A stretch of DNA of 64,000 bases from a virus, in IMG/VR virus record IMGVR_UViG_3300006147_000011. One strand, 5' to 3'. The notes under the pieces are model-generated. The model had not been told where the DNA came from, ran no database searches, and worked only from the letters and a program-made list of their open reading frames with translations. Positions 1 to 64,000 of the stretch are shown here, piece after piece; position 1 is the stretch's first letter; every line of letters starts with the position of its first letter. The position numbers and the translations under genes were made by a program.

Positions 1-74
1 GGCGTAGCACAGTTTGGTAGTGCGTATGATTTGGGATCATAAGGTCGCAGGTTCAAATCCTGTCGCTCCGACCA
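1..74 (+). tRNA. tRNA-Pro (anticodon TGG), 5' end cut by the window edge, CCA encoded
   Basis: T-arm GCAGG-TTCAAAT-CCTGT, 3' acceptor CGCTCCG + A + CCA, anticodon stem TATGA/TCATA with loop TTTGGGA (anticodon TGG), D-arm GCAC/GTGC. Confidence 0.75.
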
Positions 75-123
75 ATCAATAACGACGAATGAGCTAATTA
101 TTCGTCGCAAAACTTTTCCGCGC

Positions 124-363
124 ATGGAGGCGTATATGATAACACCAAACGATTTGAATAACTATTTAACCAAAGAACAAATTGACCGCATTTATGATGT
201 TTTTGTTTTCGAGGACGATGAAGAAATCGAAGCCGCTTGGTATGAAAATGGTCAATTATATGTGGACTACAATTCACCTGACGGTGGCAACGTTTATCAA
301 CCCTCTATGGATACACCGGAAGATCAAGCAAAACTTAAATACATTCTAACAGGACAAAAATAA
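124..363 (+). CDS. small highly acidic hypothetical protein (79 aa)
   Basis: ORF with RBS-like GGAGG upstream; about 20 D/E versus 5 K/R; no recognisable domain. Confidence 0.4.
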   Translation: MEAYMITPNDLNNYLTKEQIDRIYDVFVFEDDEEIEAAWYENGQLYVDYNSPDGGNVYQPSMDTPEDQAKLKYILTGQK

Positions 364-517
364 TGGAAAACTATTTAATAACTTTCTACGAGCTGGACAA
401 GAATAGCTTTTCGACGGAAAATATCAAGGCTTCTTCATTCGAGGATGCGCTTGAATATGCTCGACGCATACAAACAAAAGAGCAAGTATTACAAGAAATA
501 AAAATTCAGGAGGAACA

Positions 518-1288
518 ATGAAAGTTTTAGTTGTTGTCGATATGCAGAACGATTTTATCGACGGTTCGCTGGCTAATCCTATGGCACAGGCAATCGTTAA
601 TAAAGTTGCTAACTATGTATCGAACTTTGAAGGTCTGATTGTTTTTACAAGAGACACACACGAGGAAGATTATCTCGACACTCGCGAGGGCAAGAACCTA
701 CCAGTCCCCCACTGCATCGCCTTAACTGAGGGATGGAACATCAATACAGAAATCTACGCGGCGGCAGAGCGCAACCCTAAGGCAACAATCCTTAAAGTGA
801 ACAAAACCACATTCTCAGCGGGTACACCGCTGTACGTTGCAATTAAAACAAAGTGCGAGTTCCCAGAAGAAATTCAACTATGCGGAACCTGTACCGATAT
901 TTGCGTCGTATCTAACGCTCTTAACCTTGTAACCTTGTTCAGCAAAGCAAACATACTTGTTCTTGCCGACTTATGCGCAGGGCTAACAAAAGAGAAGCAC
1001 GAAGCCGCGTTGGAAGTTATGCACAGTTGCCAGATTGCAGTTATTAACTCAAACGATGAGTTAAGGGCATTTGTGCATAGCTGGGCACAAGAACACGGTT
1101 ATCTTAACGGCGAAGGAACATTATCCGATTGTGCTTTGTATGACGTCGGTTATGACCTAAAGCCAGACATCGAAGCAAGCAAGTTCAACGAAGCAACAAA
1201 GGACGCATTCGACGAGTGGTATGACATTTTCTTGGAAGATGAACTCGTACCAATTTTATTAGAACTCGGCGCTGTATCCGAAGACTAA
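518..1288 (+). CDS. pncA: isochorismatase-family cysteine hydrolase, nicotinamidase (PncA)-like
   Basis: VVVDMQNDF motif (Asp), conserved Lys in KVNKTTFSA, Cys in GTCTDICV (D-K-C triad); RBS AGGAGG before ATG. Confidence 0.6.
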   Translation: MKVLVVVDMQNDFIDGSLANPMAQAIVNKVANYVSNFEGLIVFTRDTHEEDYLDTREGKNLPVPHCIALTEGWNINTEIYAAAERNPKATILKVNKTTFSAGTPLYVAIKTKCEFPEEIQLCGTCTDICVVSNALNLVTLFSKANILVLADLCAGLTKEKHEAALEVMHSCQIAVINSNDELRAFVHSWAQEHGYLNGEGTLSDCALYDVGYDLKPDIEASKFNEATKDAFDEWYDIFLEDELVPILLELGAVSED

Positions 1289-1309
1289 GACATATAACGG
1301 AGAAACACA

Positions 1310-2119
1310 ATGATTAAAATCGAAGACACGATTATTAAACAAGAAACATTTGGCGACGGAACGCTTAAATGCCCTATTCCACCAATTGCAGCGGCGCGTG
1401 GTTTTATCTATATTACGTGGTGCTACGACAATGACGCAGAGCTGTTTTGCCTGTGGAGTCTTGTAGGACACATTCGCCAGCAACACCCTACACTTCTCAT
1501 AAATCTTTGTATGCCGTATATTCCTCATGCACGGCAAGACAGAAACGTCAGCAATAGACTGTTTACCCTCAAATATTTTGCAGAACTCATAAATCTTATG
1601 AAGTTTAACAAAGTGTTTGTACTCGACCCCCACTCCGATGTTTCAATGGCACTCATTGATCGTGTGGAAGAAAGTGACTTACCGTTCAGGGTTTCGCCCA
1701 AAGATGAGCAAGCAACCATTATGTTTCCTGACAACGGAGCTGCAAAGAAGTACGCTCCTCGTTATCATCTTGAGCCGACAGACAACCCTTTCATTATCGG
1801 AAATAAACACCGCAACACGGATGGTCGTATTGAAAGCTATGAGTTGATGAACTTCGTAGAAGGGACAAAGAGCGTTATCATTCGTGACGACATTTGTAGC
1901 TACGGTGGAACATTCGTTGCGGCGGCGAAAGAATTAAGAAAACGCGGTGTCGAACATATTACCCTCGTTGTATCACATTGCGAGAATAACATTCTTAAGG
2001 GTGAGGTGTTCGATCATATAGATGCAGTGTTCACTACCGACAGTATTTGTACCGTATCACATCCAAAACTCAAAGTCACAAGGTGTTACAGGGAGGGCTT
2101 ACTAAATGTACAGAATTAA
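1310..2119 (+). CDS. ribose-phosphate pyrophosphokinase (Prs) homolog; candidate ADP-ribose pyrophosphokinase (Adps-like) of a NARP1-type pathway
   Basis: PYIPHARQDR (Prs PYxxYARQDRK), VFVLDPHSD (DLHA region), IIRDDICSYGGTF (PRPP-binding DDxIDTGGT-like). Confidence 0.7.
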   Translation: MIKIEDTIIKQETFGDGTLKCPIPPIAAARGFIYITWCYDNDAELFCLWSLVGHIRQQHPTLLINLCMPYIPHARQDRNVSNRLFTLKYFAELINLMKFNKVFVLDPHSDVSMALIDRVEESDLPFRVSPKDEQATIMFPDNGAAKKYAPRYHLEPTDNPFIIGNKHRNTDGRIESYELMNFVEGTKSVIIRDDICSYGGTFVAAAKELRKRGVEHITLVVSHCENNILKGEVFDHIDAVFTTDSICTVSHPKLKVTRCYREGLLNVQN

Positions 2120-3599
2120 CCCGCTTTTAGAAAGCGATTTTTATAAACAAGTTCATTGGAACCAATATCCAAAAGGCATCACGAAGGTCGTAAGCTATTT
2201 TGTGCCAAGAATGAGCAGATTAAAGAACGATAAACACCTTATAATGTTTGGGTTACAGTCTTTCATCAAAGAATATCTTATCGAAGACTTTAACGAGTTC
2301 TTCTTTTCCCGTCCTAAGGAAGACGTTGTACGCGAATACAAACATCTCCTCAACAACACACTCGGTGAAGGGTTGTACGGCATTGAGCGCATCGCAGAAC
2401 TACACGACTTGGGCTATCTGCCCATTGAGATTAAGGCACTCGCAGAAGGCACTCTCGTTCCAATCGGCGTTCCTATGTTCGAGATAAGCAACACTCACCC
2501 CGATTTTGCTTGGCTTACAAACGCGCTCGAATCTGTCATCAGTTGCGAAATGTGGCACGCCATGATTTCGGCAAATGTCGGGTACAAATATAGGAAAATT
2601 GTAGATCACTTCTATGATTTAAGTTGCGACGACAATATCCCTCGTAGAAAAGCTCTTGGAGATTTCTCAATGAGAGGACAAGAGTCAAAACGTAGTGCAT
2701 ATAAATCTTCCGCCGGTTGGCTGTTATCATTCGTGAACACTGCCACCGTTCCTGCGGTAGATTATATGGAAAGATATTATAACTGCGACTGTTCAAAAGA
2801 GGAAGTCGGCTTTGGTTCTGTGTCAACTGAGCACTCTGTAATGTGCAGCAATTTCGCGGTTGACGGTGACGAAATCACAATGATTAAGCGTCTGCTCACA
2901 GAAATCTATCCTAATACGTCTTTCAGTATGGTGAGCGACAGCTACGATTACTGGAACTTGGTAGACAACATCTTGCCAATGTGTAAGAAAGAAATCCTCG
3001 AGCATAACGGATGTCTCTTGGTGCGCGGCGACTCTGGCGACCCCGTTGAGGTCGTCACAAAGACCGTGTTCCACCTTTGGGAGCAGTTCGGTGGAACAGT
3101 CAACTCAAAGGGCTACAAGGTTCTAAACCCCCATATCAAGGCAATATACGGCGATAGCATTACGCCTCAAAGAGCAGAAGCAATTTACACGATATTGGTT
3201 GACAACGGATTTGCAGCAAGCAATGTTGCTCTCGGTGTTGGTAGCTTCTCTATGCAATGCCTTGAGTCTTACGAGGAACACGCTGCTATCCCGACGTTCA
3301 ACCCCTACACAAGAGATACGTTCGGAATTGCCATCAAGGCGACTTATGCTGAAGATAAAGACGGAAAGCCTATAATGATTTTCAAAAATCCCAAAGAGGC
3401 TTCGTTCAAAAAGTCTCACAAAGGCTGTGTGCTCGTTTTAACGGGGGCTGACGGCGCGTTAACAAGCGAAGACGAACACGACTTCAAAGAGACTTATCGT
3501 GCCGACAATGCCCTAAAGACGGTCTTTAACGACGGCAAGATGACGCTCGAATATAGTCTTGCCGATGTCCGCAGAAGGCTTTATGGAGATAAATTTTAA
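2106..3599 (+). CDS. nicotinamide phosphoribosyltransferase family protein (Nampt/NadV-like; candidate Namat)
   Basis: N-terminal SDFYKQVHWNQYPKGITKVVSYFVPR matches Nampt [25 protein letters not shown]; 497 aa, typical size. Confidence 0.8.
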   Translation: MYRINPLLESDFYKQVHWNQYPKGITKVVSYFVPRMSRLKNDKHLIMFGLQSFIKEYLIEDFNEFFFSRPKEDVVREYKHLLNNTLGEGLYGIERIAELHDLGYLPIEIKALAEGTLVPIGVPMFEISNTHPDFAWLTNALESVISCEMWHAMISANVGYKYRKIVDHFYDLSCDDNIPRRKALGDFSMRGQESKRSAYKSSAGWLLSFVNTATVPAVDYMERYYNCDCSKEEVGFGSVSTEHSVMCSNFAVDGDEITMIKRLLTEIYPNTSFSMVSDSYDYWNLVDNILPMCKKEILEHNGCLLVRGDSGDPVEVVTKTVFHLWEQFGGTVNSKGYKVLNPHIKAIYGDSITPQRAEAIYTILVDNGFAASNVALGVGSFSMQCLESYEEHAAIPTFNPYTRDTFGIAIKATYAEDKDGKPIMIFKNPKEASFKKSHKGCVLVLTGADGALTSEDEHDFKETYRADNALKTVFNDGKMTLEYSLADVRRRLYGDKF

Positions 3600-4075
3600 T
3601 GATCACATATAAAAACGGAGATTTGCTTAAAAGCAACTGCAATATCATCTGCCACCAAGTAAACTGTCAAGGAGTTATGGGTTCAGGCATCGCAAAACAG
3701 ATACGCGCCACTTACCCCCATATCTTTTCAAAATATAAACAGCTATGCGAGCAGAATAAACTGGAATACCTAATGGGAGTTGCTCAAATATGCGCAATTT
3801 CAGAGGCTAAGACCCACTACATTGCTAATATGTTCGCACAGCTTCATTACTTGCCGCGTGGCATTAACCATACGAACTATGAGATGTTTAGGCTATGCTG
3901 CCAACAACTTAAAACCCTTATTCCGATAGAGATTGCCGATACAGAATTTACTATTGGCTTCCCTTATGGCATCGGTTGCGGACTGGGTGGCGGCGACTGG
4001 AACATAGTGAGAAAAATCATCGAAGAAGAATTTGCCGACGATAAATGGAAGGTTGAAATATGGAAGCTAAACTAA
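3599..4075 (+). CDS. macro domain protein (ADP-ribose binding or processing)
   Basis: GDLLKSNCNIICHQVNCQGVMGSGIAKQI resembles the macro-domain GDIT..DAIVNAAN..GGGGVDGAIH core; 158 aa. Confidence 0.6.
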   Translation: MITYKNGDLLKSNCNIICHQVNCQGVMGSGIAKQIRATYPHIFSKYKQLCEQNKLEYLMGVAQICAISEAKTHYIANMFAQLHYLPRGINHTNYEMFRLCCQQLKTLIPIEIADTEFTIGFPYGIGCGLGGGDWNIVRKIIEEEFADDKWKVEIWKLN

Positions 4076-4815
4076 AAGAAATATTAGACTGGCTTGAACA
4101 GTACAAAGAAATTACAAGATGTCGCGGAGTTGTTCTTGGAATAAGTGGCGGCAAAGATAGCACCGTTGTAGCAATGCTTGCGAAGAAAGTTTGGGGGGAC
4201 AATGTGCTTGGCGTTCTTATGCCAAATCACAACCAATCCGACCTTGACGACTCTCTCAAAATTGTTGAAACCCTTGGGATAAACTTCAAGGTAGTTAATA
4301 TCGGAAAAGTTTATGACTCATTGCTCGAGGTTGTCGAAGACGAAGGTTCTGGCTCGGATTATTGTAACGGTAAGGTATTTAATATCTCAAGAAAATCACT
4401 TACCAATATCCCTCCTCGTATTCGTATGACAGTGCTGTACGCCATTGCCCAAACCCTTGGATACAGGGTTATTGGAACAGGCAATGCAAGCGAGGCTTAT
4501 ATCGGTTGGACAACCAAATGGGGCGACAGCGCATACGACTTCAACCCCATTGCCCATCTAACCTGTACCGAGGTTATTGCTCTCGGCGAACTGCTTGCTG
4601 AGGAGTTCGGATTAGATAAAAAGTATGTCGTTAAGACACCGTCCGATGGATTATGCGGCAAGAGTGACGAAGATAGTTTCGGCTTTACATACTCAACGCT
4701 TGACGGGTATATCACGGGTGGAACTTCAAACACGGATTACGAAACCGCTCTAAAAATAGAGCAAATGCACCAAGCGTCAGAGCACAAGAGAAATATGCCC
4801 GCTACGTTAGAGTAA
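4060..4815 (+). CDS. nadE: NH3-dependent NAD+ synthetase (NadE)
   Basis: PP-loop VVLGISGGKDSTVVA followed by the LGVLMP motif typical of NadE. Confidence 0.7.
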   Translation: MEAKLKEILDWLEQYKEITRCRGVVLGISGGKDSTVVAMLAKKVWGDNVLGVLMPNHNQSDLDDSLKIVETLGINFKVVNIGKVYDSLLEVVEDEGSGSDYCNGKVFNISRKSLTNIPPRIRMTVLYAIAQTLGYRVIGTGNASEAYIGWTTKWGDSAYDFNPIAHLTCTEVIALGELLAEEFGLDKKYVVKTPSDGLCGKSDEDSFGFTYSTLDGYITGGTSNTDYETALKIEQMHQASEHKRNMPATLE

Positions 4816-4825
4816 CAACTTCTCA

Positions 4826-4870
4826 GTCCAAAGAGACTGACTTAACTAAATATAAATCTTCTCTTTGGAC
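4826..4870 (+). terminator. 11-bp inverted repeat GTCCAAAGAGA / TCTCTTTGGAC with about 23-nt AT-rich spacer after nadE
   Basis: Read directly; large loop, so terminator function is uncertain. Confidence 0.25.
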
Positions 4871-4894
4871 AATGAGCCAAATAAGGAGATTTAT

Positions 4895-5503
4895 ATGCCA
4901 GTAAAGATATCAACTACCAACAGCAAACTTGGGTTGATACCGTCGGTGAACTTGCCGCCGATAACAACCTGCCGACCACATTGCCCATGCGCAAAAGATT
5001 GCTATGCCACAAAGGGACGCTTTCGTTTTCAAAACGTAAAGGACAATCTAACAAACAATTACAAGCTTTACTTTCACGATCCTGCGTCATACTTTGAAGA
5101 AATTAAACACGCAATCAACAACGGAATGGTTTCATATTCTTACTTTCGTTGGCACGCTTCGGGCGATTTCGTAGATAAAGAATATTTTGAGGGCGTCGTT
5201 AAAGTCGCCAATGAACTTCCCCTCACATCCTTCCTTGCGTTTACTAAAAAGTTTGAACTTGTAAACGAATACATACAAAATGGCGGCACTATTCCCGATA
5301 ACCTGCACATCGTATTTAGCGCTTGGGGTGACGATTTCAAAGTTGAAAATCCATACTCCTTCCCTGTTGCGTATGTTCGGTTTAAGGAAAGCGAAAACAA
5401 ATCTATACCGGAAAGCGCGGCTGAATGCTCTGGCGATTGCACGAATTGCTTGCAGTGTTGGAACATTAAGAGCGGCGAGTCCGTTGTATTTAATAAGCAC
5501 TAA
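4895..5503 (+). CDS. Cys-rich hypothetical protein (about 202 aa from ATG 4895)
   Basis: AAGGAG RBS 6 nt before ATG 4895; conserved cysteines (CRPHCPCAKDC ... CSGDCTNCLQC). Confidence 0.4.
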   Translation: MPVKISTTNSKLGLIPSVNLPPITTCRPHCPCAKDCYATKGRFRFQNVKDNLTNNYKLYFHDPASYFEEIKHAINNGMVSYSYFRWHASGDFVDKEYFEGVVKVANELPLTSFLAFTKKFELVNEYIQNGGTIPDNLHIVFSAWGDDFKVENPYSFPVAYVRFKESENKSIPESAAECSGDCTNCLQCWNIKSGESVVFNKH

Positions 5504-5527
5504 TTTTTTAAGGAGATTTACACAATA

Positions 5528-6637
5528 ATGGCAATAGCATTAACACTTGGTTTTTTATTTGCTGCTCTTTGTGTGGCTGGCTGGGTAGTATTCGGCATAA
5601 GCGCATACAAAGTGTATGATGGCGAGGACGCTATCGGCTGGAAAGTTAGCAAATGGGGATGCCTATGTCTTGGCATTGCATTTGCATTGCTTACATTCTT
5701 TATTCCTGGAAGTTTTCACACAGTAGATACTGGTGAAATTGCCGTAGTAAAGCATCTCGGACAGATAAAAGACGTACACACAGCAGGGACGTACTACGAT
5801 TTCTGGATCACGGAAAAATACGAAAAGTACGATACCAAGGTACAAACGCTCGACATACAAGATTCCGCCTATTCAAAAGATGCCCAAACAATGGACTTGA
5901 CAATGACAGTTCAATATCAAATCGATACAGATAAAGTCAAAGAAATTGCAACAACCTACGGCTCTCTTGATGCTTTATCAAGTAGAATTCGCAGCGTATC
6001 GATTGAACGTGCCAAATCTGTTCTATCAAACTATTCGGCGATGACAATTATTGAAACCAGAGCTTCAATATCACCAGAAGTTGAAGACGCAATTAAGCTT
6101 GTTATATCGGAAAATTATTTCGTAACCATAAATACCGCCGTTCTGACAAACATCGACTTTTCGGATGCTTTTGAACAAACTGTCGAACAAAAAATGATTG
6201 CTGAACAACAACAATTGCAAGCACAATATGAGGCGGAGAAAGCCAAAATTGAAGCGGAAGCCGCAGCTCAAATAGCAAAGATTGAAGCGGAAGCTTCGCT
6301 CGCTGTTGCAAAGTTAAACGCCGAAGCAAAGATAGCCGCCGCCGAAGGTGATGCCGCTGCGCAAGTAACAATAGCGCAGTCAGAGGCGAGAGCAACAAAA
6401 CTTAAGTCTATCGAAGTTGCTCGTATGCTTGGGTTTACTATTCTTGAAAATGAAGTTACAGACAATGATGGAGAAACAATCATTGAATACACTATCGACT
6501 TCACGGGCAAAAGTGCTGAGGAAATTTCTGTCATTTCTGATTATCTCAAGTATATCGAATATCTATCAAAATGGAACGGAGAACTGCCAGATGTTATGAG
6601 CGGTGACTCTGCAACAATAATCATACCTAAACCTTAA
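5528..6637 (+). CDS. SPFH/band-7 (prohibitin/HflKC-like) membrane protein
   Basis: N-terminal TM helices, SPFH core (HTVDTGEIAVVKHLGQI), long Ala/Glu/Gln coiled-coil (AEQQQLQAQYEAEKAKIEAEAAA). Confidence 0.7.
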   Translation: MAIALTLGFLFAALCVAGWVVFGISAYKVYDGEDAIGWKVSKWGCLCLGIAFALLTFFIPGSFHTVDTGEIAVVKHLGQIKDVHTAGTYYDFWITEKYEKYDTKVQTLDIQDSAYSKDAQTMDLTMTVQYQIDTDKVKEIATTYGSLDALSSRIRSVSIERAKSVLSNYSAMTIIETRASISPEVEDAIKLVISENYFVTINTAVLTNIDFSDAFEQTVEQKMIAEQQQLQAQYEAEKAKIEAEAAAQIAKIEAEASLAVAKLNAEAKIAAAEGDAAAQVTIAQSEARATKLKSIEVARMLGFTILENEVTDNDGETIIEYTIDFTGKSAEEISVISDYLKYIEYLSKWNGELPDVMSGDSATIIIPKP

Positions 6638-6650
6638 ACGGAGAATAATT

Positions 6651-7016
6651 ATGAGCCTCGACAAAGCAATTCAACACGGTAAAGAAAAGAGAAAACCTTA
6701 CTATGGCGAGAAAGCATTTGATCCAGCGTGCCGCAATCACGGCGGTGACGATTGGAGTAAAAGCAATCGTACAATTCAGCGTCAGCGTGCCGAACAGCAA
6801 GCAAATTCAAAAATTCAAGAGGCTCAAACCGAACCCGTTTTAACCAACCGCGAATGGCTTGAAAGTCTCACCGATGAACAATTAGCGGAAATGTTAATTG
6901 GTTCATTCAAAATTTTCGTCGCGGTTGACAGAAGCATAGGAACGAAAGAAAATGACAGTCGTCAAGACAGCATTAAAAAACATATTCAATGGCTTCGTTC
7001 CAAACACAAAAAATAA
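6651..7016 (+). CDS. hypothetical protein (121 aa)
   Basis: ORF with RBS GGAGAA; no recognisable motif. Confidence 0.4.
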   Translation: MSLDKAIQHGKEKRKPYYGEKAFDPACRNHGGDDWSKSNRTIQRQRAEQQANSKIQEAQTEPVLTNREWLESLTDEQLAEMLIGSFKIFVAVDRSIGTKENDSRQDSIKKHIQWLRSKHKK

Positions 7017-7029
7017 TTTGGAGTGTATT

Positions 7030-8168
7030 ATGAGAAAACTTGCTCACATCGAACAAATTGCATGGCTCCGCCCCATCGAAGGAGCTGACAAAATCGAGCT
7101 CGCCGGCATACTCGGCTGGCAGTGTATCGTAAAAAAGAATGAATTTAAGGTTGGCGATCTTGCAATCTACGTTGAAATTGACAGCATTATGCCTTCCGAC
7201 AATCCTGACTTCGCGTTTCTTGAGTCTAAACATTATAAAATTAAGACAATGAAAATGCGCGGCGTCATATCTCAAGGCATCATCTTCCCCCTCTCTGTTC
7301 TCCATGACGAAAAAACACACGGCATCGGTGACGATGTTACCGACATCCTTAAGATTAAACAGGTCGAAGATGATGTTCCCAAGCAACAGGTCAAAGACCC
7401 CGCGGCGGCAATTAAGCAACGCCACAAAAAACTCTTCAAAAATAAAGTATTTTTATGGTTTATGAAGTTCAAGTGGTTTAGAAAAACCGTTTATAAACTT
7501 CTCGCACCGAAAAAGAAACCGAAAAACTTCCCCGACTGGATCGTTAAAACGGACGAAACACGTTTGCAAAATATGCCTTTCGTTCTCGATACATACAAGG
7601 ACAAGCCAATGGTCGTCACTGAAAAGCTGGACGGCACCTCTACGAGCTTTGGGTTGAGAAAAGAAAAGAAAAGAAAAGAAAATATGACTTCGCGGTGTGT
7701 TCACGGAACGTGCGCCAAGCCGACATCAACCAAAAGTGTTTCTACGACGACAATGTGTACCACCAAATCGCCAATAAGTACGACATCCGCAACGTGCTTA
7801 TGCAGATACTTGAAAAATATAAAGCAACTACTGTCGTTCTTCAGGGCGAAACCATTGGCGAGGCAATTCAAAAAAATAAATACGGTCTCAAGGGAATTGA
7901 TTTCTATGCCTTCAACCTTGTAATCGACGGGGTAAAAATGGACAGCGCAGTCGCAACAGATGTGATGCACGACTTTGGAATCAAGTGGGTTCCGATTATT
8001 AACGCGAACTTTAAGCTGCTCCCCACTGTCGATGAAATGATTGCTTATGCTGACGGAAAGTCCACATTGTGCGATACGCTTAGAGAAGGCGTTGTTATAC
8101 GAGACCACGACAACAAAATTAGCTTTAAGTGTATCAGCAATCAATTCTTACTTAAACACAATATATAA
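7030..8168 (+). CDS. Rnl2-family ATP-dependent RNA ligase, split by a frameshift inside a (GAAAA)5 repeat
   Basis: Adenylation motif KLDGTS (frame 1), then CSRN, LQGETIGEAIQKN (Rnl2 GIQKN motif) and REGVVIR in frame 3 (7695..8168); ATG 7030 with RBS GGAGTG. Confidence 0.6.
7658..7682 (+). repeat. pentanucleotide simple-sequence repeat (GAAAA)x5 at the ligase frameshift
   Basis: gaaaagaaaagaaaagaaaagaaaa read directly; gain or loss of one 5-nt unit shifts the frame by -1 or +1. Confidence 0.9.
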
Positions 8169-8181
8169 GGAGTCGTGAGAT

Positions 8182-8406
8182 GTGAACAGAGAGAGAAGAA
8201 AACGAATTAACAAAGTCATAGCTACAATCAATGGGTGTGCCGATGAGCTTGACGATATAAAGTTTGACGAAGACTACGCAAGAGAGAACACACCCGAAAA
8301 TTTGCAAGGGGGCGACGCTTATTGTACATCGGAAGACTGTAGTGATAAAATAGAAGATGCAATCTCTGACATTCGACAGGCGGCAAGTACCTTGGAAGAA
8401 ATTTAG
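8182..8406 (+). CDS. putative antitoxin partner of MazF-like toxin (basic N-terminus, acidic C-terminus)
   Basis: 74-aa ORF ending 15 nt before the MazF start; RERRKRINKV basic N-terminus, very acidic C-terminus. Confidence 0.3.
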   Translation: MNRERRKRINKVIATINGCADELDDIKFDEDYARENTPENLQGGDAYCTSEDCSDKIEDAISDIRQAASTLEEI

Positions 8407-8420
8407 AGGCGGTATCAATT

Positions 8421-8762
8421 ATGCACCGAGGCGAAATATATTTAGTCGATTTAAGTAATCAGGTAGGCTCGGAACAAACCGGTATTCGCCCCGCTTTGAT
8501 AGTACAGAATGAACAAGGGAACCAACATTCCCCTACTACTATCATTTGCCCTCTCACATCTCAAGATAAAACACCGATAGAAACTCACGTTACGCTGACG
8601 CCAAGCGATGCAGGAATACTTAAAGTTTCTACGGTGTTATGTGAGCAGGTCAGAGTTGTAGACAAAACGAGACTTAAGAAAAAGTTGGGCGAAGTTGTTA
8701 ATAGAAGTAAAATTGACGACATTAACAGAAAACTTATGATTTCTATCGGTATAGGAGTTTAA
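8421..8762 (+). CDS. mazF: MazF/PemK-family mRNA interferase toxin
   Basis: RGEIYLVDL ... GSEQTGIRPALIV ... ICPLTS, the classic MazF/PemK N-terminal signature. Confidence 0.7.
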   Translation: MHRGEIYLVDLSNQVGSEQTGIRPALIVQNEQGNQHSPTTIICPLTSQDKTPIETHVTLTPSDAGILKVSTVLCEQVRVVDKTRLKKKLGEVVNRSKIDDINRKLMISIGIGV

Positions 8763-8763
8763 T

Positions 8764-8961
8764 ATGAGCTACGAACCATTAACTAAAATAGTAATCGACG
8801 ATAACGGCAACCAGATGGCTGCTTGTCGGTTATATGGCACCAATGAGTGCCTCATACATAAGCCTAACGGTTGCACGAATTGCCCAATGCTTAAGGCAAT
8901 TTTTACCCAATTAAATACATTTGAAAAAATATATATGGAGGGAGATGACGATGCGAACTGA
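8764..8961 (+). CDS. small Cys-rich hypothetical protein
   Basis: 65-aa ORF with CRLYGTNEC ... CTNC. Confidence 0.3.
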   Translation: MSYEPLTKIVIDDNGNQMAACRLYGTNECLIHKPNGCTNCPMLKAIFTQLNTFEKIYMEGDDDAN

Positions 8962-9940
8962 TTGTAGCCGCGACTCAGTTGTATTAAACTTTCCCGTTCC
9001 AAGGGCATTTGAAACAGACGCAGAAAGAGCAGATCGCCTTGAACTGGAAAACAAACAGCTCGTTGAAGAGCTTGCGGTTGAACGTATCATGAGACGTGAT
9101 GCAGAAGATCGCGTAGATAAACTACAACGGCAAATTTGCGAGCTTGAAAATAAACCACGTCGTAAGCGTCGAACAAAAGCCGAAATGGAAGCCGCGGAAC
9201 CCATAGTATTCTCTGAATTTAAGTCCGACGGCAAAAGGAAACCACGTCCGGCAGACCCGATACGTTCATATGAAGACTTTGCGTCAATCCAAAATTATTT
9301 TTTGGAGCAAGGCAAAATACGTGATTGGGCGTTGTGGACAATCGGAGTAAGCCTTGGATTGCGTATCTCGGACTTACTATCGCTAAAGATAAGTTACTTG
9401 CTCAATGACGATAGAACATTTCGTCAAAGAATGTATATCGTCGAACAAAAAACTTTGAAGATAAATAATTGCCTGATAACCCAATCAGTCAAAGACGCGG
9501 CGACGAAGTTATTTGACTCAATAAATTGGGACTTCGAGTTAGACGATTACCTCTTCAAAAGTAATAAGACGAAGGGCAAAATGTTTGAGGAATATGGGTG
9601 GAAGATTTTGTCCGACGCCGGCAAAGCTTTGAACCTACCAATTATAATAGGCTCACACACAATGCGTAAAAGCTTCGCCAACATTGCTGCTTGTGTAGAT
9701 AAGTCAAGTATCGACATGAACGCAATCACGAAAATCCAAGGGCTTTTGAACCATAGCGACCAGCGCGTCACTATGAGATATCTGGGCACTTATCAACAGA
9801 TGTTTGACAAAGCCCGTGAGTCCGTGAGCGAGTTCGTTCTGGGAAAGACTGACATACACGAAATCGTAGCAGGCAATAACTATACAATCGATGATATAGT
9901 TTCAAAGATTGACCAACTCGAAAAAAAATTATCAAATTAG
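8921..9940 (+). CDS. tyrosine site-specific recombinase/integrase (339 aa) with coiled-coil N-terminus
   Basis: Catalytic boxes LGLRISDLLSL (Arg), HTMRKSFANI (HxxR), RVTMRYL (Tyr). Confidence 0.6.
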   Translation: MKKYIWREMTMRTDCSRDSVVLNFPVPRAFETDAERADRLELENKQLVEELAVERIMRRDAEDRVDKLQRQICELENKPRRKRRTKAEMEAAEPIVFSEFKSDGKRKPRPADPIRSYEDFASIQNYFLEQGKIRDWALWTIGVSLGLRISDLLSLKISYLLNDDRTFRQRMYIVEQKTLKINNCLITQSVKDAATKLFDSINWDFELDDYLFKSNKTKGKMFEEYGWKILSDAGKALNLPIIIGSHTMRKSFANIAACVDKSSIDMNAITKIQGLLNHSDQRVTMRYLGTYQQMFDKARESVSEFVLGKTDIHEIVAGNNYTIDDIVSKIDQLEKKLSN

Positions 9941-9953
9941 GAGAACATCAGAG

Positions 9954-10490
9954 ATGAAACTTTTCAGTACAAACAGAAACTCAAAGGGCAAGCAGCTTGT
10001 ATGCGACGATGCTGTATTTGACCCCAACCTTATTATGACGCTACACGCCGATGCGGATGAAAAAGTCGTAACATTCCAGTACGACTTCGAGGAATGTGGA
10101 CATCCACTCAACCTCCCTTTTGACGTTCAGTCAGTCAGCTTCCTTGTGAAGTTTACAAAGCACGATATACATATTTGCGCAATAGCCGAGGCGTCTGACG
10201 AAATGGACGAGCAGTATGACGAATTTATTGGCGGCATAGGCGATGAAATTGAGTTCGACGTAAGGATGAGCGTTGAAGAAAAATATGCACTCCTCCTCTC
10301 ACTTTTCAATCCTTTGCTGTCAATGGTTAAGACAAAAGAAAAGTCGCCCACACCCAATGTTGCGCCGAACAAAGCAGACGCAAAAACATTGAAAAAGGAA
10401 TATCCTTTCGATGACAACACATTCAAGGCGGCGATGGCAGAATTGTTTACAAATATCTTTAACGGAAGCAATTTAGAGAACAAAAAGTAA
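9954..10490 (+). CDS. hypothetical protein
   Basis: ORF; RBS AGGAGA upstream of ATG 9954 (track start 9909 also possible). Confidence 0.4.
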   Translation: MKLFSTNRNSKGKQLVCDDAVFDPNLIMTLHADADEKVVTFQYDFEECGHPLNLPFDVQSVSFLVKFTKHDIHICAIAEASDEMDEQYDEFIGGIGDEIEFDVRMSVEEKYALLLSLFNPLLSMVKTKEKSPTPNVAPNKADAKTLKKEYPFDDNTFKAAMAELFTNIFNGSNLENKK

Positions 10491-10548
10491 GCCTGACAAA
10501 CTTCCCCCATTTTTCCTATCTTATACATAAAATTTAACTTATACGGCA

Positions 10549-10577
10549 TTGACTTATGTCTAATAATGTTGTATAAT
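10549..10577 (+). promoter_or_regulatory. sigma-70/SigA-type promoter TTGACT-17nt-TGnTATAAT
   Basis: TTGACT 10549-10554, 17-nt spacer, TG 10570-10571, TATAAT 10572-10577; GGAGG RBS 10583-10587, ATG 10597. Confidence 0.55.
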
Positions 10578-10596
10578 AAAATGGAGGTATAAGACA

Positions 10597-11508
10597 ATGA
10601 TAAACCAACAAGAATTTGTGGAAAGGTATTACCCTTCCGCGAACGCTTCACGCAAAAGCGACGTTATTAGATTCCTTGACAATCTTAGCGAGTTGGTTGG
10701 TAACACGCCAATCGCCGAGGCATTGAAAAGCAAGCAACTATTATGCAACGCTTTTTATGTACAAAAAGCGGGTAACAGCATATCTCGTCCGCACTATCAA
10801 AAAATCAAAGAGTATTTGCTTAACGTTTTTGAGTATGTGGGCGTCAACTCCGAAGTGCCGAGCCGCGATGAAGTAATTGCTTCTCAGGAAAGCGTTTGCT
10901 ATTTTAGAGGCATCAACGAACTTCTGTCATTTATAGATGCTGTTGGCGATGAAGTATTGACAGGTTACAACCCCACACAAGACCTTGTAAGAGTTAAGGC
11001 GGTGTGTGTATTGGGCTGGCTTGGGTTTACACCCGAAGACATAGCAAACCTTACTGTTCGAGACCTCACCCCTATCGGACTTGATGGTTATAAGATTTCT
11101 GGTAGAGGAGGCTCATTTGAGATTTACGGACAGCCATTCGCGGCAATATACTACTTATCAGATTTAGAGTCTTATAAAGGTTTACCGTCGGGCAGAAAGG
11201 TAATCTTAAAGGGCAATGATGATTACCTGTTTAGACCGACCGATGCGAATTGTGAGAAACTCGACGGCGGGCAAATAATCCAAATAATTAAGCGGTTTAA
11301 TATGAGCGTCCCTCGCTCAATGAAGACATCGATTATCTTCCGTAATTTGCACAAGAATGCTTTATTCCTTGAAATCTATAACGATAAAAGTGAGCAAAGC
11401 CTTATCAATAAAATTACGTCAATAATGGGTTGTACACTAAACTATGCCTTTAACTACCGCGATCAATACGTAGAGTTTGTTAAGACACTTGAAAACAACG
11501 AAATATAA
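10597..11508 (+). CDS. hypothetical protein (303 aa), possibly degenerate integrase-like
   Basis: Strong promoter and RBS; region VLGWLGFTPEDIANLTVRDL vaguely resembles the recombinase box but lacks the Arg. Confidence 0.45.
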   Translation: MINQQEFVERYYPSANASRKSDVIRFLDNLSELVGNTPIAEALKSKQLLCNAFYVQKAGNSISRPHYQKIKEYLLNVFEYVGVNSEVPSRDEVIASQESVCYFRGINELLSFIDAVGDEVLTGYNPTQDLVRVKAVCVLGWLGFTPEDIANLTVRDLTPIGLDGYKISGRGGSFEIYGQPFAAIYYLSDLESYKGLPSGRKVILKGNDDYLFRPTDANCEKLDGGQIIQIIKRFNMSVPRSMKTSIIFRNLHKNALFLEIYNDKSEQSLINKITSIMGCTLNYAFNYRDQYVEFVKTLENNEI

Positions 11509-11532
11509 GATTACGGTCTTATATTTTTAACG

Positions 11533-11555
11533 ATTATAAAACATATTTAGACATA
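11533..11555 (+). promoter_or_regulatory. copy 1 of the recurrent ATTATAAAACATATTTAGACA motif (-10-like TATAAA plus conserved leader)
   Basis: Identical core to copies at 14088, 15407, 15473 and 17072; immediately upstream of RBS AGGAGA and ATG 11567. Confidence 0.45.
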
Positions 11556-11566
11556 TAGGAGATTAC

Positions 11567-11812
11567 ATGGCATCACTTGAAGAACTGAACGTAAACTTGG
11601 ACGACGTATCATTCGAGCCCATAACAAATGTCGTATTCATTATGAAAAACGGCGCACAGATCGGCGTTGGAACACCTCTTACGGTTTCCGCCTTTACAGA
11701 AATTTGGAACACACGCAAGAGAAAACTCAAAGTTATAACGGGCAAAGACAGCTATGCGTACATCAACAAAAGGCGCGTAGATTTCTACCACGTCTTCCCC
11801 GTAACAAAATAA
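11567..11812 (+). CDS. hypothetical protein (81 aa)
   Basis: ORF with RBS. Confidence 0.4.
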   Translation: MASLEELNVNLDDVSFEPITNVVFIMKNGAQIGVGTPLTVSAFTEIWNTRKRKLKVITGKDSYAYINKRRVDFYHVFPVTK

Positions 11813-11950
11813 AATAATTGCGCCGCCATATGCGGCGAGGATTAAACGGATTAAAAGGTCATTAAATATCGAGAGGTTAATAAGATGAAATTTGATGACG
11901 ACCGTTGCGCTACTCAGCCTATACATAATAAAATCAATATAGGAGACAAT

Positions 11951-12160
11951 ATGTTATTTACAGTAGCTGAAGTAGCGGCAATCTTAAAGACAAATGTGGA
12001 TTACGTCCACAAACTCAGAAAAGCGAAATTATTGCCATTCATCAAGCTCGGCTCCTTCAAGGTTAGGAAAGAGTCTTTGGAAATCTTCCTGCAAAAGTAT
12101 GAAGGAAAAGACTTAACAGAGCCTACCAATATTAAGGAGCTCGACGATGGCAAAAATTAA
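11951..12160 (+). CDS. xis: excisionase-family helix-turn-helix DNA-binding protein
   Basis: MLFTVAEVAAILKTNVDYVHKLRKAKLLPFIKLGSFKVRKESL (HTH_17/Xis-like); overlaps the integrase start; RBS AGGAGA before ATG 11951. Confidence 0.55.
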   Translation: MLFTVAEVAAILKTNVDYVHKLRKAKLLPFIKLGSFKVRKESLEIFLQKYEGKDLTEPTNIKELDDGKN

Positions 12161-13445
12161 CGTAAGAGACAGGAACAGAAACAAGCCCGACAAGAAACCA
12201 AACTGGGAATACCGATTTGAGGCAGCTCGGGTTGATGGCAAAAGAAAGCACATATCCAAGGCTGGGTTCAAAACAAAAAAAGAAGCCTTGGAAGCAGGTG
12301 CTTTGGCGATGTCGGAGTATAATACGGCAGGACTTCACTTTGAACCCTCCGAGATTGGTGTTAATGATTACCTTGATTATTGGTATGAACAGTATTGCGT
12401 TACAAACTTAAAATATAATACGCTCGTGACATATCAAAACCTTATCAAGAAACACATTAAACCACACATAGGAATGTACAAACTTAAAAGTTTGAACCCT
12501 TCCGTATTGCAAGACTATGCAAACGAATTAAGCAAGAAAGGATATTCCATTTCTTATGTTTTTGGGATACTTTCCACCTTAAAGGTTGCTCTTGATTACG
12601 CAGTATTTCCCTTGAAATATATTCGAGACAACCCTATCACTTATATCAAGTTCCCTACTAATGGCAAGCGAAAACGTGCAAGGCAAGTAATAAGTCGCGA
12701 AGAATTTGAAAAAATAATGCAACGGTTCCCTTTTGGAAACCGCTTCCACATCCCCCTTCTCTTTGGGTGGTACTGCGGATTGAGAATATCAGAGGCGTTC
12801 GCTGTTACGTGGGAAGACATTGACTTTGAAAATAAAACCTTGAACGTTGACAAACAGATCATTAAGCGCAACTATGGTTTGGAAGAAAAGACTTCATTGC
12901 GCTACCGCAGAAACAACGAGAAATCTGCTTGGTATTTTGCTCCTCCAAAATATGACTCGTGTAGAGTGATAAAGATTGGAGACCACCTTATAGATATTCT
13001 CCGCCAAGAAAAGCAACGCCAAGAAAGTAACGAGCAACTCTATAGAGAATATTACACCACCTATGTGGCAGTAAATGAGATTGACGAGAAAGGTAATGAG
13101 ATTACGAGAATTGTGCCGGTACAAAAATGTATTGAAACGGTTCAACCTCATATTAACTTCGTATGCGTTGAAGAGAATGGAATCTTCTCTACAACAGACA
13201 CGTTCAAGTATGCGACTCGCGTCATTCAGGGACTAATAGAAACACCTTTTGACTTCCACTCGCTTCGTCATTCGCACGCTACGCTCCTTATAGAGAACGG
13301 TGTAAGCCCGAAAGCAGTACAGCAGAGACTTGGTCATAGAAGCATCGTTACGACGCTCCAGACCTACGTTAAAGCCACAGAGCATATGCAACAAGAAGCC
13401 GCTGACGCCTTTGAAGAGATAATGGCAACACCGCCCGCGGCATAA
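12147..13445 (+). CDS. int: tyrosine integrase (Tn916/phage Int type) with N-terminal arm-binding domain
   Basis: N-terminus MAKINVRDRNRNKPDKKPNWEYRF (arm-DNA-binding fold); GLRISEAFAVTWEDID, HSLRHSHATLL (HxxR), TTLQTYV (Tyr). Confidence 0.8.
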   Translation: MAKINVRDRNRNKPDKKPNWEYRFEAARVDGKRKHISKAGFKTKKEALEAGALAMSEYNTAGLHFEPSEIGVNDYLDYWYEQYCVTNLKYNTLVTYQNLIKKHIKPHIGMYKLKSLNPSVLQDYANELSKKGYSISYVFGILSTLKVALDYAVFPLKYIRDNPITYIKFPTNGKRKRARQVISREEFEKIMQRFPFGNRFHIPLLFGWYCGLRISEAFAVTWEDIDFENKTLNVDKQIIKRNYGLEEKTSLRYRRNNEKSAWYFAPPKYDSCRVIKIGDHLIDILRQEKQRQESNEQLYREYYTTYVAVNEIDEKGNEITRIVPVQKCIETVQPHINFVCVEENGIFSTTDTFKYATRVIQGLIETPFDFHSLRHSHATLLIENGVSPKAVQQRLGHRSIVTTLQTYVKATEHMQQEAADAFEEIMATPPAA

Positions 13446-13455
13446 AGGAACAAAG

Positions 13456-13896
13456 ATGAGACAGTTAATAATTGCAAGAAAGGATTTGAATATGTCAGCG
13501 GGTAAGTTGGCAGCGCAATGCTGCCACGCCTCTATGGCATTTATCACAAGCCCAATGCGCAACGGAAATTGCCAATGGGTTGGAACAGGCGGAATCACGT
13601 ACAAAGCGGACATAGATACCGACGTGTACAAGGAATGGATTTGCGGTATTTTCACGAAAACAATTTGCGAGGCAAAGAACCGCAACCAACTTATGAAAGC
13701 TGTTACTATGGCAAACGAACTTGGTCTGATTGAGGGCAAAGATTTCTTTCTCATTAAAGACAGTTGTCTTACCGAGCTTGAACCAGAAGAAATTGATGAG
13801 AATGGCATCGGCAGAACACTCACTTGTATAGGTTTTCGTCCACTCCCTGATGATATTGCTCATCTCATCAGCAAAAAGTACCAGCTTTACAAATGA
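13456..13896 (+). CDS. PTH2-family peptidyl-tRNA hydrolase
   Basis: RQLIIARKDLNMSAGKLAAQCCHASM matches the PTH2 core (vvRtDLkMgkGKiaAQcsHAa). Confidence 0.6.
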   Translation: MRQLIIARKDLNMSAGKLAAQCCHASMAFITSPMRNGNCQWVGTGGITYKADIDTDVYKEWICGIFTKTICEAKNRNQLMKAVTMANELGLIEGKDFFLIKDSCLTELEPEEIDENGIGRTLTCIGFRPLPDDIAHLISKKYQLYK

Positions 13897-13898
13897 TT

Positions 13899-14290
13899 TT
13901 TGTCCACCCGCTCTACAACCAGTGGACAATACGTGGACAAAAAGAAAAAGCGTGGACAATGCCACACTATATATTGTGTTTATCTATGCCGTTTTAACTA
14001 TATCTTGTGAATTTAGCGAAAATAAGTGAAAGTGTTTCCTAATAAATTTGTTTTACTCAACAAAAAGATTAGGTTTCACTACGCAACATATTTAGACACT
14101 CACAACAGAAAAAAAGTGCCGCAATTAGCGACACTAAATCATATATTAACATTAAAAAACATCCACGCTCACCTACTGTTACTTAGGCGGCGTGGACAAA
14201 TGGTGGACATAGAGAACTTTTACCCTTCTCACAGGCTCTTGACTACTTATCTCCATTATGATATAATGGAAATGCGTTGGCGGTGGACAC
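13899..14290 (+). promoter_or_regulatory. cluster of 7 GTGGACA(A/T/C) repeats (one inverted); candidate integrase arm-type sites / attP region
   Basis: TTGTCCAC 13899-13906; GTGGACAA 13922, 13933, 13952, 14192; GTGGACAT 14203; GTGGACAC 14283; non-coding AT-rich context right after int and pth2. Confidence 0.45.
14088..14100 (+). promoter_or_regulatory. copy of the CATATTTAGACAC motif
   Basis: Exact 13-mer shared with the other four copies. Confidence 0.35.
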
Positions 14291-14320
14291 AGTCTCCGCA
14301 CAGCAAAAGGAGAATTTAAT

Positions 14321-15043
14321 ATGACATTAGCACTTGTCGTGCTCATAGTCTTCTTGGTTGTGTGGTTCTTTGACTCCGCAAAGAAAAAAGAAGACAAGCG
14401 CACATATAGAGAAAAAACAATAACGAACGTAAAGCGCCAGGATGAACTTTGGTGTAATAACTTTTCCAAAGTCATGTCTGACTTAGAAGAGATTAGTCAA
14501 TCGATGACAGTAGACGGCAACTCAATAATGGAAACTATTGAGTCTCTATTTGTTAAATACGATATCCCTGATACGAGATCGGAAAGCGAAAAGATATCTG
14601 CGCTACAAAAACATTCGCGCCTATATAAAGAAGCTTGTAAATCAATTGCCGAAAACTATGAAGATGATTGTGCCTTTGCAAAAATTTTAGGCAATCAGCA
14701 ACCAGCCCAACAACAATTGGGATTGCATGATTTAATATGGTATTATCCTTGGCAGCCACCGTATATTGATAGACCCGAACTATTCTTTGGTGAACCGAAC
14801 GCCTCAATAACAATAGATGATATCGTATATAAATATGATAATTATGGACGTGCATCTAATTTGTTTGCAACAGAACCGGCTCGTTTAATTTTGCGTATAT
14901 GCAACTTGCTAACTATAAGAGCGTTAGACGAAGAGAAGGTAAATTATAGTTGGAATAGGCAAGAGTCACCTTGGCAGCAATCCGATATGCGCATTAAGCA
15001 ATACGAGGAAAATAAAAAACGCTATCCTTGGCTCTACAAATAA
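14321..15043 (+). CDS. membrane-anchored hypothetical protein (N-terminal TM helix)
   Basis: MTLALVVLIVFLVVWFF TM segment; RBS AAAGGAG upstream. Confidence 0.45.
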   Translation: MTLALVVLIVFLVVWFFDSAKKKEDKRTYREKTITNVKRQDELWCNNFSKVMSDLEEISQSMTVDGNSIMETIESLFVKYDIPDTRSESEKISALQKHSRLYKEACKSIAENYEDDCAFAKILGNQQPAQQQLGLHDLIWYYPWQPPYIDRPELFFGEPNASITIDDIVYKYDNYGRASNLFATEPARLILRICNLLTIRALDEEKVNYSWNRQESPWQQSDMRIKQYEENKKRYPWLYK

Positions 15044-15247
15044 TCAATCGCAATTTTGAGGCTTGCATCCCATTGCAACTCTCATTGCATCGGTCATTAT
15101 CTTCCACTCGTCTTCGCTTATAATTATAGCCTTGCCTGAATTGGTTTTAACGGAATAGAAATCCTCCCCCATTGACGCATTATTTATAAAATCGTCGGCA
15201 CGGTCAAGGAATTCATTTAGTTTTAACTCTGTCATAGGGCACCTCAT
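15044..15247 (-). CDS. small protein with Phd/YefM-antitoxin-like core (orphan)
   Basis: EDFYSVKTNSGKAIIISEDEWKIMTDAM resembles the Phd/YefM pattern; no adjacent toxin on the same strand. Confidence 0.3.
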   Translation of the reverse strand: MRCPMTELKLNEFLDRADDFINNASMGEDFYSVKTNSGKAIIISEDEWKIMTDAMRVAMGCKPQNCD

Positions 15248-15373
15248 TTGAAATTTGTATATACATTATATAATAAATGAGCATTAAAGGCAAGGTAAAA
15301 ACTATCGCTTTTGAAAACGTAATTGAAAGTGGCGAAAATGTAAAAAATTTTTTAGGAAATTGCCGAAAATCTC

Positions 15374-15420
15374 TTGACAATTTCCTTTACATATGGTATT
15401 ATAAAACATATTTAGACACA
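15374..15420 (+). promoter_or_regulatory. sigma-A-type promoter (TTGACA-17-TATTAT) fused to the conserved AAAACATATTTAGACACA leader motif
   Basis: TTGACA 15374-15379, TATTAT 15397-15402, motif 15403-15420. Confidence 0.5.
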
Positions 15421-15462
15421 TAATAGGATAAGTGCCGCCATTTGTGCGGTAATAAATATAAA

Positions 15463-15486
15463 TATTATACGACATATTTAGACACA
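15463..15486 (+). promoter_or_regulatory. second tandem copy TATTATACGACATATTTAGACACA about 65 nt downstream
   Basis: Read directly; followed by RBS GGAGAG and a 28-codon hydrophobic mini-ORF (15499..15585). Confidence 0.4.
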
Positions 15487-15627
15487 ACGGAGAGAATTAT
15501 GCTTTACTTTATGTTAGGTCTTATGTGCGGGGCTTTGCTTGCCCTGCTATACATAGATGGCGACAACAGACCGCCAAGATTTTAATTAAAAGTCTGAATA
15601 AAACTGATATTTTATTGAGGTGAAAAT

Positions 15628-15876
15628 ATGGACAAAAAGTTAACCTGTCCCTTTTGCGGCAGAGAAGTAAGAATTGTAGTCTGTGATGACGAAGGCAATA
15701 TCCATCCAGACGAATACGAAGACGATCCGTGGAGCGGCTTAGGCTATATGTTAGTTCACGAGGAAGCCGACGGTGTTCACTGTCCTATCGCAACAGAACC
15801 AGATGAACCATTAGGTCGTTTAATTTATGACTCACGCGAAGAAGCTATCAAAGTTTGGAGTACACGAAATGGCTAA
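15628..15876 (+). CDS. Lar-family restriction-alleviation-like zinc-ribbon protein
   Basis: N-terminal CPFCG, second Cys pair (VHCP), C-terminal EEAIKVWSTRNG matching the Lar eeAi.aWNrR ending. Confidence 0.5.
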   Translation: MDKKLTCPFCGREVRIVVCDDEGNIHPDEYEDDPWSGLGYMLVHEEADGVHCPIATEPDEPLGRLIYDSREEAIKVWSTRNG

Positions 15877-16828
15877 TACGTTGGTAGTTAATCTATTTGG
15901 CGTTCCTGGCGCAGGCAAAAGCACGGGAGCCGCATACATATTCTCCTGCATTAAAATGGCAGGCATCAATGCAGAACTTATAACCGAATATGCAAAAGAT
16001 AAAGTTTGGGAACGAAACGATGAAGCGTTCCGCAACCAAGCCTACATATTTGGAGAGCAATCTTATAGGATAAGCCGCTGCGCCGGTAAGGTTGATGTTA
16101 TCGTTACCGACAGCCCGCTTCCTTTAAGTGTAATGTACAACAACGACGAACGACTTACAGAAAACTTTAACAAAGCCGTAATGGATGTGTTCAACACATA
16201 CGACAACCTTAACTACCTCTTGCTGAGAGTTAAGCCGTACAATCCCGTTGGGCGTAAGCAGACTGAAGCTGAGTCAGACGCACTTGGTGCATCGGTTATC
16301 TCGCTCCTCAAAGACAGAAACATCCCCTACCGCTCCATTGAAGGCGATGTGAAAGGATATGACGAGATTGTTCGAGAAATTCTTTTAAGGATAAACGGAG
16401 AACAAATTATGAATGACATCACAGAGTTCAGAGGAAACAATTACTACCTAAGCAACTTCTACGAAAGAGACGTTACCTGTTTCGGTCTTACATTTAAGAA
16501 TAATGAAGCGGCGTTCCACGCAATGAAGTGTCCCGAAAGAGCAAGCGAGTTTTGCGACCTCGACCCGTCGGCGGCAAAGAAACTTGGGCGACACGTCCAA
16601 CTTCGTTCCGACTGGGAGCAAGTCAAAGAAGACATCATGCTCGAGGTTTGCCGCGCTAAGTTTATGCAACATCCTGACCTAAAAGAAAAACTACTCTCCA
16701 CTGGTTCCGTACAACTCATCGAGGGTAACGATTGGAACGACAGAGAATGGGGTGTATGCAACGGTGAGGGCAAAAACAAGCTCGGAAAAATTCTTATGCG
16801 AATCAGAGAGGAACTTTCAAATGCGTAG
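15869..16828 (+). CDS. fusion of N-terminal P-loop kinase domain and C-terminal NADAR (YbiA-like) domain
   Basis: Walker A GVPGAGKST; C-terminal YYLSNFY ... NNEAAFHAMK ... EGNDWNDREWG, the NADAR/DUF1768 signature; ATG 15869 overlaps the Lar stop. Confidence 0.6.
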   Translation: MANTLVVNLFGVPGAGKSTGAAYIFSCIKMAGINAELITEYAKDKVWERNDEAFRNQAYIFGEQSYRISRCAGKVDVIVTDSPLPLSVMYNNDERLTENFNKAVMDVFNTYDNLNYLLLRVKPYNPVGRKQTEAESDALGASVISLLKDRNIPYRSIEGDVKGYDEIVREILLRINGEQIMNDITEFRGNNYYLSNFYERDVTCFGLTFKNNEAAFHAMKCPERASEFCDLDPSAAKKLGRHVQLRSDWEQVKEDIMLEVCRAKFMQHPDLKEKLLSTGSVQLIEGNDWNDREWGVCNGEGKNKLGKILMRIREELSNA

Positions 16829-17054
16829 CACAAAGAAGATTACTGCGAGAGACGCCGGATGGGACGCTCGCCTTGATAGCGTTACCCCATCGCTGAAAAG
16901 AACAGCAAGACGACAGCTTAACCATAAATTGCGGCAACAGCAAAAACTTGAGCTTCGTAATATGTCGGAAATATGCGTTTGTTGCGGAGCTCCTCTTGGC
17001 GACGCCGAACTTGGAAAGATGATCTGTAGCGAATGTAGTAAATCTGACACATAA
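16821..17054 (+). CDS. small basic protein with C-terminal CxxC...CxxC zinc ribbon
   Basis: CVCCGAPLGDAELGKMICSECS; RBS GGAGG before ATG 16821. Confidence 0.4.
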   Translation: MRSTKKITARDAGWDARLDSVTPSLKRTARRQLNHKLRQQQKLELRNMSEICVCCGAPLGDAELGKMICSECSKSDT

Positions 17055-17063
17055 TTTTTTATC

Positions 17064-17086
17064 ATTATAAAACATATTTAGACACA
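17064..17086 (+). promoter_or_regulatory. copy of the ATTATAAAACATATTTAGACACA motif upstream of the HD-domain gene
   Basis: Exact match to copies at 11533 and 15399. Confidence 0.45.
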
Positions 17087-17096
17087 AGGAAACAAT

Positions 17097-17669
17097 ATGA
17101 CAAACAAAGAAACATTCCTCGCTATCTGTAAAGAAGATATCAAGCGAGACGGTATAAACGATTTATTGAAGTGGCTTGAAGACAGCGACTTCTTCACTGC
17201 TCCAGCAAGCACAAGATTTCACGGAAACTATGAAGGCGGTTTGTGCGAGCACTCGCTAAACGTTCATAGAGAATTGGCAAGGCTGAACGACATCTACCAA
17301 CTCGGCTATTCAAAAGAAACAATTGCAATCACCGCTCTCTTCCATGACCTTTGCAAGGTTAATTACTATAAGCGCGGAACACGAAATGTCAAAGACGAAA
17401 ACGGCAACTGGGTTGTCAAGGAAGTCTACGAAGTTGACGAGAGAGTTCCACTTGGTCACGGTGAAAAGAGCTGCATCATTTTGCAGTGGTACATAAAGCT
17501 TTCACTTGAAGAATTACTCGCTATACGTTGGCACATGGGCGGCTTCGATTCCGCCACCAAGGGCGGCGATTACAGCTTGAGCAAGGCACAAGATAACTCG
17601 AAACTCGTAACGTTAATCAGCGTCGCTGATTTGTTAGCATCAAACCTATTTGAAGAAACAAAAAAATAA
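17097..17669 (+). CDS. HD-domain metal-dependent phosphohydrolase
   Basis: H...HD motif (ITALFHDLCKV) with upstream His residues (FHGNYEGGLCEHSLNVH). Confidence 0.55.
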   Translation: MTNKETFLAICKEDIKRDGINDLLKWLEDSDFFTAPASTRFHGNYEGGLCEHSLNVHRELARLNDIYQLGYSKETIAITALFHDLCKVNYYKRGTRNVKDENGNWVVKEVYEVDERVPLGHGEKSCIILQWYIKLSLEELLAIRWHMGGFDSATKGGDYSLSKAQDNSKLVTLISVADLLASNLFEETKK

Positions 17670-17680
17670 GGAGATAAATT

Positions 17681-18001
17681 ATGGACGAAATGTTGGAAAA
17701 TTTCAGACGCCATCTTGATAGATGCGTTGTCAACGAAATCCTCAAAACCCCAAGCTACACTGTACCCATTGGCGTAATAGGACTTGACCTTGCCGACAAG
17801 ACAAGAAACATGAGGGTTATCTTTAACGACCCTACCACCATCTTAATTGTCGGCAACAAGAAGTACATTTCAAAGGCACACGATGAAAAGTTCGACGAAG
17901 AAAAAGGACTACTTATGTGTCTTGCCAAGGCGAGCGGTTATACTCACGCAAACCTTAAAAAGTTGCTTGCCAATGCACAACGCCAAACCAAGAAAAAATA
18001 A
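17681..18001 (+). CDS. hypothetical protein (106 aa)
   Basis: ORF with RBS AAGGAG. Confidence 0.4.
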   Translation: MDEMLENFRRHLDRCVVNEILKTPSYTVPIGVIGLDLADKTRNMRVIFNDPTTILIVGNKKYISKAHDEKFDEEKGLLMCLAKASGYTHANLKKLLANAQRQTKKK

Positions 18002-18016
18002 TTTAAGGAGGCAAAA

Positions 18017-18799
18017 ATGCCAGATACAGAAAAGTTAAACATTCATCAAAAGATTTTGAAGATTGCCGATGCTGCCGGTGTGCTTCAAAAAACAAAAGCG
18101 GGCTTTAACTACAGGTATGTACCCGAAGAGGAAATTCAAGCAAAAGTTACGGCTTGTATGCAGAAGTACGGAGTTATGCTCTACCCTTCCATCGTGCCAG
18201 GAACTTTGACCGTAGAACCCTATACATACCAAAAACCTAAAACGAAAAAAGGAAAAGATGACAAAGGCAAGGACATCATCATCGACTATACAGTTCCCGT
18301 TAACGAAGTCATCGTAAAAGCAGAAGTCGTTTATACGTGGGTTAACACAGACGACCCAAACGATAAATTTGAATGCAGATGGGCTTACATCGGGCAAATG
18401 GAAGACGCGGCACAAGCATTCGGCGCGGGCGCAACATACGGCAACAGATATTATCTGATGAAAGCATTGCAACTCGCAACAACTGAAGACGATCCCGACG
18501 AGTACAGAAGCAAGCAGAAAGAAGCCGAAAATTACGATTTGGAAAAGGGACAAAAAGCTGCGGCTGAAGAACTTGCAAAAGCTGTTAAAGAAGTTGTCAG
18601 CAAAGGCTCGGAGCTCATAAAGAAAGGATTTGTCCGCGAAGATGTTATGGCTGTTGTAGGAAAACTCAACGACGGCAACTCGAACCCTTCAAGCATTAAG
18701 ACGCTTGAAATATGCGCGGCGGTTATGGAAGAGTTTAAGAAACTCGAAGCATCCAAAGACGATAAAAAGTCAGGCAAACCAAAAGGAGAAACAAAATGA
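18017..18799 (+). CDS. erf: ERF-family single-strand annealing protein
   Basis: IHQKILKIADAAGVLQKTKAGFNYRYVPEEEIQAKV fits the ERF N-terminal consensus; charged low-complexity C-terminus. Confidence 0.55.
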   Translation: MPDTEKLNIHQKILKIADAAGVLQKTKAGFNYRYVPEEEIQAKVTACMQKYGVMLYPSIVPGTLTVEPYTYQKPKTKKGKDDKGKDIIIDYTVPVNEVIVKAEVVYTWVNTDDPNDKFECRWAYIGQMEDAAQAFGAGATYGNRYYLMKALQLATTEDDPDEYRSKQKEAENYDLEKGQKAAAEELAKAVKEVVSKGSELIKKGFVREDVMAVVGKLNDGNSNPSSIKTLEICAAVMEEFKKLEASKDDKKSGKPKGETK

Positions 18800-19194
18800 T
18801 TTTTAACGAAAATAAAATCTACGCAAAGGTATGGAAAGTAACGCCGTCCGAAAACGGTAAATATGTCGATCTGCAAATCACAACATCGGAAAAAGACAGC
18901 GACGGCAACTACGTCAACTCGTCGTGGTTCCCTCGCGTTATCGGCAAAGCGGTCAATACTCTCAAAGGATTAAAACGCGAAGACCGCATCATCATCACAA
19001 AATCGAAATTTACGAACGAGCGCAAGGATACAGAGAACGGCAAAAAATCCTTCTTCCGCTTCCTCATTCTCGAAGCAGAAATCGAAGGCAGCGAAAGAGC
19101 CGGCGGCAACACTCCCGCAAAAGAAGCTAAAAAGAACGATAAGCCGCAAGACGAACCAAGTACCGCGGCGGCTGAGGACGCTTGCCCTTGGTAA
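18796..19194 (+). CDS. OB-fold SSB-like protein (tentative)
   Basis: Position between erf and nuclease, OB-fold-like hydrophobic periodicity, acidic C-terminal region; no strong motif. Confidence 0.35.
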   Translation: MIFNENKIYAKVWKVTPSENGKYVDLQITTSEKDSDGNYVNSSWFPRVIGKAVNTLKGLKREDRIIITKSKFTNERKDTENGKKSFFRFLILEAEIEGSERAGGNTPAKEAKKNDKPQDEPSTAAAEDACPW

Positions 19195-19937
19195 GCGGCG
19201 AGCCAAGAAAAGAACGGTATAGCTTTTCAAAGTTGTCGGCATTTCATACTTGTAAATACGGTTACAAGTTGACATACATAGACCACAAAAAAGGAATTGG
19301 AAATTGCTTCAGTTCCTATGGTCTTGAAGTCCATTCCATTATGGAAAGGTACGCAAAAGGTGAGCTTTCACTTTGGGATTTGGTTGGAATATATGAGTGG
19401 GAATTTGACGCGGCGGTGCCCGAAAAGTTCCCCTCCACCAAATATTGCAAAGATATGCGTAAGCTGTACTACGACCAAGGACTTGAATATCTTAAGAATT
19501 TTGCAGGATATGACGACAGAAAAATTTTAGAAGTCGAATCTCAATTCGATTTAGAAATTGATGATTGGATTTTTAATGGAATAATCGACTTAGTTTTTGA
19601 AGACAAAGATGGAAAACTTATAATACAAGACTATAAATCCAAGAGTTCTTTCAAAAATAAACGCGAGCAAGCGGAATACGCAAGGCAATTATATCTTTAC
19701 GCATTGTATGTGAAGCAAAAGTATGGTAGATACCCAGATACACTTCGCTTTATGCTGATAAGGAAAAATAAAGCCATTGATATACCGTTCGTCGAAGCCG
19801 ACTTAAACGAAGCGTTAAGTTGGGCGAAAGAGACGGTGAAAGAAATCCGTGAGTGTTGGGATTTCACACCGACGTGCGACGAGTTCTTTAGCGAGAACTT
19901 GTGTAATCATCGCGAATATTGCGAGAGCAAAATATAA
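19182..19937 (+). CDS. PD-(D/E)xK Cas4/RecB-like exonuclease with 4-Cys cluster
   Basis: IIDLVFED ... IIQDYKS (D..D/ExK), N-terminal Cys (HTCKY) plus C-terminal CDEFFSENLCNHREYC. Confidence 0.6.
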   Translation: MPLVSGEPRKERYSFSKLSAFHTCKYGYKLTYIDHKKGIGNCFSSYGLEVHSIMERYAKGELSLWDLVGIYEWEFDAAVPEKFPSTKYCKDMRKLYYDQGLEYLKNFAGYDDRKILEVESQFDLEIDDWIFNGIIDLVFEDKDGKLIIQDYKSKSSFKNKREQAEYARQLYLYALYVKQKYGRYPDTLRFMLIRKNKAIDIPFVEADLNEALSWAKETVKEIRECWDFTPTCDEFFSENLCNHREYCESKI

Positions 19938-19955
19938 CATTGGAGGTATAGGCTT

Positions 19956-21917
19956 ATTCTTGTCGAGAAAGAACAAATCATAAAAGCAAAGACAAAACTC
20001 GGCGAACGAAACGCCGAAATAATTGCGAACCTATTAAACCTCGAAAAGTACGATGCTGTAAATAAAAAAGCACTATGCCCGTGGCATTTGGAAGACTCAC
20101 CGAGTTTCATATATAACCCAAAGACGTTCAGTTTTCACTGTTTCGGTTGTGGGAGGAATACAGACATCATCGATGCGTACACACACACGGGAATGACATA
20201 TCTCGAAGCACTGCAAAAACTTTTTGAGGAAGCCAAAATCCCTATCTCTTTTGGAGAAAAGGGCGTAAGAACAAAGTATCAGTACAGATACCCGAAAGAA
20301 GAACCGTTGAACGACAAAGAACACGTCTATACATATTTGGCTCAACGGCACATATCAAAAGAAACGGTAGATGCGGTTGACGTAAGAGAAGACGCACACG
20401 GAAATATTGTCTTTAATTATTACGATACAAACGATGTGCTCTGTACAGTCAAGTACAGACCTTCGCATAAAATCGATAAGACACGTGGCGATATAAAGGC
20501 TTGGTGTCAGAAAGACGCCGACGTCACTCCACTATTGTTTAATATGAATAGAGTAAACACAACCTCTCCCCTATTGATTTGCGAGGGCGAAATTGATTGC
20601 ATGGCTGCTATCGAAGCAGGCTTCACAAATGCAGTATCCGTCCCACTTGGCGCGAACAATTATGGCTGGATTGAGGAAAACTTTGACTGGCTCGAGCAAT
20701 TCGATAACATCATCATATGTTCGGATAACGACGAAGCTGGTATTAAAATGCAAAAAGAATGCGTCTTCCGTCTCGGTTCTTGGAGAACAAAGTTTATTGA
20801 TATACCTCCGTTTCATTATGATGCGGAACAAGATAAGAAGTTCCCAATGAAAGATATCAATCATGTTCTTTACTATGAGGGTAAAGACGCGGTTCTCGAA
20901 CTCATACATAACGCGAAAGACTCTCCTGTTGATAGCGTCGCAGATTTTGCCGACATTACGAACATAGACCTCGACCAAATTGACGGAATAAAAACAGGCA
21001 TACCAGAACTCGATAAGCGTTTAATGAAGTTGTTCTACGGAACATTCACTATCGTAACGGGCGTTAACGGTTCTGGCAAATCTTCGTTCCTGTCGCAACT
21101 TGTGTGCAATGCGATAGACGAAGATAAGAATGCGTTTCTCTATTCTGGTGAGTTGCCAAACTTCCAAAGTAAAAACTGGATTAACTACATTCTCGCCGGT
21201 CAACGTAACGTTCGAGAATATAGTTTCAACGGAGCAACTTACTGGAAAGTAACACCAGATGCACAAAAGAAAATGAACGAACATTATCGCGGCAAACTCT
21301 TTATTTACAAGGACGGCTATGATCACAAAGTAGACTCCATTCTAAAATCTATGGAAGACTCCACAAGAAAATATGGATGCAAGCTACATATCATAGACAA
21401 CTTGACGTCAGTAAACCTCGAAGCAAACGAGCAGAACAAGTATCAAAAGCAAGAAGAATTTGTTACACGGCTCATAGATTTTGCAAAGAAATATAATGTC
21501 GCGGTTCTCTTGGTTGTGCATCCACACAAAATCGAGCAAATGCGTAGGCTCAACAAAATGGACATTCAGGGTATATCGGCAATTATCGATTTAGCCCACA
21601 GAATTTTAAGTTTGTATAGAGTTACGCAAGAAGATAGGCGCGGCGTTCCAAATAAGCGCGGCGGCTGGTACAAAGAGCCAATTAAGTTCGATGTCTTATG
21701 TGACATCTTAAAAGATAGATTACTTGGCTTCGAGGGCAGTTCCGCCGGTTTGTATTATGACAAACCATCAAGACGCTTCTTTGTTGACGAAGAGTCTCTC
21801 GATAAACGATATGGTTGGGATGACGAAGAGTACGCTGGCGCACTCCCCTTCCCACCGCCTCAACTTTATCAGCAAGATGAAGAAGAGATTTATGGACACA
21901 TTTCTGGAGAAGGCTAA
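19956..21917 (+). CDS. bifunctional DNA primase-helicase (zinc-binding domain, TOPRIM, DnaB/gp4-like helicase); start codon uncertain (ORF-track start TTG 20088; alternative non-canonical ATT 19956)
   Basis: Zn finger CPWH...CFGCG, TOPRIM (ICEGEIDCMAAIEAGF...SDNDEAG), Walker A GVNGSGKSS; the in-frame open stretch 19938-20087 encodes the primase N-terminus but contains no ATG/GTG/TTG. Confidence 0.6.
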   Translation: MLVEKEQIIKAKTKLGERNAEIIANLLNLEKYDAVNKKALCPWHLEDSPSFIYNPKTFSFHCFGCGRNTDIIDAYTHTGMTYLEALQKLFEEAKIPISFGEKGVRTKYQYRYPKEEPLNDKEHVYTYLAQRHISKETVDAVDVREDAHGNIVFNYYDTNDVLCTVKYRPSHKIDKTRGDIKAWCQKDADVTPLLFNMNRVNTTSPLLICEGEIDCMAAIEAGFTNAVSVPLGANNYGWIEENFDWLEQFDNIIICSDNDEAGIKMQKECVFRLGSWRTKFIDIPPFHYDAEQDKKFPMKDINHVLYYEGKDAVLELIHNAKDSPVDSVADFADITNIDLDQIDGIKTGIPELDKRLMKLFYGTFTIVTGVNGSGKSSFLSQLVCNAIDEDKNAFLYSGELPNFQSKNWINYILAGQRNVREYSFNGATYWKVTPDAQKKMNEHYRGKLFIYKDGYDHKVDSILKSMEDSTRKYGCKLHIIDNLTSVNLEANEQNKYQKQEEFVTRLIDFAKKYNVAVLLVVHPHKIEQMRRLNKMDIQGISAIIDLAHRILSLYRVTQEDRRGVPNKRGGWYKEPIKFDVLCDILKDRLLGFEGSSAGLYYDKPSRRFFVDEESLDKRYGWDDEEYAGALPFPPPQLYQQDEEEIYGHISGEG

Positions 21918-24900
21918 TGAAAGTATTTCAAAACTACCATCGTCATGCGATGTACACAAACGTAAGAATATCCGACTCGGCTGTAACCCCTAAAGATTAC
22001 GCCGAGAGGGCGAAAGCCCTTGGACACGGTATCCTATCATCTGCTGAACACGGATGGCAAGGTAACTACTTTGAAACGGTTCGGCTTGCGAAAGAATACG
22101 GTCTCAAACCACTCATAGGCGCCGAGGCGTACTGGGTTAAAGACAGAACAGAAAAAGATAGAACAAATTGCCACATCTTCTTGGGAGCTAAAAATGAGCG
22201 CGGCAGACAGGCGCTGAACGACGTTTTGTCTGAAGCAAACCTTACAGGCTTCTACGGGCAACCACGACTCGACGTACCACTGCTCCTCTCGCTCCCAAAG
22301 GATGACTTAATTGTAACAACAGCTTGTATAGCATATTGGCGTTATGAAAACATTGAAGAGATAACAGCTATGCTTGCAAAGCACTTTGGCAAAAATTTCT
22401 TCCTTGAAGTTCAGTATCACAACACAGAGTCTCAGCGCGAACTCAACAAAAGAATATTGCGCTTACACAACGAACTTAAGATACCCCTCATTATGGGGTG
22501 CGATAGCCACTACATAGGCGCAGATCAAGGTCAAACACGAACCGACTTCCTCGTATCGAAAGGGTTAACATACCCCGACGAGGAAGGCTGGTTCCTCGAC
22601 TATCCTGACGGCGACACTGCATATGAAAGATTTGCAAACCAATGTGTGTTAAGCCATAACGAAATTAACGACGCTATGGACAACACAAGCGTGTTTCTTG
22701 AAGTCGAAGAATATGACAGTCCCATCTTCAACACCGAGATTAAAATGCCCTCGCTCTTCCCTACTTTGTCGCAAGAAGAAAAAAATGAGAAGTACAAGAG
22801 CTTAGTGTGGAGTGGTTGGGAAGAATACAAAAAGCAAGTGCCCGAGGATAAATGGGCTTTGTATGAGTCTGAGATTGAGAAAGAAATTAAGACAGTCGAA
22901 GACACCAAAATGGCTGACTACTTCATCGACAATTATCATATCATCCGCAAAGGAAAAGAGAACGGCGGATGGCTAACAAAAAGCGGACGTGGTTCCGCAG
23001 TATCGTTTATCACGAATATGCTGCTTGGTTTTACTGAAGTTGACAGAATTGCAGCCAAAGTACATATGTATCCCGAGCGTTTTATGAGCGCAACAAGAAT
23101 TCTACAAAGTGGTTCCTTGCCCGATATCGACTTCAACTGTGCACCAGTAGAACCATTTGCAAGAGCGCAACAAGAGATACTTGGCGAAGATCACGCCTAT
23201 CCTATGGTAGCTTACGGCACGATGCAAAAATCTGCCGCATGGAAACTTTACGCTAAATCACAAGGCATTTCTTTTGAAATAGCCAATGCGGTTTCCGAGC
23301 AGATTAAAAAATACGAGACAGCCGTTAAACACGCTCCCGAAGATGAAAAAGACGACATTAACGTCTTTGATTACATCGACAAAGAGTTCCACGAAATTTA
23401 TGAACGAAGCAAGGAATACCTTGGTTTGGTTACGTCGTGGAGTATTGCGCCTTGCTCCTATCTGCTTTATGAAGGCAGCATAAGAAAAGAAATTGGACTG
23501 GTTAAAGTTAAAGATCATATTTGCTGTATAGTTGATGGTCATGTAGCAGAAGCAAACCATTTCTTAAAGAACGACTTGCTGAAAGTTTCGGTAGTTGATC
23601 TTATCTACCGCGCTTACCATCGCATTGGTATAGAACCTCCGACCGTAACAGAACTTTTGAAAATGTGCCCGCCGGAAGATAAGGCGTGGGAAATCTATGA
23701 AAAAGGTTGCACGCTCGGCATTAACCAATGCGAGCAGACTGGTACTGCCTCAAGAGTGACGAAGTATAAACCGAAGAACATATCTGAGCTTGGAGCATTT
23801 GTGGCAGCAATCCGCCCAGGGTTCAAGTCGATGTATAAAACATTTGAAGAACGCAAGCCGTTTGCTTATGGTGTAAAAGCATTCGACGAATTGATACAAA
23901 CGGATGAAATGCCGAGTAGCTTCCTACTCTATCAAGAGCAGGAAATGGCAGCATTAAACTACGCAGGAATTGATATGAGCGACTGCTATACCGCGATAAA
24001 AAACATCGCAAAAAAACGTGTCGATAAAGTTCTTGCATATAAAGAGAAGTTCATCAATGGCTTCTCAAAAGTAATGATTGAAGATGAGCACAAGGCTCCA
24101 GAAGAAGCAGCGCAATTGTCGCAAGAACTGTGGCAGATTATCGAAGACTCGTCAAGATACTCATTCAACGCATCACACTCTTATTGCGTTGCTTTGGACA
24201 GTCTTTATGGGGCTTGGCTTAAAGCACACCACCCGTTAGAGTTCTATGAAGTGTTGCTCACCCTTGCAGAACAAAAGGGCGACAAGGATAAAATGAACGC
24301 CCTTAAAGAAGAAGCAGAAAGCTACTTCAATATAAAGTTCCCACCATTTAGATTTGGACAGGACAACCGTTCAATTAAGGCAGACATTGAAAATAATTTG
24401 ATTGTAAACTCTCTTTCCGCAATAAAGGGATTTAGCCTTTCAGTTGGCACAGCCCTATATGATTGCAGTAAAAATAACTTTACTTCTTTCGTTGACGTGC
24501 TTGCGTGGCTGGATAAAAGAGCGCTTAAAGCCTCAAAGGTTAGACCCCTCATTACAATCGATTACTTCCAACAGTTTGGCAACATTAACGAGCTTCTTGC
24601 CATCCTTGATATGTGGGAGCTGTTCAAGCAAGGTGAAGCAAAATCAATAAGAAAGGACAAAGTAACTTCTATCGTAGTTCAAAGGATATTAGAAAAACGT
24701 TGTTCTACCAAAAATAAAGATGGAAGCGACTCTGCGGCATACAAGATGGAAAGCAACCAAACTGCTATGTTATGCTTGTATGATTTTGAACAATACATAA
24801 AGCAACATTCAATTAAGGCACCGAGTATGAAAGAACAAATCCAATATAGTATGGATGTGCTCGGTTACGCAGATGTTGTTACAAATCGCGAGGAAGATCG

Positions 24901-25132
24901 GCGCAGACTTTTGATAACCGATGTCGTTCCCTTATCCAGTTCAAGCGGTGAAGTATGGTCTTACAGGGTTGGAACGCGCAGCCTCGGCAGCGGTAAGACA
25001 GCTCGACTTACAGTTAAAGCAAACATATATGACAAGAAACCAATTAAGGCTGGCGACATTGTTTATGCCGCCGACCTATACAAAAACCAAACAGGCTACT
25101 GGTATTTGTTAGCCTACAATAAGGAGGCTTAA
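21917..25132 (+). CDS. dnaE: DNA polymerase III alpha-subunit-like replicative polymerase (DnaE family) with PHP domain
   Basis: N-terminal PHP motif (HRHAMYTNVRISDS), polymerase-core GRGSAVSFITNMLLGFTEVD; 1071 aa. Confidence 0.7.
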   Translation: MKVFQNYHRHAMYTNVRISDSAVTPKDYAERAKALGHGILSSAEHGWQGNYFETVRLAKEYGLKPLIGAEAYWVKDRTEKDRTNCHIFLGAKNERGRQALNDVLSEANLTGFYGQPRLDVPLLLSLPKDDLIVTTACIAYWRYENIEEITAMLAKHFGKNFFLEVQYHNTESQRELNKRILRLHNELKIPLIMGCDSHYIGADQGQTRTDFLVSKGLTYPDEEGWFLDYPDGDTAYERFANQCVLSHNEINDAMDNTSVFLEVEEYDSPIFNTEIKMPSLFPTLSQEEKNEKYKSLVWSGWEEYKKQVPEDKWALYESEIEKEIKTVEDTKMADYFIDNYHIIRKGKENGGWLTKSGRGSAVSFITNMLLGFTEVDRIAAKVHMYPERFMSATRILQSGSLPDIDFNCAPVEPFARAQQEILGEDHAYPMVAYGTMQKSAAWKLYAKSQGISFEIANAVSEQIKKYETAVKHAPEDEKDDINVFDYIDKEFHEIYERSKEYLGLVTSWSIAPCSYLLYEGSIRKEIGLVKVKDHICCIVDGHVAEANHFLKNDLLKVSVVDLIYRAYHRIGIEPPTVTELLKMCPPEDKAWEIYEKGCTLGINQCEQTGTASRVTKYKPKNISELGAFVAAIRPGFKSMYKTFEERKPFAYGVKAFDELIQTDEMPSSFLLYQEQEMAALNYAGIDMSDCYTAIKNIAKKRVDKVLAYKEKFINGFSKVMIEDEHKAPEEAAQLSQELWQIIEDSSRYSFNASHSYCVALDSLYGAWLKAHHPLEFYEVLLTLAEQKGDKDKMNALKEEAESYFNIKFPPFRFGQDNRSIKADIENNLIVNSLSAIKGFSLSVGTALYDCSKNNFTSFVDVLAWLDKRALKASKVRPLITIDYFQQFGNINELLAILDMWELFKQGEAKSIRKDKVTSIVVQRILEKRCSTKNKDGSDSAAYKMESNQTAMLCLYDFEQYIKQHSIKAPSMKEQIQYSMDVLGYADVVTNREEDRRRLLITDVVPLSSSSGEVWSYRVGTRSLGSGKTARLTVKANIYDKKPIKAGDIVYAADLYKNQTGYWYLLAYNKEA

Positions 25133-25351
25133 TATGAAATTTATTTCTCCGATATACTGCATAAAATTCCCACCTGCTGGGTCGGTGAGCAAAGGCACAC
25201 TCAATGCCTTGGGTTGACATCCTTTATTGCGAATTGGTGATTAAGATATCCGTAAAGCTCTGATTCAAATAGCGTCGTAAAGTCTACTGCGGCACGGGAA
25301 GCCATCGGAGCATCCTTAATAGATTTGAGAAAAATTTATTAAGGAGATTTT

Positions 25352-26098
25352 ATGAGGTATATCGCAAGTTGTAGCTGTGGCAAGGACAGTCTTGCTATGG
25401 TCTACAAAATTATAGAACAACAACTCCCACTCGATGAAATTGTTTTTTACGATACGGGAATGGAGTTTCAATCAATCTATCACAACTGGGAACAGTTAAC
25501 AAGATATGCGCAAGAGCGCGGAATTAAATGCACTACCCTTCGCCCCAAGTGTCCGTTCTTATATACGATGTTTGAGCAACCGCACAAGTCTCGCAAAGAC
25601 GGAGTTGTAAGGTACGGATATGCTTGGTGCGGCGGACGTTGCCGTTGGGGTACAAGTGAAAAACTGAAAGCAATTGACAAGTATTGCGAACAAGAAGACA
25701 CAATTTGCTATGTCGGTATCGCTGCCGATGAAACGCTGAGACTTCAAAAGGAGCGCAAAGATTATAAGCGCTTCCCTCTCGCAGATTGGAATATGAGTGA
25801 AGCCGACTGCCTGCAATATTGTCAATCACACAATATCAAATGGATTGAAAAATGCCGTGATGGATACATCGACCTTTACTCAATCCTTGACAGAGTTTCG
25901 TGTTGGTGTTGTGCAAACAAAAACCAATGGGAACTTTACAACTACTGGAAGTACCTACCAGAATATTGGAATAAGCTCAAGGAGCTTCAAAGCAAGATAG
26001 CACGACCATTTAATAGGTACACAATCTTTGAATTGGAAAAACGCTTTGAACAAGGCTATATACCAATTCACCGCATCAAAAAACAAGGAGATACATAA
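25352..26098 (+). CDS. PAPS-reductase-family PP-loop ATPase
   Basis: SCSCGKDSLAMV PP-loop (SGGKDS-type) at the N-terminus. Confidence 0.55.
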   Translation: MRYIASCSCGKDSLAMVYKIIEQQLPLDEIVFYDTGMEFQSIYHNWEQLTRYAQERGIKCTTLRPKCPFLYTMFEQPHKSRKDGVVRYGYAWCGGRCRWGTSEKLKAIDKYCEQEDTICYVGIAADETLRLQKERKDYKRFPLADWNMSEADCLQYCQSHNIKWIEKCRDGYIDLYSILDRVSCWCCANKNQWELYNYWKYLPEYWNKLKELQSKIARPFNRYTIFELEKRFEQGYIPIHRIKKQGDT

Positions 26099-26349
26099 TG
26101 AAATCATTTCGCCTAAGCATTACAAGAGATGGCAAGTTGTCAATAGCTTGTCCAGAGTGTGGCTCTACCAAGGTGGAAGTTACCAACTACCCCGCTAACG
26201 AGGTTGACAAGATAAAGTGTCGCCACTGCGGTCACACGCTGTATAGACCATTCCCACAACCTAAAGGTTACCACCAATTTACGATAGACGAACTTGATAA
26301 GAATGACGAAGAGGAAAATAATGAAATTCGAGAACACACAAGTATTTAA
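26098..26349 (+). CDS. zinc-ribbon protein (83 aa)
   Basis: CPECGS ... CRHCGH. Confidence 0.4.
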   Translation: MKSFRLSITRDGKLSIACPECGSTKVEVTNYPANEVDKIKCRHCGHTLYRPFPQPKGYHQFTIDELDKNDEEENNEIREHTSI

Positions 26350-27034
26350 TTTTGAGGGCGCGTTGCGTGGTATGCGCAACCCCAAAAATAGCTGGAATAA
26401 GAGCGACAGTTGGCGGGACTATGATTGCGATAACGGCGACATTTATATGATTGGAGCGAATGATATGAAGCTCGCCACCACGCTCATCAAGGCTGGTAGC
26501 GAACACCGTAAATTTTTACGGCAAATCTTTGTGTCTGTGGATATTACCGCTCCCCTTTATTGGTGGAAAGAATTCGACACATATAAAGTCGGGACTGTTG
26601 CAAACTCAACCTCAACAATGCACAAACTGGCGTCCACTCCTATCACCATCGATTGCTTTGAAACTGACGATTATCACAGCATTGTCTTTGACACAGAAGA
26701 GCAAAACCCTCTCGCGCAAAAGATAAACGTTTTCAACGCTATTGAAAATGATCTCATTCCGTTCCTTGAAACGTTGAGGGTTGTGTACAACAAAACTCAG
26801 AACAAGCAAATTTGGAAGGAACTCATCCGCTGGCTTCCAGAGAGTTGGCTACAAACACGAACAGTAACGTTAAATTACGAAAACCTCTTGACTATTTGTA
26901 GGCATAGACGACATCACAAATTGAACGAGTGGTCTGGAGCCGACAAAATAGACCTTCCGAACTTTATATCGTGGGCACGTTCGCTCCCATATGCAAAAGA
27001 ATTCATCTTCTACGACGAAGAAACACAACAATAA
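26321..27034 (+). CDS. divergent ThyX-fold protein; canonical RHR motif replaced
   Basis: LIKAGSEH...ITAPLYWWKEF aligns with ThyX LMKHGHE...VKAPIFVARQWF, but where ThyX has RHRIASY this protein has DTYKVGT; C-terminal RHRRHHKLNEWS aligns with the ThyX R.D.HAQ.E region. Confidence 0.4.
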   Translation: MKFENTQVFNFEGALRGMRNPKNSWNKSDSWRDYDCDNGDIYMIGANDMKLATTLIKAGSEHRKFLRQIFVSVDITAPLYWWKEFDTYKVGTVANSTSTMHKLASTPITIDCFETDDYHSIVFDTEEQNPLAQKINVFNAIENDLIPFLETLRVVYNKTQNKQIWKELIRWLPESWLQTRTVTLNYENLLTICRHRRHHKLNEWSGADKIDLPNFISWARSLPYAKEFIFYDEETQQ

Positions 27035-27046
27035 GGAGAATACATA

Positions 27047-27595
27047 GTGCGCAATTTTATTTGTATATCTGGTAAAGCACAAAACGGTAAAGATACATCG
27101 GCGGAAATTTTTAAGAACGAACTCGTTATACGCGGACATTCTGTTCTGGTTATCCACCAAGCAGACTTACTCAAATATATATGCAAGTCATTCTTTAATT
27201 GGAACGGCGAAAAGGATGATGCGGGCAGAACACTTTTGCAACAGGTCGGCACAAACGTCATTCGCAAGGTTGAACCTGATTTTTGGGTTGATTTTATAGC
27301 GAAAGTCACGAGCTTCTTCAAAGACACATGGGACTATATCATTATTCCAGATACACGGTTTCCAAATGAACTCGAAAAACTCAAAGCTGATGACGCCAAC
27401 GTTTTTCACGTCCGCGTCATACGAAAAGACTTCGTTAGCCCATTAACAGAAGAACAACAACGACATCCTTCGGAGACGGCGCTGGATGGCGTTGAGAGCG
27501 ACTTTACGCTTGTCAACGATAAAGCAATCGAAGACTTATACAGCGGCGTTGTAGACATCCTTGACGCCATTGAGAAAAGAGTTAAGGAGAACTAA
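27047..27595 (+). CDS. deoxynucleoside monophosphate kinase (T4 gp1-like P-loop kinase)
   Basis: ICISGKAQNGKDT matches the T4 dNMP kinase LSGVKRSGKDT; GTG start with AGGAGA RBS. Confidence 0.55.
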   Translation: MRNFICISGKAQNGKDTSAEIFKNELVIRGHSVLVIHQADLLKYICKSFFNWNGEKDDAGRTLLQQVGTNVIRKVEPDFWVDFIAKVTSFFKDTWDYIIIPDTRFPNELEKLKADDANVFHVRVIRKDFVSPLTEEQQRHPSETALDGVESDFTLVNDKAIEDLYSGVVDILDAIEKRVKEN

Positions 27596-28207
27596 ATGAC
27601 AAACAATTACTCTAACATCACGTTGCTGGTAGATATGGATGATACCATTGAAAATCTAATACCGGCGTGGGTTGAGTGGCTCAATAATAAGCACAGCACA
27701 AACGTCAAACCAGATGACGTTACGGACTGGAATATGCAAAAATTCTATCCGAAGTTGAGTATTGACGAGGTATATGCTCCGCTTTATATCGATGAGTTTT
27801 GGACGACAATTGAACCCAAGCAGGACGCTATCTACTACCTATCCAAAATTAACGAAATGGGGTTTAACCTATATATTTGCACGAACTCAAATTATAAAAC
27901 TATTCGATGCAAATTGGAACACATTATTGATCAATATTTCCCTTTTATTTCTTGGAATCAAGTAATCAACATTGCCCACAAACAATTGATAAATGCAGAT
28001 ATTTTGGTTGACGATGGCATTCATAATTTGATTGGCGGGTCGTACAGAAAAATATTGATGACCGCATACCACAATAGAGATTACGACGCACAAAGCAACG
28101 GTATGGTTAGAGTACATAATTGGGAAGATGCGTTCGATAAGATTATCGAATACTCTGACCAACTATTAAAAAGTAAACACGGAGAACAACTAAATGCAGA
28201 TTATTAA
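27596..28207 (+). CDS. HAD-superfamily 5'(3')-deoxyribonucleotidase (NT5C-like)
   Basis: LLVDMDDTIENL (DxDxT motif I) and overall NT5C pattern. Confidence 0.55.
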   Translation: MTNNYSNITLLVDMDDTIENLIPAWVEWLNNKHSTNVKPDDVTDWNMQKFYPKLSIDEVYAPLYIDEFWTTIEPKQDAIYYLSKINEMGFNLYICTNSNYKTIRCKLEHIIDQYFPFISWNQVINIAHKQLINADILVDDGIHNLIGGSYRKILMTAYHNRDYDAQSNGMVRVHNWEDAFDKIIEYSDQLLKSKHGEQLNADY

Positions 28208-30329
28208 AAAAGACGGAACATTATCGGAATATAATGACGAAAAAATTGTGAGCGCGATAAGCAAATCTGCCGAGCGCGTAATGGTTAATTTCACCGACGA
28301 AGAAGTTAAAAAAGTTTGTGATAAGGTAAAATCAAGGCTGCCACAACAAAACGAGATTAGCATACTTGAAATGCACCGACTGGTTGAAACCGCACTCGAT
28401 GAGGTAAACCCAAAGGTTGCAAAAAGTTATCGTGACTACCGCAATTACAAGCAAGATTTCGTTCACATTCTCGATAAGGTATTTAAGAAATCTCAGACAA
28501 TTCGATACATAGGTGACAGAGATAACGCGAATACAGACAGCGCACTCGTCCCCACTCAAAGAAGCCTGATCTACAATGAACTCAACGGAGAACTATACAA
28601 GAAGTTTTTCCTTAACGTAGAAGAACGTGCGGCAATGAATGAAGGGTTTATTTATATCCACGACAGATCGGCACGTTTAGACACGATGAACTGTTGCCTG
28701 TTTAATATAGCCAAAGTTCTTGCCGGCGGCTTTGAAATGGGCAACGTGTGGTACACCGAACCAAAGACGCTTGACGTTGCGTTTGACGTTATCAGCGACA
28801 TCACTATCAGCGCGGCGGCTTGCCAATATGGCGGTTTCACAATCCCAAGGGTTGACACTATCTTGGCACCATATGCACAAAAAAGCTATGAAAAATACAA
28901 ACGCGAGTTTTATGCTATCGCATCGGCATTGAACAATTCGGGTAAGACAGTAGACGAGCAAGCCGACGTATATGCCGAACGTAAAGTACGCCGCGATTTT
29001 GAACAAGGCTTCCAATCTTGGGAGTATCGTTTCAACACCGTCGGCAGTAGTCGCGGCGACTACCCTTTCATTGCCACATCCTTTGGAATTGGAACAAGCC
29101 GCTGGGAGCAAATGGCTACGGAAGTTATCTTAAAAACTCGAATGGGTGGTCAGGGCGCGGACGGTCATAAGAAACCCGTTCTCTTCCCCAAACTCACATT
29201 CTTGTATGATAAGAACTTACACGGCGAAGGTAAGCCTATGGAATATCTGTTTGATGCGGCGGTTGAATGCTCAAGCAAATCTATGTACCCAGACTTCCTT
29301 TCCCTTACGGGCGAAGGTTACATACCGAGTATGTACAAAAAGTACGGCAAGGTTGTATCTCTCATGGGGTGTCGTGCATCTCTCTCGCCTTGGTATGAAC
29401 GCGGCGGAATGGAACCGGCAGACGACAATGATGTTCCCGTGTTTGAAGGCAGATTCAACCTCGGCGCAATTAGTCTGCACCTCCCTATGATACTACAAAA
29501 ATCAAGACAAGAAAACAGAGATTTTTATGAGGTGCTTGACTACTATCTTCAACTCATAAGGGGACTGCATAAAAAGACTTACGATTATCTGGGCGAAAAA
29601 CTTGCCTCTACAAATCCGCTTGGATATTGTCAAGGCGGTTTCTACGGCGGGACACTTAATCCTGACGACAAAATTAAACCCCTGCTCAAACCTATGACAA
29701 TGAGCTTCGGTATCACTGCCTTGAACGAACTTCAACAACTATACAACAAAAAATCGATTGTGGAAGACGGCGAGTTTGCCTTAGAAGTAATGACCTACAT
29801 CAACAAAAGAGTCACAGAATTTAAGAAAGAAGACAACATTCTATATGCGATCTACGGAACGCCGGCAGAGAGTTTGGCTGGGTTGCAAGTTGAACAATTC
29901 AGGAAGAAATACGGAATAATTCAAAACGTTTCCGATAGGCTATATGTTTCAAACAGCTTCCATTGCGGAGTTTGGGAAGACATCACACCCATCGAAAAGC
30001 AAGATTATGAGCGCCGCTTCTGGGATTTATTTAACGGTGGCAAGATACAATACTGCCGCTACCCTGTCGCCTATAATAAAGATGCCATTAAGACGCTCAT
30101 CAGACGCGCAATGGACTTTGGCTTCTACGAGGGTGTAAACCTTTCGCTGTCCTACTGTGAAGATTGTGGTTACGAACAGTTAGATATGGATAAATGCCCG
30201 AAGTGCGGCAGCGAACTCATCACAAAGATTGACCGAATGAACGGCTATCTTGGTTACACGAGAGTACACGGACGCACGAGATACAATGACGCAAAGAACG
30301 CCGAAATCAAAGATAGGATTTCAATGTGA
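28194..30329 (+). CDS. nrdD: anaerobic ribonucleoside-triphosphate reductase NrdD (class III RNR)
   Basis: N-terminal ATP-cone (MQIIKKDGTLSEYNDEKIVSAI), C-terminal zinc ribbon CEDCGY...CPKCGS and glycyl-radical-like RMNGYLGYTRV. Confidence 0.75.
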   Translation: MQIIKKDGTLSEYNDEKIVSAISKSAERVMVNFTDEEVKKVCDKVKSRLPQQNEISILEMHRLVETALDEVNPKVAKSYRDYRNYKQDFVHILDKVFKKSQTIRYIGDRDNANTDSALVPTQRSLIYNELNGELYKKFFLNVEERAAMNEGFIYIHDRSARLDTMNCCLFNIAKVLAGGFEMGNVWYTEPKTLDVAFDVISDITISAAACQYGGFTIPRVDTILAPYAQKSYEKYKREFYAIASALNNSGKTVDEQADVYAERKVRRDFEQGFQSWEYRFNTVGSSRGDYPFIATSFGIGTSRWEQMATEVILKTRMGGQGADGHKKPVLFPKLTFLYDKNLHGEGKPMEYLFDAAVECSSKSMYPDFLSLTGEGYIPSMYKKYGKVVSLMGCRASLSPWYERGGMEPADDNDVPVFEGRFNLGAISLHLPMILQKSRQENRDFYEVLDYYLQLIRGLHKKTYDYLGEKLASTNPLGYCQGGFYGGTLNPDDKIKPLLKPMTMSFGITALNELQQLYNKKSIVEDGEFALEVMTYINKRVTEFKKEDNILYAIYGTPAESLAGLQVEQFRKKYGIIQNVSDRLYVSNSFHCGVWEDITPIEKQDYERRFWDLFNGGKIQYCRYPVAYNKDAIKTLIRRAMDFGFYEGVNLSLSYCEDCGYEQLDMDKCPKCGSELITKIDRMNGYLGYTRVHGRTRYNDAKNAEIKDRISM

Positions 30330-30336
30330 GGCAGAT

Positions 30337-30846
30337 ATGAATTACCATAATATTTTGCATGACAATATGCTGAACGGCGACGGCTTACGTGTTGTTCTTT
30401 TTGTGTCGGGTTGCGAGCACAACTGCAAAGGGTGCCACAACCCACAAACCCACGACCCATTGTCTGGAATTGAGTTCACACAAGCAGAAGAAGACGAGAT
30501 TTTTGAACAACTTTCTAAGCCGTATATTCAAGGGTTGACACTCACGGGCGGCGATCCCTTACATCCCTGCAACTACGAAACCCTTCTTAAACTTTGCAAG
30601 ACAATTAAGAAAAAGTTTCCGAATAAAAACATTTGGCTCTACACTGGATATCGTGTTGAAGATATCCCAGAGGAGATGAAAGAAATCTTCCAATATATCG
30701 ACACTGTCGTTGACGGACGATTTGTTGAAGAATTGAAAGACGTTAATCTCCCTTATATTGGTTCATCCAATCAAAGGATTATCCGCTTAAATAAACGAAT
30801 ATCTGCCACGCTCAACTTTGGCATTTTTAATGGAGTACATAAGTAA
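30337..30846 (+). CDS. nrdG: anaerobic RNR activating enzyme NrdG (radical SAM)
   Basis: GDGLRVVLFVSGCEHNCKGCHN (CxxxCxxC) right after nrdD; ATG 30337. Confidence 0.7.
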   Translation: MNYHNILHDNMLNGDGLRVVLFVSGCEHNCKGCHNPQTHDPLSGIEFTQAEEDEIFEQLSKPYIQGLTLTGGDPLHPCNYETLLKLCKTIKKKFPNKNIWLYTGYRVEDIPEEMKEIFQYIDTVVDGRFVEELKDVNLPYIGSSNQRIIRLNKRISATLNFGIFNGVHK

Positions 30847-31329
30847 ATGATAAAATTTGAAAAGATAAGCAAAAAGCAATTTAACATCGACGTCAAAGAT
30901 AATGAAATTCCTTGCTCTTACTCGCAGATTATATTGCCGCGCAGGGCTACGAAAGCAAGCGCTGGTTATGATTTTTTCTCACTCGTTTCATTCAGTCTTG
31001 CCCCAGGTGAACAAATAAAAATTCCAACTGGTATTCGCATCATATTGCCAGAAGATAGGTTCCTAATGATAGTGCCGCGTAGTAGCTTGGGGTTTAAGTA
31101 CAGGCTCCAGCTCAACAATACGGCAGGCATCATAGACTCCGATTATGCTTACTCCGATAACGAAGGACATATATGGATTAAGATTACAAACGACTCTAAA
31201 GACGGCAAAAAATTACATATCACCACCGGTGATGCAATAGCTCAAGGGATAATTCTTCCCTTCTTCAAAACTGATGATGACACCACGGACACAGCAAGAA
31301 ATGGCGGTCTCGGTAGCACCTCAAAATAA
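30847..31329 (+). CDS. dut: dUTP diphosphatase
   Basis: RRATKASAGYDF, IKIPTGIRI, GIIDSDY motifs of trimeric dUTPase. Confidence 0.75.
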   Translation: MIKFEKISKKQFNIDVKDNEIPCSYSQIILPRRATKASAGYDFFSLVSFSLAPGEQIKIPTGIRIILPEDRFLMIVPRSSLGFKYRLQLNNTAGIIDSDYAYSDNEGHIWIKITNDSKDGKKLHITTGDAIAQGIILPFFKTDDDTTDTARNGGLGSTSK

Positions 31330-31499
31330 GACTTTAGAGCGACATTAACTGGCTTTGATAACTTCTTCGAGAAACTCAATGAAGTGTCACAGCGGTTAAA
31401 TGGCGCAGCCAGAATGGCAATTAAGCGGCATTATTATAACACGCGGTAAGCTCAATAATCCGCTTGCAGTTTCATTTTCAGCATAAATATTAAAAAATA

Positions 31500-31534
31500 A
31501 GGGCGACCATTAAAAAAGGTACGCCCTATTTTTA
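31500..31534 (+). terminator. rho-independent terminator (GGGCGACC ... GGTACGCCC + T-run)
   Basis: Stem 31500-31509 / 31518-31527 followed by TATTTTTATT. Confidence 0.5.
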
Positions 31535-31611
31535 TTCACATAAAAGTCATCTTTTATTTAGAATTTTTACCCGCTCCTCTCATACATAAAAAATCTAAGG
31601 AGCATTAACTT

Positions 31612-32316
31612 ATGAAGAACAACCAAAACATCCCACGCAACTTGCCCGAACTCGCCGAGATAATGAAGCTTATAACCAGCGGTTCATACTCGGTTAGCCA
31701 AAGCAAATTCATCGGAGACATTTTTGAGTGTGGTGCCATTACGATATCGAACATCGTAAATCTATTCGAGAAGAAAGAACGCAGCGAAAGATACGCTCAA
31801 ATTATGGACTCCTACTCTGAACGAGACCGCTCGCTTATGCGCACGATATTGGGAAAGATATTTGACCTCTTATCGTCTGTCGTCGAAGACAACGGAAGAT
31901 TCCACGATTATCTTGGCGAACTCTATATGTGTTGTAATCAAGGCAACGACAGAACAGGACAATTCTTCACTCCGTATGATGTATCAAAGTTTATGGCTAA
32001 GGTGTCAATAGGCAGTGATATCGTCGAAGTAGCCAAGCAAGACAAAGTAATCTCGATAAGTGACCCGTGCTGTGGAGCTGGCGGAATGCTACTCGCCGCG
32101 ATTGATGTTATAAAGAATGATTATGGTATCAATTATACGCGAAGTTGTCTGTTTGAGGGATGCGACATTGATATACGATGTGTGCATATGTGTTATCTAC
32201 AGCTCTCACTCGCCGGCGCGTCTGCCATAGTTAAACATCAAAACACTTTAACTAATGAGCAATGGAGTATCTGGCGTACACCCGCATATATGCTGCAATA
32301 TCCGCATTTCAAATAA
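31612..32316 (+). CDS. truncated N6-adenine DNA methyltransferase (HsdM-like) fragment lacking catalytic motif IV
   Basis: GQFFTPYDVSKF (FFTP) and SAM motif I ISDPCCGAGGMLLAA present; ORF stops before any NPPF/NPPY motif; own terminator follows. Confidence 0.5.
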   Translation: MKNNQNIPRNLPELAEIMKLITSGSYSVSQSKFIGDIFECGAITISNIVNLFEKKERSERYAQIMDSYSERDRSLMRTILGKIFDLLSSVVEDNGRFHDYLGELYMCCNQGNDRTGQFFTPYDVSKFMAKVSIGSDIVEVAKQDKVISISDPCCGAGGMLLAAIDVIKNDYGINYTRSCLFEGCDIDIRCVHMCYLQLSLAGASAIVKHQNTLTNEQWSIWRTPAYMLQYPHFK

Positions 32317-32324
32317 GAAAAAGA

Positions 32325-32366
32325 AGGCGACCTGTGGAAACTAATCCATAGATCGCCTATTTTTTT
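32325..32366. terminator. bidirectional intrinsic terminator (AGGCGACC ... GATCGCCT + T7)
   Basis: Hairpin 32325-32358 flanked by A-run upstream and T-run downstream; lies between convergent genes. Confidence 0.5.
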
Positions 32367-32790
32367 ATTCATTAAAATACTTATCTCCGAGCCGCGTAGC
32401 CCAACCCTCAAACCAAATACTGTCGTAATCTGGCAATTCGTGATACGTCTTTTTACCGCTCCGTACAACTATCTCTCGGTACCAATATCGAATACAAGAC
32501 GGTATGCTTACCAAGAACGGCATAAATACGCCCAGCATTATGTTCTGTAAGCCGTGCCCGCTCTCGTGGCGTCTGATACTATAAGTCGGGTTCTTGTTAG
32601 TTACGAAGAAGCACCCACACTCAAAGCCGCCCCAATTCTCTCCTACTTCAAAATATATGAAATAATGAAACCTATGAGGCTTGTGCCCCGTCACCATCAA
32701 TGCGATAGCAACAAGGCAGCCCACCAATGTCATCGGCAGCCCCCACGTAAAGGATGCCACCCAAAATCCAATAGCTTTAAGCGTTTTCAT
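32365..32790 (-). CDS. integral membrane protein (2-3 TM), unknown function
   Basis: Hydrophobic segments FWVASFTWGLPMTLVGCLVAIALMV and LGVFMPFLVSI. Confidence 0.45.
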   Translation of the reverse strand: MKTLKAIGFWVASFTWGLPMTLVGCLVAIALMVTGHKPHRFHYFIYFEVGENWGGFECGCFFVTNKNPTYSIRRHESGHGLQNIMLGVFMPFLVSIPSCIRYWYREIVVRSGKKTYHELPDYDSIWFEGWATRLGDKYFNE

Positions 32791-33181
32791 TTGTGCTCTC
32801 GCTTATGGTCTTATTCTTCAAGTCGTAGATAACAGACTCAATTGTGTTAGAAATCCACGTCTTAATATCACCGAAGTTGCTCTCAATCCATTTCTTCGAG
32901 TCATCCGTCAGCTGCGCCAATGCCATTTCACCAGCTTTCGATAGTGCTTCTTTTTGCGCTTCTGCTGTAAACATATTCTTGTCTTTCAACGATTGCACGT
33001 AAGTTTGATATGTGGTTTTGACGGCGCGTGTAATCACGTCTACCGCACTTGTGAGATACTTTGCATATTTGCTATTAGCCAGTTTGGAGTTAATTAACGC
33101 AATAAGGCGTTCTGCACCCCAGCTCACCAAAGCAGTCAAAACGATGCCGATGATTGAAAGTAAAATTGCTTGCCAATCCAT
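32777..33181 (-). CDS. holin-like protein (N-terminal TM plus hydrophilic coiled tail; LL-H-holin-like architecture)
   Basis: MDWQAILLSIIGIVLTALVSWG TM then charged region; overlaps the downstream membrane protein. Confidence 0.4.
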   Translation of the reverse strand: MDWQAILLSIIGIVLTALVSWGAERLIALINSKLANSKYAKYLTSAVDVITRAVKTTYQTYVQSLKDKNMFTAEAQKEALSKAGEMALAQLTDDSKKWIESNFGDIKTWISNTIESVIYDLKNKTISESTNENA

Positions 33182-33235
33182 ATACTACCTCCTAATTATA
33201 AAGCGAGTACCCAAGGCGGCACTCGCTGTTTCTGT

Positions 33236-34354
33236 TTACGACCAATAGAATAATCGCACATAAAGGTCGTGTATTCTTTGCCTTGCCCAATATGAGTTAA
33301 ATTTGAGCTGATGACCACGCCACGAACACCACGATGTCGTAACATCTTCAAATGTCATCTTACCCTCTTCAACCCAACGCTTGAACTTTTTAAGTTTTCT
33401 GCGCATAAGCGTAATATTTTTCTTGTGCGGCTTGCGTATTATCTTTCCCGTTTTCGTTAAAATGAAATGTGTTTTGAGAAAATTGATACCACGACTTAAT
33501 TTAATTATCTGGGTTTTCTTTGGATTTAGCTTTATACCAAGTTCGGTACAAATCTCCGTAATCTTTTGCAGACAGTATTTTAAGTGTTCTTTGTCGTGGT
33601 GTATTAAGCATCCATCGTCCATATAACGACAGTAATACTTAATACCTAAATCTTCCTTTATATAGTGATCCATTTTATTTGGGAGAGCTAACGCGCAACT
33701 CTGCGATATTTGACTACCTAACCCAAGTCCGTTCTCGCCGAAGTCGTCAACAAGTTGTTTGACGATAGCATACAACCTATCGTCCGTGATTTTCTCGCGC
33801 AAAATTTTCAACAGCGCAACGTGGTTAATGCTGTTAAAGTATTTCGAGAAATCAAAAACGAGGGCGTAACCCTCGCTGCCGTGTTGTCTATAATACTTTT
33901 CCAAATGTCTGTTCATTCGGTTAAGTGCAAAGTCTATTCCGCGAAGTTTAATGCAAGCTCCGTTATCATAGATAAAAGAACGCTTCAAAATCGGAACAAG
34001 ACTGTAATCGCATAGGCACCGTTGAACAACTCGCTCACTAATATGAACGCTTTGTATATGTCTTGCCTTGCCTCGTTCGATTATATTAAACTCATAAAAT
34101 CCTTTGCTTTTGAATGTTCCGTCACGCAACATTTTATATGTAGAATTTACGTTGAGCAGAGCATTCGTTCTGTATTTGTGGGTGCTGGATTTCCAGCCCA
34201 CCCCTTTGCAACATTGTTTGTAACTGTGATACAAGTTATCAAACGTGAAAACTTTATCGTAATCACAATAAATTTCATCAAATTTCCTTTTCTTCTCGAG
34301 ACGTCTTTGTTTGCGTCTCTGATACCTTAATTCATGTCTTTCCTTGCTATTCAT
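33236..34354 (-). CDS. diversity-generating retroelement (DGR) reverse transcriptase
   Basis: RT motifs including YCRYMDDGCLI (YxDD), 372 aa; located immediately 3' of the TR/VR pair. Confidence 0.8.
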   Translation of the reverse strand: MNSKERHELRYQRRKQRRLEKKRKFDEIYCDYDKVFTFDNLYHSYKQCCKGVGWKSSTHKYRTNALLNVNSTYKMLRDGTFKSKGFYEFNIIERGKARHIQSVHISERVVQRCLCDYSLVPILKRSFIYDNGACIKLRGIDFALNRMNRHLEKYYRQHGSEGYALVFDFSKYFNSINHVALLKILREKITDDRLYAIVKQLVDDFGENGLGLGSQISQSCALALPNKMDHYIKEDLGIKYYCRYMDDGCLIHHDKEHLKYCLQKITEICTELGIKLNPKKTQIIKLSRGINFLKTHFILTKTGKIIRKPHKKNITLMRRKLKKFKRWVEEGKMTFEDVTTSWCSWRGHQLKFNSYWARQRIHDLYVRLFYWS

Positions 34355-34570
34355 AAAAATTATATACCTTGTACAGTGAAATCATTGTGGGAAAATAACT
34401 GCATAGTGATACCTACCATTAAACGCGCTACCACAATCACGCGCAATGCAAGAAGCGTCCGGTAGACCACATCAAAATATTCATTTATCCTTGCGGAAAG
34501 GTCATAAACCCCTTTTGTACTTGCGCTGATTTCGTTCCTCTATGGGAATTACTGTGTCTGGCATTATCGT

Positions 34571-34695
34571 ACAAAATCCGAAAGCGACGCCGTTACTGTT
34601 GTTGGCATTGTTGTTATTGCTGTTACCGTTGCTGTTGACATAGCAGAAGTTGTTGCTATTATTGTAATACGGAGAGCGAAGCCACCAGTTGCACG
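34571..34695 (-). repeat. DGR template repeat (TR), about 125 bp
   Basis: 108/125 identical to VR 35590-35714; all 17 mismatches fall on + strand T (TR-strand A); Asn-codon-rich when translated. Confidence 0.85.
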
Positions 34696-34742
34696 CCACG
34701 ACAAATGTAAATCGGTTCATAACCTATATATAAAAAATCGCC

Positions 34743-35162
34743 TTAAGACTCGTTTGGAGTTTCTTTAAGACGTTCTTTATCTTTTTTCTTTACTGCGGAA
34801 ATCAGTTTGGCTTCTTTTTCGATTAAGTCCATCCAAGCACACCAAGTGTTCGACTTAACTTCTTCTCCAAACATTTCTTTCGCAACATCAAGTTGGGAAA
34901 TTAAGCATTGCAAATCGCAATTTGCCCTCGTGAGATAATCTCTACGCATCTGTATTTCCAGCTCACCGGAAGGGAAAACGCTGTTTGCTGCTTTGACATT
35001 GTTGTACACCGATTGCGATAGTCTCACAATTTCGGTAGTAATAAAAAAGGTATATCGTTTAGGAAATTTGACACAATTTCGTAAGGTGAAAATCTCTAAC
35101 TGTCTTGCAGTGTCTATGAATTGTAATTGTGATTCATTTCTGTTACTTTTAAGTACCGCCAT
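34743..35162 (-). CDS. avd: DGR accessory variability determinant (Avd)-like small helical protein
   Basis: 139-aa helical, basic ORF placed between target and TR as in canonical DGR cassettes. Confidence 0.55.
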   Translation of the reverse strand: MAVLKSNRNESQLQFIDTARQLEIFTLRNCVKFPKRYTFFITTEIVRLSQSVYNNVKAANSVFPSGELEIQMRRDYLTRANCDLQCLISQLDVAKEMFGEEVKSNTWCAWMDLIEKEAKLISAVKKKDKERLKETPNES

Positions 35163-35194
35163 CTTTATCTCCTTATTGTGTCAGTATTATTTTT

Positions 35195-35515
35195 TTATTC
35201 TTCTGTTTCTTCCCGATCTTCATTTTCGGGTTGAACATACTTAATTGCCTCAAAATATTCGTTATCTTTGATGTCTATATCTCCTATCAGAACAGACGGA
35301 CTCGCGCCGAGACCAAGATATCTATCGACGTTATCTTGAGGGTTCTTCATATACCATCCGACATTATCGCCCGAAAATTTATATATCAAGTGATAGTTGC
35401 CGCATATATGTAGTTCGTTGTTAGCAATATACCCTTGTCCGTTCGCCGCGACGAAGATTAACTTCTCTGCTTCGTTGTGCGGTTCGAGCGTAGGTTTGAA
35501 ATAGAATTGCTCCAT
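35195..35515 (-). CDS. hypothetical protein (106 aa) inside the DGR cassette
   Basis: ORF with acidic C-terminus; RBS GGAGG upstream. Confidence 0.4.
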   Translation of the reverse strand: MEQFYFKPTLEPHNEAEKLIFVAANGQGYIANNELHICGNYHLIYKFSGDNVGWYMKNPQDNVDRYLGLGASPSVLIGDIDIKDNEYFEAIKYVQPENEDREETEE

Positions 35516-35531
35516 ACTTGTCCTCCTTGTT

Positions 35532-35552
35532 AATTTTTAATTCCGCCACATT
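35532..35552. other. perfect 8-bp stem / 5-nt loop hairpin (TCCGCCAC-ATTGC-GTGGCGGA) 38 nt past the VR end
   Basis: Read directly; no T-run on the coding (-) strand, so not a canonical terminator; position matches DGR VR-flanking hairpins. Confidence 0.5.
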
Positions 35553-35583
35553 GCGTGGCGGATTTCTTTGTTTTGATATGAGA

Positions 35584-36621
35584 TTAAATACAAAAGCCGA
35601 AAGCGACGCCGTAACTGTAGTCGGCACCGCTGCCATTGCTGTAACCGTTGCTGTAGACATAGCAGAAGAGGTAGCTATTACTGTAACACGGAGAGCGAAG
35701 CCACCAGATGCACGAAGTTGTTGCGCTATCCCCTTGCGCCTTTGCATTGTTATAATTGTAATAATAGTTCTTTGATGTGCCCTTTTCTTGACCAAATCTA
35801 TTATCATACTTTTGAGCAACGGCTGTATCCGTAGTATAGAAGCAACCTGTACCATCCAAAACAGAGAATGTGCCCGTACCACTCTTTGGTGCCGGAATTT
35901 TTGCGCCCTTAAAATAGTCGTATTGAGTCCCCTCACCAGCGAACGAGTTCTGGTACTGTGTAGTGTACATATGGGTTCCCATTACTTCCTCTTGAGAAAA
36001 CAAAAATAGTTTATCGTCTGTTTCGAGCATATCGCTTGACATACAACCCTTCGATGTCTTTTTCTTTACGGTTTTAATAACTGCCCGTACTTCCTCTGGT
36101 AAATAACTAAGCAATAACGGCATCGTATTATTTCGCATCTCACAATTTAACCATCCGCCCGCATTGTAACCAGATTGCCCATCATAGTCTTTCGACGAAG
36201 CATTCATCATATAGTTGGTCGCCAATGCGTTTTTCATACCAAGAGTTATGCCCGCTTTTCCGCTTCCATCAGACAAATCATCGTGGTCAAATCCAAGTAT
36301 GACCATCGTAATTTTCTCACCCGTAGAAAAAGTGATTTGCTTCTCGTCGCCAATCTTAAACGCAGACGACGCTTTGCCGCTCTCGGAAATCGTTTTGATA
36401 GTTTCCCAATCGCAATCAGCAAACGACACCATACCCGACGAAGCAAGTAACAAATCCAGTTGACCACCCATCGTTCCAAGCTTCGCCATTATCGCTTCGT
36501 ATTCTGTCTTTGCGGCATAATGTTGTTGTATATTATTCCCTGCCGCATCGTATGTTGCGGCTAACGGAACATCCACCATAGTTCCGTCCGCGGTTTTACC
36601 TTGTAATGTATATCCCGCCAT
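35584..36621 (-). CDS. DGR target protein with C-terminal C-type-lectin-fold variable region (receptor-binding candidate)
   Basis: C-terminal CIWWLRSPCYSNSYLFCYVYSNGYSNGSGADYSYGVAFGFC parallels the TR-encoded CNWWLRSPYYNNSNNFCYVNSNGNSNNNNANNSNGVAFGFC with N->X changes. Confidence 0.75.
   Translation of the reverse strand: MAGYTLQGKTADGTMVDVPLAATYDAAGNNIQQHYAAKTEYEAIMAKLGTMGGQLDLLLASSGMVSFADCDWETIKTISESGKASSAFKIGDEKQITFSTGEKITMVILGFDHDDLSDGSGKAGITLGMKNALATNYMMNASSKDYDGQSGYNAGGWLNCEMRNNTMPLLLSYLPEEVRAVIKTVKKKTSKGCMSSDMLETDDKLFLFSQEEVMGTHMYTTQYQNSFAGEGTQYDYFKGAKIPAPKSGTGTFSVLDGTGCFYTTDTAVAQKYDNRFGQEKGTSKNYYYNYNNAKAQGDSATTSCIWWLRSPCYSNSYLFCYVYSNGYSNGSGADYSYGVAFGFCI
35590..35714 (-). repeat. DGR variable repeat (VR) at the 3' end of the target gene
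   Basis: Aligned to the TR; 17 differences, all at TR adenines; GC-rich GGCGTCGCTTTCGG at its 3' end (IMH-like). Confidence 0.85.
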
Positions 36622-36633
36622 ATTTTTACCTCC

Positions 36634-37464
36634 TTAAAGTAACTTGAAAAATAGCCCACCGATAGCTAAATTCTGACTTGGAGTTGTTTGACCGGCTGTT
36701 CCCACCTCAAATGCTTGTGAACCGCCAGTTACTCTCCCTTTTTCATCTACCTCAACAGCGGAGTAAATTCCCGCCGCCACACCTGTTTTACTTAACAATG
36801 CAACGATATTGCTATCCTTAGAGCCATCAAAAGTTGTCTCGCCCGTAATGTCTCCCGATATAGATATCTTCCTTGCCGTTGACAGTTTATCCGCCGCCTC
36901 GGCTGTTTTTATCGCTGCTGCATCAATCAATTCCTGTACTCGGGCTTCCGTAACGAATGAAGATATTCTCGCGTTTACCCAAGTCTCTGTAGCATAGCCG
37001 TCGAGATTGAGTGACTGCGTTCCAAGCATCTCCCACGCGGAGTTGACATAAATATATTCGGTGTATAAGTTGTCATCACCGTCGCCAGTTTTAAGTAAGT
37101 ATATCGTTGTTTCGCTTATATCCGCAGATGGAAGCTCCGTAACAACACTTACCGAAAATTTAGGAATTGCACTGACCTTTCCTTCAAGGTCAGTAATCTT
37201 TTCATCGATTGCGGATATCGTATAGTAATTGATAAGATCGTTTACCGCCCGCGTTATAAATTGACTGACATCAGGAATGTCTGCCGCACCCGCCTTTTCG
37301 TCAAGTGCAGATTTCATTTCCGCGAACGCGCCTCCCGCGTCTTTTGCATTTATACCGTCAACGTCAACTATGACATTGCCAGCATTTGTTTCGGGATGTA
37401 AAAGTAGAAACTCATCATCCCCAAGTTTTTGCATAACTTGATAATCTTTTTGTGTTACTGCCAT
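36634..37464 (-). CDS. tail fibre protein with phage tail-fibre repeat
   Basis: ISISGDITGETTFDGSKDSNIVALL resembles the side-tail-fibre repeat; adjacent to other fibre genes. Confidence 0.5.
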   Translation of the reverse strand: MAVTQKDYQVMQKLGDDEFLLLHPETNAGNVIVDVDGINAKDAGGAFAEMKSALDEKAGAADIPDVSQFITRAVNDLINYYTISAIDEKITDLEGKVSAIPKFSVSVVTELPSADISETTIYLLKTGDGDDNLYTEYIYVNSAWEMLGTQSLNLDGYATETWVNARISSFVTEARVQELIDAAAIKTAEAADKLSTARKISISGDITGETTFDGSKDSNIVALLSKTGVAAGIYSAVEVDEKGRVTGGSQAFEVGTAGQTTPSQNLAIGGLFFKLL

Positions 37465-37466
37465 AG

Positions 37467-37856
37467 TTAGTTACCCCTTTTCTTTTCTACAAACCGATAG
37501 GAACCGACATCCATATTCTCATCAAGTTCCTCGGTTGTTTTTATTAAAGACAAAGTTTTCGCAACTGTATTAGCTGGAACCTTTGCCGTTGTTTCATCGT
37601 CCCCAACGAGTACGAAATATTTCCCTTCGTCATTTCCTTCTCCGAGATTATGTTCCTCATATTCATCAGCCACCGAAGACAGAATGCTCAAATCCTTTGA
37701 AGTAAGATCGCCGCTCACCTCAACACCGTTTAATGTGGGTAAATTGATTAACCCTCTATAGTCGCTTGGCAAAAGCGAGAGGACTTTCTTAACTTGTTGT
37801 GGTTTCTTTGATTCGCCGCGAACTATCTTCGCGGTTATTTTTTTACTCACTATCAT
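37467..37856 (-). CDS. hypothetical tail-associated protein
   Basis: ORF; start taken at MIVSKK (track start 38039 overlaps the upstream gene by about 200 nt). Confidence 0.35.
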   Translation of the reverse strand: MIVSKKITAKIVRGESKKPQQVKKVLSLLPSDYRGLINLPTLNGVEVSGDLTSKDLSILSSVADEYEEHNLGEGNDEGKYFVLVGDDETTAKVPANTVAKTLSLIKTTEELDENMDVGSYRFVEKKRGN

Positions 37857-38403
37857 TTTCGTCCCCTCCATCGGTTGGCGGTGTTTCCACCTCTGAACCA
37901 CCCTCGGGCGGAGTTGGCGGATTATCATTGCCATCGCCACCTGTCGGATTGTCAGGTTCTGTTTCGTCGGGCGGAGTTTCGGGCTCTGTCGGCTCAGTGT
38001 TGTCACCTTCGCCAGTGTTATCATCGCCATCGGTTTCACTGTCTTCTATGTAAGCATCTTCAGACAATGTATTCCTCTTTTTCAGAACTATGAAATCTTC
38101 GTTGTGTAATAATGTAATCTTACTTCCATCGACAAGCTCCAAAGTCACATCGTATGTATAGAACCCAGGCTTAACTTCATCGGATATTTTTGAAGGGAAA
38201 CGCAAACAAAACGCTTCTTGCTCTTCTGAGTAAGGCAACTCGCATAAAATCTTTGCGCCAATGCAAGAGAAATAAACTTGTGCAATATACTCGACTTCGA
38301 GGTCTTCGACGGCGAAATATATTTCAAGGACGTCACCTTTAATAAACTTAATTTCGTTTTCTGTTCCTTCACAACATCCCATGTTAGTCCTCCAATGCGA
38401 CAA
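37843..38403 (-). CDS. hypothetical protein with acidic Pro/Thr/Gly-rich C-terminal tail
   Basis: C-terminus ...TEPTEPETPPDETEPDNPTGGDGNDNPPTPPEGG. Confidence 0.45.
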   Translation of the reverse strand: MSHWRTNMGCCEGTENEIKFIKGDVLEIYFAVEDLEVEYIAQVYFSCIGAKILCELPYSEEQEAFCLRFPSKISDEVKPGFYTYDVTLELVDGSKITLLHNEDFIVLKKRNTLSEDAYIEDSETDGDDNTGEGDNTEPTEPETPPDETEPDNPTGGDGNDNPPTPPEGGSEVETPPTDGGDENDSE

Positions 38404-39721
38404 AGTTCAACGCTATAAATGGCGTGGTAACTTCACCGTCAATTTTATTTGTAGGGCACGGAAGCGCATCTAATAAATCTCTTACATCTCGTGCGGCACT
38501 ATTAGCATCATTTGTTGCGCTCTCGCAATCCTCTTTTGCTGCCTGAAAATCTTCTTCTCTCTTGGTCTCAGCAGCCACCCTTGCCGTCTCTGCCGATACA
38601 CGTTGTGCTTCTGTTGTCTCGCGGTTTGTTTCGTTCGATTGTCTTGTTTGTTCTGCGGTGCTCCTATCCGTTTCAGCTTGCGCTCTGCTTGTTTCTGCGG
38701 ATACCCTTGACGCCTCGGCTAATACGCGGGCATCTTCCCCATCAGCGCGGGTTTCTTCAGCTTCTATGCGTTCAAGCTCATTTGTTTCACGCTCGTCCTC
38801 GCTCGTCTGACGTGCAGTTTCTTGCGTTTGCCTGTCTGTCTCAGCGTTTTTGCGAGATTCTTCTGCGGCAACTCTTTCATCTTCGTTGGTGGCGCGTGTA
38901 TTTTCTGCACTTTCACGCATCGTCTCTGATGCTTTACGCTTGTCTTCATTCTCGTTCCTTTTGGTTTCCGCCATGGCACGTTCATCTTCGGCGTCTTCTC
39001 TCGTACTCTCTGCGGTCGCCCTATCGGACTCCGCGGATACGCGAGCATCCTCAGCTGTTGCACGGTTTGACTCGGAGTCCTTACGCGCATTTTCATTTGT
39101 GATGCGTTCCGCCTCATTATCCTGTCTGATTTTTTCTTGCGCAACTCGAGTATCTTCTGATTGTTTTCTTATGCTTTCAGCTTCTGCTCTTTTTGATTCT
39201 GCGCCGGAGCGAGCAGTCTCCGCTTCCACCCTACTATTTTCCGCTTCCTGTATTCTGCTTTCAAGTGAGCTCACCTCTTTCAAAAGCGTTAATAGTTCAT
39301 TATAATCATCATCATTTTCGGTGATTATTTTCCCCGATTGAGATTCTGACACAATTACATAAAATGTTTGTGTTGTTAGACATACCGTAGCATCCGAATT
39401 TGTAAACATAATATCGCAAGCGACACGTCCAGTTCTTGCAGTAAATCCACCACCAAATTGAACTATAACCGATTTTTTATCGTCGCTTATCTCGCATTTT
39501 GTGGATGTAAGCACTACGCCCGATGGTGTTGAACCACTAAGTATTGCTTTATTATAAATGCTTAAATCCATATCGCCACGATCATCATACATTGTTATTT
39601 CAAAATATCTTGAATTAACATCACCTTCTTGTACGGGGATTATAATTACTGGGGCACCTATGTAATCGGCTGCCGGCAAGCGGAAACGTCTTACGGCTTT
39701 ACCCAATAAATCAAATTGCAT
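38384..39721 (-). CDS. fibre-like protein with about 20 tandem 11-residue (hendecad) E/R/A-rich repeats
   Basis: Repeats AETARSGAESK / RAEAESIRKQS / ... / SAETARVAAET read directly; globular N-terminal domain. Confidence 0.55.
   Translation of the reverse strand: MQFDLLGKAVRRFRLPAADYIGAPVIIIPVQEGDVNSRYFEITMYDDRGDMDLSIYNKAILSGSTPSGVVLTSTKCEISDDKKSVIVQFGGGFTARTGRVACDIMFTNSDATVCLTTQTFYVIVSESQSGKIITENDDDYNELLTLLKEVSSLESRIQEAENSRVEAETARSGAESKRAEAESIRKQSEDTRVAQEKIRQDNEAERITNENARKDSESNRATAEDARVSAESDRATAESTREDAEDERAMAETKRNENEDKRKASETMRESAENTRATNEDERVAAEESRKNAETDRQTQETARQTSEDERETNELERIEAEETRADGEDARVLAEASRVSAETSRAQAETDRSTAEQTRQSNETNRETTEAQRVSAETARVAAETKREEDFQAAKEDCESATNDANSAARDVRDLLDALPCPTNKIDGEVTTPFIALNFVALED
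38554..39229 (-). repeat. degenerate 33-bp tandem repeat array encoding the hendecad repeats
   Basis: Periodic 11-codon units; causes the spurious + strand ORFs in the ORF track. Confidence 0.6.
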
Positions 39722-39722
39722 A

Positions 39723-40100
39723 TTATCCCTCCTCTATTATGAATTCATCAAGCGAGTACAGCTCTGATACTGAAAAATTGATTGGCGTAAGTTCACGAAC
39801 AGTGAAGGTTATAGTGGGTGCATCAATTTCGGTCTCACCTAATTCCCTTATTGCTTTTTGACATTCATCAATATTTTCGCTGTTGACACTTACACGACCA
39901 TTTGCATAAGTTATATTCCCATTTTCATCTTTTTTGCCAAACTTTTCAATTATCTCTTGTAGCTTGGCGTCATAAAAGGCGCCTTCTGTATCGGACGCCT
40001 TCATAAATTTCAGTATCTTATAAGCCAACATTGTTGGAATTGGCTCGTTGGCGTGCTCCGAAAGAACACGTCTCGCTTGTAATAATTTGTTTAGCTTCAT
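39723..40100 (-). CDS. hypothetical protein (125 aa)
   Basis: ORF with RBS GGAGA. Confidence 0.4.
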   Translation of the reverse strand: MKLNKLLQARRVLSEHANEPIPTMLAYKILKFMKASDTEGAFYDAKLQEIIEKFGKKDENGNITYANGRVSVNSENIDECQKAIRELGETEIDAPTITFTVRELTPINFSVSELYSLDEFIIEEG

Positions 40101-40216
40101 TGATTGTCTCCTTTATTTCCTTGTTGACTTATAAATACTCGACACAAAAATGCGTCGAGTATCCTATATACATTGATTTTCCGCAGAAAAAGTGTTATAA
40201 TTAAACAGTCTTTTCA

Positions 40217-40744
40217 TTGGAGGTTATTATGAAAAAATTTAGTTCCATGTTATTAAGTCTTATTTTATTTTTTACTTGTCTCGGTATCGCTGGCTGTTCA
40301 GACGATGAATACGATAACTACACCGTAGACCTTTCTAAAATGGAAGTTGGAGATGCTATCCCCGTCTACCCCAACTGTGAGTTCGACTATATACTGACAC
40401 CAAACAGTGAAATCCATCCGGAAGTAGACAAAGAATATACATTCCATATTTCATCCATCACGGCTAAATTAGTCAAGAAAAATATAATTAGTACTAACGA
40501 TGTTGTTAGTGAACAGTTTTATCCTTTTGAAATACGAATAGACACAGCTGGATATACATCCTTAGAGTTGGCGGGATATACGTTCTCCATAAAAGTATGT
40601 TGCCAAACATCGTTTATTGATATAGCAAGCATAGATTGTGTAATCTCGCCAACTGGAGAATTTGAAGGCTTTGTTGTTTTTGGAATATATGACGCAAAGC
40701 CCTCGCCGCTTTATTTTTCTCTTATCTCTAAATATTTTTGGTAG
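40217..40744 (+). CDS. lipoprotein (signal peptide with lipobox IAGC), oppositely oriented moron within the tail-fibre region
   Basis: MKKFSSMLLSLILFFTCLGIAGCSDDE lipoprotein signal; RBS GGAGG; TTGACT -35-like upstream. Confidence 0.6.
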   Translation: MEVIMKKFSSMLLSLILFFTCLGIAGCSDDEYDNYTVDLSKMEVGDAIPVYPNCEFDYILTPNSEIHPEVDKEYTFHISSITAKLVKKNIISTNDVVSEQFYPFEIRIDTAGYTSLELAGYTFSIKVCCQTSFIDIASIDCVISPTGEFEGFVVFGIYDAKPSPLYFSLISKYFW

Positions 40745-43700
40745 TATTCCGCAATGAAGAGATTTCTTTTTCAAGGCTGTTTACTTTAGATTTCAACTGT
40801 TGTATTTGTGCCGTATTGAGCGCAATAAATTCCTCATATCTCAACATATAATATAGCTCGCCCTCGGATGGCACACACAAACCAGCAAAATCTTTAGTAT
40901 CTATATCAGCTTTATTTAGGCTGGCTTCTACATCTTGCGCAATAAAGCCTATGTGCTTTCTATGAGAAGTCCCATTGTTTAGGATGTAACTTACTGGAGT
41001 AAGATTGTCGAAGAACGCATTGTACCTATCGGACAGTTTTTCTATTGAATTTTTTAATCTAATGTCGCTACCTACTTGTGTGCCACTGTACAAGTAAAGG
41101 TTGCCCCACGCATTACCGTTTGCGCCCAATGAGTATTTTCTATCTTCTTGTGGGCTAAAATTGCCAAGAGAGTATAGAGTATTATTTGTGGAACTAAAAG
41201 AAGTAACTGTGGAGCTCGCTTGATTAGTGCGGCTTCCATATGAAGAAAAATATACGCCCGTTTCAAAACGACTATCATTGGGATTGTAACGAGTTTTAAC
41301 CTCATCTAACGAATCTAAGTTAGCGCTACCGCTTATACTTGTTGTAAACGCCGGAAAGCTTAAAGTTATTGCCTTGACGCGATATTCGGTTTTGACAATG
41401 TTATATAAATATCGAACGTACACCGTTTTTGAATATGGATATGGTAATGCCGCGGATAATGATGCAGTATAATTAAAATCGTAACTATAAGCCCACCCGC
41501 CAGACGGTGATGGAATACTATGGTTAACGACCAATGCGTTCCCCATATCGCCAGCACCCGATAAATTCGGACCATTAAAAGTTAAGGTAATCGTTTGAGT
41601 AACGGCGGTCTTATCTTTACTAAACTTTATTCCGGCTCCCGTTAAGTTTTGAATAACGAAGTCCGATGTGTTTACTGTTGTAATATACGAAGTGTTTACG
41701 CCCCCTGCCTGAGATGTGTAAATCGAAACCTCATCATTTAGATTAAAACTTGACTGTATAGGAAACCGGATTTCTTTGCTGTTTAATTTAATGTATTCGC
41801 TTTCCAATCCATCGTTAGTTATTTCAAAAGCGCCTATTGAACCGCTTGTTGCATTGACATTTCCAGTAAAAGAACCGCTTGAAGCATTTATCGTTCCCGA
41901 GAACGTCCCCGAACCATTTATTGTAATTCCATCTTTATCGCAATTAAAAACTATGGAATTACCATTTCTAAGAGTAAACCCAGTAGGCGCTAAAACATAG
42001 CTAAACTCATCTGATGTGTCGCCCTCTTTCTTTTTTGCGTATGCGGTGATTTCGTTTGCGGTTTGCTGTATAGCTGTTTCGGCATTGCCAACCCTCTTTC
42101 CAAGCGCGTCAAGGTCTGACTGAGAGGCTTTTAATGTAATGGCTTGAGCATTTGCTTCTATAGAAGTTTCAGCCGCGCCAACCCTCTTTCCAAGCGCGTC
42201 AAGGTCTGACTGAGAGGCATAGTTCTTGATGGTTATATTGCCATTATTAAGTGCTTCAAGCACCACATCGCCAGATGCGTTCTTGATGACTATTCCATTT
42301 CCGGTTAAAGTTACGCTACCGTCGTTATTTGATGCGATAACGTTATCACCAAGAATAATATTGCCAATTATTGTTTCCGCTATTAGCCCATAAGACGCCG
42401 TACCATCAGGTAGAACAATTTCCCCAAGCGCTGTCTTCGCGGTTTCCCAATTGTCATCGGTAAAGATTATAACGTTATTCATTATGCGCAATTGCTTTGG
42501 CGACAATGTTCCATTAGACTCATCAAAATCAGTATCATACTTTCTACCAAGGATACCTGTATCGTCAATTATAAATGCTTGCGATGCCATATTCGCCTGC
42601 GCGGCTCGTAACGTTCTGTCTAACGGTGCCTCAATCATGTTCGTAATACTTTCTTTGTTGCGCGTATAATCAGTCAAGTTCGACCAGTTCGCGGCTACAG
42701 TCCTTGAAGTTGAAGACGACTCCTTAATAAGGTCTGCAAACGTCATTGCTGTATCGCCAGGCTTCGATGCGTTTGAGAATGTCATCGTGAAGCTATCCGC
42801 TACATCCAAGTCATACTCAATCGACATTAACGCTGGGCGATAGTACACGCCATCCGATTTTTCGATTGTTATTGTTTTTCCAAGGACGAGCTCCTGCGTA
42901 AATTGCCTGAACTCGTACATCTTTATAAAGTTAATTGCATCAACGCTCATCTCGAATTTCGGTTGAGCGCTTTTACTTAAATCGATTTCTCCCGCCGCCA
43001 TTAACCCTTTAGCGAGATCAATACGTTCTGACATTGTTGTCGAATCATGCGTAGCGATATTATCGTTTGTATATTCGCCTTCTATCCAATAGTTTGAAAG
43101 TTCGTCGTATAACCCATCTCCCTTTCTTTTGATAAACTTTTGGATGTTGCAGATTTCGCTTATGCGATTCATTTCCTGTGTGATACTATTTATTTGTGTG
43201 TTAATCGCATTAAGAGTTGCAGCAAGAGTAGTCTTTATATAATTTTCCCATATATCACACCAACCGCCAACACCGGCGGTTTCTTTATATGTTGTGAATC
43301 TATCAAACCCAGAAACATAGTAGCGGTACAAGGAAACAATACCGTCGGCACTTGCCAAAACCCTATAACGTACTCCGTTGTAAACAAAATACGAATTTGA
43401 TGTAAATCTCACCGACAAAGTACCACAAGATATAGTGAATACATCAGTGGTGCTTGATTTTGATACGACAAATTCTGTACCGTCTATGCTGATATAGCCA
43501 GTTTTTGCACCCAAACCATCACCAGATTTGTGCGTGAAATACATTGGGTCGCCATTATTATCTTTTGCGACCTCAACAATACTATCAATATTTAGCTTGC
43601 AATAGCTACGGCTATCTCCGTCCATAAAATACATCGGTATAGGGACGCCATCGAAACCACTTTCTTCTTCATAGTAGTTTTGTATCAAGCTGTTAGCAGT

Positions 43701-45032
43701 TCCACGAGTGCCATCGGCTAAAAATGAAAACGTATAAATGCCATCGTCGCTCTTTGTCATCTTTGGCATTTCTGTGTAGCCAATTATAACCGAGTTTTCG
43801 GTAAATTCAGAGTTGTAAAATGTTGTTCCTTGTTTTAGGCTTTTTGAACCAATAGCAACAACTTCGCCGGTGATAATACCCGCACCCTCAATATCTTCAT
43901 CTTCATTATTGATATATTGATCGCGTGCCGCCTGCATATCGGTTAACTTAAGGTTTGACGTTCGTATTTCTTCGTCAGCCTTTGATTGTTCGACATACAA
44001 AGCCTGTAATCTTGTGACGAGATTGCTATAGCTATCTTTCCATTTACCCCACTCTGCTTTCCATTCGTCGAGTGCGTTAATTAGCTCTTCTGACATCCAA
44101 GGAAATTTTATTTTACCATCATCGCTTTCTCTTTTTTTATAATACTCAAAATCAACGATATAATTTGTCCCCATTGGATTAACGGTTCTTATATCAAGGC
44201 TGCCTCCGTTACAGGACATTACAGTTACAATATCCTCTGAGTTCTCTTTAATCGTTAAATTATTTATAATATTGTCAAAAGATAGATATATATCTGTAGG
44301 TAGCGTAATCGCGTCAAGTGTTTTAATTTTGATTGTGTGATAAAGAAAATCAAACTCAAATATAACCTCAAACGCCGCTTCCACGTTATTTATGATAAAA
44401 TCGTATCCGTTTAGGTTTTCATTCGCTTCAAAGCTACGGCATACGTTTTCATAACCATCTGCGGACTCATACATTTTTCCATAGCTTTTAGCCTTGAATT
44501 TAAGAATGGGGTCAACATAGGTTATAGTCCACTCTATTTTATCTTCCGTTGCTTCAATATCGGCTGTGTTCAAGGCAATTTTTATTCCCGCCTGCTGATA
44601 AAGCTGTCCAACTACGGACGGCATTGCCGCCAGATTACCACTATCATATTTTTCGTCAAAAGGGTCATTGGGGTTATAGAACATATAAACTCTTTCTTCT
44701 GTAATGAACCCTCTATTCTTTAACGCATATTGATGTGACTGTGCTGTAACCTCTTTCTCACACTGCTCGCCATTTGTAGTTTCGTGCACGCTTTCAATTT
44801 GAAACCAGCCAATTTTTTCGATAAAGAGTAAGCGCTTAGACTCGACCAAAGCATAATTATCCTCGGTACCAGCAATTTTAGGAACGGTAAAAGTCAACTG
44901 TGATAAATCGTTAAACCGTAATATCAAGTGCCTATTTTCCGCATTCAAAGCACAAATAGGTCGCTTGTCTGGATTACACAAGTACATATTCGGGCTCTCA
45001 ATTTTCTTGTAGTAATCAAAACTACTTATCAT
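40728..45032 (-). CDS. large tail fibre / tail-associated (Tal-like) protein with C-terminal peptidase-S74 intramolecular chaperone domain
   Basis: 1434 aa after the Dit-like gene; C-terminus HIGFIAQDVEASL...LYYMLRYEEFIALNTAQIQQLK matches the S74 autoproteolytic chaperone. Confidence 0.6.
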   Translation of the reverse strand: MISSFDYYKKIESPNMYLCNPDKRPICALNAENRHLILRFNDLSQLTFTVPKIAGTEDNYALVESKRLLFIEKIGWFQIESVHETTNGEQCEKEVTAQSHQYALKNRGFITEERVYMFYNPNDPFDEKYDSGNLAAMPSVVGQLYQQAGIKIALNTADIEATEDKIEWTITYVDPILKFKAKSYGKMYESADGYENVCRSFEANENLNGYDFIINNVEAAFEVIFEFDFLYHTIKIKTLDAITLPTDIYLSFDNIINNLTIKENSEDIVTVMSCNGGSLDIRTVNPMGTNYIVDFEYYKKRESDDGKIKFPWMSEELINALDEWKAEWGKWKDSYSNLVTRLQALYVEQSKADEEIRTSNLKLTDMQAARDQYINNEDEDIEGAGIITGEVVAIGSKSLKQGTTFYNSEFTENSVIIGYTEMPKMTKSDDGIYTFSFLADGTRGTANSLIQNYYEEESGFDGVPIPMYFMDGDSRSYCKLNIDSIVEVAKDNNGDPMYFTHKSGDGLGAKTGYISIDGTEFVVSKSSTTDVFTISCGTLSVRFTSNSYFVYNGVRYRVLASADGIVSLYRYYVSGFDRFTTYKETAGVGGWCDIWENYIKTTLAATLNAINTQINSITQEMNRISEICNIQKFIKRKGDGLYDELSNYWIEGEYTNDNIATHDSTTMSERIDLAKGLMAAGEIDLSKSAQPKFEMSVDAINFIKMYEFRQFTQELVLGKTITIEKSDGVYYRPALMSIEYDLDVADSFTMTFSNASKPGDTAMTFADLIKESSSTSRTVAANWSNLTDYTRNKESITNMIEAPLDRTLRAAQANMASQAFIIDDTGILGRKYDTDFDESNGTLSPKQLRIMNNVIIFTDDNWETAKTALGEIVLPDGTASYGLIAETIIGNIILGDNVIASNNDGSVTLTGNGIVIKNASGDVVLEALNNGNITIKNYASQSDLDALGKRVGAAETSIEANAQAITLKASQSDLDALGKRVGNAETAIQQTANEITAYAKKKEGDTSDEFSYVLAPTGFTLRNGNSIVFNCDKDGITINGSGTFSGTINASSGSFTGNVNATSGSIGAFEITNDGLESEYIKLNSKEIRFPIQSSFNLNDEVSIYTSQAGGVNTSYITTVNTSDFVIQNLTGAGIKFSKDKTAVTQTITLTFNGPNLSGAGDMGNALVVNHSIPSPSGGWAYSYDFNYTASLSAALPYPYSKTVYVRYLYNIVKTEYRVKAITLSFPAFTTSISGSANLDSLDEVKTRYNPNDSRFETGVYFSSYGSRTNQASSTVTSFSSTNNTLYSLGNFSPQEDRKYSLGANGNAWGNLYLYSGTQVGSDIRLKNSIEKLSDRYNAFFDNLTPVSYILNNGTSHRKHIGFIAQDVEASLNKADIDTKDFAGLCVPSEGELYYMLRYEEFIALNTAQIQQLKSKVNSLEKEISSLRNTTKNI
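42087..42219. repeat. perfect 43-bp direct duplication (period 90 bp) inside the fibre gene
   Basis: gccaaccctctttccaagcgcgtcaaggtctgactgagaggc at 42087-42129 and 42177-42219; encodes the duplicated SQSDLDALGKRVG.AET segment. Confidence 0.8.
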
Positions 45033-45050
45033 ACCTTACCTCCCTTTGTA

Positions 45051-45827
45051 TTAAAAACTTATTTTGATATATCTTGGACAGGTGATTGTAATAGCTCCAT
45101 TGATACGAACTCGCAAACGGTTTTTCCCACGAAGAATGCGTAACCAATTCTTTGTAAACTTCTCGAGCAAATTTCTGCCCTCACCTGTAATAATTTTTAA
45201 TTCATTATCGACGACATATTGCGTGTTAGGGTTTAGTCCCGAGAAAGCAAATTCTCGCACGCGGTCATCTGTTGTATTTATAATTGACACGGCACCATCC
45301 GAGGTATCGAATTCCACCTTCGGGAAAATGTAAGTATCAATATTATCAGAATCGTTGTACAAATCAACATCTTGCGGTTCACCGTTGCCAAATAAAATTA
45401 TCTCTATAGGTTTGCCTAAAACATAATTAGAGTCAAACGTTGCCGATAAGTTTAAGCCGACGCAATATCCTGCGTGATAAATTAAACTTGTTACCGTAAA
45501 GATGCAGTTATAAGTCAAATCGTCGAACCCTTGTTGCATTACTATGAACGGCTTAAATCCCCTACGAGCATCCAGCCAAATTAGCACTTCTCTCAATATT
45601 TCTTCATGAATACTTTCCTCGCTAACAATAGAGAAGTCAAATGTCGGTGGGCTATCGTATGTCCTGTCAAGATAATGAAATTTTTTTGATGCCGCCGCTT
45701 TTGCGACTGCAATATTTGGCACAATGTATGGTGTTTCTTCAAGCACAGAACCATCAAAGCTTGCAATTTTTAATCCATATTTTGCTGAACATACACCATC
45801 GTAGATAAATTCCGTAGCAGTTAACAT
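45051..45827 (-). CDS. distal tail protein (Dit)-like
   Basis: 258-aa ORF directly downstream of the tape measure and upstream of Tal, the canonical siphovirus order. Confidence 0.45.
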   Translation of the reverse strand: MLTATEFIYDGVCSAKYGLKIASFDGSVLEETPYIVPNIAVAKAAASKKFHYLDRTYDSPPTFDFSIVSEESIHEEILREVLIWLDARRGFKPFIVMQQGFDDLTYNCIFTVTSLIYHAGYCVGLNLSATFDSNYVLGKPIEIILFGNGEPQDVDLYNDSDNIDTYIFPKVEFDTSDGAVSIINTTDDRVREFAFSGLNPNTQYVVDNELKIITGEGRNLLEKFTKNWLRILRGKNRLRVRINGAITITCPRYIKISF

Positions 45828-45891
45828 CTTATGCCCTCCTTTTTAATTTTATATATTAGAGAGCAGACCACATAAGCCTGCTCTCGCAACA

Positions 45892-48800
45892 TTAGTATTT
45901 TTTCTTGTACCCCGTTCTTGCCAACGCTGTTTGCATATTTTTCTCAATCTTTGCAACAGCTTGATCTACAAGAGATTTCAATTGTGGCATCGAATCCTTA
46001 TCAATATCGCCACACTTTATTTCTATCAGCGGAGAATTATTGTTGATAATTGCAGCGCCACCACTGTTATAAGCGAGCATACTCGGTAGAGTCTTTTTCA
46101 TAAATGTGTCCATTTGTTGTGATGTCACTACCAGCTCACCCTTCAGCAATTTAGCAAATTCTTCATTACTTCTTAAAGAGGCAACATCTCCGACAAACCC
46201 GCCACTATGATGTTGTTTAATGGTATAGCTTCCGTCATCGTTTGGAGTAAAATCAATTTTGAACGTCGATGCAAGATTGGCAATTTCATCAATTATCCTA
46301 TCGATTTGCTCTTGTAGGAATATTTCATAAGCATCGTAATCTTCATCAAGCTGCTTTGTTAAATCCTCAATCGCCCTGTTAAGAGTGTATTCGTCCAACT
46401 CGTCTCTCGCATCGGTTAATTGCTCTTGCAAGTCTCTGACCTTAGATTGACCAGCAGCAGATTTATCGAGCATAGCCAATGATAGTTGCGTCTGTAAATC
46501 TGCTACATTCTTCTGCTTCTGCGCCAATTCTTTTTGATATTTGATCTCATCCTTGTATGTTTCAAGTAAATCCTTACGGATATCAATCAATTCCTTATAT
46601 TTGTCGCCCTGCTCTTCAAGCGCATCTTGCAACTTATTTAACCTATCGGTTTCATCTTCGATTGCTTGTTCACGAAGTAACGTTGCCCACTCCGTAATTT
46701 TCGTATTGAGATTTTCCTGGGCGACTGCAACATTGTTCGTTGCTGTTGCGTAATCCTCGTCGTCGGCTTCCATTGAGGCAAGTATGTCTTGTGCCTCGCT
46801 GAGTTCGTCTGCGTAGGCTTGTATTTCATCTCGCGCCATAGCATTGAAGATTTCTGACTTTGTTTTATTAGCCCACTCGTCAGCCAATTGGTAACCAATA
46901 CCATCAACATATTTGAAGTATTTAGCAAGAAGAGTAGGATATCCTTCGGCATCTTTATCAATAATTTTGGCAATATTATCCATCGAAATTATGCCAGTTT
47001 TATCAATGTCTTTTAAGCCGTTGTTGAGACTATCGAATTTGTCTTGCATTATATCGATATCATCGGTAAATGTAATTTTGGTTTTAGCCTCAAGACGCTT
47101 TCTTAACTCTTTTATGCTTTCAATTAGCGCATTAGTAGACTCTGTATCGCCATCCGTATATACACCTATTTGTTTCAAATAGTCTAAGAACTGTGGAGCC
47201 GCTGCTGTAATAGCGTCCATGGATACGCCTTGTGAATCAGCAAGTTGTTGTAGTTTCTCCACTTCTGACGAAAATCTTGAATCAGCGAGAACCCTCTTCC
47301 ACGTCTGCGCAGCATTGCCTGTTTGGAGATTGTAACTATCAATCATCCTGTAATATTGCGCTAAATATGTATCAAGCTCGGCACTATCACCAAATTCAAA
47401 TCCATCAAGCATTTCACCGTATTCTTTAAGTGTGCTCGTAATAAAATCTTTATCTTCCTGCGAAGCGCTTTGGTAATTCTTTAAGATTTCATTGAATTTT
47501 TCTTCGTATGTGTCTGAGCCCCAAGCGATTCCCTGATGTATAAACGCAAAGGGTCCAATTAACAACCACTCCCACCACGGAGCGTCGTCAACCGTATGTG
47601 TATCATTATATTTTCCAAGAGCACCCGCAGCATCACTCGCTGCCTTTTGTTTAGCTCTCTTGGCTTCTTCTGCCTTTGTTGCCTCGATAGCTTCAAGGTT
47701 AGCCTTCTGCTCTTCAAGATATTTAAGCTCCTCTTTATCGACGAGGCTTATATTATCTTTTTTATTGATCGCATCAATTTGTTCGTTAATTTCTGCAAGT
47801 TTATCTTTAACTTCATCAAGCTCGTCTTCTGCATCTTTCCAAGCGTCAATTGATTCTTTAGCTGCTTCTTTGAGTGTTTCATATGAAGGATTAAATGCTT
47901 CAATCAGGTCAAAAATGCCTTTTACTACGGAGACAACAGCAGATATCGCAAGTAAAATCCAGCCTATTGGGTTGGTTGCCATAAACCCTTTGATGGTTGC
48001 GTCAACTCCCTTTACAGCAATGATTATTGCCGTTGCGATAAGAGCCACGGCGCCGGCAATTAGTTCTGCCCAGCCTCTCGCTTGACCGCTCAATGAAGTC
48101 ATTAAGGTAAGTATCGTTGTGATAATTAAGATAGGCGCATTTTTTGCCAAAAATTTCTGAATAGCTGTCCCAACCGTTGCGAAAAACCCTTTTATTCCAG
48201 TTGCCGTTACCCCAAGCTCTGTTTGTAGAAGTTTGAACTGTAAGCGCATATTCTTGAACGCTGGAATTAACTTGTTTATCATAGCGATAACGCCAATAAC
48301 GGCTGCTGCCATTATTGCGCCATTTGCCATAAACCCATTGCCGAGAGATAAGATTGCATTTAGAACTTTTGCTATAACAGACAGTAAGTCTATGAAAAAT
48401 TTAACGATACCACTATCTAATAAAGATGTTGAAAACTCTTCCCACGCCGCCTTTAACTGATTTGATTTTCCCTCAATGGAGTCAATGTATATCTCTTGCG
48501 CGTCTTGTAATGCCCCAACACCTTGGGTTGCATTTTCAACGACACTGGCAGCATCGTTCCAGTTTTGCATTATGCTATAAAAAGCATTTTGCTGCCTTGT
48601 ACCAGCAAGCATATCAGCAATAGCAGCCCGTTCAGCATCGTTAAAGTCTCCCCACTTAGCAGCAAGGTCTCCAAGTATAGCATATGTCGAGCGTAGCTCT
48701 CCGTTGGCGCCCGAGATAGATACACCAAATGCACGCATCTTTCTGTCGAGATCAGCGGTTGATAATATGTCGCCTGCATCTTCACCAAGCTCTTGTAATT

Positions 48801-50253
48801 CAGCTGTGCTGGCAGAAATACGAGCAGCTATTGTACGAACTGCCGTAGATGATTTGCTTACATTCTGTAATGACGCATTTGCGGCAGTAACTATACCAAT
48901 AGCCTCTTGAAGCGTATTCCCGTTTGATGCTAATGCACTTGCCGCGTTATTCATTGCCTCACCAATTTCTGCTTGTGAAATAGCAAAACTATTGCCGACC
49001 CAAATCATCTGGTCTAAAACGTTTTCAAGACCTTCCGCGCCGATGTTATAAGCTTTAATAATACCAGTAATATTTGTCGTTGCTTCATCTACGTTAACAC
49101 CAGAAATGTTGGCGTACATAGTTGTTTTCTTTGCAAGTAATTCGGCGTCCTCTAAGCCAAACCCAAGTCTCGCATATGTGCTTGTAGAGTTGGTGAGATC
49201 AACAACGCTTGCACCTATTTCTTTGGCTGACTTTGCAATACTTCTTGCCGCAGCATCCATTTCTTTTGCGGTAGCACCCGTAATTATTCTTAGCTCCGTC
49301 ATTGCAGCATCTATCTTTTTAACGTTATCGTAGACCTGTTTCAAAGCACGTAATAACAAGAGTAACAGCGTTTGTGCGATACGTTGAATAACTCGAGAGT
49401 CGAAAGCTTCCTTAATTTTATTTCCAAGCGTATCAGTTTCTCTCTGTATTTCTTTTAGACGTGCTTGTGTCTGCATGAATTGAGCATTAAGTTCCTTAAC
49501 CTTTTCTTTGGTTAATTGACCTCCACCCTGATTAAGCGCTTCGTTCAAACTCGCACTAAATTCGTCTACAAGCTTTTTCGCTTCTTTACTTCGAGCTATA
49601 ACATCATCGAAACCATTATCAACATAAAGAGATGCCGACATTCTTTGCAACTTAGCAATATCGGTAGGTGTTGCCATCTGTACTTGTTGTTGAATAGGAG
49701 TCTCCGCCGCCTGCTTTTGAAGTTGGTAGGCTTGTTCTAATTGCTCCCTGTATTCTTTGATATACTGAACTCTTTCTTTATCCACGCCCTCAAGTTTCTC
49801 AAGGGCTTCAAGCTGTTCTCTAAATTGTTTGTCAAGATTATTTGCATCCGCGTTTGCCTTAACGCCTGCCACTGACGAAAAACTACCATCATCCGCCTTA
49901 GGCAATTTTAATAATTTAACCTTTGTTTGATATAATCTTTCAAGAGCCTTTGTTACAGATTCGTAGCTTGCAACTTGCTCTTGTTTGTCGCCACCGCCGC
50001 CAGAGGAGCCGCCTTGACCTTCCGTCTTAACATTGGCTCTTACATTGATATTTAGATCACCGAGCGTTTTATCGAGCTCTTTTTTAAGCGCGGTTAATTG
50101 GCTTTTGAAGTAGGTCTTGTTTATGTTGACTTTTAACTTTATTCGATTTGCTATGTATTCAAGTTGTTCTTTTATCAATGCGCCAGATGAACCAGCAAGA
50201 AAACCTTTGCCGCCAGCGACACCAAACTTAATGCCAATTACATTATCAGCCAT
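45892..50253 (-). CDS. tail tape measure protein
   Basis: 1453 aa, long coiled-coil segments, central hydrophobic TM-like block, position after tail chaperones. Confidence 0.8.
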   Translation of the reverse strand: MADNVIGIKFGVAGGKGFLAGSSGALIKEQLEYIANRIKLKVNINKTYFKSQLTALKKELDKTLGDLNINVRANVKTEGQGGSSGGGGDKQEQVASYESVTKALERLYQTKVKLLKLPKADDGSFSSVAGVKANADANNLDKQFREQLEALEKLEGVDKERVQYIKEYREQLEQAYQLQKQAAETPIQQQVQMATPTDIAKLQRMSASLYVDNGFDDVIARSKEAKKLVDEFSASLNEALNQGGGQLTKEKVKELNAQFMQTQARLKEIQRETDTLGNKIKEAFDSRVIQRIAQTLLLLLLRALKQVYDNVKKIDAAMTELRIITGATAKEMDAAARSIAKSAKEIGASVVDLTNSTSTYARLGFGLEDAELLAKKTTMYANISGVNVDEATTNITGIIKAYNIGAEGLENVLDQMIWVGNSFAISQAEIGEAMNNAASALASNGNTLQEAIGIVTAANASLQNVSKSSTAVRTIAARISASTAELQELGEDAGDILSTADLDRKMRAFGVSISGANGELRSTYAILGDLAAKWGDFNDAERAAIADMLAGTRQQNAFYSIMQNWNDAASVVENATQGVGALQDAQEIYIDSIEGKSNQLKAAWEEFSTSLLDSGIVKFFIDLLSVIAKVLNAILSLGNGFMANGAIMAAAVIGVIAMINKLIPAFKNMRLQFKLLQTELGVTATGIKGFFATVGTAIQKFLAKNAPILIITTILTLMTSLSGQARGWAELIAGAVALIATAIIIAVKGVDATIKGFMATNPIGWILLAISAVVSVVKGIFDLIEAFNPSYETLKEAAKESIDAWKDAEDELDEVKDKLAEINEQIDAINKKDNISLVDKEELKYLEEQKANLEAIEATKAEEAKRAKQKAASDAAGALGKYNDTHTVDDAPWWEWLLIGPFAFIHQGIAWGSDTYEEKFNEILKNYQSASQEDKDFITSTLKEYGEMLDGFEFGDSAELDTYLAQYYRMIDSYNLQTGNAAQTWKRVLADSRFSSEVEKLQQLADSQGVSMDAITAAAPQFLDYLKQIGVYTDGDTESTNALIESIKELRKRLEAKTKITFTDDIDIMQDKFDSLNNGLKDIDKTGIISMDNIAKIIDKDAEGYPTLLAKYFKYVDGIGYQLADEWANKTKSEIFNAMARDEIQAYADELSEAQDILASMEADDEDYATATNNVAVAQENLNTKITEWATLLREQAIEDETDRLNKLQDALEEQGDKYKELIDIRKDLLETYKDEIKYQKELAQKQKNVADLQTQLSLAMLDKSAAGQSKVRDLQEQLTDARDELDEYTLNRAIEDLTKQLDEDYDAYEIFLQEQIDRIIDEIANLASTFKIDFTPNDDGSYTIKQHHSGGFVGDVASLRSNEEFAKLLKGELVVTSQQMDTFMKKTLPSMLAYNSGGAAIINNNSPLIEIKCGDIDKDSMPQLKSLVDQAVAKIEKNMQTALARTGYKKKY

Positions 50254-50311
50254 ATTCCTCCTCCTTTATTTATTATTAAAAAACTCGCATAAGCGAGCAT
50301 AAAATTCGATA

Positions 50312-50899
50312 TTAAACATCGGAACCATCTTTGTAAATGCCTACGAGTTCCGCTTTTGCTATTCCTTTTCCCGCGCCATTATTAAATTCATTAACGGCTT
50401 GCGTCAAAAAGTCATTAGGCTCCCTGTCTTTACGGCTTCGCACGTTGCCGTGGTTGCCATATTGGTCATACCACCATCCATATACATAATCTCTCGCATG
50501 GTATCCTTTTGTAAACAATAGAACAATGTTGTGCAATCCCTCTGGATAGGTTTCCAAGTCAAGAGAGTCTCTTTGTAATGACCCCTCGCGAAACGATACT
50601 TCCAATCTCCACAATCCGTCATTCCCTTGGTATGGTTTTTCTACAATTATGTCGTCGGGTATGATTGATTTAATAAGCGGATTGATATGCTGATAAAGTA
50701 TCTTCTTCATCTGTTCTCCGTATGCCATCAACATTGCCGACGGGTCTTTATCGGTATATGTAATACCTGTTTGCTTTTTAATTGCTGCCTTGCCCGCGGG
50801 GGACTTGGCATATTGCTCGATAAGCTTGTTAATATATTCCTCTGTAATCATTAGCCCCTCCGTTGACACCACAGAACAAGGGCTGGATGATTTATTCAC
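50312..50899 (-). CDS. hypothetical protein (195 aa) between tape measure and chaperone genes
   Basis: ORF; no motif. Confidence 0.4.
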   Translation of the reverse strand: MNKSSSPCSVVSTEGLMITEEYINKLIEQYAKSPAGKAAIKKQTGITYTDKDPSAMLMAYGEQMKKILYQHINPLIKSIIPDDIIVEKPYQGNDGLWRLEVSFREGSLQRDSLDLETYPEGLHNIVLLFTKGYHARDYVYGWWYDQYGNHGNVRSRKDREPNDFLTQAVNEFNNGAGKGIAKAELVGIYKDGSDV

Positions 50900-50928
50900 C
50901 CAGCCCCACTCTGTATCAAACTATTCTT

Positions 50929-51237
50929 TTATTCGTCAATAGTCCAAGTTTGAACCTCATCCCAAATCTTGTCTACGAACGAATTCCCCTTTAACTTTTT
51001 ATATTGAAAATAAAGCTTTTCTAAGTCTTCGTATTCGTAGAGCCGCATCTGACGTTCATGATAGTGCTTGTAATAAATCTCGGTAATTCTATCCCTCAAC
51101 AAACATCTGTCGGTTTCTTGTCCACGATAGCGACCTAAAAGCCACGTTCTAAATGGTTTACACACTGATGTTAAGAGGACGATAGCAGCACTCGGTAAGC
51201 TTATTACAAGGCTTATAATTTGCAATGTTTGCATCAT
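50929..51237 (-). CDS. small membrane protein (N-terminal TM)
   Basis: MMQTLQIISLVISLPSAAIVLL hydrophobic N-terminus. Confidence 0.4.
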   Translation of the reverse strand: MMQTLQIISLVISLPSAAIVLLTSVCKPFRTWLLGRYRGQETDRCLLRDRITEIYYKHYHERQMRLYEYEDLEKLYFQYKKLKGNSFVDKIWDEVQTWTIDE

Positions 51238-51282
51238 TCTGCTCTCCTCCGATATTCCTTACGGAACATCTTAAACTAAGTA

Positions 51283-51888
51283 TTAACCTTGAACATCCTT
51301 TTTTCCAAATAAACCACTTATAATATCCTGCAACGAACCATTCGGAGCCAAATCCTTGATTTTAGAGGTTATCGCATCAATGTCTTCTTGCGGAACTCTC
51401 CCTTCAAAGTCACTTAGTACGCCGCCTATTTTATTCATGAGCGAGTTGACATCAGTCTTGGCGACAAGATATTGCCTATATGTATCGATTGCATTGTTCG
51501 CCGCATCGAATATATCCTCTATATCTGCCTCGCCTACGAGTTTGACAACATCATCATAAATGGTTGTATATTTCAAAACCAGCCACATATCGTCCAACTT
51601 TGTAGGAAGAGTCAAGTCGGTGAAAAACTTGATTACCGTATATCTTTCGAGAAGAGTACGATATTCGGGTACGTATGTTTTTACGGAGTCTTTCTCATCC
51701 ATAAAGACGCCGTCTACAATTTCCCGCACCATCTCCATTCTTTTCGTAAACGGCAGAACAGGGTAAACCTTAACCACGAGTTCCGTCTCGCCTTCGCCAT
51801 ACTTAAGTTCCCCCACCCTTGGCGCAGTCGCCTCAACGAGCGCCCTAATTTGTGCTGTGTTGTTGTTTTCGCTTTTTGATTTTTTCAT
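51283..51888 (-). CDS. putative tail assembly chaperone
   Basis: Acidic 201-aa ORF between major tail and tape measure genes (positional). Confidence 0.35.
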   Translation of the reverse strand: MKKSKSENNNTAQIRALVEATAPRVGELKYGEGETELVVKVYPVLPFTKRMEMVREIVDGVFMDEKDSVKTYVPEYRTLLERYTVIKFFTDLTLPTKLDDMWLVLKYTTIYDDVVKLVGEADIEDIFDAANNAIDTYRQYLVAKTDVNSLMNKIGGVLSDFEGRVPQEDIDAITSKIKDLAPNGSLQDIISGLFGKKDVQG

Positions 51889-52348
51889 TATATTCCTCGA
51901 TCTCCTTTAATTTCTGTGCTTTTTCTTTCCTGCGCTGCTTTCGCCCAGCGTTAATTGCTTCATATGTAGTCCATCCCCCGTCGATCTTCGAGTACCCTAT
52001 CCAAACATAATCAAGGTCTGGATAAGTAAACCAGAACATTTTTCGTTTCAGCTTTGCTACATTATCAGGACACCCTTTGATGTCTATAACGGTTTCTTTT
52101 CCGTCTTTACTCACTGTATAAAAATCCGCCTTATATTCGATAGCCTGAACTTTCTTACCATCTCTTATGAAGGGCGGTTGCAATATATATTTTTTTTGCA
52201 TCTCGTAATGTGTTATTTCCCCACTTTGTACCGCTGGCAATATTACATCACGATAATATTTCATTTCAACGACGCTATCAAACACAATACCGTCGTATGT
52301 ACGTTCATAGGTTTTTTTGCCTACATTGTATTTTGACCTTTCATTCAT
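51845..52348 (-). CDS. DUF1064-like (resolvase/VRR-NUC-fold-like) protein
   Basis: GKKTYERTYDGIVFDSVVEMKYY...YKADFYTVSKDGKETVIDIKG matches the DUF1064 pattern. Confidence 0.5.
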   Translation of the reverse strand: MNERSKYNVGKKTYERTYDGIVFDSVVEMKYYRDVILPAVQSGEITHYEMQKKYILQPPFIRDGKKVQAIEYKADFYTVSKDGKETVIDIKGCPDNVAKLKRKMFWFTYPDLDYVWIGYSKIDGGWTTYEAINAGRKQRRKEKAQKLKEIEEYNEKIKKRKQQHSTN

Positions 52349-52418
52349 ATTGGTAAATAATTAGAGTCGTAGCCGCGACATATAGCCGCGGCTATTTCTC
52401 TAAATGCCTAATACTTAT

Positions 52419-53090
52419 TTATGGATTCTCGGTGCCGCCGCCAGTTTCTCCACCCGTTTCGTCACCGGTATCGGGATTGGGCGTATCCGCACCGCCCTCA
52501 TTGCCGTCGCCTTCTCCGCCTTGAACGGGAGTATCGGGCGTAGTCGTGCCGCCTTCGGTAGATTCCTCGGGAACGGGGTCTTTGTCGCGCTTGATATCGA
52601 CAAAGTTCTTTTCTTTGTCCTCTGCAAGCTCAAACTCAATATCGATGCTCACAGGGTCTCCCGAACCGTTATACGTAACACTGTAGTTGGGTTTTACGAG
52701 AGCCTTGTAAACGATGACATTCTCCGTGTAAACGTTGCCGTCCTCGTCCTGCCAAAGCGTATCGCCCTCGATTTTGTAATAACGGAATTTCTTCATCTTG
52801 CCGTTGAACGAAGCGACGCCGCTATCGTCGGTAAGTTTCTGACCGGAAATCAAATTCATGATACCGCTATCTGTAACCTGAGTGGAAACCTTCAGCGTTC
52901 CCTCAAGCGGGTCTTTGAACCCTATCATTTTTACGTGTCCCTGACCACCGGTAGCCCACGTAATTTCACCGGTTACTTCAAGGCTGACTTCGTTCGCGAA
53001 ATCGATAACCATCGTATCGGTGTCGTCCGTTATATTGGTAAGCTTCAAATTCAAGCCATAACGGTTAGCCATTTTAATTGATGCACTCAT
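52419..53090 (-). CDS. major tail protein with Gly/Thr/Pro-rich C-terminal extension
   Basis: 223 aa, beta-rich, position upstream of chaperones; C-terminus GGEGDGNEGGADTPNPDTGDETGGETGGGTENP. Confidence 0.5.
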   Translation of the reverse strand: MSASIKMANRYGLNLKLTNITDDTDTMVIDFANEVSLEVTGEITWATGGQGHVKMIGFKDPLEGTLKVSTQVTDSGIMNLISGQKLTDDSGVASFNGKMKKFRYYKIEGDTLWQDEDGNVYTENVIVYKALVKPNYSVTYNGSGDPVSIDIEFELAEDKEKNFVDIKRDKDPVPEESTEGGTTTPDTPVQGGEGDGNEGGADTPNPDTGDETGGETGGGTENP

Positions 53091-53091
53091 A

Positions 53092-53871
53092 TTATTTCTG
53101 CTCCTTTTCTAAATTTGTTATTGGTTTTAACCAAGCCTGTACGTCAAAATCTTTTCCACCGTGATTGCTATAAGCCATTTCACTTAAATCCATAGCTCGT
53201 AAGTATCCATACTGGAAGAATTGATCATACAACTGAAACACGGTTAAATCGTATATGTTTAATAGGGTATATCCAACGGAGACGCAACTTAATTTTGAGA
53301 TAATGTTTCCAAGTTGCATTCGCTTGTCTGGTGTTGCTTTTGTAGCTTCCTTTTTTAAGTGTTGCTGTGCAATTTCCCAAAGAGATTGAGCCTTACCAGA
53401 CGCAAACTTGGCTGGTTTAGCAGAACGCCCCAAGTTAATGTAGTTTGCTTGAAGCATCATATCTCGAACATCGTCAAAATTATCTCTATTGATTTTCCCT
53501 ATCTCGTTGTGGTTGTCTTTTGATTTGGTAATAAAAACGCGCTTTCGCTTATCCCATTCCAAATCCTCGTCAATAAAAAAAGCCATTGCGTCTTGCAATA
53601 GCTGTCTTGGTTGATCGAGGAGTGTAGCGACATCAAAGGCATTAAGTTCATCTTTGCCATTCAAGCTTCTTAATTGCTTACCGCTTGAAACTTTCATAAA
53701 CTTAATTATATCGTCCTTTTCCCAGCTCAAAATATTTAAGTACAAATTATAAGTCCACATACCGATACCTTTCGTGGGCTTTAATTCGCGCAACAGCGGA
53801 GACCTTATATGCCCAACACCATCAACGGGTATTGAGTCACCACTGATTAAGTCCTCATAACTAAACTTCAC
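53092..53871 (-). CDS. hypothetical head-tail/tail completion protein
   Basis: Positional only. Confidence 0.35.
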   Translation of the reverse strand: MKFSYEDLISGDSIPVDGVGHIRSPLLRELKPTKGIGMWTYNLYLNILSWEKDDIIKFMKVSSGKQLRSLNGKDELNAFDVATLLDQPRQLLQDAMAFFIDEDLEWDKRKRVFITKSKDNHNEIGKINRDNFDDVRDMMLQANYINLGRSAKPAKFASGKAQSLWEIAQQHLKKEATKATPDKRMQLGNIISKLSCVSVGYTLLNIYDLTVFQLYDQFFQYGYLRAMDLSEMAYSNHGGKDFDVQAWLKPITNLEKEQK

Positions 53872-54374
53872 TCGTTAATCTCCACGATATTAAAATCGGG
53901 AACTTCGTATGTTATCTCTCTTATCGCAAAACCGCTTATCGGTGTCACGGTTTTAACGGAGTTCAGTTTTAGTTTTCCAATTCCAAGAAATTCAGAATTG
54001 TTTAATACTCTATCGACATATCTAACAAGGTTATCTCTGCGGTTCCCGATGACTCCCTTGAATGTCTTTCTATTTAGCGCCATATAATTTTTATGGCAAG
54101 CAACCGTAACGTAGAGTCGTATGCCTTTTATAGTTCTATTATCTACGCGATTTACCTCCATTTCTACCCATATATAGGCAGCCACCTCTTGTGATGTTTC
54201 GTCGATATATTGATAATCTTTGATGTTGGTTTCCATAGTTTTATCGATGTCATCTTCACCAACATCGTCGAACGCTTTATTTACGATTAACCCCGTACAA
54301 TATTTGTCTTCGGCTATGCGGAGTATAACCTTTGCGGGATATTCTACTATTTGGTCTAAATAAGTTTTTGCCAT
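53868..54374 (-). CDS. hypothetical tail terminator / head-tail joining protein
   Basis: Positional only. Confidence 0.35.
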   Translation of the reverse strand: MAKTYLDQIVEYPAKVILRIAEDKYCTGLIVNKAFDDVGEDDIDKTMETNIKDYQYIDETSQEVAAYIWVEMEVNRVDNRTIKGIRLYVTVACHKNYMALNRKTFKGVIGNRRDNLVRYVDRVLNNSEFLGIGKLKLNSVKTVTPISGFAIREITYEVPDFNIVEINE

Positions 54375-54375
54375 A

Positions 54376-55464
54376 TTAGGTTACCTCCACTTCGTATTTT
54401 GCTTCTATATATTCCCCTGTCGTACAAATGCAGGTTATTGTAAAAATCGAGCCAACCAAATCATCATCTTCTTTAACGCTTATTTTGCACGTTGCTCCAC
54501 TCGGTTTTATGGATACGCCTTCCCCTTCAACGCTCCACTCAACTTCCGCCGGAGGCTCGATGCTTTCGCCGCTTTCTTTATCTATTGCGGTTAAAGAATA
54601 CGTGCGAGCACTGCCTGAACGTATGGTTTTTCTACCGTCAATCACCAATCTGCCTTTGATTACAACCGTTTCCTCTCCTGGATTTTCATCTGGGTTCTCA
54701 TCTGGATTATCTGGGTTATCTGGTTCAACCGGCTCTGGCTCAATGGGTTCTGGCTCTTCGGGCAATTCCTCTTTCGGTTTTTCTTTATAATCGCATATTA
54801 GCAACTCTATATTGTCTGACTCAGGATTGAATGGGTCGTCGTTAATACCGAAAACCATTAAATGACTACCCTCGCCAAAGTTGCGACTCTTAATATCAAT
54901 CCATTTAATTTTACCTGCCTCGAGAACTTCTTTGCCGTCTTTGTCGTAGATAACGCTTATACCAAGTCGCTTATCTATAAACAACGAGCGGCTTTCGTCA
55001 TCCAAAGAAATATAGCAGTTGAAACTGTTATCGGTAACGACAAGCGCTTTATCGTTCCCTTTTGAATACGAGCCATCGTCAAGAATTGCGTACTTGTGAA
55101 TTGTGTTGAGCTCAAAATCTTGATAATGGAATATATGGTTACACATCCAAAGCTCACCGTAATACATACCGAACTCATCCACATACATCTCTACACAAAT
55201 CCAGTACTCATTAAATACCTTTACCAAATCCCCTATGTACAGTCTATCCCCAGGGATAACCGTAACATCACATTTGTTGGTCTCTTTGCGCGTTGCAACA
55301 ATAGGTTGCGGATTGCCATTTACAAGCGCATCTTTTTGATACGCAGAGCTTTGTTGTATTGTTTCAGCAAAACTTTCTTGAACATAGTTCTGCTCTTGGC
55401 ACTTTTCTTTTTCTAAGCCGCAAGCCAACCAGCGGCGATATAATGCGAGTTCATCATTTGCCAT
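54376..55464 (-). CDS. structural protein with C-terminal Ig-like (Big_2-type) domain
   Basis: C-terminal beta-rich segment TYSLTAIDKESGESIEPPAEVEWSVEGEGVSIKPSGATCKISV; acidic Pro-rich linker. Confidence 0.4.
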   Translation of the reverse strand: MANDELALYRRWLACGLEKEKCQEQNYVQESFAETIQQSSAYQKDALVNGNPQPIVATRKETNKCDVTVIPGDRLYIGDLVKVFNEYWICVEMYVDEFGMYYGELWMCNHIFHYQDFELNTIHKYAILDDGSYSKGNDKALVVTDNSFNCYISLDDESRSLFIDKRLGISVIYDKDGKEVLEAGKIKWIDIKSRNFGEGSHLMVFGINDDPFNPESDNIELLICDYKEKPKEELPEEPEPIEPEPVEPDNPDNPDENPDENPGEETVVIKGRLVIDGRKTIRSGSARTYSLTAIDKESGESIEPPAEVEWSVEGEGVSIKPSGATCKISVKEDDDLVGSIFTITCICTTGEYIEAKYEVEVT

Positions 55465-55771
55465 CCGTCTCCCCTCCGTATAGCACGCAAAGATTATCGA
55501 TGTTCCTTGTTGAATTCAGGATAATCTTTCTCCACTGCTTGAAGTCAACGGAATGACCATGTATGTACTGCATATTGTTTACTACATATAGGTATTGTTT
55601 TTGGGATGCAAGAATCGGATATGTTGTCATTGCACCCGTTAGATTTATAATAAGCGACTCGATGTATTCGCTCATGTGGTTGTTAACGCCACTCATTTCA
55701 GCTTCTTTCATAGGAAGTAGCTTAAATACATCGCCTCGTAAACTTGATAGATAGTTCCTTAACTGTTCCAT
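55454..55771 (-). CDS. hypothetical head-tail connector protein
   Basis: Positional. Confidence 0.35.
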   Translation of the reverse strand: MEQLRNYLSSLRGDVFKLLPMKEAEMSGVNNHMSEYIESLIINLTGAMTTYPILASQKQYLYVVNNMQYIHGHSVDFKQWRKIILNSTRNIDNLCVLYGGETDGK

Positions 55772-55780
55772 GTCTTCACC

Positions 55781-56215
55781 TCACACCTTCAAAGTATCAA
55801 ACGAGCCGTATCTGAATGAGTACGTGTTGATCTTGCCTCTATACTCTTGCTCTAATCCGTCACGCAAAGTTCTTATTTCTTTAAGCAGGTTTGCAGGAGA
55901 ATACGATGTATAATCTTTGTTGTGTATCATATTCTTCAGATGCTGTCTATTCAACGCTTGTGCGCTTAACCAGTGGAACGCTATTCCAAGCGAGAGTATC
56001 TCTATAACCTCATTGTCCAGCTCGATGTTAAACTGTTCATTTTCCAAATCGTAATCATTCAAATCTAATTTACAAGAGTGTTGAAAATCGACAATTGATG
56101 ATAGAAGATATTTCTGAAGCACAGCCTCTTTTAAGTCAGTGCAGGTGTTAATGAATGAATAGTCAGTGAACTTAAACAACGCCCTTCCGTAAATCTCCTC
56201 AAACTTTGTAGGCAT
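55781..56215 (-). CDS. hypothetical head-tail connector protein
   Basis: Positional. Confidence 0.35.
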   Translation of the reverse strand: MPTKFEEIYGRALFKFTDYSFINTCTDLKEAVLQKYLLSSIVDFQHSCKLDLNDYDLENEQFNIELDNEVIEILSLGIAFHWLSAQALNRQHLKNMIHNKDYTSYSPANLLKEIRTLRDGLEQEYRGKINTYSFRYGSFDTLKV

Positions 56216-56226
56216 ATTTCACCCCT

Positions 56227-56814
56227 TTAATCGTTTACTTGAAGCTCACACCCAAGAGCCTTTTCAAATGCCTTTATCTTGCGACGAGAATCGAGCGTAC
56301 CGTCCTTAATAAATCCGTTGAGAGCAACTACAAGATTTTGTCTTGCGCCGTCGGTCAATGTTGAAACCTTTTCCGCGATCTCACCATCTGTCCAACTGCA
56401 AGCCTCGTCAAAGGTTGTGGGGTCGATAAAGTTCTTGTAATAAGTTTCGATAGCAAGAGCCTTATAGATATCTGCCGGTTTTGCTTTGCAATCCGAATCG
56501 TCCGACACGCCGACGATAACTATCCACTGGTTTTTGAAATAGCCTACGTCTTGTGCCTTCATAGTTTTGAGGTCTGACATCGACATGAATTGTATATCGC
56601 CGATATGTTCCCAAACAAAAGTCTCTTGGCTTCTTGGATTTTTGTAGCATAACACGCCGTAGAATCCGCTCTTAACTTTTATAGAAACGCCGTCCTCGAT
56701 CTTTACTGGTCTTGGCTGTGTTTTAGTGTTTTTTGTTTCTTCTGACATTCCCTTGTTCTCCTTATTTTTCAAAATTAAAAATGGGCAAGCGCATACTAAT
56801 ACACGCCTGCCCAC
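56227..56814 (-). CDS. hypothetical structural protein (195 aa)
   Basis: Positional. Confidence 0.35.
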   Translation of the reverse strand: MGRRVLVCACPFLILKNKENKGMSEETKNTKTQPRPVKIEDGVSIKVKSGFYGVLCYKNPRSQETFVWEHIGDIQFMSMSDLKTMKAQDVGYFKNQWIVIVGVSDDSDCKAKPADIYKALAIETYYKNFIDPTTFDEACSWTDGEIAEKVSTLTDGARQNLVVALNGFIKDGTLDSRRKIKAFEKALGCELQVND

Positions 56815-56831
56815 TTATTTTATCGTTCAGA

Positions 56832-57827
56832 TTAGGCGCTGAACGTGAATACGCCCATAGCTTCCGCGCACGCTACGCCGACGCCCATAGGCTGACCGTA
56901 AACATACTCTTTCGTCAAGTCTTGGTTATCCGTAGCTTCGCCCTCAATCATGAGACCTTCGCCTTCGTTAACCACCTTAACGGGTTTATCGCCGCCTGCG
57001 ATAATGAAGAGTTTGCTGTCGTTCATAGCGAACTTGGTAGTTCCAGGTTTGTGAACCTGTCTTAACGCAATCATTTCGTTGCCGTTAAACTTGCCGAAGT
57101 AGCCCATATTGTAAAGGTCACTCTTTGCTTCGTCGGACACAACCGCATTGGGAACCTTGCGAAGAGCCGCCTTCGTTCCGTAAATGCGGGCGGTTTTACC
57201 GGTAGCCGCCTCGATGTGCGCAATGAGTTCCAAAAGCTTGTCCTCTGCGCCCGCCACGTTGGCTGCCACTACGTAGTCTGCGTTAAGACCAACGGTATCC
57301 GTTGCGATAGCGTCGATAGCCTTGTAAGCGTCCGCAAGGATTTGCTGTTTGAAAGATTTTGCAAGACGGTCAACGAAGGTATCGAACGAGATACGTCCCG
57401 CAAGCAAGCGATTCAGTTCCTCGTACACGCGAGCAATCTTCATAGAAGTTTTAACGGTCACTTTTTGCGACTCGTCAATTCTTTGACGTCTCACGCCCTT
57501 GATGCCGGCAGCCGCGTCCGCAACGGCGAACAGAGAATTACCTTCAACCTCGAACTCCTGTTCGTCGCCGTCCGCGATATTTCTGTAGTCCACAAGCGAG
57601 AAGATAACGTCTTCGTCTTTGAACCCTTCGTCGATTATCGTAGGAATGAGTTCCTCGATAAGCGCATAAACCTGACTTCCGCGATAGAAGTTCTTGATGT
57701 TGATTTTGTTCGAGCCGCCGTTCGCCTCGATAAGCGCATTACGGATGGCGTCGGAAGTTTGACCCTTGGTATAATTTTCTTGATATGTACCTTTAACGGC
57801 ATCAATCATAACTTGTAAAAGTTCCAT
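56832..57827 (-). CDS. major capsid protein
   Basis: 331 aa, position between the scaffold/decoration gene and connector genes; RBS AAGGAG. Confidence 0.55.
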   Translation of the reverse strand: MELLQVMIDAVKGTYQENYTKGQTSDAIRNALIEANGGSNKINIKNFYRGSQVYALIEELIPTIIDEGFKDEDVIFSLVDYRNIADGDEQEFEVEGNSLFAVADAAAGIKGVRRQRIDESQKVTVKTSMKIARVYEELNRLLAGRISFDTFVDRLAKSFKQQILADAYKAIDAIATDTVGLNADYVVAANVAGAEDKLLELIAHIEAATGKTARIYGTKAALRKVPNAVVSDEAKSDLYNMGYFGKFNGNEMIALRQVHKPGTTKFAMNDSKLFIIAGGDKPVKVVNEGEGLMIEGEATDNQDLTKEYVYGQPMGVGVACAEAMGVFTFSA

Positions 57828-57862
57828 TATATGTTTTCTCCTTTCCTTATTTTAATTTTTTC

Positions 57863-58342
57863 TTAGGCTACTTCGATAACAAAATAATTGCCTTCGATAG
57901 CCATGACTTTGCCGACCGTGGTAGAGCCGCTTGTTGCAGTTTTCACGACCTTAAGCTTCGTGCCAGCCTGCGCTTCGACAACCGAACCCACAGCCGCTTC
58001 GCCGTCGAGTGCTTCTTTGGATACCGAGAAGATATCGCCGGAAGTCAAACGGTAGCAACGGATTGCTTCGCCCTTTTTGTTGGTAAATTCGCCCAAGCCG
58101 TAGTAGGTCTTGTCCTTAACAACCTCTGGAGTTGCGACAAGATACAAGTCGCGAAGTTTTGTAGTGGCGGTAGGCGCCGTAGCCTTTCTGAGTTCTCTTT
58201 CTCCTTCAAGATAATCGCCGAGCGTAACGATGTTTCCGTTTTCGATTTCTGCCTCTTCGCTGCCTTTGTAGAATTTTGCAGAAGCGAGGTCTTTAGCAAC
58301 AACTGTTCCCGACATATTATCGGTTCTTACATAAGCGTACAT
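57863..58342 (-). CDS. head decoration / scaffold-like protein
   Basis: 159-aa ORF directly upstream of the capsid gene (positional). Confidence 0.35.
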   Translation of the reverse strand: MYAYVRTDNMSGTVVAKDLASAKFYKGSEEAEIENGNIVTLGDYLEGERELRKATAPTATTKLRDLYLVATPEVVKDKTYYGLGEFTNKKGEAIRCYRLTSGDIFSVSKEALDGEAAVGSVVEAQAGTKLKVVKTATSGSTTVGKVMAIEGNYFVIEVA

Positions 58343-58366
58343 ATTTGTTTCTCCTTATTCCTTAAT

Positions 58367-60025
58367 TTATTTTTTATTTGGAGCAAGATATTTCGACATG
58401 AATTCGTCATACTCGCTCTGCTTTGATTTTGCTTCAAATCCAACGGGAATGCGCACTTTGTCAAGGGATTTCTTTTCGATATTCCCCGCATTCTTTCCGC
58501 GAATCGCATAAAGTTTTTCGGTTAAAGCCTCAACGCTTTCAAACGTCATAGCGTCTTTAACCACCGCCTTATATTCGTCAATTTCTCCAAGATCGGAGAA
58601 CTCCGAAATAACTGCGGCATATGATTGTCTTTTGTCTTCTTCCAGTCTATCGGCTTTGTACTGCACAAGTTCCGCAAGTTGCGCCTTATCCGCCGTGAGT
58701 TTATCTTCGTCTGCCTTAGTCAGCCAAACCTGTCTTACTTTTTCGTTGCGTGCCATATCAAGTACGGCTTTATCATCAGCAAAAGCATAGGGAATTCTTA
58801 TCATTCCTCTTTCTTCTGCAATATCGACGCCGGCAAAATGGAAACAAGAGTAGACATAAGTGTCATCGAAATCAACAAGACAATACCATATGTAGGATTT
58901 TTCGTCGTGCATCTCATAAGCTCCGAGAGCTTTATATAAAGCATCGCGTTTTTCCTCATAAGTAAGCTCAACCGAGAACTTCAAAGGTTCATTAGTAGCG
59001 GGTTCTCCTGTAGAGTTTTCGCCATTTTCTGTGAATGTCTCTGGTTCTTGTGCAGGTTCGTTAGCACCAGCGTCCTCGCCGGTAGCCACATCATTATCTT
59101 CGGGTTCTCCACCCTCCGCCGATGTATCTGCTTGATTGTCTTGGGAATAAAGTTCCTTGATTTTCTCCCTTAATTCATCTTCCGTCATCTCTTCCGCAAC
59201 TTCAAAAGATAAAACAGTGTCTTCGGCTAAACCGAATTCGAGTAAAATCTTTTTGATAGTTTCAGTGTTCAATGCTTTTTTTCCTCCTTTCACGACGTCA
59301 ACCGCCGAATAACTTTTTGCCAACTGTTCCTTAAATTCCGTAAACAGCTCAAGCCAATTTCCCTCGTCGGAGAATTTATATGGCTCAACCCTCGCAGACT
59401 TAAAACATGGCACCACGTTCTTGGTTGCATCATCGCTCTTACCAAGCAAACATAATGCGGAGAATTGGAATTTGTTTACTTCCAATCCCTCTGGTGTCTT
59501 CTTTGTATCAGAAGGCAAAATCTCCATACTTTGAGCAAAATAGATATCCTCATCGTAACGTGCGTCAAGCAATTCAGGGTATCTGCCCGTCCAAAGAATT
59601 ATGTCTGCAACCAAATAGGTGTTTTTAGTACCGTCTGCTTCTTCCACTTCTTCATAGTGGACATTGTCTTGCTGTGGAACTGTACCATACGGAACAGTAA
59701 CCGATGTGAATTTATATTTACCGTCGGCATCTTTCTCAAGTATTATATCGTGACCGCCGAGACGGATAACGCCGTCTTCGTCCATATATAAATGTCCTAC
59801 AACCGGAATGTTAAATAACGTAGGCAAAGCATCATCGACAGCTTCTTTCGAGATGATTGTCTTGTTGACATTTTTACCAAGCGCCATTACATAACACTTA
59901 CACAGTGTCAGTTGGTCGTTGATAGGTTTGACAGGCTTAATCTTAGCTTTGAACGTAATTTCTATAAGTTTCTTTTCCATTAGCCTATCCTCCTCAGAAA
60001 AATAACGAGCCATCTTGAACGACAA
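58367..60025 (-). CDS. prohead protease fused to acidic scaffold-like C-terminal region (tentative)
   Basis: N-terminal protease-like block, very acidic middle (EGGEPEDNDVATGEDAGANEPAQEPE), coiled-coil C-terminus; position between portal and capsid. Confidence 0.4.
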   Translation of the reverse strand: MSFKMARYFSEEDRLMEKKLIEITFKAKIKPVKPINDQLTLCKCYVMALGKNVNKTIISKEAVDDALPTLFNIPVVGHLYMDEDGVIRLGGHDIILEKDADGKYKFTSVTVPYGTVPQQDNVHYEEVEEADGTKNTYLVADIILWTGRYPELLDARYDEDIYFAQSMEILPSDTKKTPEGLEVNKFQFSALCLLGKSDDATKNVVPCFKSARVEPYKFSDEGNWLELFTEFKEQLAKSYSAVDVVKGGKKALNTETIKKILLEFGLAEDTVLSFEVAEEMTEDELREKIKELYSQDNQADTSAEGGEPEDNDVATGEDAGANEPAQEPETFTENGENSTGEPATNEPLKFSVELTYEEKRDALYKALGAYEMHDEKSYIWYCLVDFDDTYVYSCFHFAGVDIAEERGMIRIPYAFADDKAVLDMARNEKVRQVWLTKADEDKLTADKAQLAELVQYKADRLEEDKRQSYAAVISEFSDLGEIDEYKAVVKDAMTFESVEALTEKLYAIRGKNAGNIEKKSLDKVRIPVGFEAKSKQSEYDEFMSKYLAPNKK

Positions 60026-60221
60026 TTATTGCCTCTTGATAATTTTTCTCCCCACAGAAGCCGCGGATTGCCTCTATAAGTTCTGGAGACTCTTCAAAAC
60101 AATAAACTGTCTGATTGCCGTTAACTTTTTCCTCTATATATGAAAAACCGCCATCACTTAAAGCGTTGGCGATTCTTTCATCAAATAATTTTATGAATTT
60201 TGTGTTCATACTCCACCTCAC
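59994..60221 (-). CDS. small hypothetical protein
   Basis: 75-aa ORF overlapping neighbours. Confidence 0.3.
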   Translation of the reverse strand: MRWSMNTKFIKLFDERIANALSDGGFSYIEEKVNGNQTVYCFEESPELIEAIRGFCGEKNYQEAIIVVQDGSLFF

Positions 60222-61741
60222 CTATTTGCATTTGTATCGTCGTCGCGTGTTGCTTCGCCCGCGTCACCCAAATCATTGTCTGAACTCTTGGGTCTACCGG
60301 CTTCGTCATCACCGCCGCCCGACGTGTATGAAGTTTTCAATGGACGCAATTTATCGAAAGGTATAATTTCACTTTCGATATATGAAAGCCCCTCAATATC
60401 ACACTGTGGAATGCCGAGCGTGGCAGCATATTGTGACTTGCCTATGCCAAACGCAACCGCTTCCTTGTAATATTTCAAATGCTCCTCTTTGTTAAATACT
60501 GTAATAGGTAAAATGGTAATCTTAAATTTCGTTGTACCTGAAAATCCTACCTTCAAGTATCTGTTGATCACTTTCTCGACTTGTTGTACTATTCCGAGAA
60601 CGTATGTCTCATCATTTTTAATAGCCAACTTCGCTACACCGCTTGTATCGTTCTCTCTTCCGTGCAGCAAACCAGATGTACCAGCCGTTGACCAGAAGTT
60701 TGCCACAGCATTAGAAAGATCATCTACATCCGCCACACCGCTTTTATTCTCAAAACTAAATGTTTCAAATTCAAACGGAGACAAAGCGAGACCAACATTG
60801 TCGCCAAGCGCATTCGCTATATGCGCATAATACTTCTGCACAACATCGTCTGGCATTAACTGGTTGCCTTTATCATCTACTGGCACTTTACCCGCAAGCA
60901 TCTTGTAATTCTTTAATTCTGTCGCGGTCTCTTGGAGTGCTTCCGTATTGGCGATTGTGTAAAGCGACGGCATTACTGCCGCAAACGGCGGTATTGTATA
61001 ATCGATTAAGGTGCTATCTGCCTTGATACAAACAGAAATCTCAACTGGAACCTCTTGCCATTGGTCACCCGTAGCGATGTAATTGTTATACATCTTCGTA
61101 AATTCCGCTGGATAAAATTCGAGCTTGCTTGCAATTTTGGTCATATCAACCTTATATAAGAAACTTCCATCGCATATTGATGTGATTCTACAATAATCGG
61201 GGTCTATTTGCTGGATGAAAGCAGAGTTGTTGTCGCTAAGCAAAACGCCATAGAACGCCCCGTCACGTAAGGCGATGAGAATTTCCTCTCTTAGGATAGT
61301 TGGTATATTCATAAGCTCTATCGCTTTTGAAACCTTTCTATACTGCTTAACGAAATTATCTTTTACGGCTTCACCATTAAATCCCAGCGGGGAAATAACG
61401 TAAGCACCGGTATAAAGTCCGGCATAATAATTCAACAACCTGTTGTAGTGCATCGAAGACAAATACATATAGTTCGATGCGTCGCGCAAACTCTTTTCGT
61501 TGGATGAACTCGTTGGTGATTGCAACCACTTGATGATGTTCTCTTTGGTGTAAACAGAATACGAGCGTGATTTTTTTGAAGAAGCATTCTGAGGGTTATA
61601 TGTAATTTGACGCATTAACGCTTTCGCAAAATACAACGGCATTTCAACCATTCTTTGCTGGCTGTTGCGGTTCTGATTGTTTCTTCGATTGTTTGGTCTA
61701 TTGTTGTTTCTGCGACCGCGATTGTCATTTTCTTTCGCCAT
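60218..61741 (-). CDS. portal protein with Arg/Asn-rich N-terminus
   Basis: 507 aa immediately after the large terminase; size and position typical. Confidence 0.6.
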   Translation of the reverse strand: MAKENDNRGRRNNNRPNNRRNNQNRNSQQRMVEMPLYFAKALMRQITYNPQNASSKKSRSYSVYTKENIIKWLQSPTSSSNEKSLRDASNYMYLSSMHYNRLLNYYAGLYTGAYVISPLGFNGEAVKDNFVKQYRKVSKAIELMNIPTILREEILIALRDGAFYGVLLSDNNSAFIQQIDPDYCRITSICDGSFLYKVDMTKIASKLEFYPAEFTKMYNNYIATGDQWQEVPVEISVCIKADSTLIDYTIPPFAAVMPSLYTIANTEALQETATELKNYKMLAGKVPVDDKGNQLMPDDVVQKYYAHIANALGDNVGLALSPFEFETFSFENKSGVADVDDLSNAVANFWSTAGTSGLLHGRENDTSGVAKLAIKNDETYVLGIVQQVEKVINRYLKVGFSGTTKFKITILPITVFNKEEHLKYYKEAVAFGIGKSQYAATLGIPQCDIEGLSYIESEIIPFDKLRPLKTSYTSGGGDDEAGRPKSSDNDLGDAGEATRDDDTNANR

Positions 61742-63519
61742 TACCTTCCTCCTCTATAGTTTCTGCTTATTTTTGGCGCCCTGAATTTTAGCACCAAGTT
61801 TTCTGTATTGTTTTTTGCAGAGAGTGCAATTTCTCTCTCTATGGCTTTCGCTACAAAAATATTGTAGCTTAAGCTACTATATCTATCCTTTCGCATACCA
61901 GATTTTTCTTTGACTCTGATTACATTATTCTTTGTTTCGTATTCCAAATTTACAAGCTCGTTTACGAGTAATGTGGTATGTATATAAGGTAGCTTAAATT
62001 GTAAAGATTCGGGCGTCTGCAACGAAGCATATCCCTTGATAATATTGTGCAGGAACTCGTCCGCATCAAACTCCGAAACCAAGAGCCTAACTTGCCCTTG
62101 TTTCAATGCCTCGCGTAATCCAAGCGCACAAGAGGAGTTAAACTCTGGAGCGCCCTTAACTGCCCAAATCATTTTGGGTGCATTCGGTACGGCGCAACGT
62201 TTTGCTATTTCTTCATCATTACAACAAGACAATGCTCCATATGTGTCGCCTGTCGCTTGATCGTATATATCGCCCATTAGCGCATCGACAACGCCAAGAC
62301 CAAGCCCCGTTCTATCGATAACCAAGTAATCGCAATCAAACTCTGCGAATAACTTACGTATGACAAGAGCCTGCGCCTCAGTTCGCAAGCCCTCGTTGTT
62401 TTCAGTATAGACAATGTTGTTAATATACCTACCCGACGATGTTGGTAACATCTGGTTGATAAAGATCGACGTAGCGTCGTTCTTGTTTTTCCCAGAAGCC
62501 ATCAACGCTATATCGGCAGATAAAATACGTTTTTCGCCCTCTCGTTTTGGAGGTATGCGCAACTGTTTGTCTTGATGTTTGCCAATTATATAGCTCGGAT
62601 AGAATGGATGTTGAATGAGCCGGTTCTTATCTATCTCATCAAAACTGTACAACCCGCTGCTTGCCTGCGACCAGAACAAAGCACACATTTCCATATGGAA
62701 CTGAACTTCGTTAAAGTCGGCTTCCGACATTTCGTCTTCGACCCTCTCTTTATCAAGTAAATTCTCTTTAATGGCAAGCTGATATGGCATTGAGCAACAG
62801 AAGTAACTTCTGCCGCGCATCATTTGGACGACGTAAGATTGAACGTGTTTGTAGCTCCAGTGAGCCTCATACCAACAACTACTTGCATAAAGTTCTTTTG
62901 TTCTCTCAATCGGATAATTTGCATATTCCGGCTTATCCATAAACCCTGGATGTCTTGGCGACGTTAAGAATTTACGGAGGACTGTATCAATAGTGTTTTT
63001 GTCCACCATACGATATTCGTCCACTATGAGTATTGTAGCCCTATTATGTCTTGCCGAGTCTGCGGCAGTAACAACTTTGATTATCGATCCGTTCCTAAAC
63101 CCGACGAATGACTCCGCTTGGTTTGATTTTACTTCCCCTATCTCCATCCGCAAATTTGCAGACATAGGCATAAGTATTGTTTGTATCTTATCTATAATTT
63201 CGATTGCTTGTCCACGTGTTTTCGACGCAAGACAAATAGTCGTACCTGGAAATAGAATACAATAGCAAACACAAAATATCGAAAGTAAAAATGATTTACC
63301 ACCACCACGACTTGCAAGATAAATCGAGTTGACCTTTCTGAACATTTCGTTCAGTATTATCTGTTGGAATTTTTTCAACTTCAAACCAAGATAATCGCGT
63401 GCAAACCTATGCGGATTTGCCCGATAGAACGATGCCCAAGTAGCAACCCCTTCCATCATTCGCTTCTGTTTTTCTCTTTTAATCTCTGCGTCTGTCTGTC
63501 TTTCGGTCGCTACGCTCAT
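61741..63519 (-). CDS. terL: terminase large subunit
   Basis: Walker A ASRGGGKSFLLS, Walker B-like ILIVDEY, C-terminal nuclease-like acidic residues; 592 aa. Confidence 0.8.
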   Translation of the reverse strand: MSVATERQTDAEIKREKQKRMMEGVATWASFYRANPHRFARDYLGLKLKKFQQIILNEMFRKVNSIYLASRGGGKSFLLSIFCVCYCILFPGTTICLASKTRGQAIEIIDKIQTILMPMSANLRMEIGEVKSNQAESFVGFRNGSIIKVVTAADSARHNRATILIVDEYRMVDKNTIDTVLRKFLTSPRHPGFMDKPEYANYPIERTKELYASSCWYEAHWSYKHVQSYVVQMMRGRSYFCCSMPYQLAIKENLLDKERVEDEMSEADFNEVQFHMEMCALFWSQASSGLYSFDEIDKNRLIQHPFYPSYIIGKHQDKQLRIPPKREGEKRILSADIALMASGKNKNDATSIFINQMLPTSSGRYINNIVYTENNEGLRTEAQALVIRKLFAEFDCDYLVIDRTGLGLGVVDALMGDIYDQATGDTYGALSCCNDEEIAKRCAVPNAPKMIWAVKGAPEFNSSCALGLREALKQGQVRLLVSEFDADEFLHNIIKGYASLQTPESLQFKLPYIHTTLLVNELVNLEYETKNNVIRVKEKSGMRKDRYSSLSYNIFVAKAIEREIALSAKNNTENLVLKFRAPKISRNYRGGR

Positions 63520-63872
63520 TCCTTCTTATCTCCTTTGTTGCTATACTTTTCAAGCAAGGATATATCGACCGCATCTTCTTCCCCGTCGTATTCGGGCGGC
63601 TTAACTGTGTATTTCTCCATCTCGCGCCTATACTGTTCTTCGTTATCGTTTTTAATATCAACCAAATGGCAAAGGTGCCCAAAGAAAAATGTATCGATAT
63701 ATTTCTTGATGCCGTCAACGTCTTCCCATTCCGGCTCTGCTTGTGGTAATGGTTTTTCTTGCTCAAATTGCTTGATAAGAGTACCAAACGTGTTTTGTTC
63801 GGCGAGATCATCATTTGCATTTTGACGCGGTTGCAAATTACACGAGGCAAGCAAATCTTGGAAGGCTTTCAT
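63516..63872 (-). CDS. small protein upstream of terL (possible small terminase or accessory)
   Basis: Positional; translationally coupled to terL (4-nt overlap). Confidence 0.3.
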   Translation of the reverse strand: MKAFQDLLASCNLQPRQNANDDLAEQNTFGTLIKQFEQEKPLPQAEPEWEDVDGIKKYIDTFFFGHLCHLVDIKNDNEEQYRREMEKYTVKPPEYDGEEDAVDISLLEKYSNKGDKKE

Positions 63873-64000
63873 TGCTTCGGCTACTTTGCCGCCGCCTTGT
63901 TGAGCTTTTTGGATATTAAGTTGCGATAAGCATATAGTTCTTATCAGCTCCTCTTGCGCCTTGCTTTTACATTCGACACGCGAACGCCAATCTTCTTCTT

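Follow-up and report, generated by a model that had tools for sequence, protein, structure and literature searches.

We analysed a 64,000-nucleotide stretch of viral DNA (hereafter the window) and found that it carries what is almost certainly a functional diversity-generating retroelement (DGR) of a temperate siphovirus-like phage, which diversifies a C-type-lectin-fold protein encoded at the end of the tail module. To our knowledge, prokaryotes and their viruses have no natural means of targeted protein hypermutation other than DGRs, and the present element is a textbook example of this well-known system, not something new in kind. We observed its anatomy, the adenine specificity of its mutations, the protein families of its reverse transcriptase (RT) and target, diversification across a population of related sequences, the flow of information from template repeat (TR) to variable repeat (VR), and covariation between the TR and the adjoining spacer RNA.

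A complete cassette at the distal end of the tail module

The cassette runs from a tail-fibre-like gene through the target with its 3′ VR, a small gene termed ORF106, avd, the TR, a structured spacer RNA and the RT gene to a holin gene (Table 1). An initial annotation of this DNA had described a complete cassette of target, ORF106, a 139-aa ORF, TR and RT; each of these elements was tested and is present. That annotation also placed the target first in the tail-fibre cluster. Because the target, ORF106, avd and RT genes all lie on the minus strand, the target is instead the last gene of the tail/fibre module in the direction of transcription, ahead of the lysis genes. Order and placement are the same as in the prototype, BPP-1, where tail fibre, mtd (with the VR), avd, TR and brt are likewise followed by lysis genes.

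The carrier is a temperate siphovirus-like phage, an uncultured gut prophage. Its relatives include prophages in Christensenella-like genomes, and the host is likely to be found among Christensenella-like gut bacteria, a health-associated and poorly cultured gut lineage. In contrast to BPP-1, the probable host is a Gram-positive-type gut anaerobe lineage as opposed to Bordetella. A megablast search of positions 33000-37500 against 50,697 GenBank phage records gave no match.

Table 1 Features of the retroelement and its neighbours (window coordinates)
Feature	Position	Strand	Remarks
Holin, downstream neighbour, start of lysis module	32777..33181	-	PHROG 13712, E 1e-28
Terminator-like hairpin just past RT stop	33202..33227	-	Consensus scan only: 10-bp stem, weak T tail
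DGR reverse transcriptase, 372 aa	33236..34354	-	Pfam RVT_1, PHROG 1423, bRT match
Structured spacer RNA between TR and RT, Rfam RT-2 (RF03077)	34344..34566	-	cmscan
Spacer strand GUACAAAA, proposed priming duplex	34513..34520	-	Directly before conserved GGGG/AGGRG
TR 3′-end strand UUUUGUAC, proposed priming duplex	34569..34576	-	Pairs with 34513-34520
Template repeat (TR)	34570..34695	-	15 AAY codons in VR frame
avd (accessory variability determinant), 139 aa, pI 8.7	34743..35162	-	PHROG 3206
ORF106, small acidic beta-rich protein between target and avd	35195..35515	-	
GC-rich hairpin (TCCGCCAC-GCAAT-GTGGCGGA), 26 nt downstream of VR	35542..35562	-	DNA fold z-score -3.3
DGR target gene, 345 aa, DUF6273 / C-type-lectin fold, VR at 3′ end	35584..36621	-	
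Invariant VR 3′ end (GGCGTCGCTTTCGG-C-TTTTGTA), IMH-like	35589..35610	-	Fixed C at 35596 where TR has A
Variable repeat (VR)	35589..35714	-	Encodes target residues about 303-345
Tail-fibre-like protein, upstream neighbour, 276 aa	36634..37464	-	PHROG 7389 tail fiber protein, E 2e-16, and related families

Differences between the repeats are confined to template adenines

A repeat search returned one direct repeat of 126 nt, its two copies 87% identical; the repeat pair given initially (125 bp, from 34571 and 35590) thus exists but is one base longer. Within the 64-kb window there was no second VR-like copy, and a second DGR target was accordingly rejected. Alignment of the copies on the minus (coding) strand, with mismatches counted by base, bore out the reported 17 differences, every one of them at a TR adenine (8 A>G, 7 A>T and 2 A>C). 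With 39 A in 127 nt of TR, the probability of such an outcome by chance is about 1e-10. Adenine-only differences between TR and VR were also found in five related loci; BPP-1 shares both this feature and the placement of the VR at the 3′ terminus of a gene for a C-type-lectin-fold protein.

Sixteen of the 17 changes affect the first or second position of a target codon, and the remaining one (34577/35596, GGA>GGC) is synonymous. Read in the VR frame, the TR contains 15 AAY (Asn), 3 TAY and 4 AGY codons, from none of which a stop can be reached by mutation, and the theoretical VR diversity is ~7e21 over up to 22 codons. The VR ends at 35589, 2 nt short of the end of the last sense codon (35587), with the stop at 35584.

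The synonymous difference stands apart from the others. All VRs of the lineage share the same 3′ end, and the position in question is C in 6/6 independent VRs and A in every TR. Most likely, information transfer reaches its 3′ limit at this position, and the difference does not reflect mutagenesis; the view that all 17 differences reflect mutagenic homing therefore holds as regards adenine restriction, but not for this fixed TR-A/VR-C pair, which is not a product of ongoing mutagenesis. In the RT-53% clade, the homology between TR and VR ends immediately past TTCGG. Beyond the VR lies a GC-rich hairpin, a candidate target-recognition hairpin or cruciform by analogy with BPP-1. Two relatives (L006 and L007) have the same architecture, an 8-bp stem with a 5-nt loop, at the same place, the stem sequence being wholly different. 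A terminator was rejected as the main reading of this hairpin, because its T-run is found only on the non-coding plus strand and no gene ends there.

The variable repeat is diversified across related genomes

We next examined variation among close relatives of the target, the window's protein being represented by the 96%-identical P0001 for contig look-up. In the target's 90% cluster of 14 members, the N-terminal part varied at just 6/304 columns, whereas 19/41 VR columns were variable. All 19 variable columns fell on the 22 A-bearing TR codons and none on the other 19 codons; these 14 near-identical proteins come from other metagenomes, and the diversity is that of separate assemblies, not of reads from one population. 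Population variation, chosen beforehand as the refuting test for the retroelement, is thus present and restricted to A-bearing TR codons. Five related contigs or prophages (L001, L002, L009, L011 and L012) gave the same picture, with TRs identical or nearly so, differing VRs, and hypervariability confined to A-bearing TR codons. L001 has one mismatch that does not lie at an adenine; a contig of chimeric or recombinant origin accounts for it, and sloppy mutagenesis was rejected as its cause. Information flows one way, from TR to VR: non-A changes of the TR recur in the same element's VR, both in L002 (T>A, G>C) and in L012 (AC>CG).

Could these differences be old inherited polymorphisms of a relic that once diversified its VR and is now inactive? 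Separate assemblies, as opposed to single-sample reads, are compatible with such a history, as are three AGC codons of the VR that stay constant in the 14 variants and imply that the adenines are not all equally used. However, intact copies of RT, avd, TR and RT-2 RNA are present, and in L001 and L009 they are 100% identical although the VRs of these two differ; in addition, recent point changes of the TR reappear in VRs. The 304 nearly invariant N-terminal residues beside 19 freely varying VR columns call for recent, repeated mutagenesis. We consider a relic highly improbable; judging from its sequence, the DGR is complete and evidently active.

Reverse transcriptase and Avd

The RT matched Pfam RVT_1 (E 7e-18) and PHROG 1423 (E 5e-87), and its best PDB match was the homologous Bordetella bRT (8ub7, E 3e-23), with the RTs of group II introns and retrons ranking lower. 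It stayed below the curated cut-offs of the NCBIfam group II, retron and Drt models. Its motifs, LGSQISQ at residue 212 ([LIV]GxxxSQ, motif 4) and YMDD at residue 244, agree with the YMDD reverse transcriptase with DGR signatures that had been annotated, and by these sequence features the enzyme belongs to the DGR clade.

Avd is a small basic helical protein encoded beside the TR. The 139-aa ORF, annotated from its size as the Avd of this cassette, matched PHROG 3206 ("Avd protein of DGR") with E 2e-8 over residues 2-136, and its gene lies directly 5′ of the TR, as in BPP-1. The family match, position, size and pI support its identification as a probable Avd. It remained below Pfam and NCBIfam thresholds; sub-threshold matches among its homologues were to PF05635 (weak, 16/34) and PF22296 bAvd (2). 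Searches of the PDB with the single sequence or a 34-sequence profile returned no solved Avd and only chance matches, such as ribosomal S15 (E about 0.06). The profile comparison with Avd that had been suggested as a check came out negative: by hhalign, similarity to BPP-1 Avd was not detectable, and the protein here is too diverged to match it.

The spacer RNA is a known Rfam motif that covaries with the template

The spacer between TR and RT is filled by Rfam RT-2, matched over its full length (1-222) with a score of 129.9 bits (gathering score 40), and relatives carry RT-2 at the same position. Among RT-2 loci, 39/51 have a VR-like copy of the 80 nt upstream, with A-only mismatches. The helix between the TR 3′ end and the spacer shows covariation in at least 10 lineages and occurs in no fewer than 10 distinct sequence versions, and the longest perfect helix is longer for cognate pairs (median 7 bp) than for non-cognate ones (5 bp; Mann-Whitney p 2e-9). 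In BPP-1, too, the TR-RT spacer is a structured RNA that pairs through its 5′ part with the TR 3′ end (bioRxiv 10.1101/2023.10.23.563531), although the spacer here is RT-2, not RT-10. By analogy with Sp A56 of BPP-1 in the same study, the last A of GUACAAAA is a candidate priming adenosine. A cPRT-stop-like duplex of the TR flanks was indistinguishable from shuffled sequences (RNAduplex -45.8 kcal/mol vs -41 ± 4.7). We conclude that the orphan Rfam family RT-2 very probably serves a large clade of gut-phage DGRs as their cis-priming spacer RNA, its helix with the TR 3′ end fixing the start of the cDNA.

The target is a C-type-lectin-fold protein outside the Mtd family

The initial annotation ascribed a C-type-lectin-type C-terminus to the VR-bearing target. 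In agreement with this, the protein matched the DUF6273 profile above its gathering score, and its predicted structure has a C-type-lectin fold with the VR on the C-terminal strands. Of the two relationships that had been suggested for the C-terminus, the fold is thus present in the model but similarity to Mtd is not: hhalign of the target profile against Mtd gave a probability of 1.6%, with no sequence similarity. The N-terminal domain of Mtd (PF18454) found no match in the target itself, but is present in many homologues. The target is probably Mtd-like in role, yet lies outside the Mtd family, which sets it apart from the BPP-1 protein.

Position and fold suggest that the target is most likely a receptor-binding protein, by analogy with BPP-1. 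Alternatively, an active DGR could serve another kind of binding protein, such as a mucus- or glycan-binding decoration of capsid or tail, or a surface or secreted protein used by the lysogen. Consistent with this alternative, the PHROG matches of the target include a weak one to a Hoc-like head-decoration family, the best structural match of the model is the DUF6273 domain of a bacterial cell-surface IgA peptidase, and the N-terminal 65 residues are poorly modelled, with no tail-attachment domain identified by domain search or in the model. Against it, the gene occupies the distal end of the tail module, with a tail-fibre-like gene before and a holin after, as mtd does in BPP-1; PF18454 is found in the homologues noted above; and DUF6273 proteins, already reported as DGR targets in gut phages (PMC10743442, PMC11792537), are read as receptor-binding proteins in the literature. 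We therefore regard a role other than receptor binding as improbable.

DUF6273 targets occur in DGRs of human-gut Clostridia phages, namely the Faecalibacterium prophages Lelie, Roos, Pioen and FP_Taranis, phages nd4 and nd12, and Roseburia phage Shimadzu, which share with the present element the gut phage context and a VR at the DUF6273 C-terminal end with a C-lectin-like model (PMC10743442, PMC11792537). They are nevertheless distant sequence relatives only, with RTs 31-45% and targets 25-34% identical; nd4 and nd12 have two targets each, as opposed to a single one here, and ORF106 is not reported in these phages. TvpA of Treponema denticola, a bacterial lipoprotein, is of the formylglycine-generating-enzyme-type C-lectin subtype, unlike the target here, and the sequence identity is 12%.

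ORF106, an additional gene inside the cassette

The extra 106-aa ORF pointed out between target and avd was indeed seen there, in an interval where BPP-1 has no counterpart. ORF106 is conserved in the five related contigs or prophages listed above, and homologues of 33-37% identity occupy the same position in L033 and L078; within its clade (RT at least 61%) identity ranges from 33 to 100%, always between target and avd. Among 1.84 billion proteins, it has 12 close clusters and 38 representatives.

On the ordinary reading, ORF106 would assist the target or the tail fibre as a chaperone or adaptor and would not belong to the retroelement machinery. Its gene directly follows that of the putative receptor-binding protein, the usual spot for fibre assembly factors, its product is small and acidic (pI 4.5), and DGRs of a neighbouring clade (L005-7), in which avd directly follows the target, work without it. 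However, it had no match in Pfam, PHROG or NCBIfam, and a fold search was without result, leaving no sequence or fold similarity to known chaperones; moreover, all 7 occurrences among about 120 DGR loci were inside the cassette, in the gap between target and avd. We give the chaperone reading an even chance. That ORF106 is a third, clade-specific DGR protein required for cDNA homing or for handling of the variable protein, not an ordinary fibre chaperone, appears improbable.

Proposed mechanism and implications

Four elements are modelled here on BPP-1: priming in cis, the complex of Avd with the RT, the function of the hairpin, and receptor binding by the target. In this scheme, an RT-Avd complex would bind an RNA that extends from the 3′ end of avd through the TR and the RT-2 spacer. 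The TR 3′ end (UUUUGUAC) would pair with the spacer (GUACAAAA), and a spacer adenosine would prime cDNA synthesis in cis. While copying the TR, the RT would misincorporate opposite adenines, and the mutagenised cDNA would replace the VR in the 3′-terminal part of the target gene, a homing step probably guided by the GC-rich, invariant end of the VR together with the hairpin downstream of it. The outcome would be diversification of up to 22 codons (~7e21 variants, no stops) on the ligand-binding face of the C-type-lectin-fold protein.

DGRs are very common in gut phages, and one further complete cassette therefore adds little by itself. The value of this one lies in being a clean, well-supported example, with natural VR variants from many metagenomes and a probable host indicated. 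The small conserved ORF106 is a candidate accessory factor that would be cheap to test. The orphan motif RT-2 is now tied, very probably, to the priming RNA of DGRs, and the covarying TR:spacer helix may offer a sequence-defined handle for predicting the cDNA start in hundreds of gut-phage DGRs.

Template-to-variable repeat copying

A direct-repeat search of positions 32000-38000 returned one long direct repeat, a 126-nt pair at 87% identity, so the 125-bp template repeat (TR) and variable repeat (VR) first proposed were correctly placed to within one base; no further VR-like copy beyond the VR was found within the 64-kb window. Alignment and base counting on the minus strand, which codes for all the genes concerned, reproduced the 17 differences of the initial annotation (8 A>G, 7 A>T and 2 A>C), with the adenine on the TR side in 17/17 (chance P ~1e-10, given 39 A per 127 nt of TR). 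The 345-aa target ORF stops just past the VR copy, and 16 of the 17 differences fall at its codon position 1 or 2. In the target frame the TR reads C-N-W-W-L-R-S-P-Y-Y-N-N-S-N-N-F-C-Y-V-N-S-N-G-N-S-N-N-N-N-A-N-N-S-N-G-V-A-F-G-F-C, with 15 AAY, 3 TAY and 4 AGY codons, none of which can reach a stop; the computed number of proteins reachable by TR adenine mutagenesis is ~7e21.

The target's 90% cluster comprises 14 distinct sequences, drawn from JGI, ENA and Logan assemblies, in which 6 of the first 304 columns and 19 of the last 41 are variable. The latter 19 map exclusively to the 22 A-bearing TR codons, leaving the 19 remaining codons invariant; the population variation suggested earlier as a check on the VR was thus found across separate assemblies and confined to A-bearing codons. 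At the DNA level, five related contigs or prophages (L001, L002, L009, L011 and L012) have a common TR (0-2 changes) and quite different VRs. Non-adenine TR changes recur in the cognate VR of L002 (T>A, G>C) and L012 (AC>CG), and an adenine gained in the TR of L011 is accompanied by a VR substitution at that position. The combined protein and DNA variation is direct evidence of TR-to-VR copying.

The TR's three AGC (Ser) codons, at target residues 316, 324 and 328 (35605-35687, minus strand), contain a mutable adenine and are invariant among the 14 variants, unlike the AGT codon at residue 336, which varies. This suggests that the scaffold serines are under purifying selection or that misincorporation depends on context.

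Probable limit of the transferred sequence

The difference at 34577 (TR A versus VR C; GGA/GGC) is synonymous, with C in 6/6 independent VRs and A in every TR of the lineage. In the clade of relatives with 53% identical RTs, TR/VR homology stops exactly past TTCGG, the bases before the 34577 equivalent, and the priming-helix strand of the TR is not homologous to the VR. Judging from this fixed C/A pair and the end of homology, 34577 is most likely located at the 3' limit of transfer or past it, as a difference between an invariant VR-end segment and its TR counterpart (IMH/IMH* type); it is thus the one difference likely not mutagenic, and with it excluded the mutagenic differences would really number 16.

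An 8-bp GC hairpin (z-score -3.3) stands 26 nt downstream of the VR, whose invariant end reads GGCGTCGCTTTCGG. Two members of the RT-53% clade, L006 and L007, carry a hairpin at the same site (8-bp stem, 5-nt loop), in wholly different sequence. In Bordetella phage BPP-1, a hairpin/cruciform guides homing, and the hairpin here would fit such a role by analogy.

The related contig L001 (IMGVR_UViG_3300006145_000271) has a ~79-bp tandem duplication of the VR 3' end and hairpin (1019-1176), with one loop difference. Its target gene is just 78% identical to that of the window, against 99.6% for the remainder of the contig, and its VR bears the L012-type CGG variant, which its own TR does not. Either chimeric assembly or recombination, with a junction at the conserved VR end, probably accounts for L001.

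Cassette genes

The cassette layout matches that of BPP-1. Since the structural genes are all on the minus strand, the target comes last in the tail module rather than, as annotated initially, first in a tail-fibre cluster.

Features of the window
Feature	Position	Strand
tRNA-Pro	3-74	
Isochorismatase/nicotinamidase-like	518-1288	+
Nicotinamide or nicotinate phosphoribosyltransferase	2106-3599	+
Tyrosine recombinase/integrase	8921-9940	+
Tyrosine recombinase/integrase	12147-13445	+
AAA_28-NADAR fusion	15827-16828	+
Primase-DnaB-like helicase fusion	20088-21917	+
Pol III alpha-type polymerase (1071 aa)	21917-25132	+
Anaerobic ribonucleotide reductase NrdD	28194-30329	+
Holin	32777-33181	-
RT	33236-34354	-
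RT-2 RNA	34344-34566	-
TR	34570-34695	-
avd	34743-35162	-
ORF106	35195-35515	-
Hairpin	35542-35562	
VR	35589-35714	-
DGR target	35584-36621	-
Fibre-like proteins	38384-39721, 36634-37464	-
Minor tail/fibre protein	40728-45032	-
Tape measure protein	45892-50253	-
Portal	60218-61741	-
Terminase	61741-63519	-

The 372-aa RT matches Pfam RVT_1 and PHROG 1423 (E 5e-87), and among solved structures it comes closest to bRT, the DGR enzyme of the Bordetella phage (8ub7, E 3e-23), with group II intron and retron RTs far behind. Besides the YMDD noted earlier it contains LGSQISQ, [LIV]GxxxSQ being the signature of DGR RTs. Among named phages, the closest RT belongs to Roseburia phage Shimadzu (45% identity). 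We provisionally assign the basic 139-aa ORF (pI 8.7) to Avd because of its match to PHROG 3206 'Avd protein of DGR' (E 2e-8), its size and its position. The Avd-type Pfam families PF05635 and PF22296 scored below threshold only, and the ORF went undetected both in a PDB profile search and when compared by hhalign with BPP-1 Avd. Overall, the cassette is evidently a canonical DGR, complete and active. DGRs of this kind are already well known from gut phages, and the initial reading stands with minor corrections.

The extra 106-aa ORF noted between target and avd is present, acidic (pI 4.5) and 100% conserved in L001 and L009. Two relatives with 61-62% identical RTs, L033 and L078, have homologues in the same slot (33-37% identity), and it is absent from the RT-53% clade. 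With 38 representatives in 1.84 billion proteins the family is tiny, and family and fold searches gave no assignment. An ordinary guess is a fibre or target chaperone; a DGR accessory protein is conceivable too.

The 445-aa fibre-like protein (38384-39721) has a long and highly repetitive Glu/Arg/Ala/Thr-rich centre (residues ~150-400), which gives rise to several overlapping spurious ORFs in both orientations. In L005-L007, of the RT-53% clade, each DGR has two DUF6273 genes, both carrying a VR-like TR copy (e.g. L007 3463-4113 and 10149-10679), one upstream of avd and the other ~4 kb downstream of the RT.

Phage type and host

The plus-strand half encodes integrases, a primase-helicase, a Pol III alpha subunit, an anaerobic ribonucleotide reductase, dUTPase and NAD-salvage enzymes, a content that, with its integrases, points to a temperate phage; the two tyrosine-recombinase/integrase genes, together with a tRNA-Pro at the extreme start of the window, fit this. 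For replication and nucleotide supply the phage carries genes of its own, dUTPase included. Its terminase shares 44% identity with that of SPbeta-like Bacillus phages. The three NAD-related genes may form an NAD+ salvage or counter-defence module. RTs 93-95% identical, with the same TR, occur inside 260-kb and 492-kb contigs of MAGs labelled 'uncultured Christensenella sp.', and these integrated relatives suggest a Christensenella-like host lineage.

RT-2 and the TR:spacer helix

RT-2 (Rfam RF03077) is one of 19 'RT' motifs near RT genes, among which RT-10 alone was tied to a DGR, that of BPP-1, with speculation that others are DGR parts too (Weinberg et al. 2017, PMC5737381). Our literature search found no paper assigning RT-2 to DGRs. 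It occupies the same site in relatives with RT identity of at least 53%. When IMG/VR was scanned for a conserved RT-2 15-mer, 120 loci matched, and nhmmer detected RT-2 in 87 of the loci collected by then. Where its 5' end was complete, the 80 nt directly upstream recurred on the same strand, 0.7-1.1 kb upstream, in 39/51 loci, with 0-2 non-A and 6-20 A mismatches; the other 12 mostly had too little upstream DNA for a VR. The orphan family RT-2 is therefore a DGR RNA, lying directly 3' of a TR in these 39 of the 51 viral loci.

Immediately ahead of a conserved (A)AGGRG, the spacer (the 5' part of RT-2) forms a helix with the TR 3' end: in the window, UUUUGUAC (34569-34576) with GUACAAAA (34513-34520), and in other lineages UUCCAUAA/UUAUGGAA, CUCUGCAA/UUGCAGAG, UUUUAUAU/AUAUAAAA, UUCUGCAA/UUGCAGAA, UUAUUUA/UAAAUAA and more. 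The median longest perfect helix was 7 bp for cognate versus 5 bp for non-cognate TR/spacer pairs (Mann-Whitney p 2e-9), and 57% versus 11% of pairs, respectively, reached at least 7 bp. The window helix mirrors the TR118-121:Sp53-56 duplex of BPP-1, which positions the priming adenosine Sp A56 (bioRxiv 10.1101/2023.10.23.563531); by analogy, cDNA would start at or adjoining 34577-34578. The conserved ORF106 and the probable role of RT-2 in DGR priming, with a TR:spacer helix that covaries, are modestly interesting by-products of this analysis.
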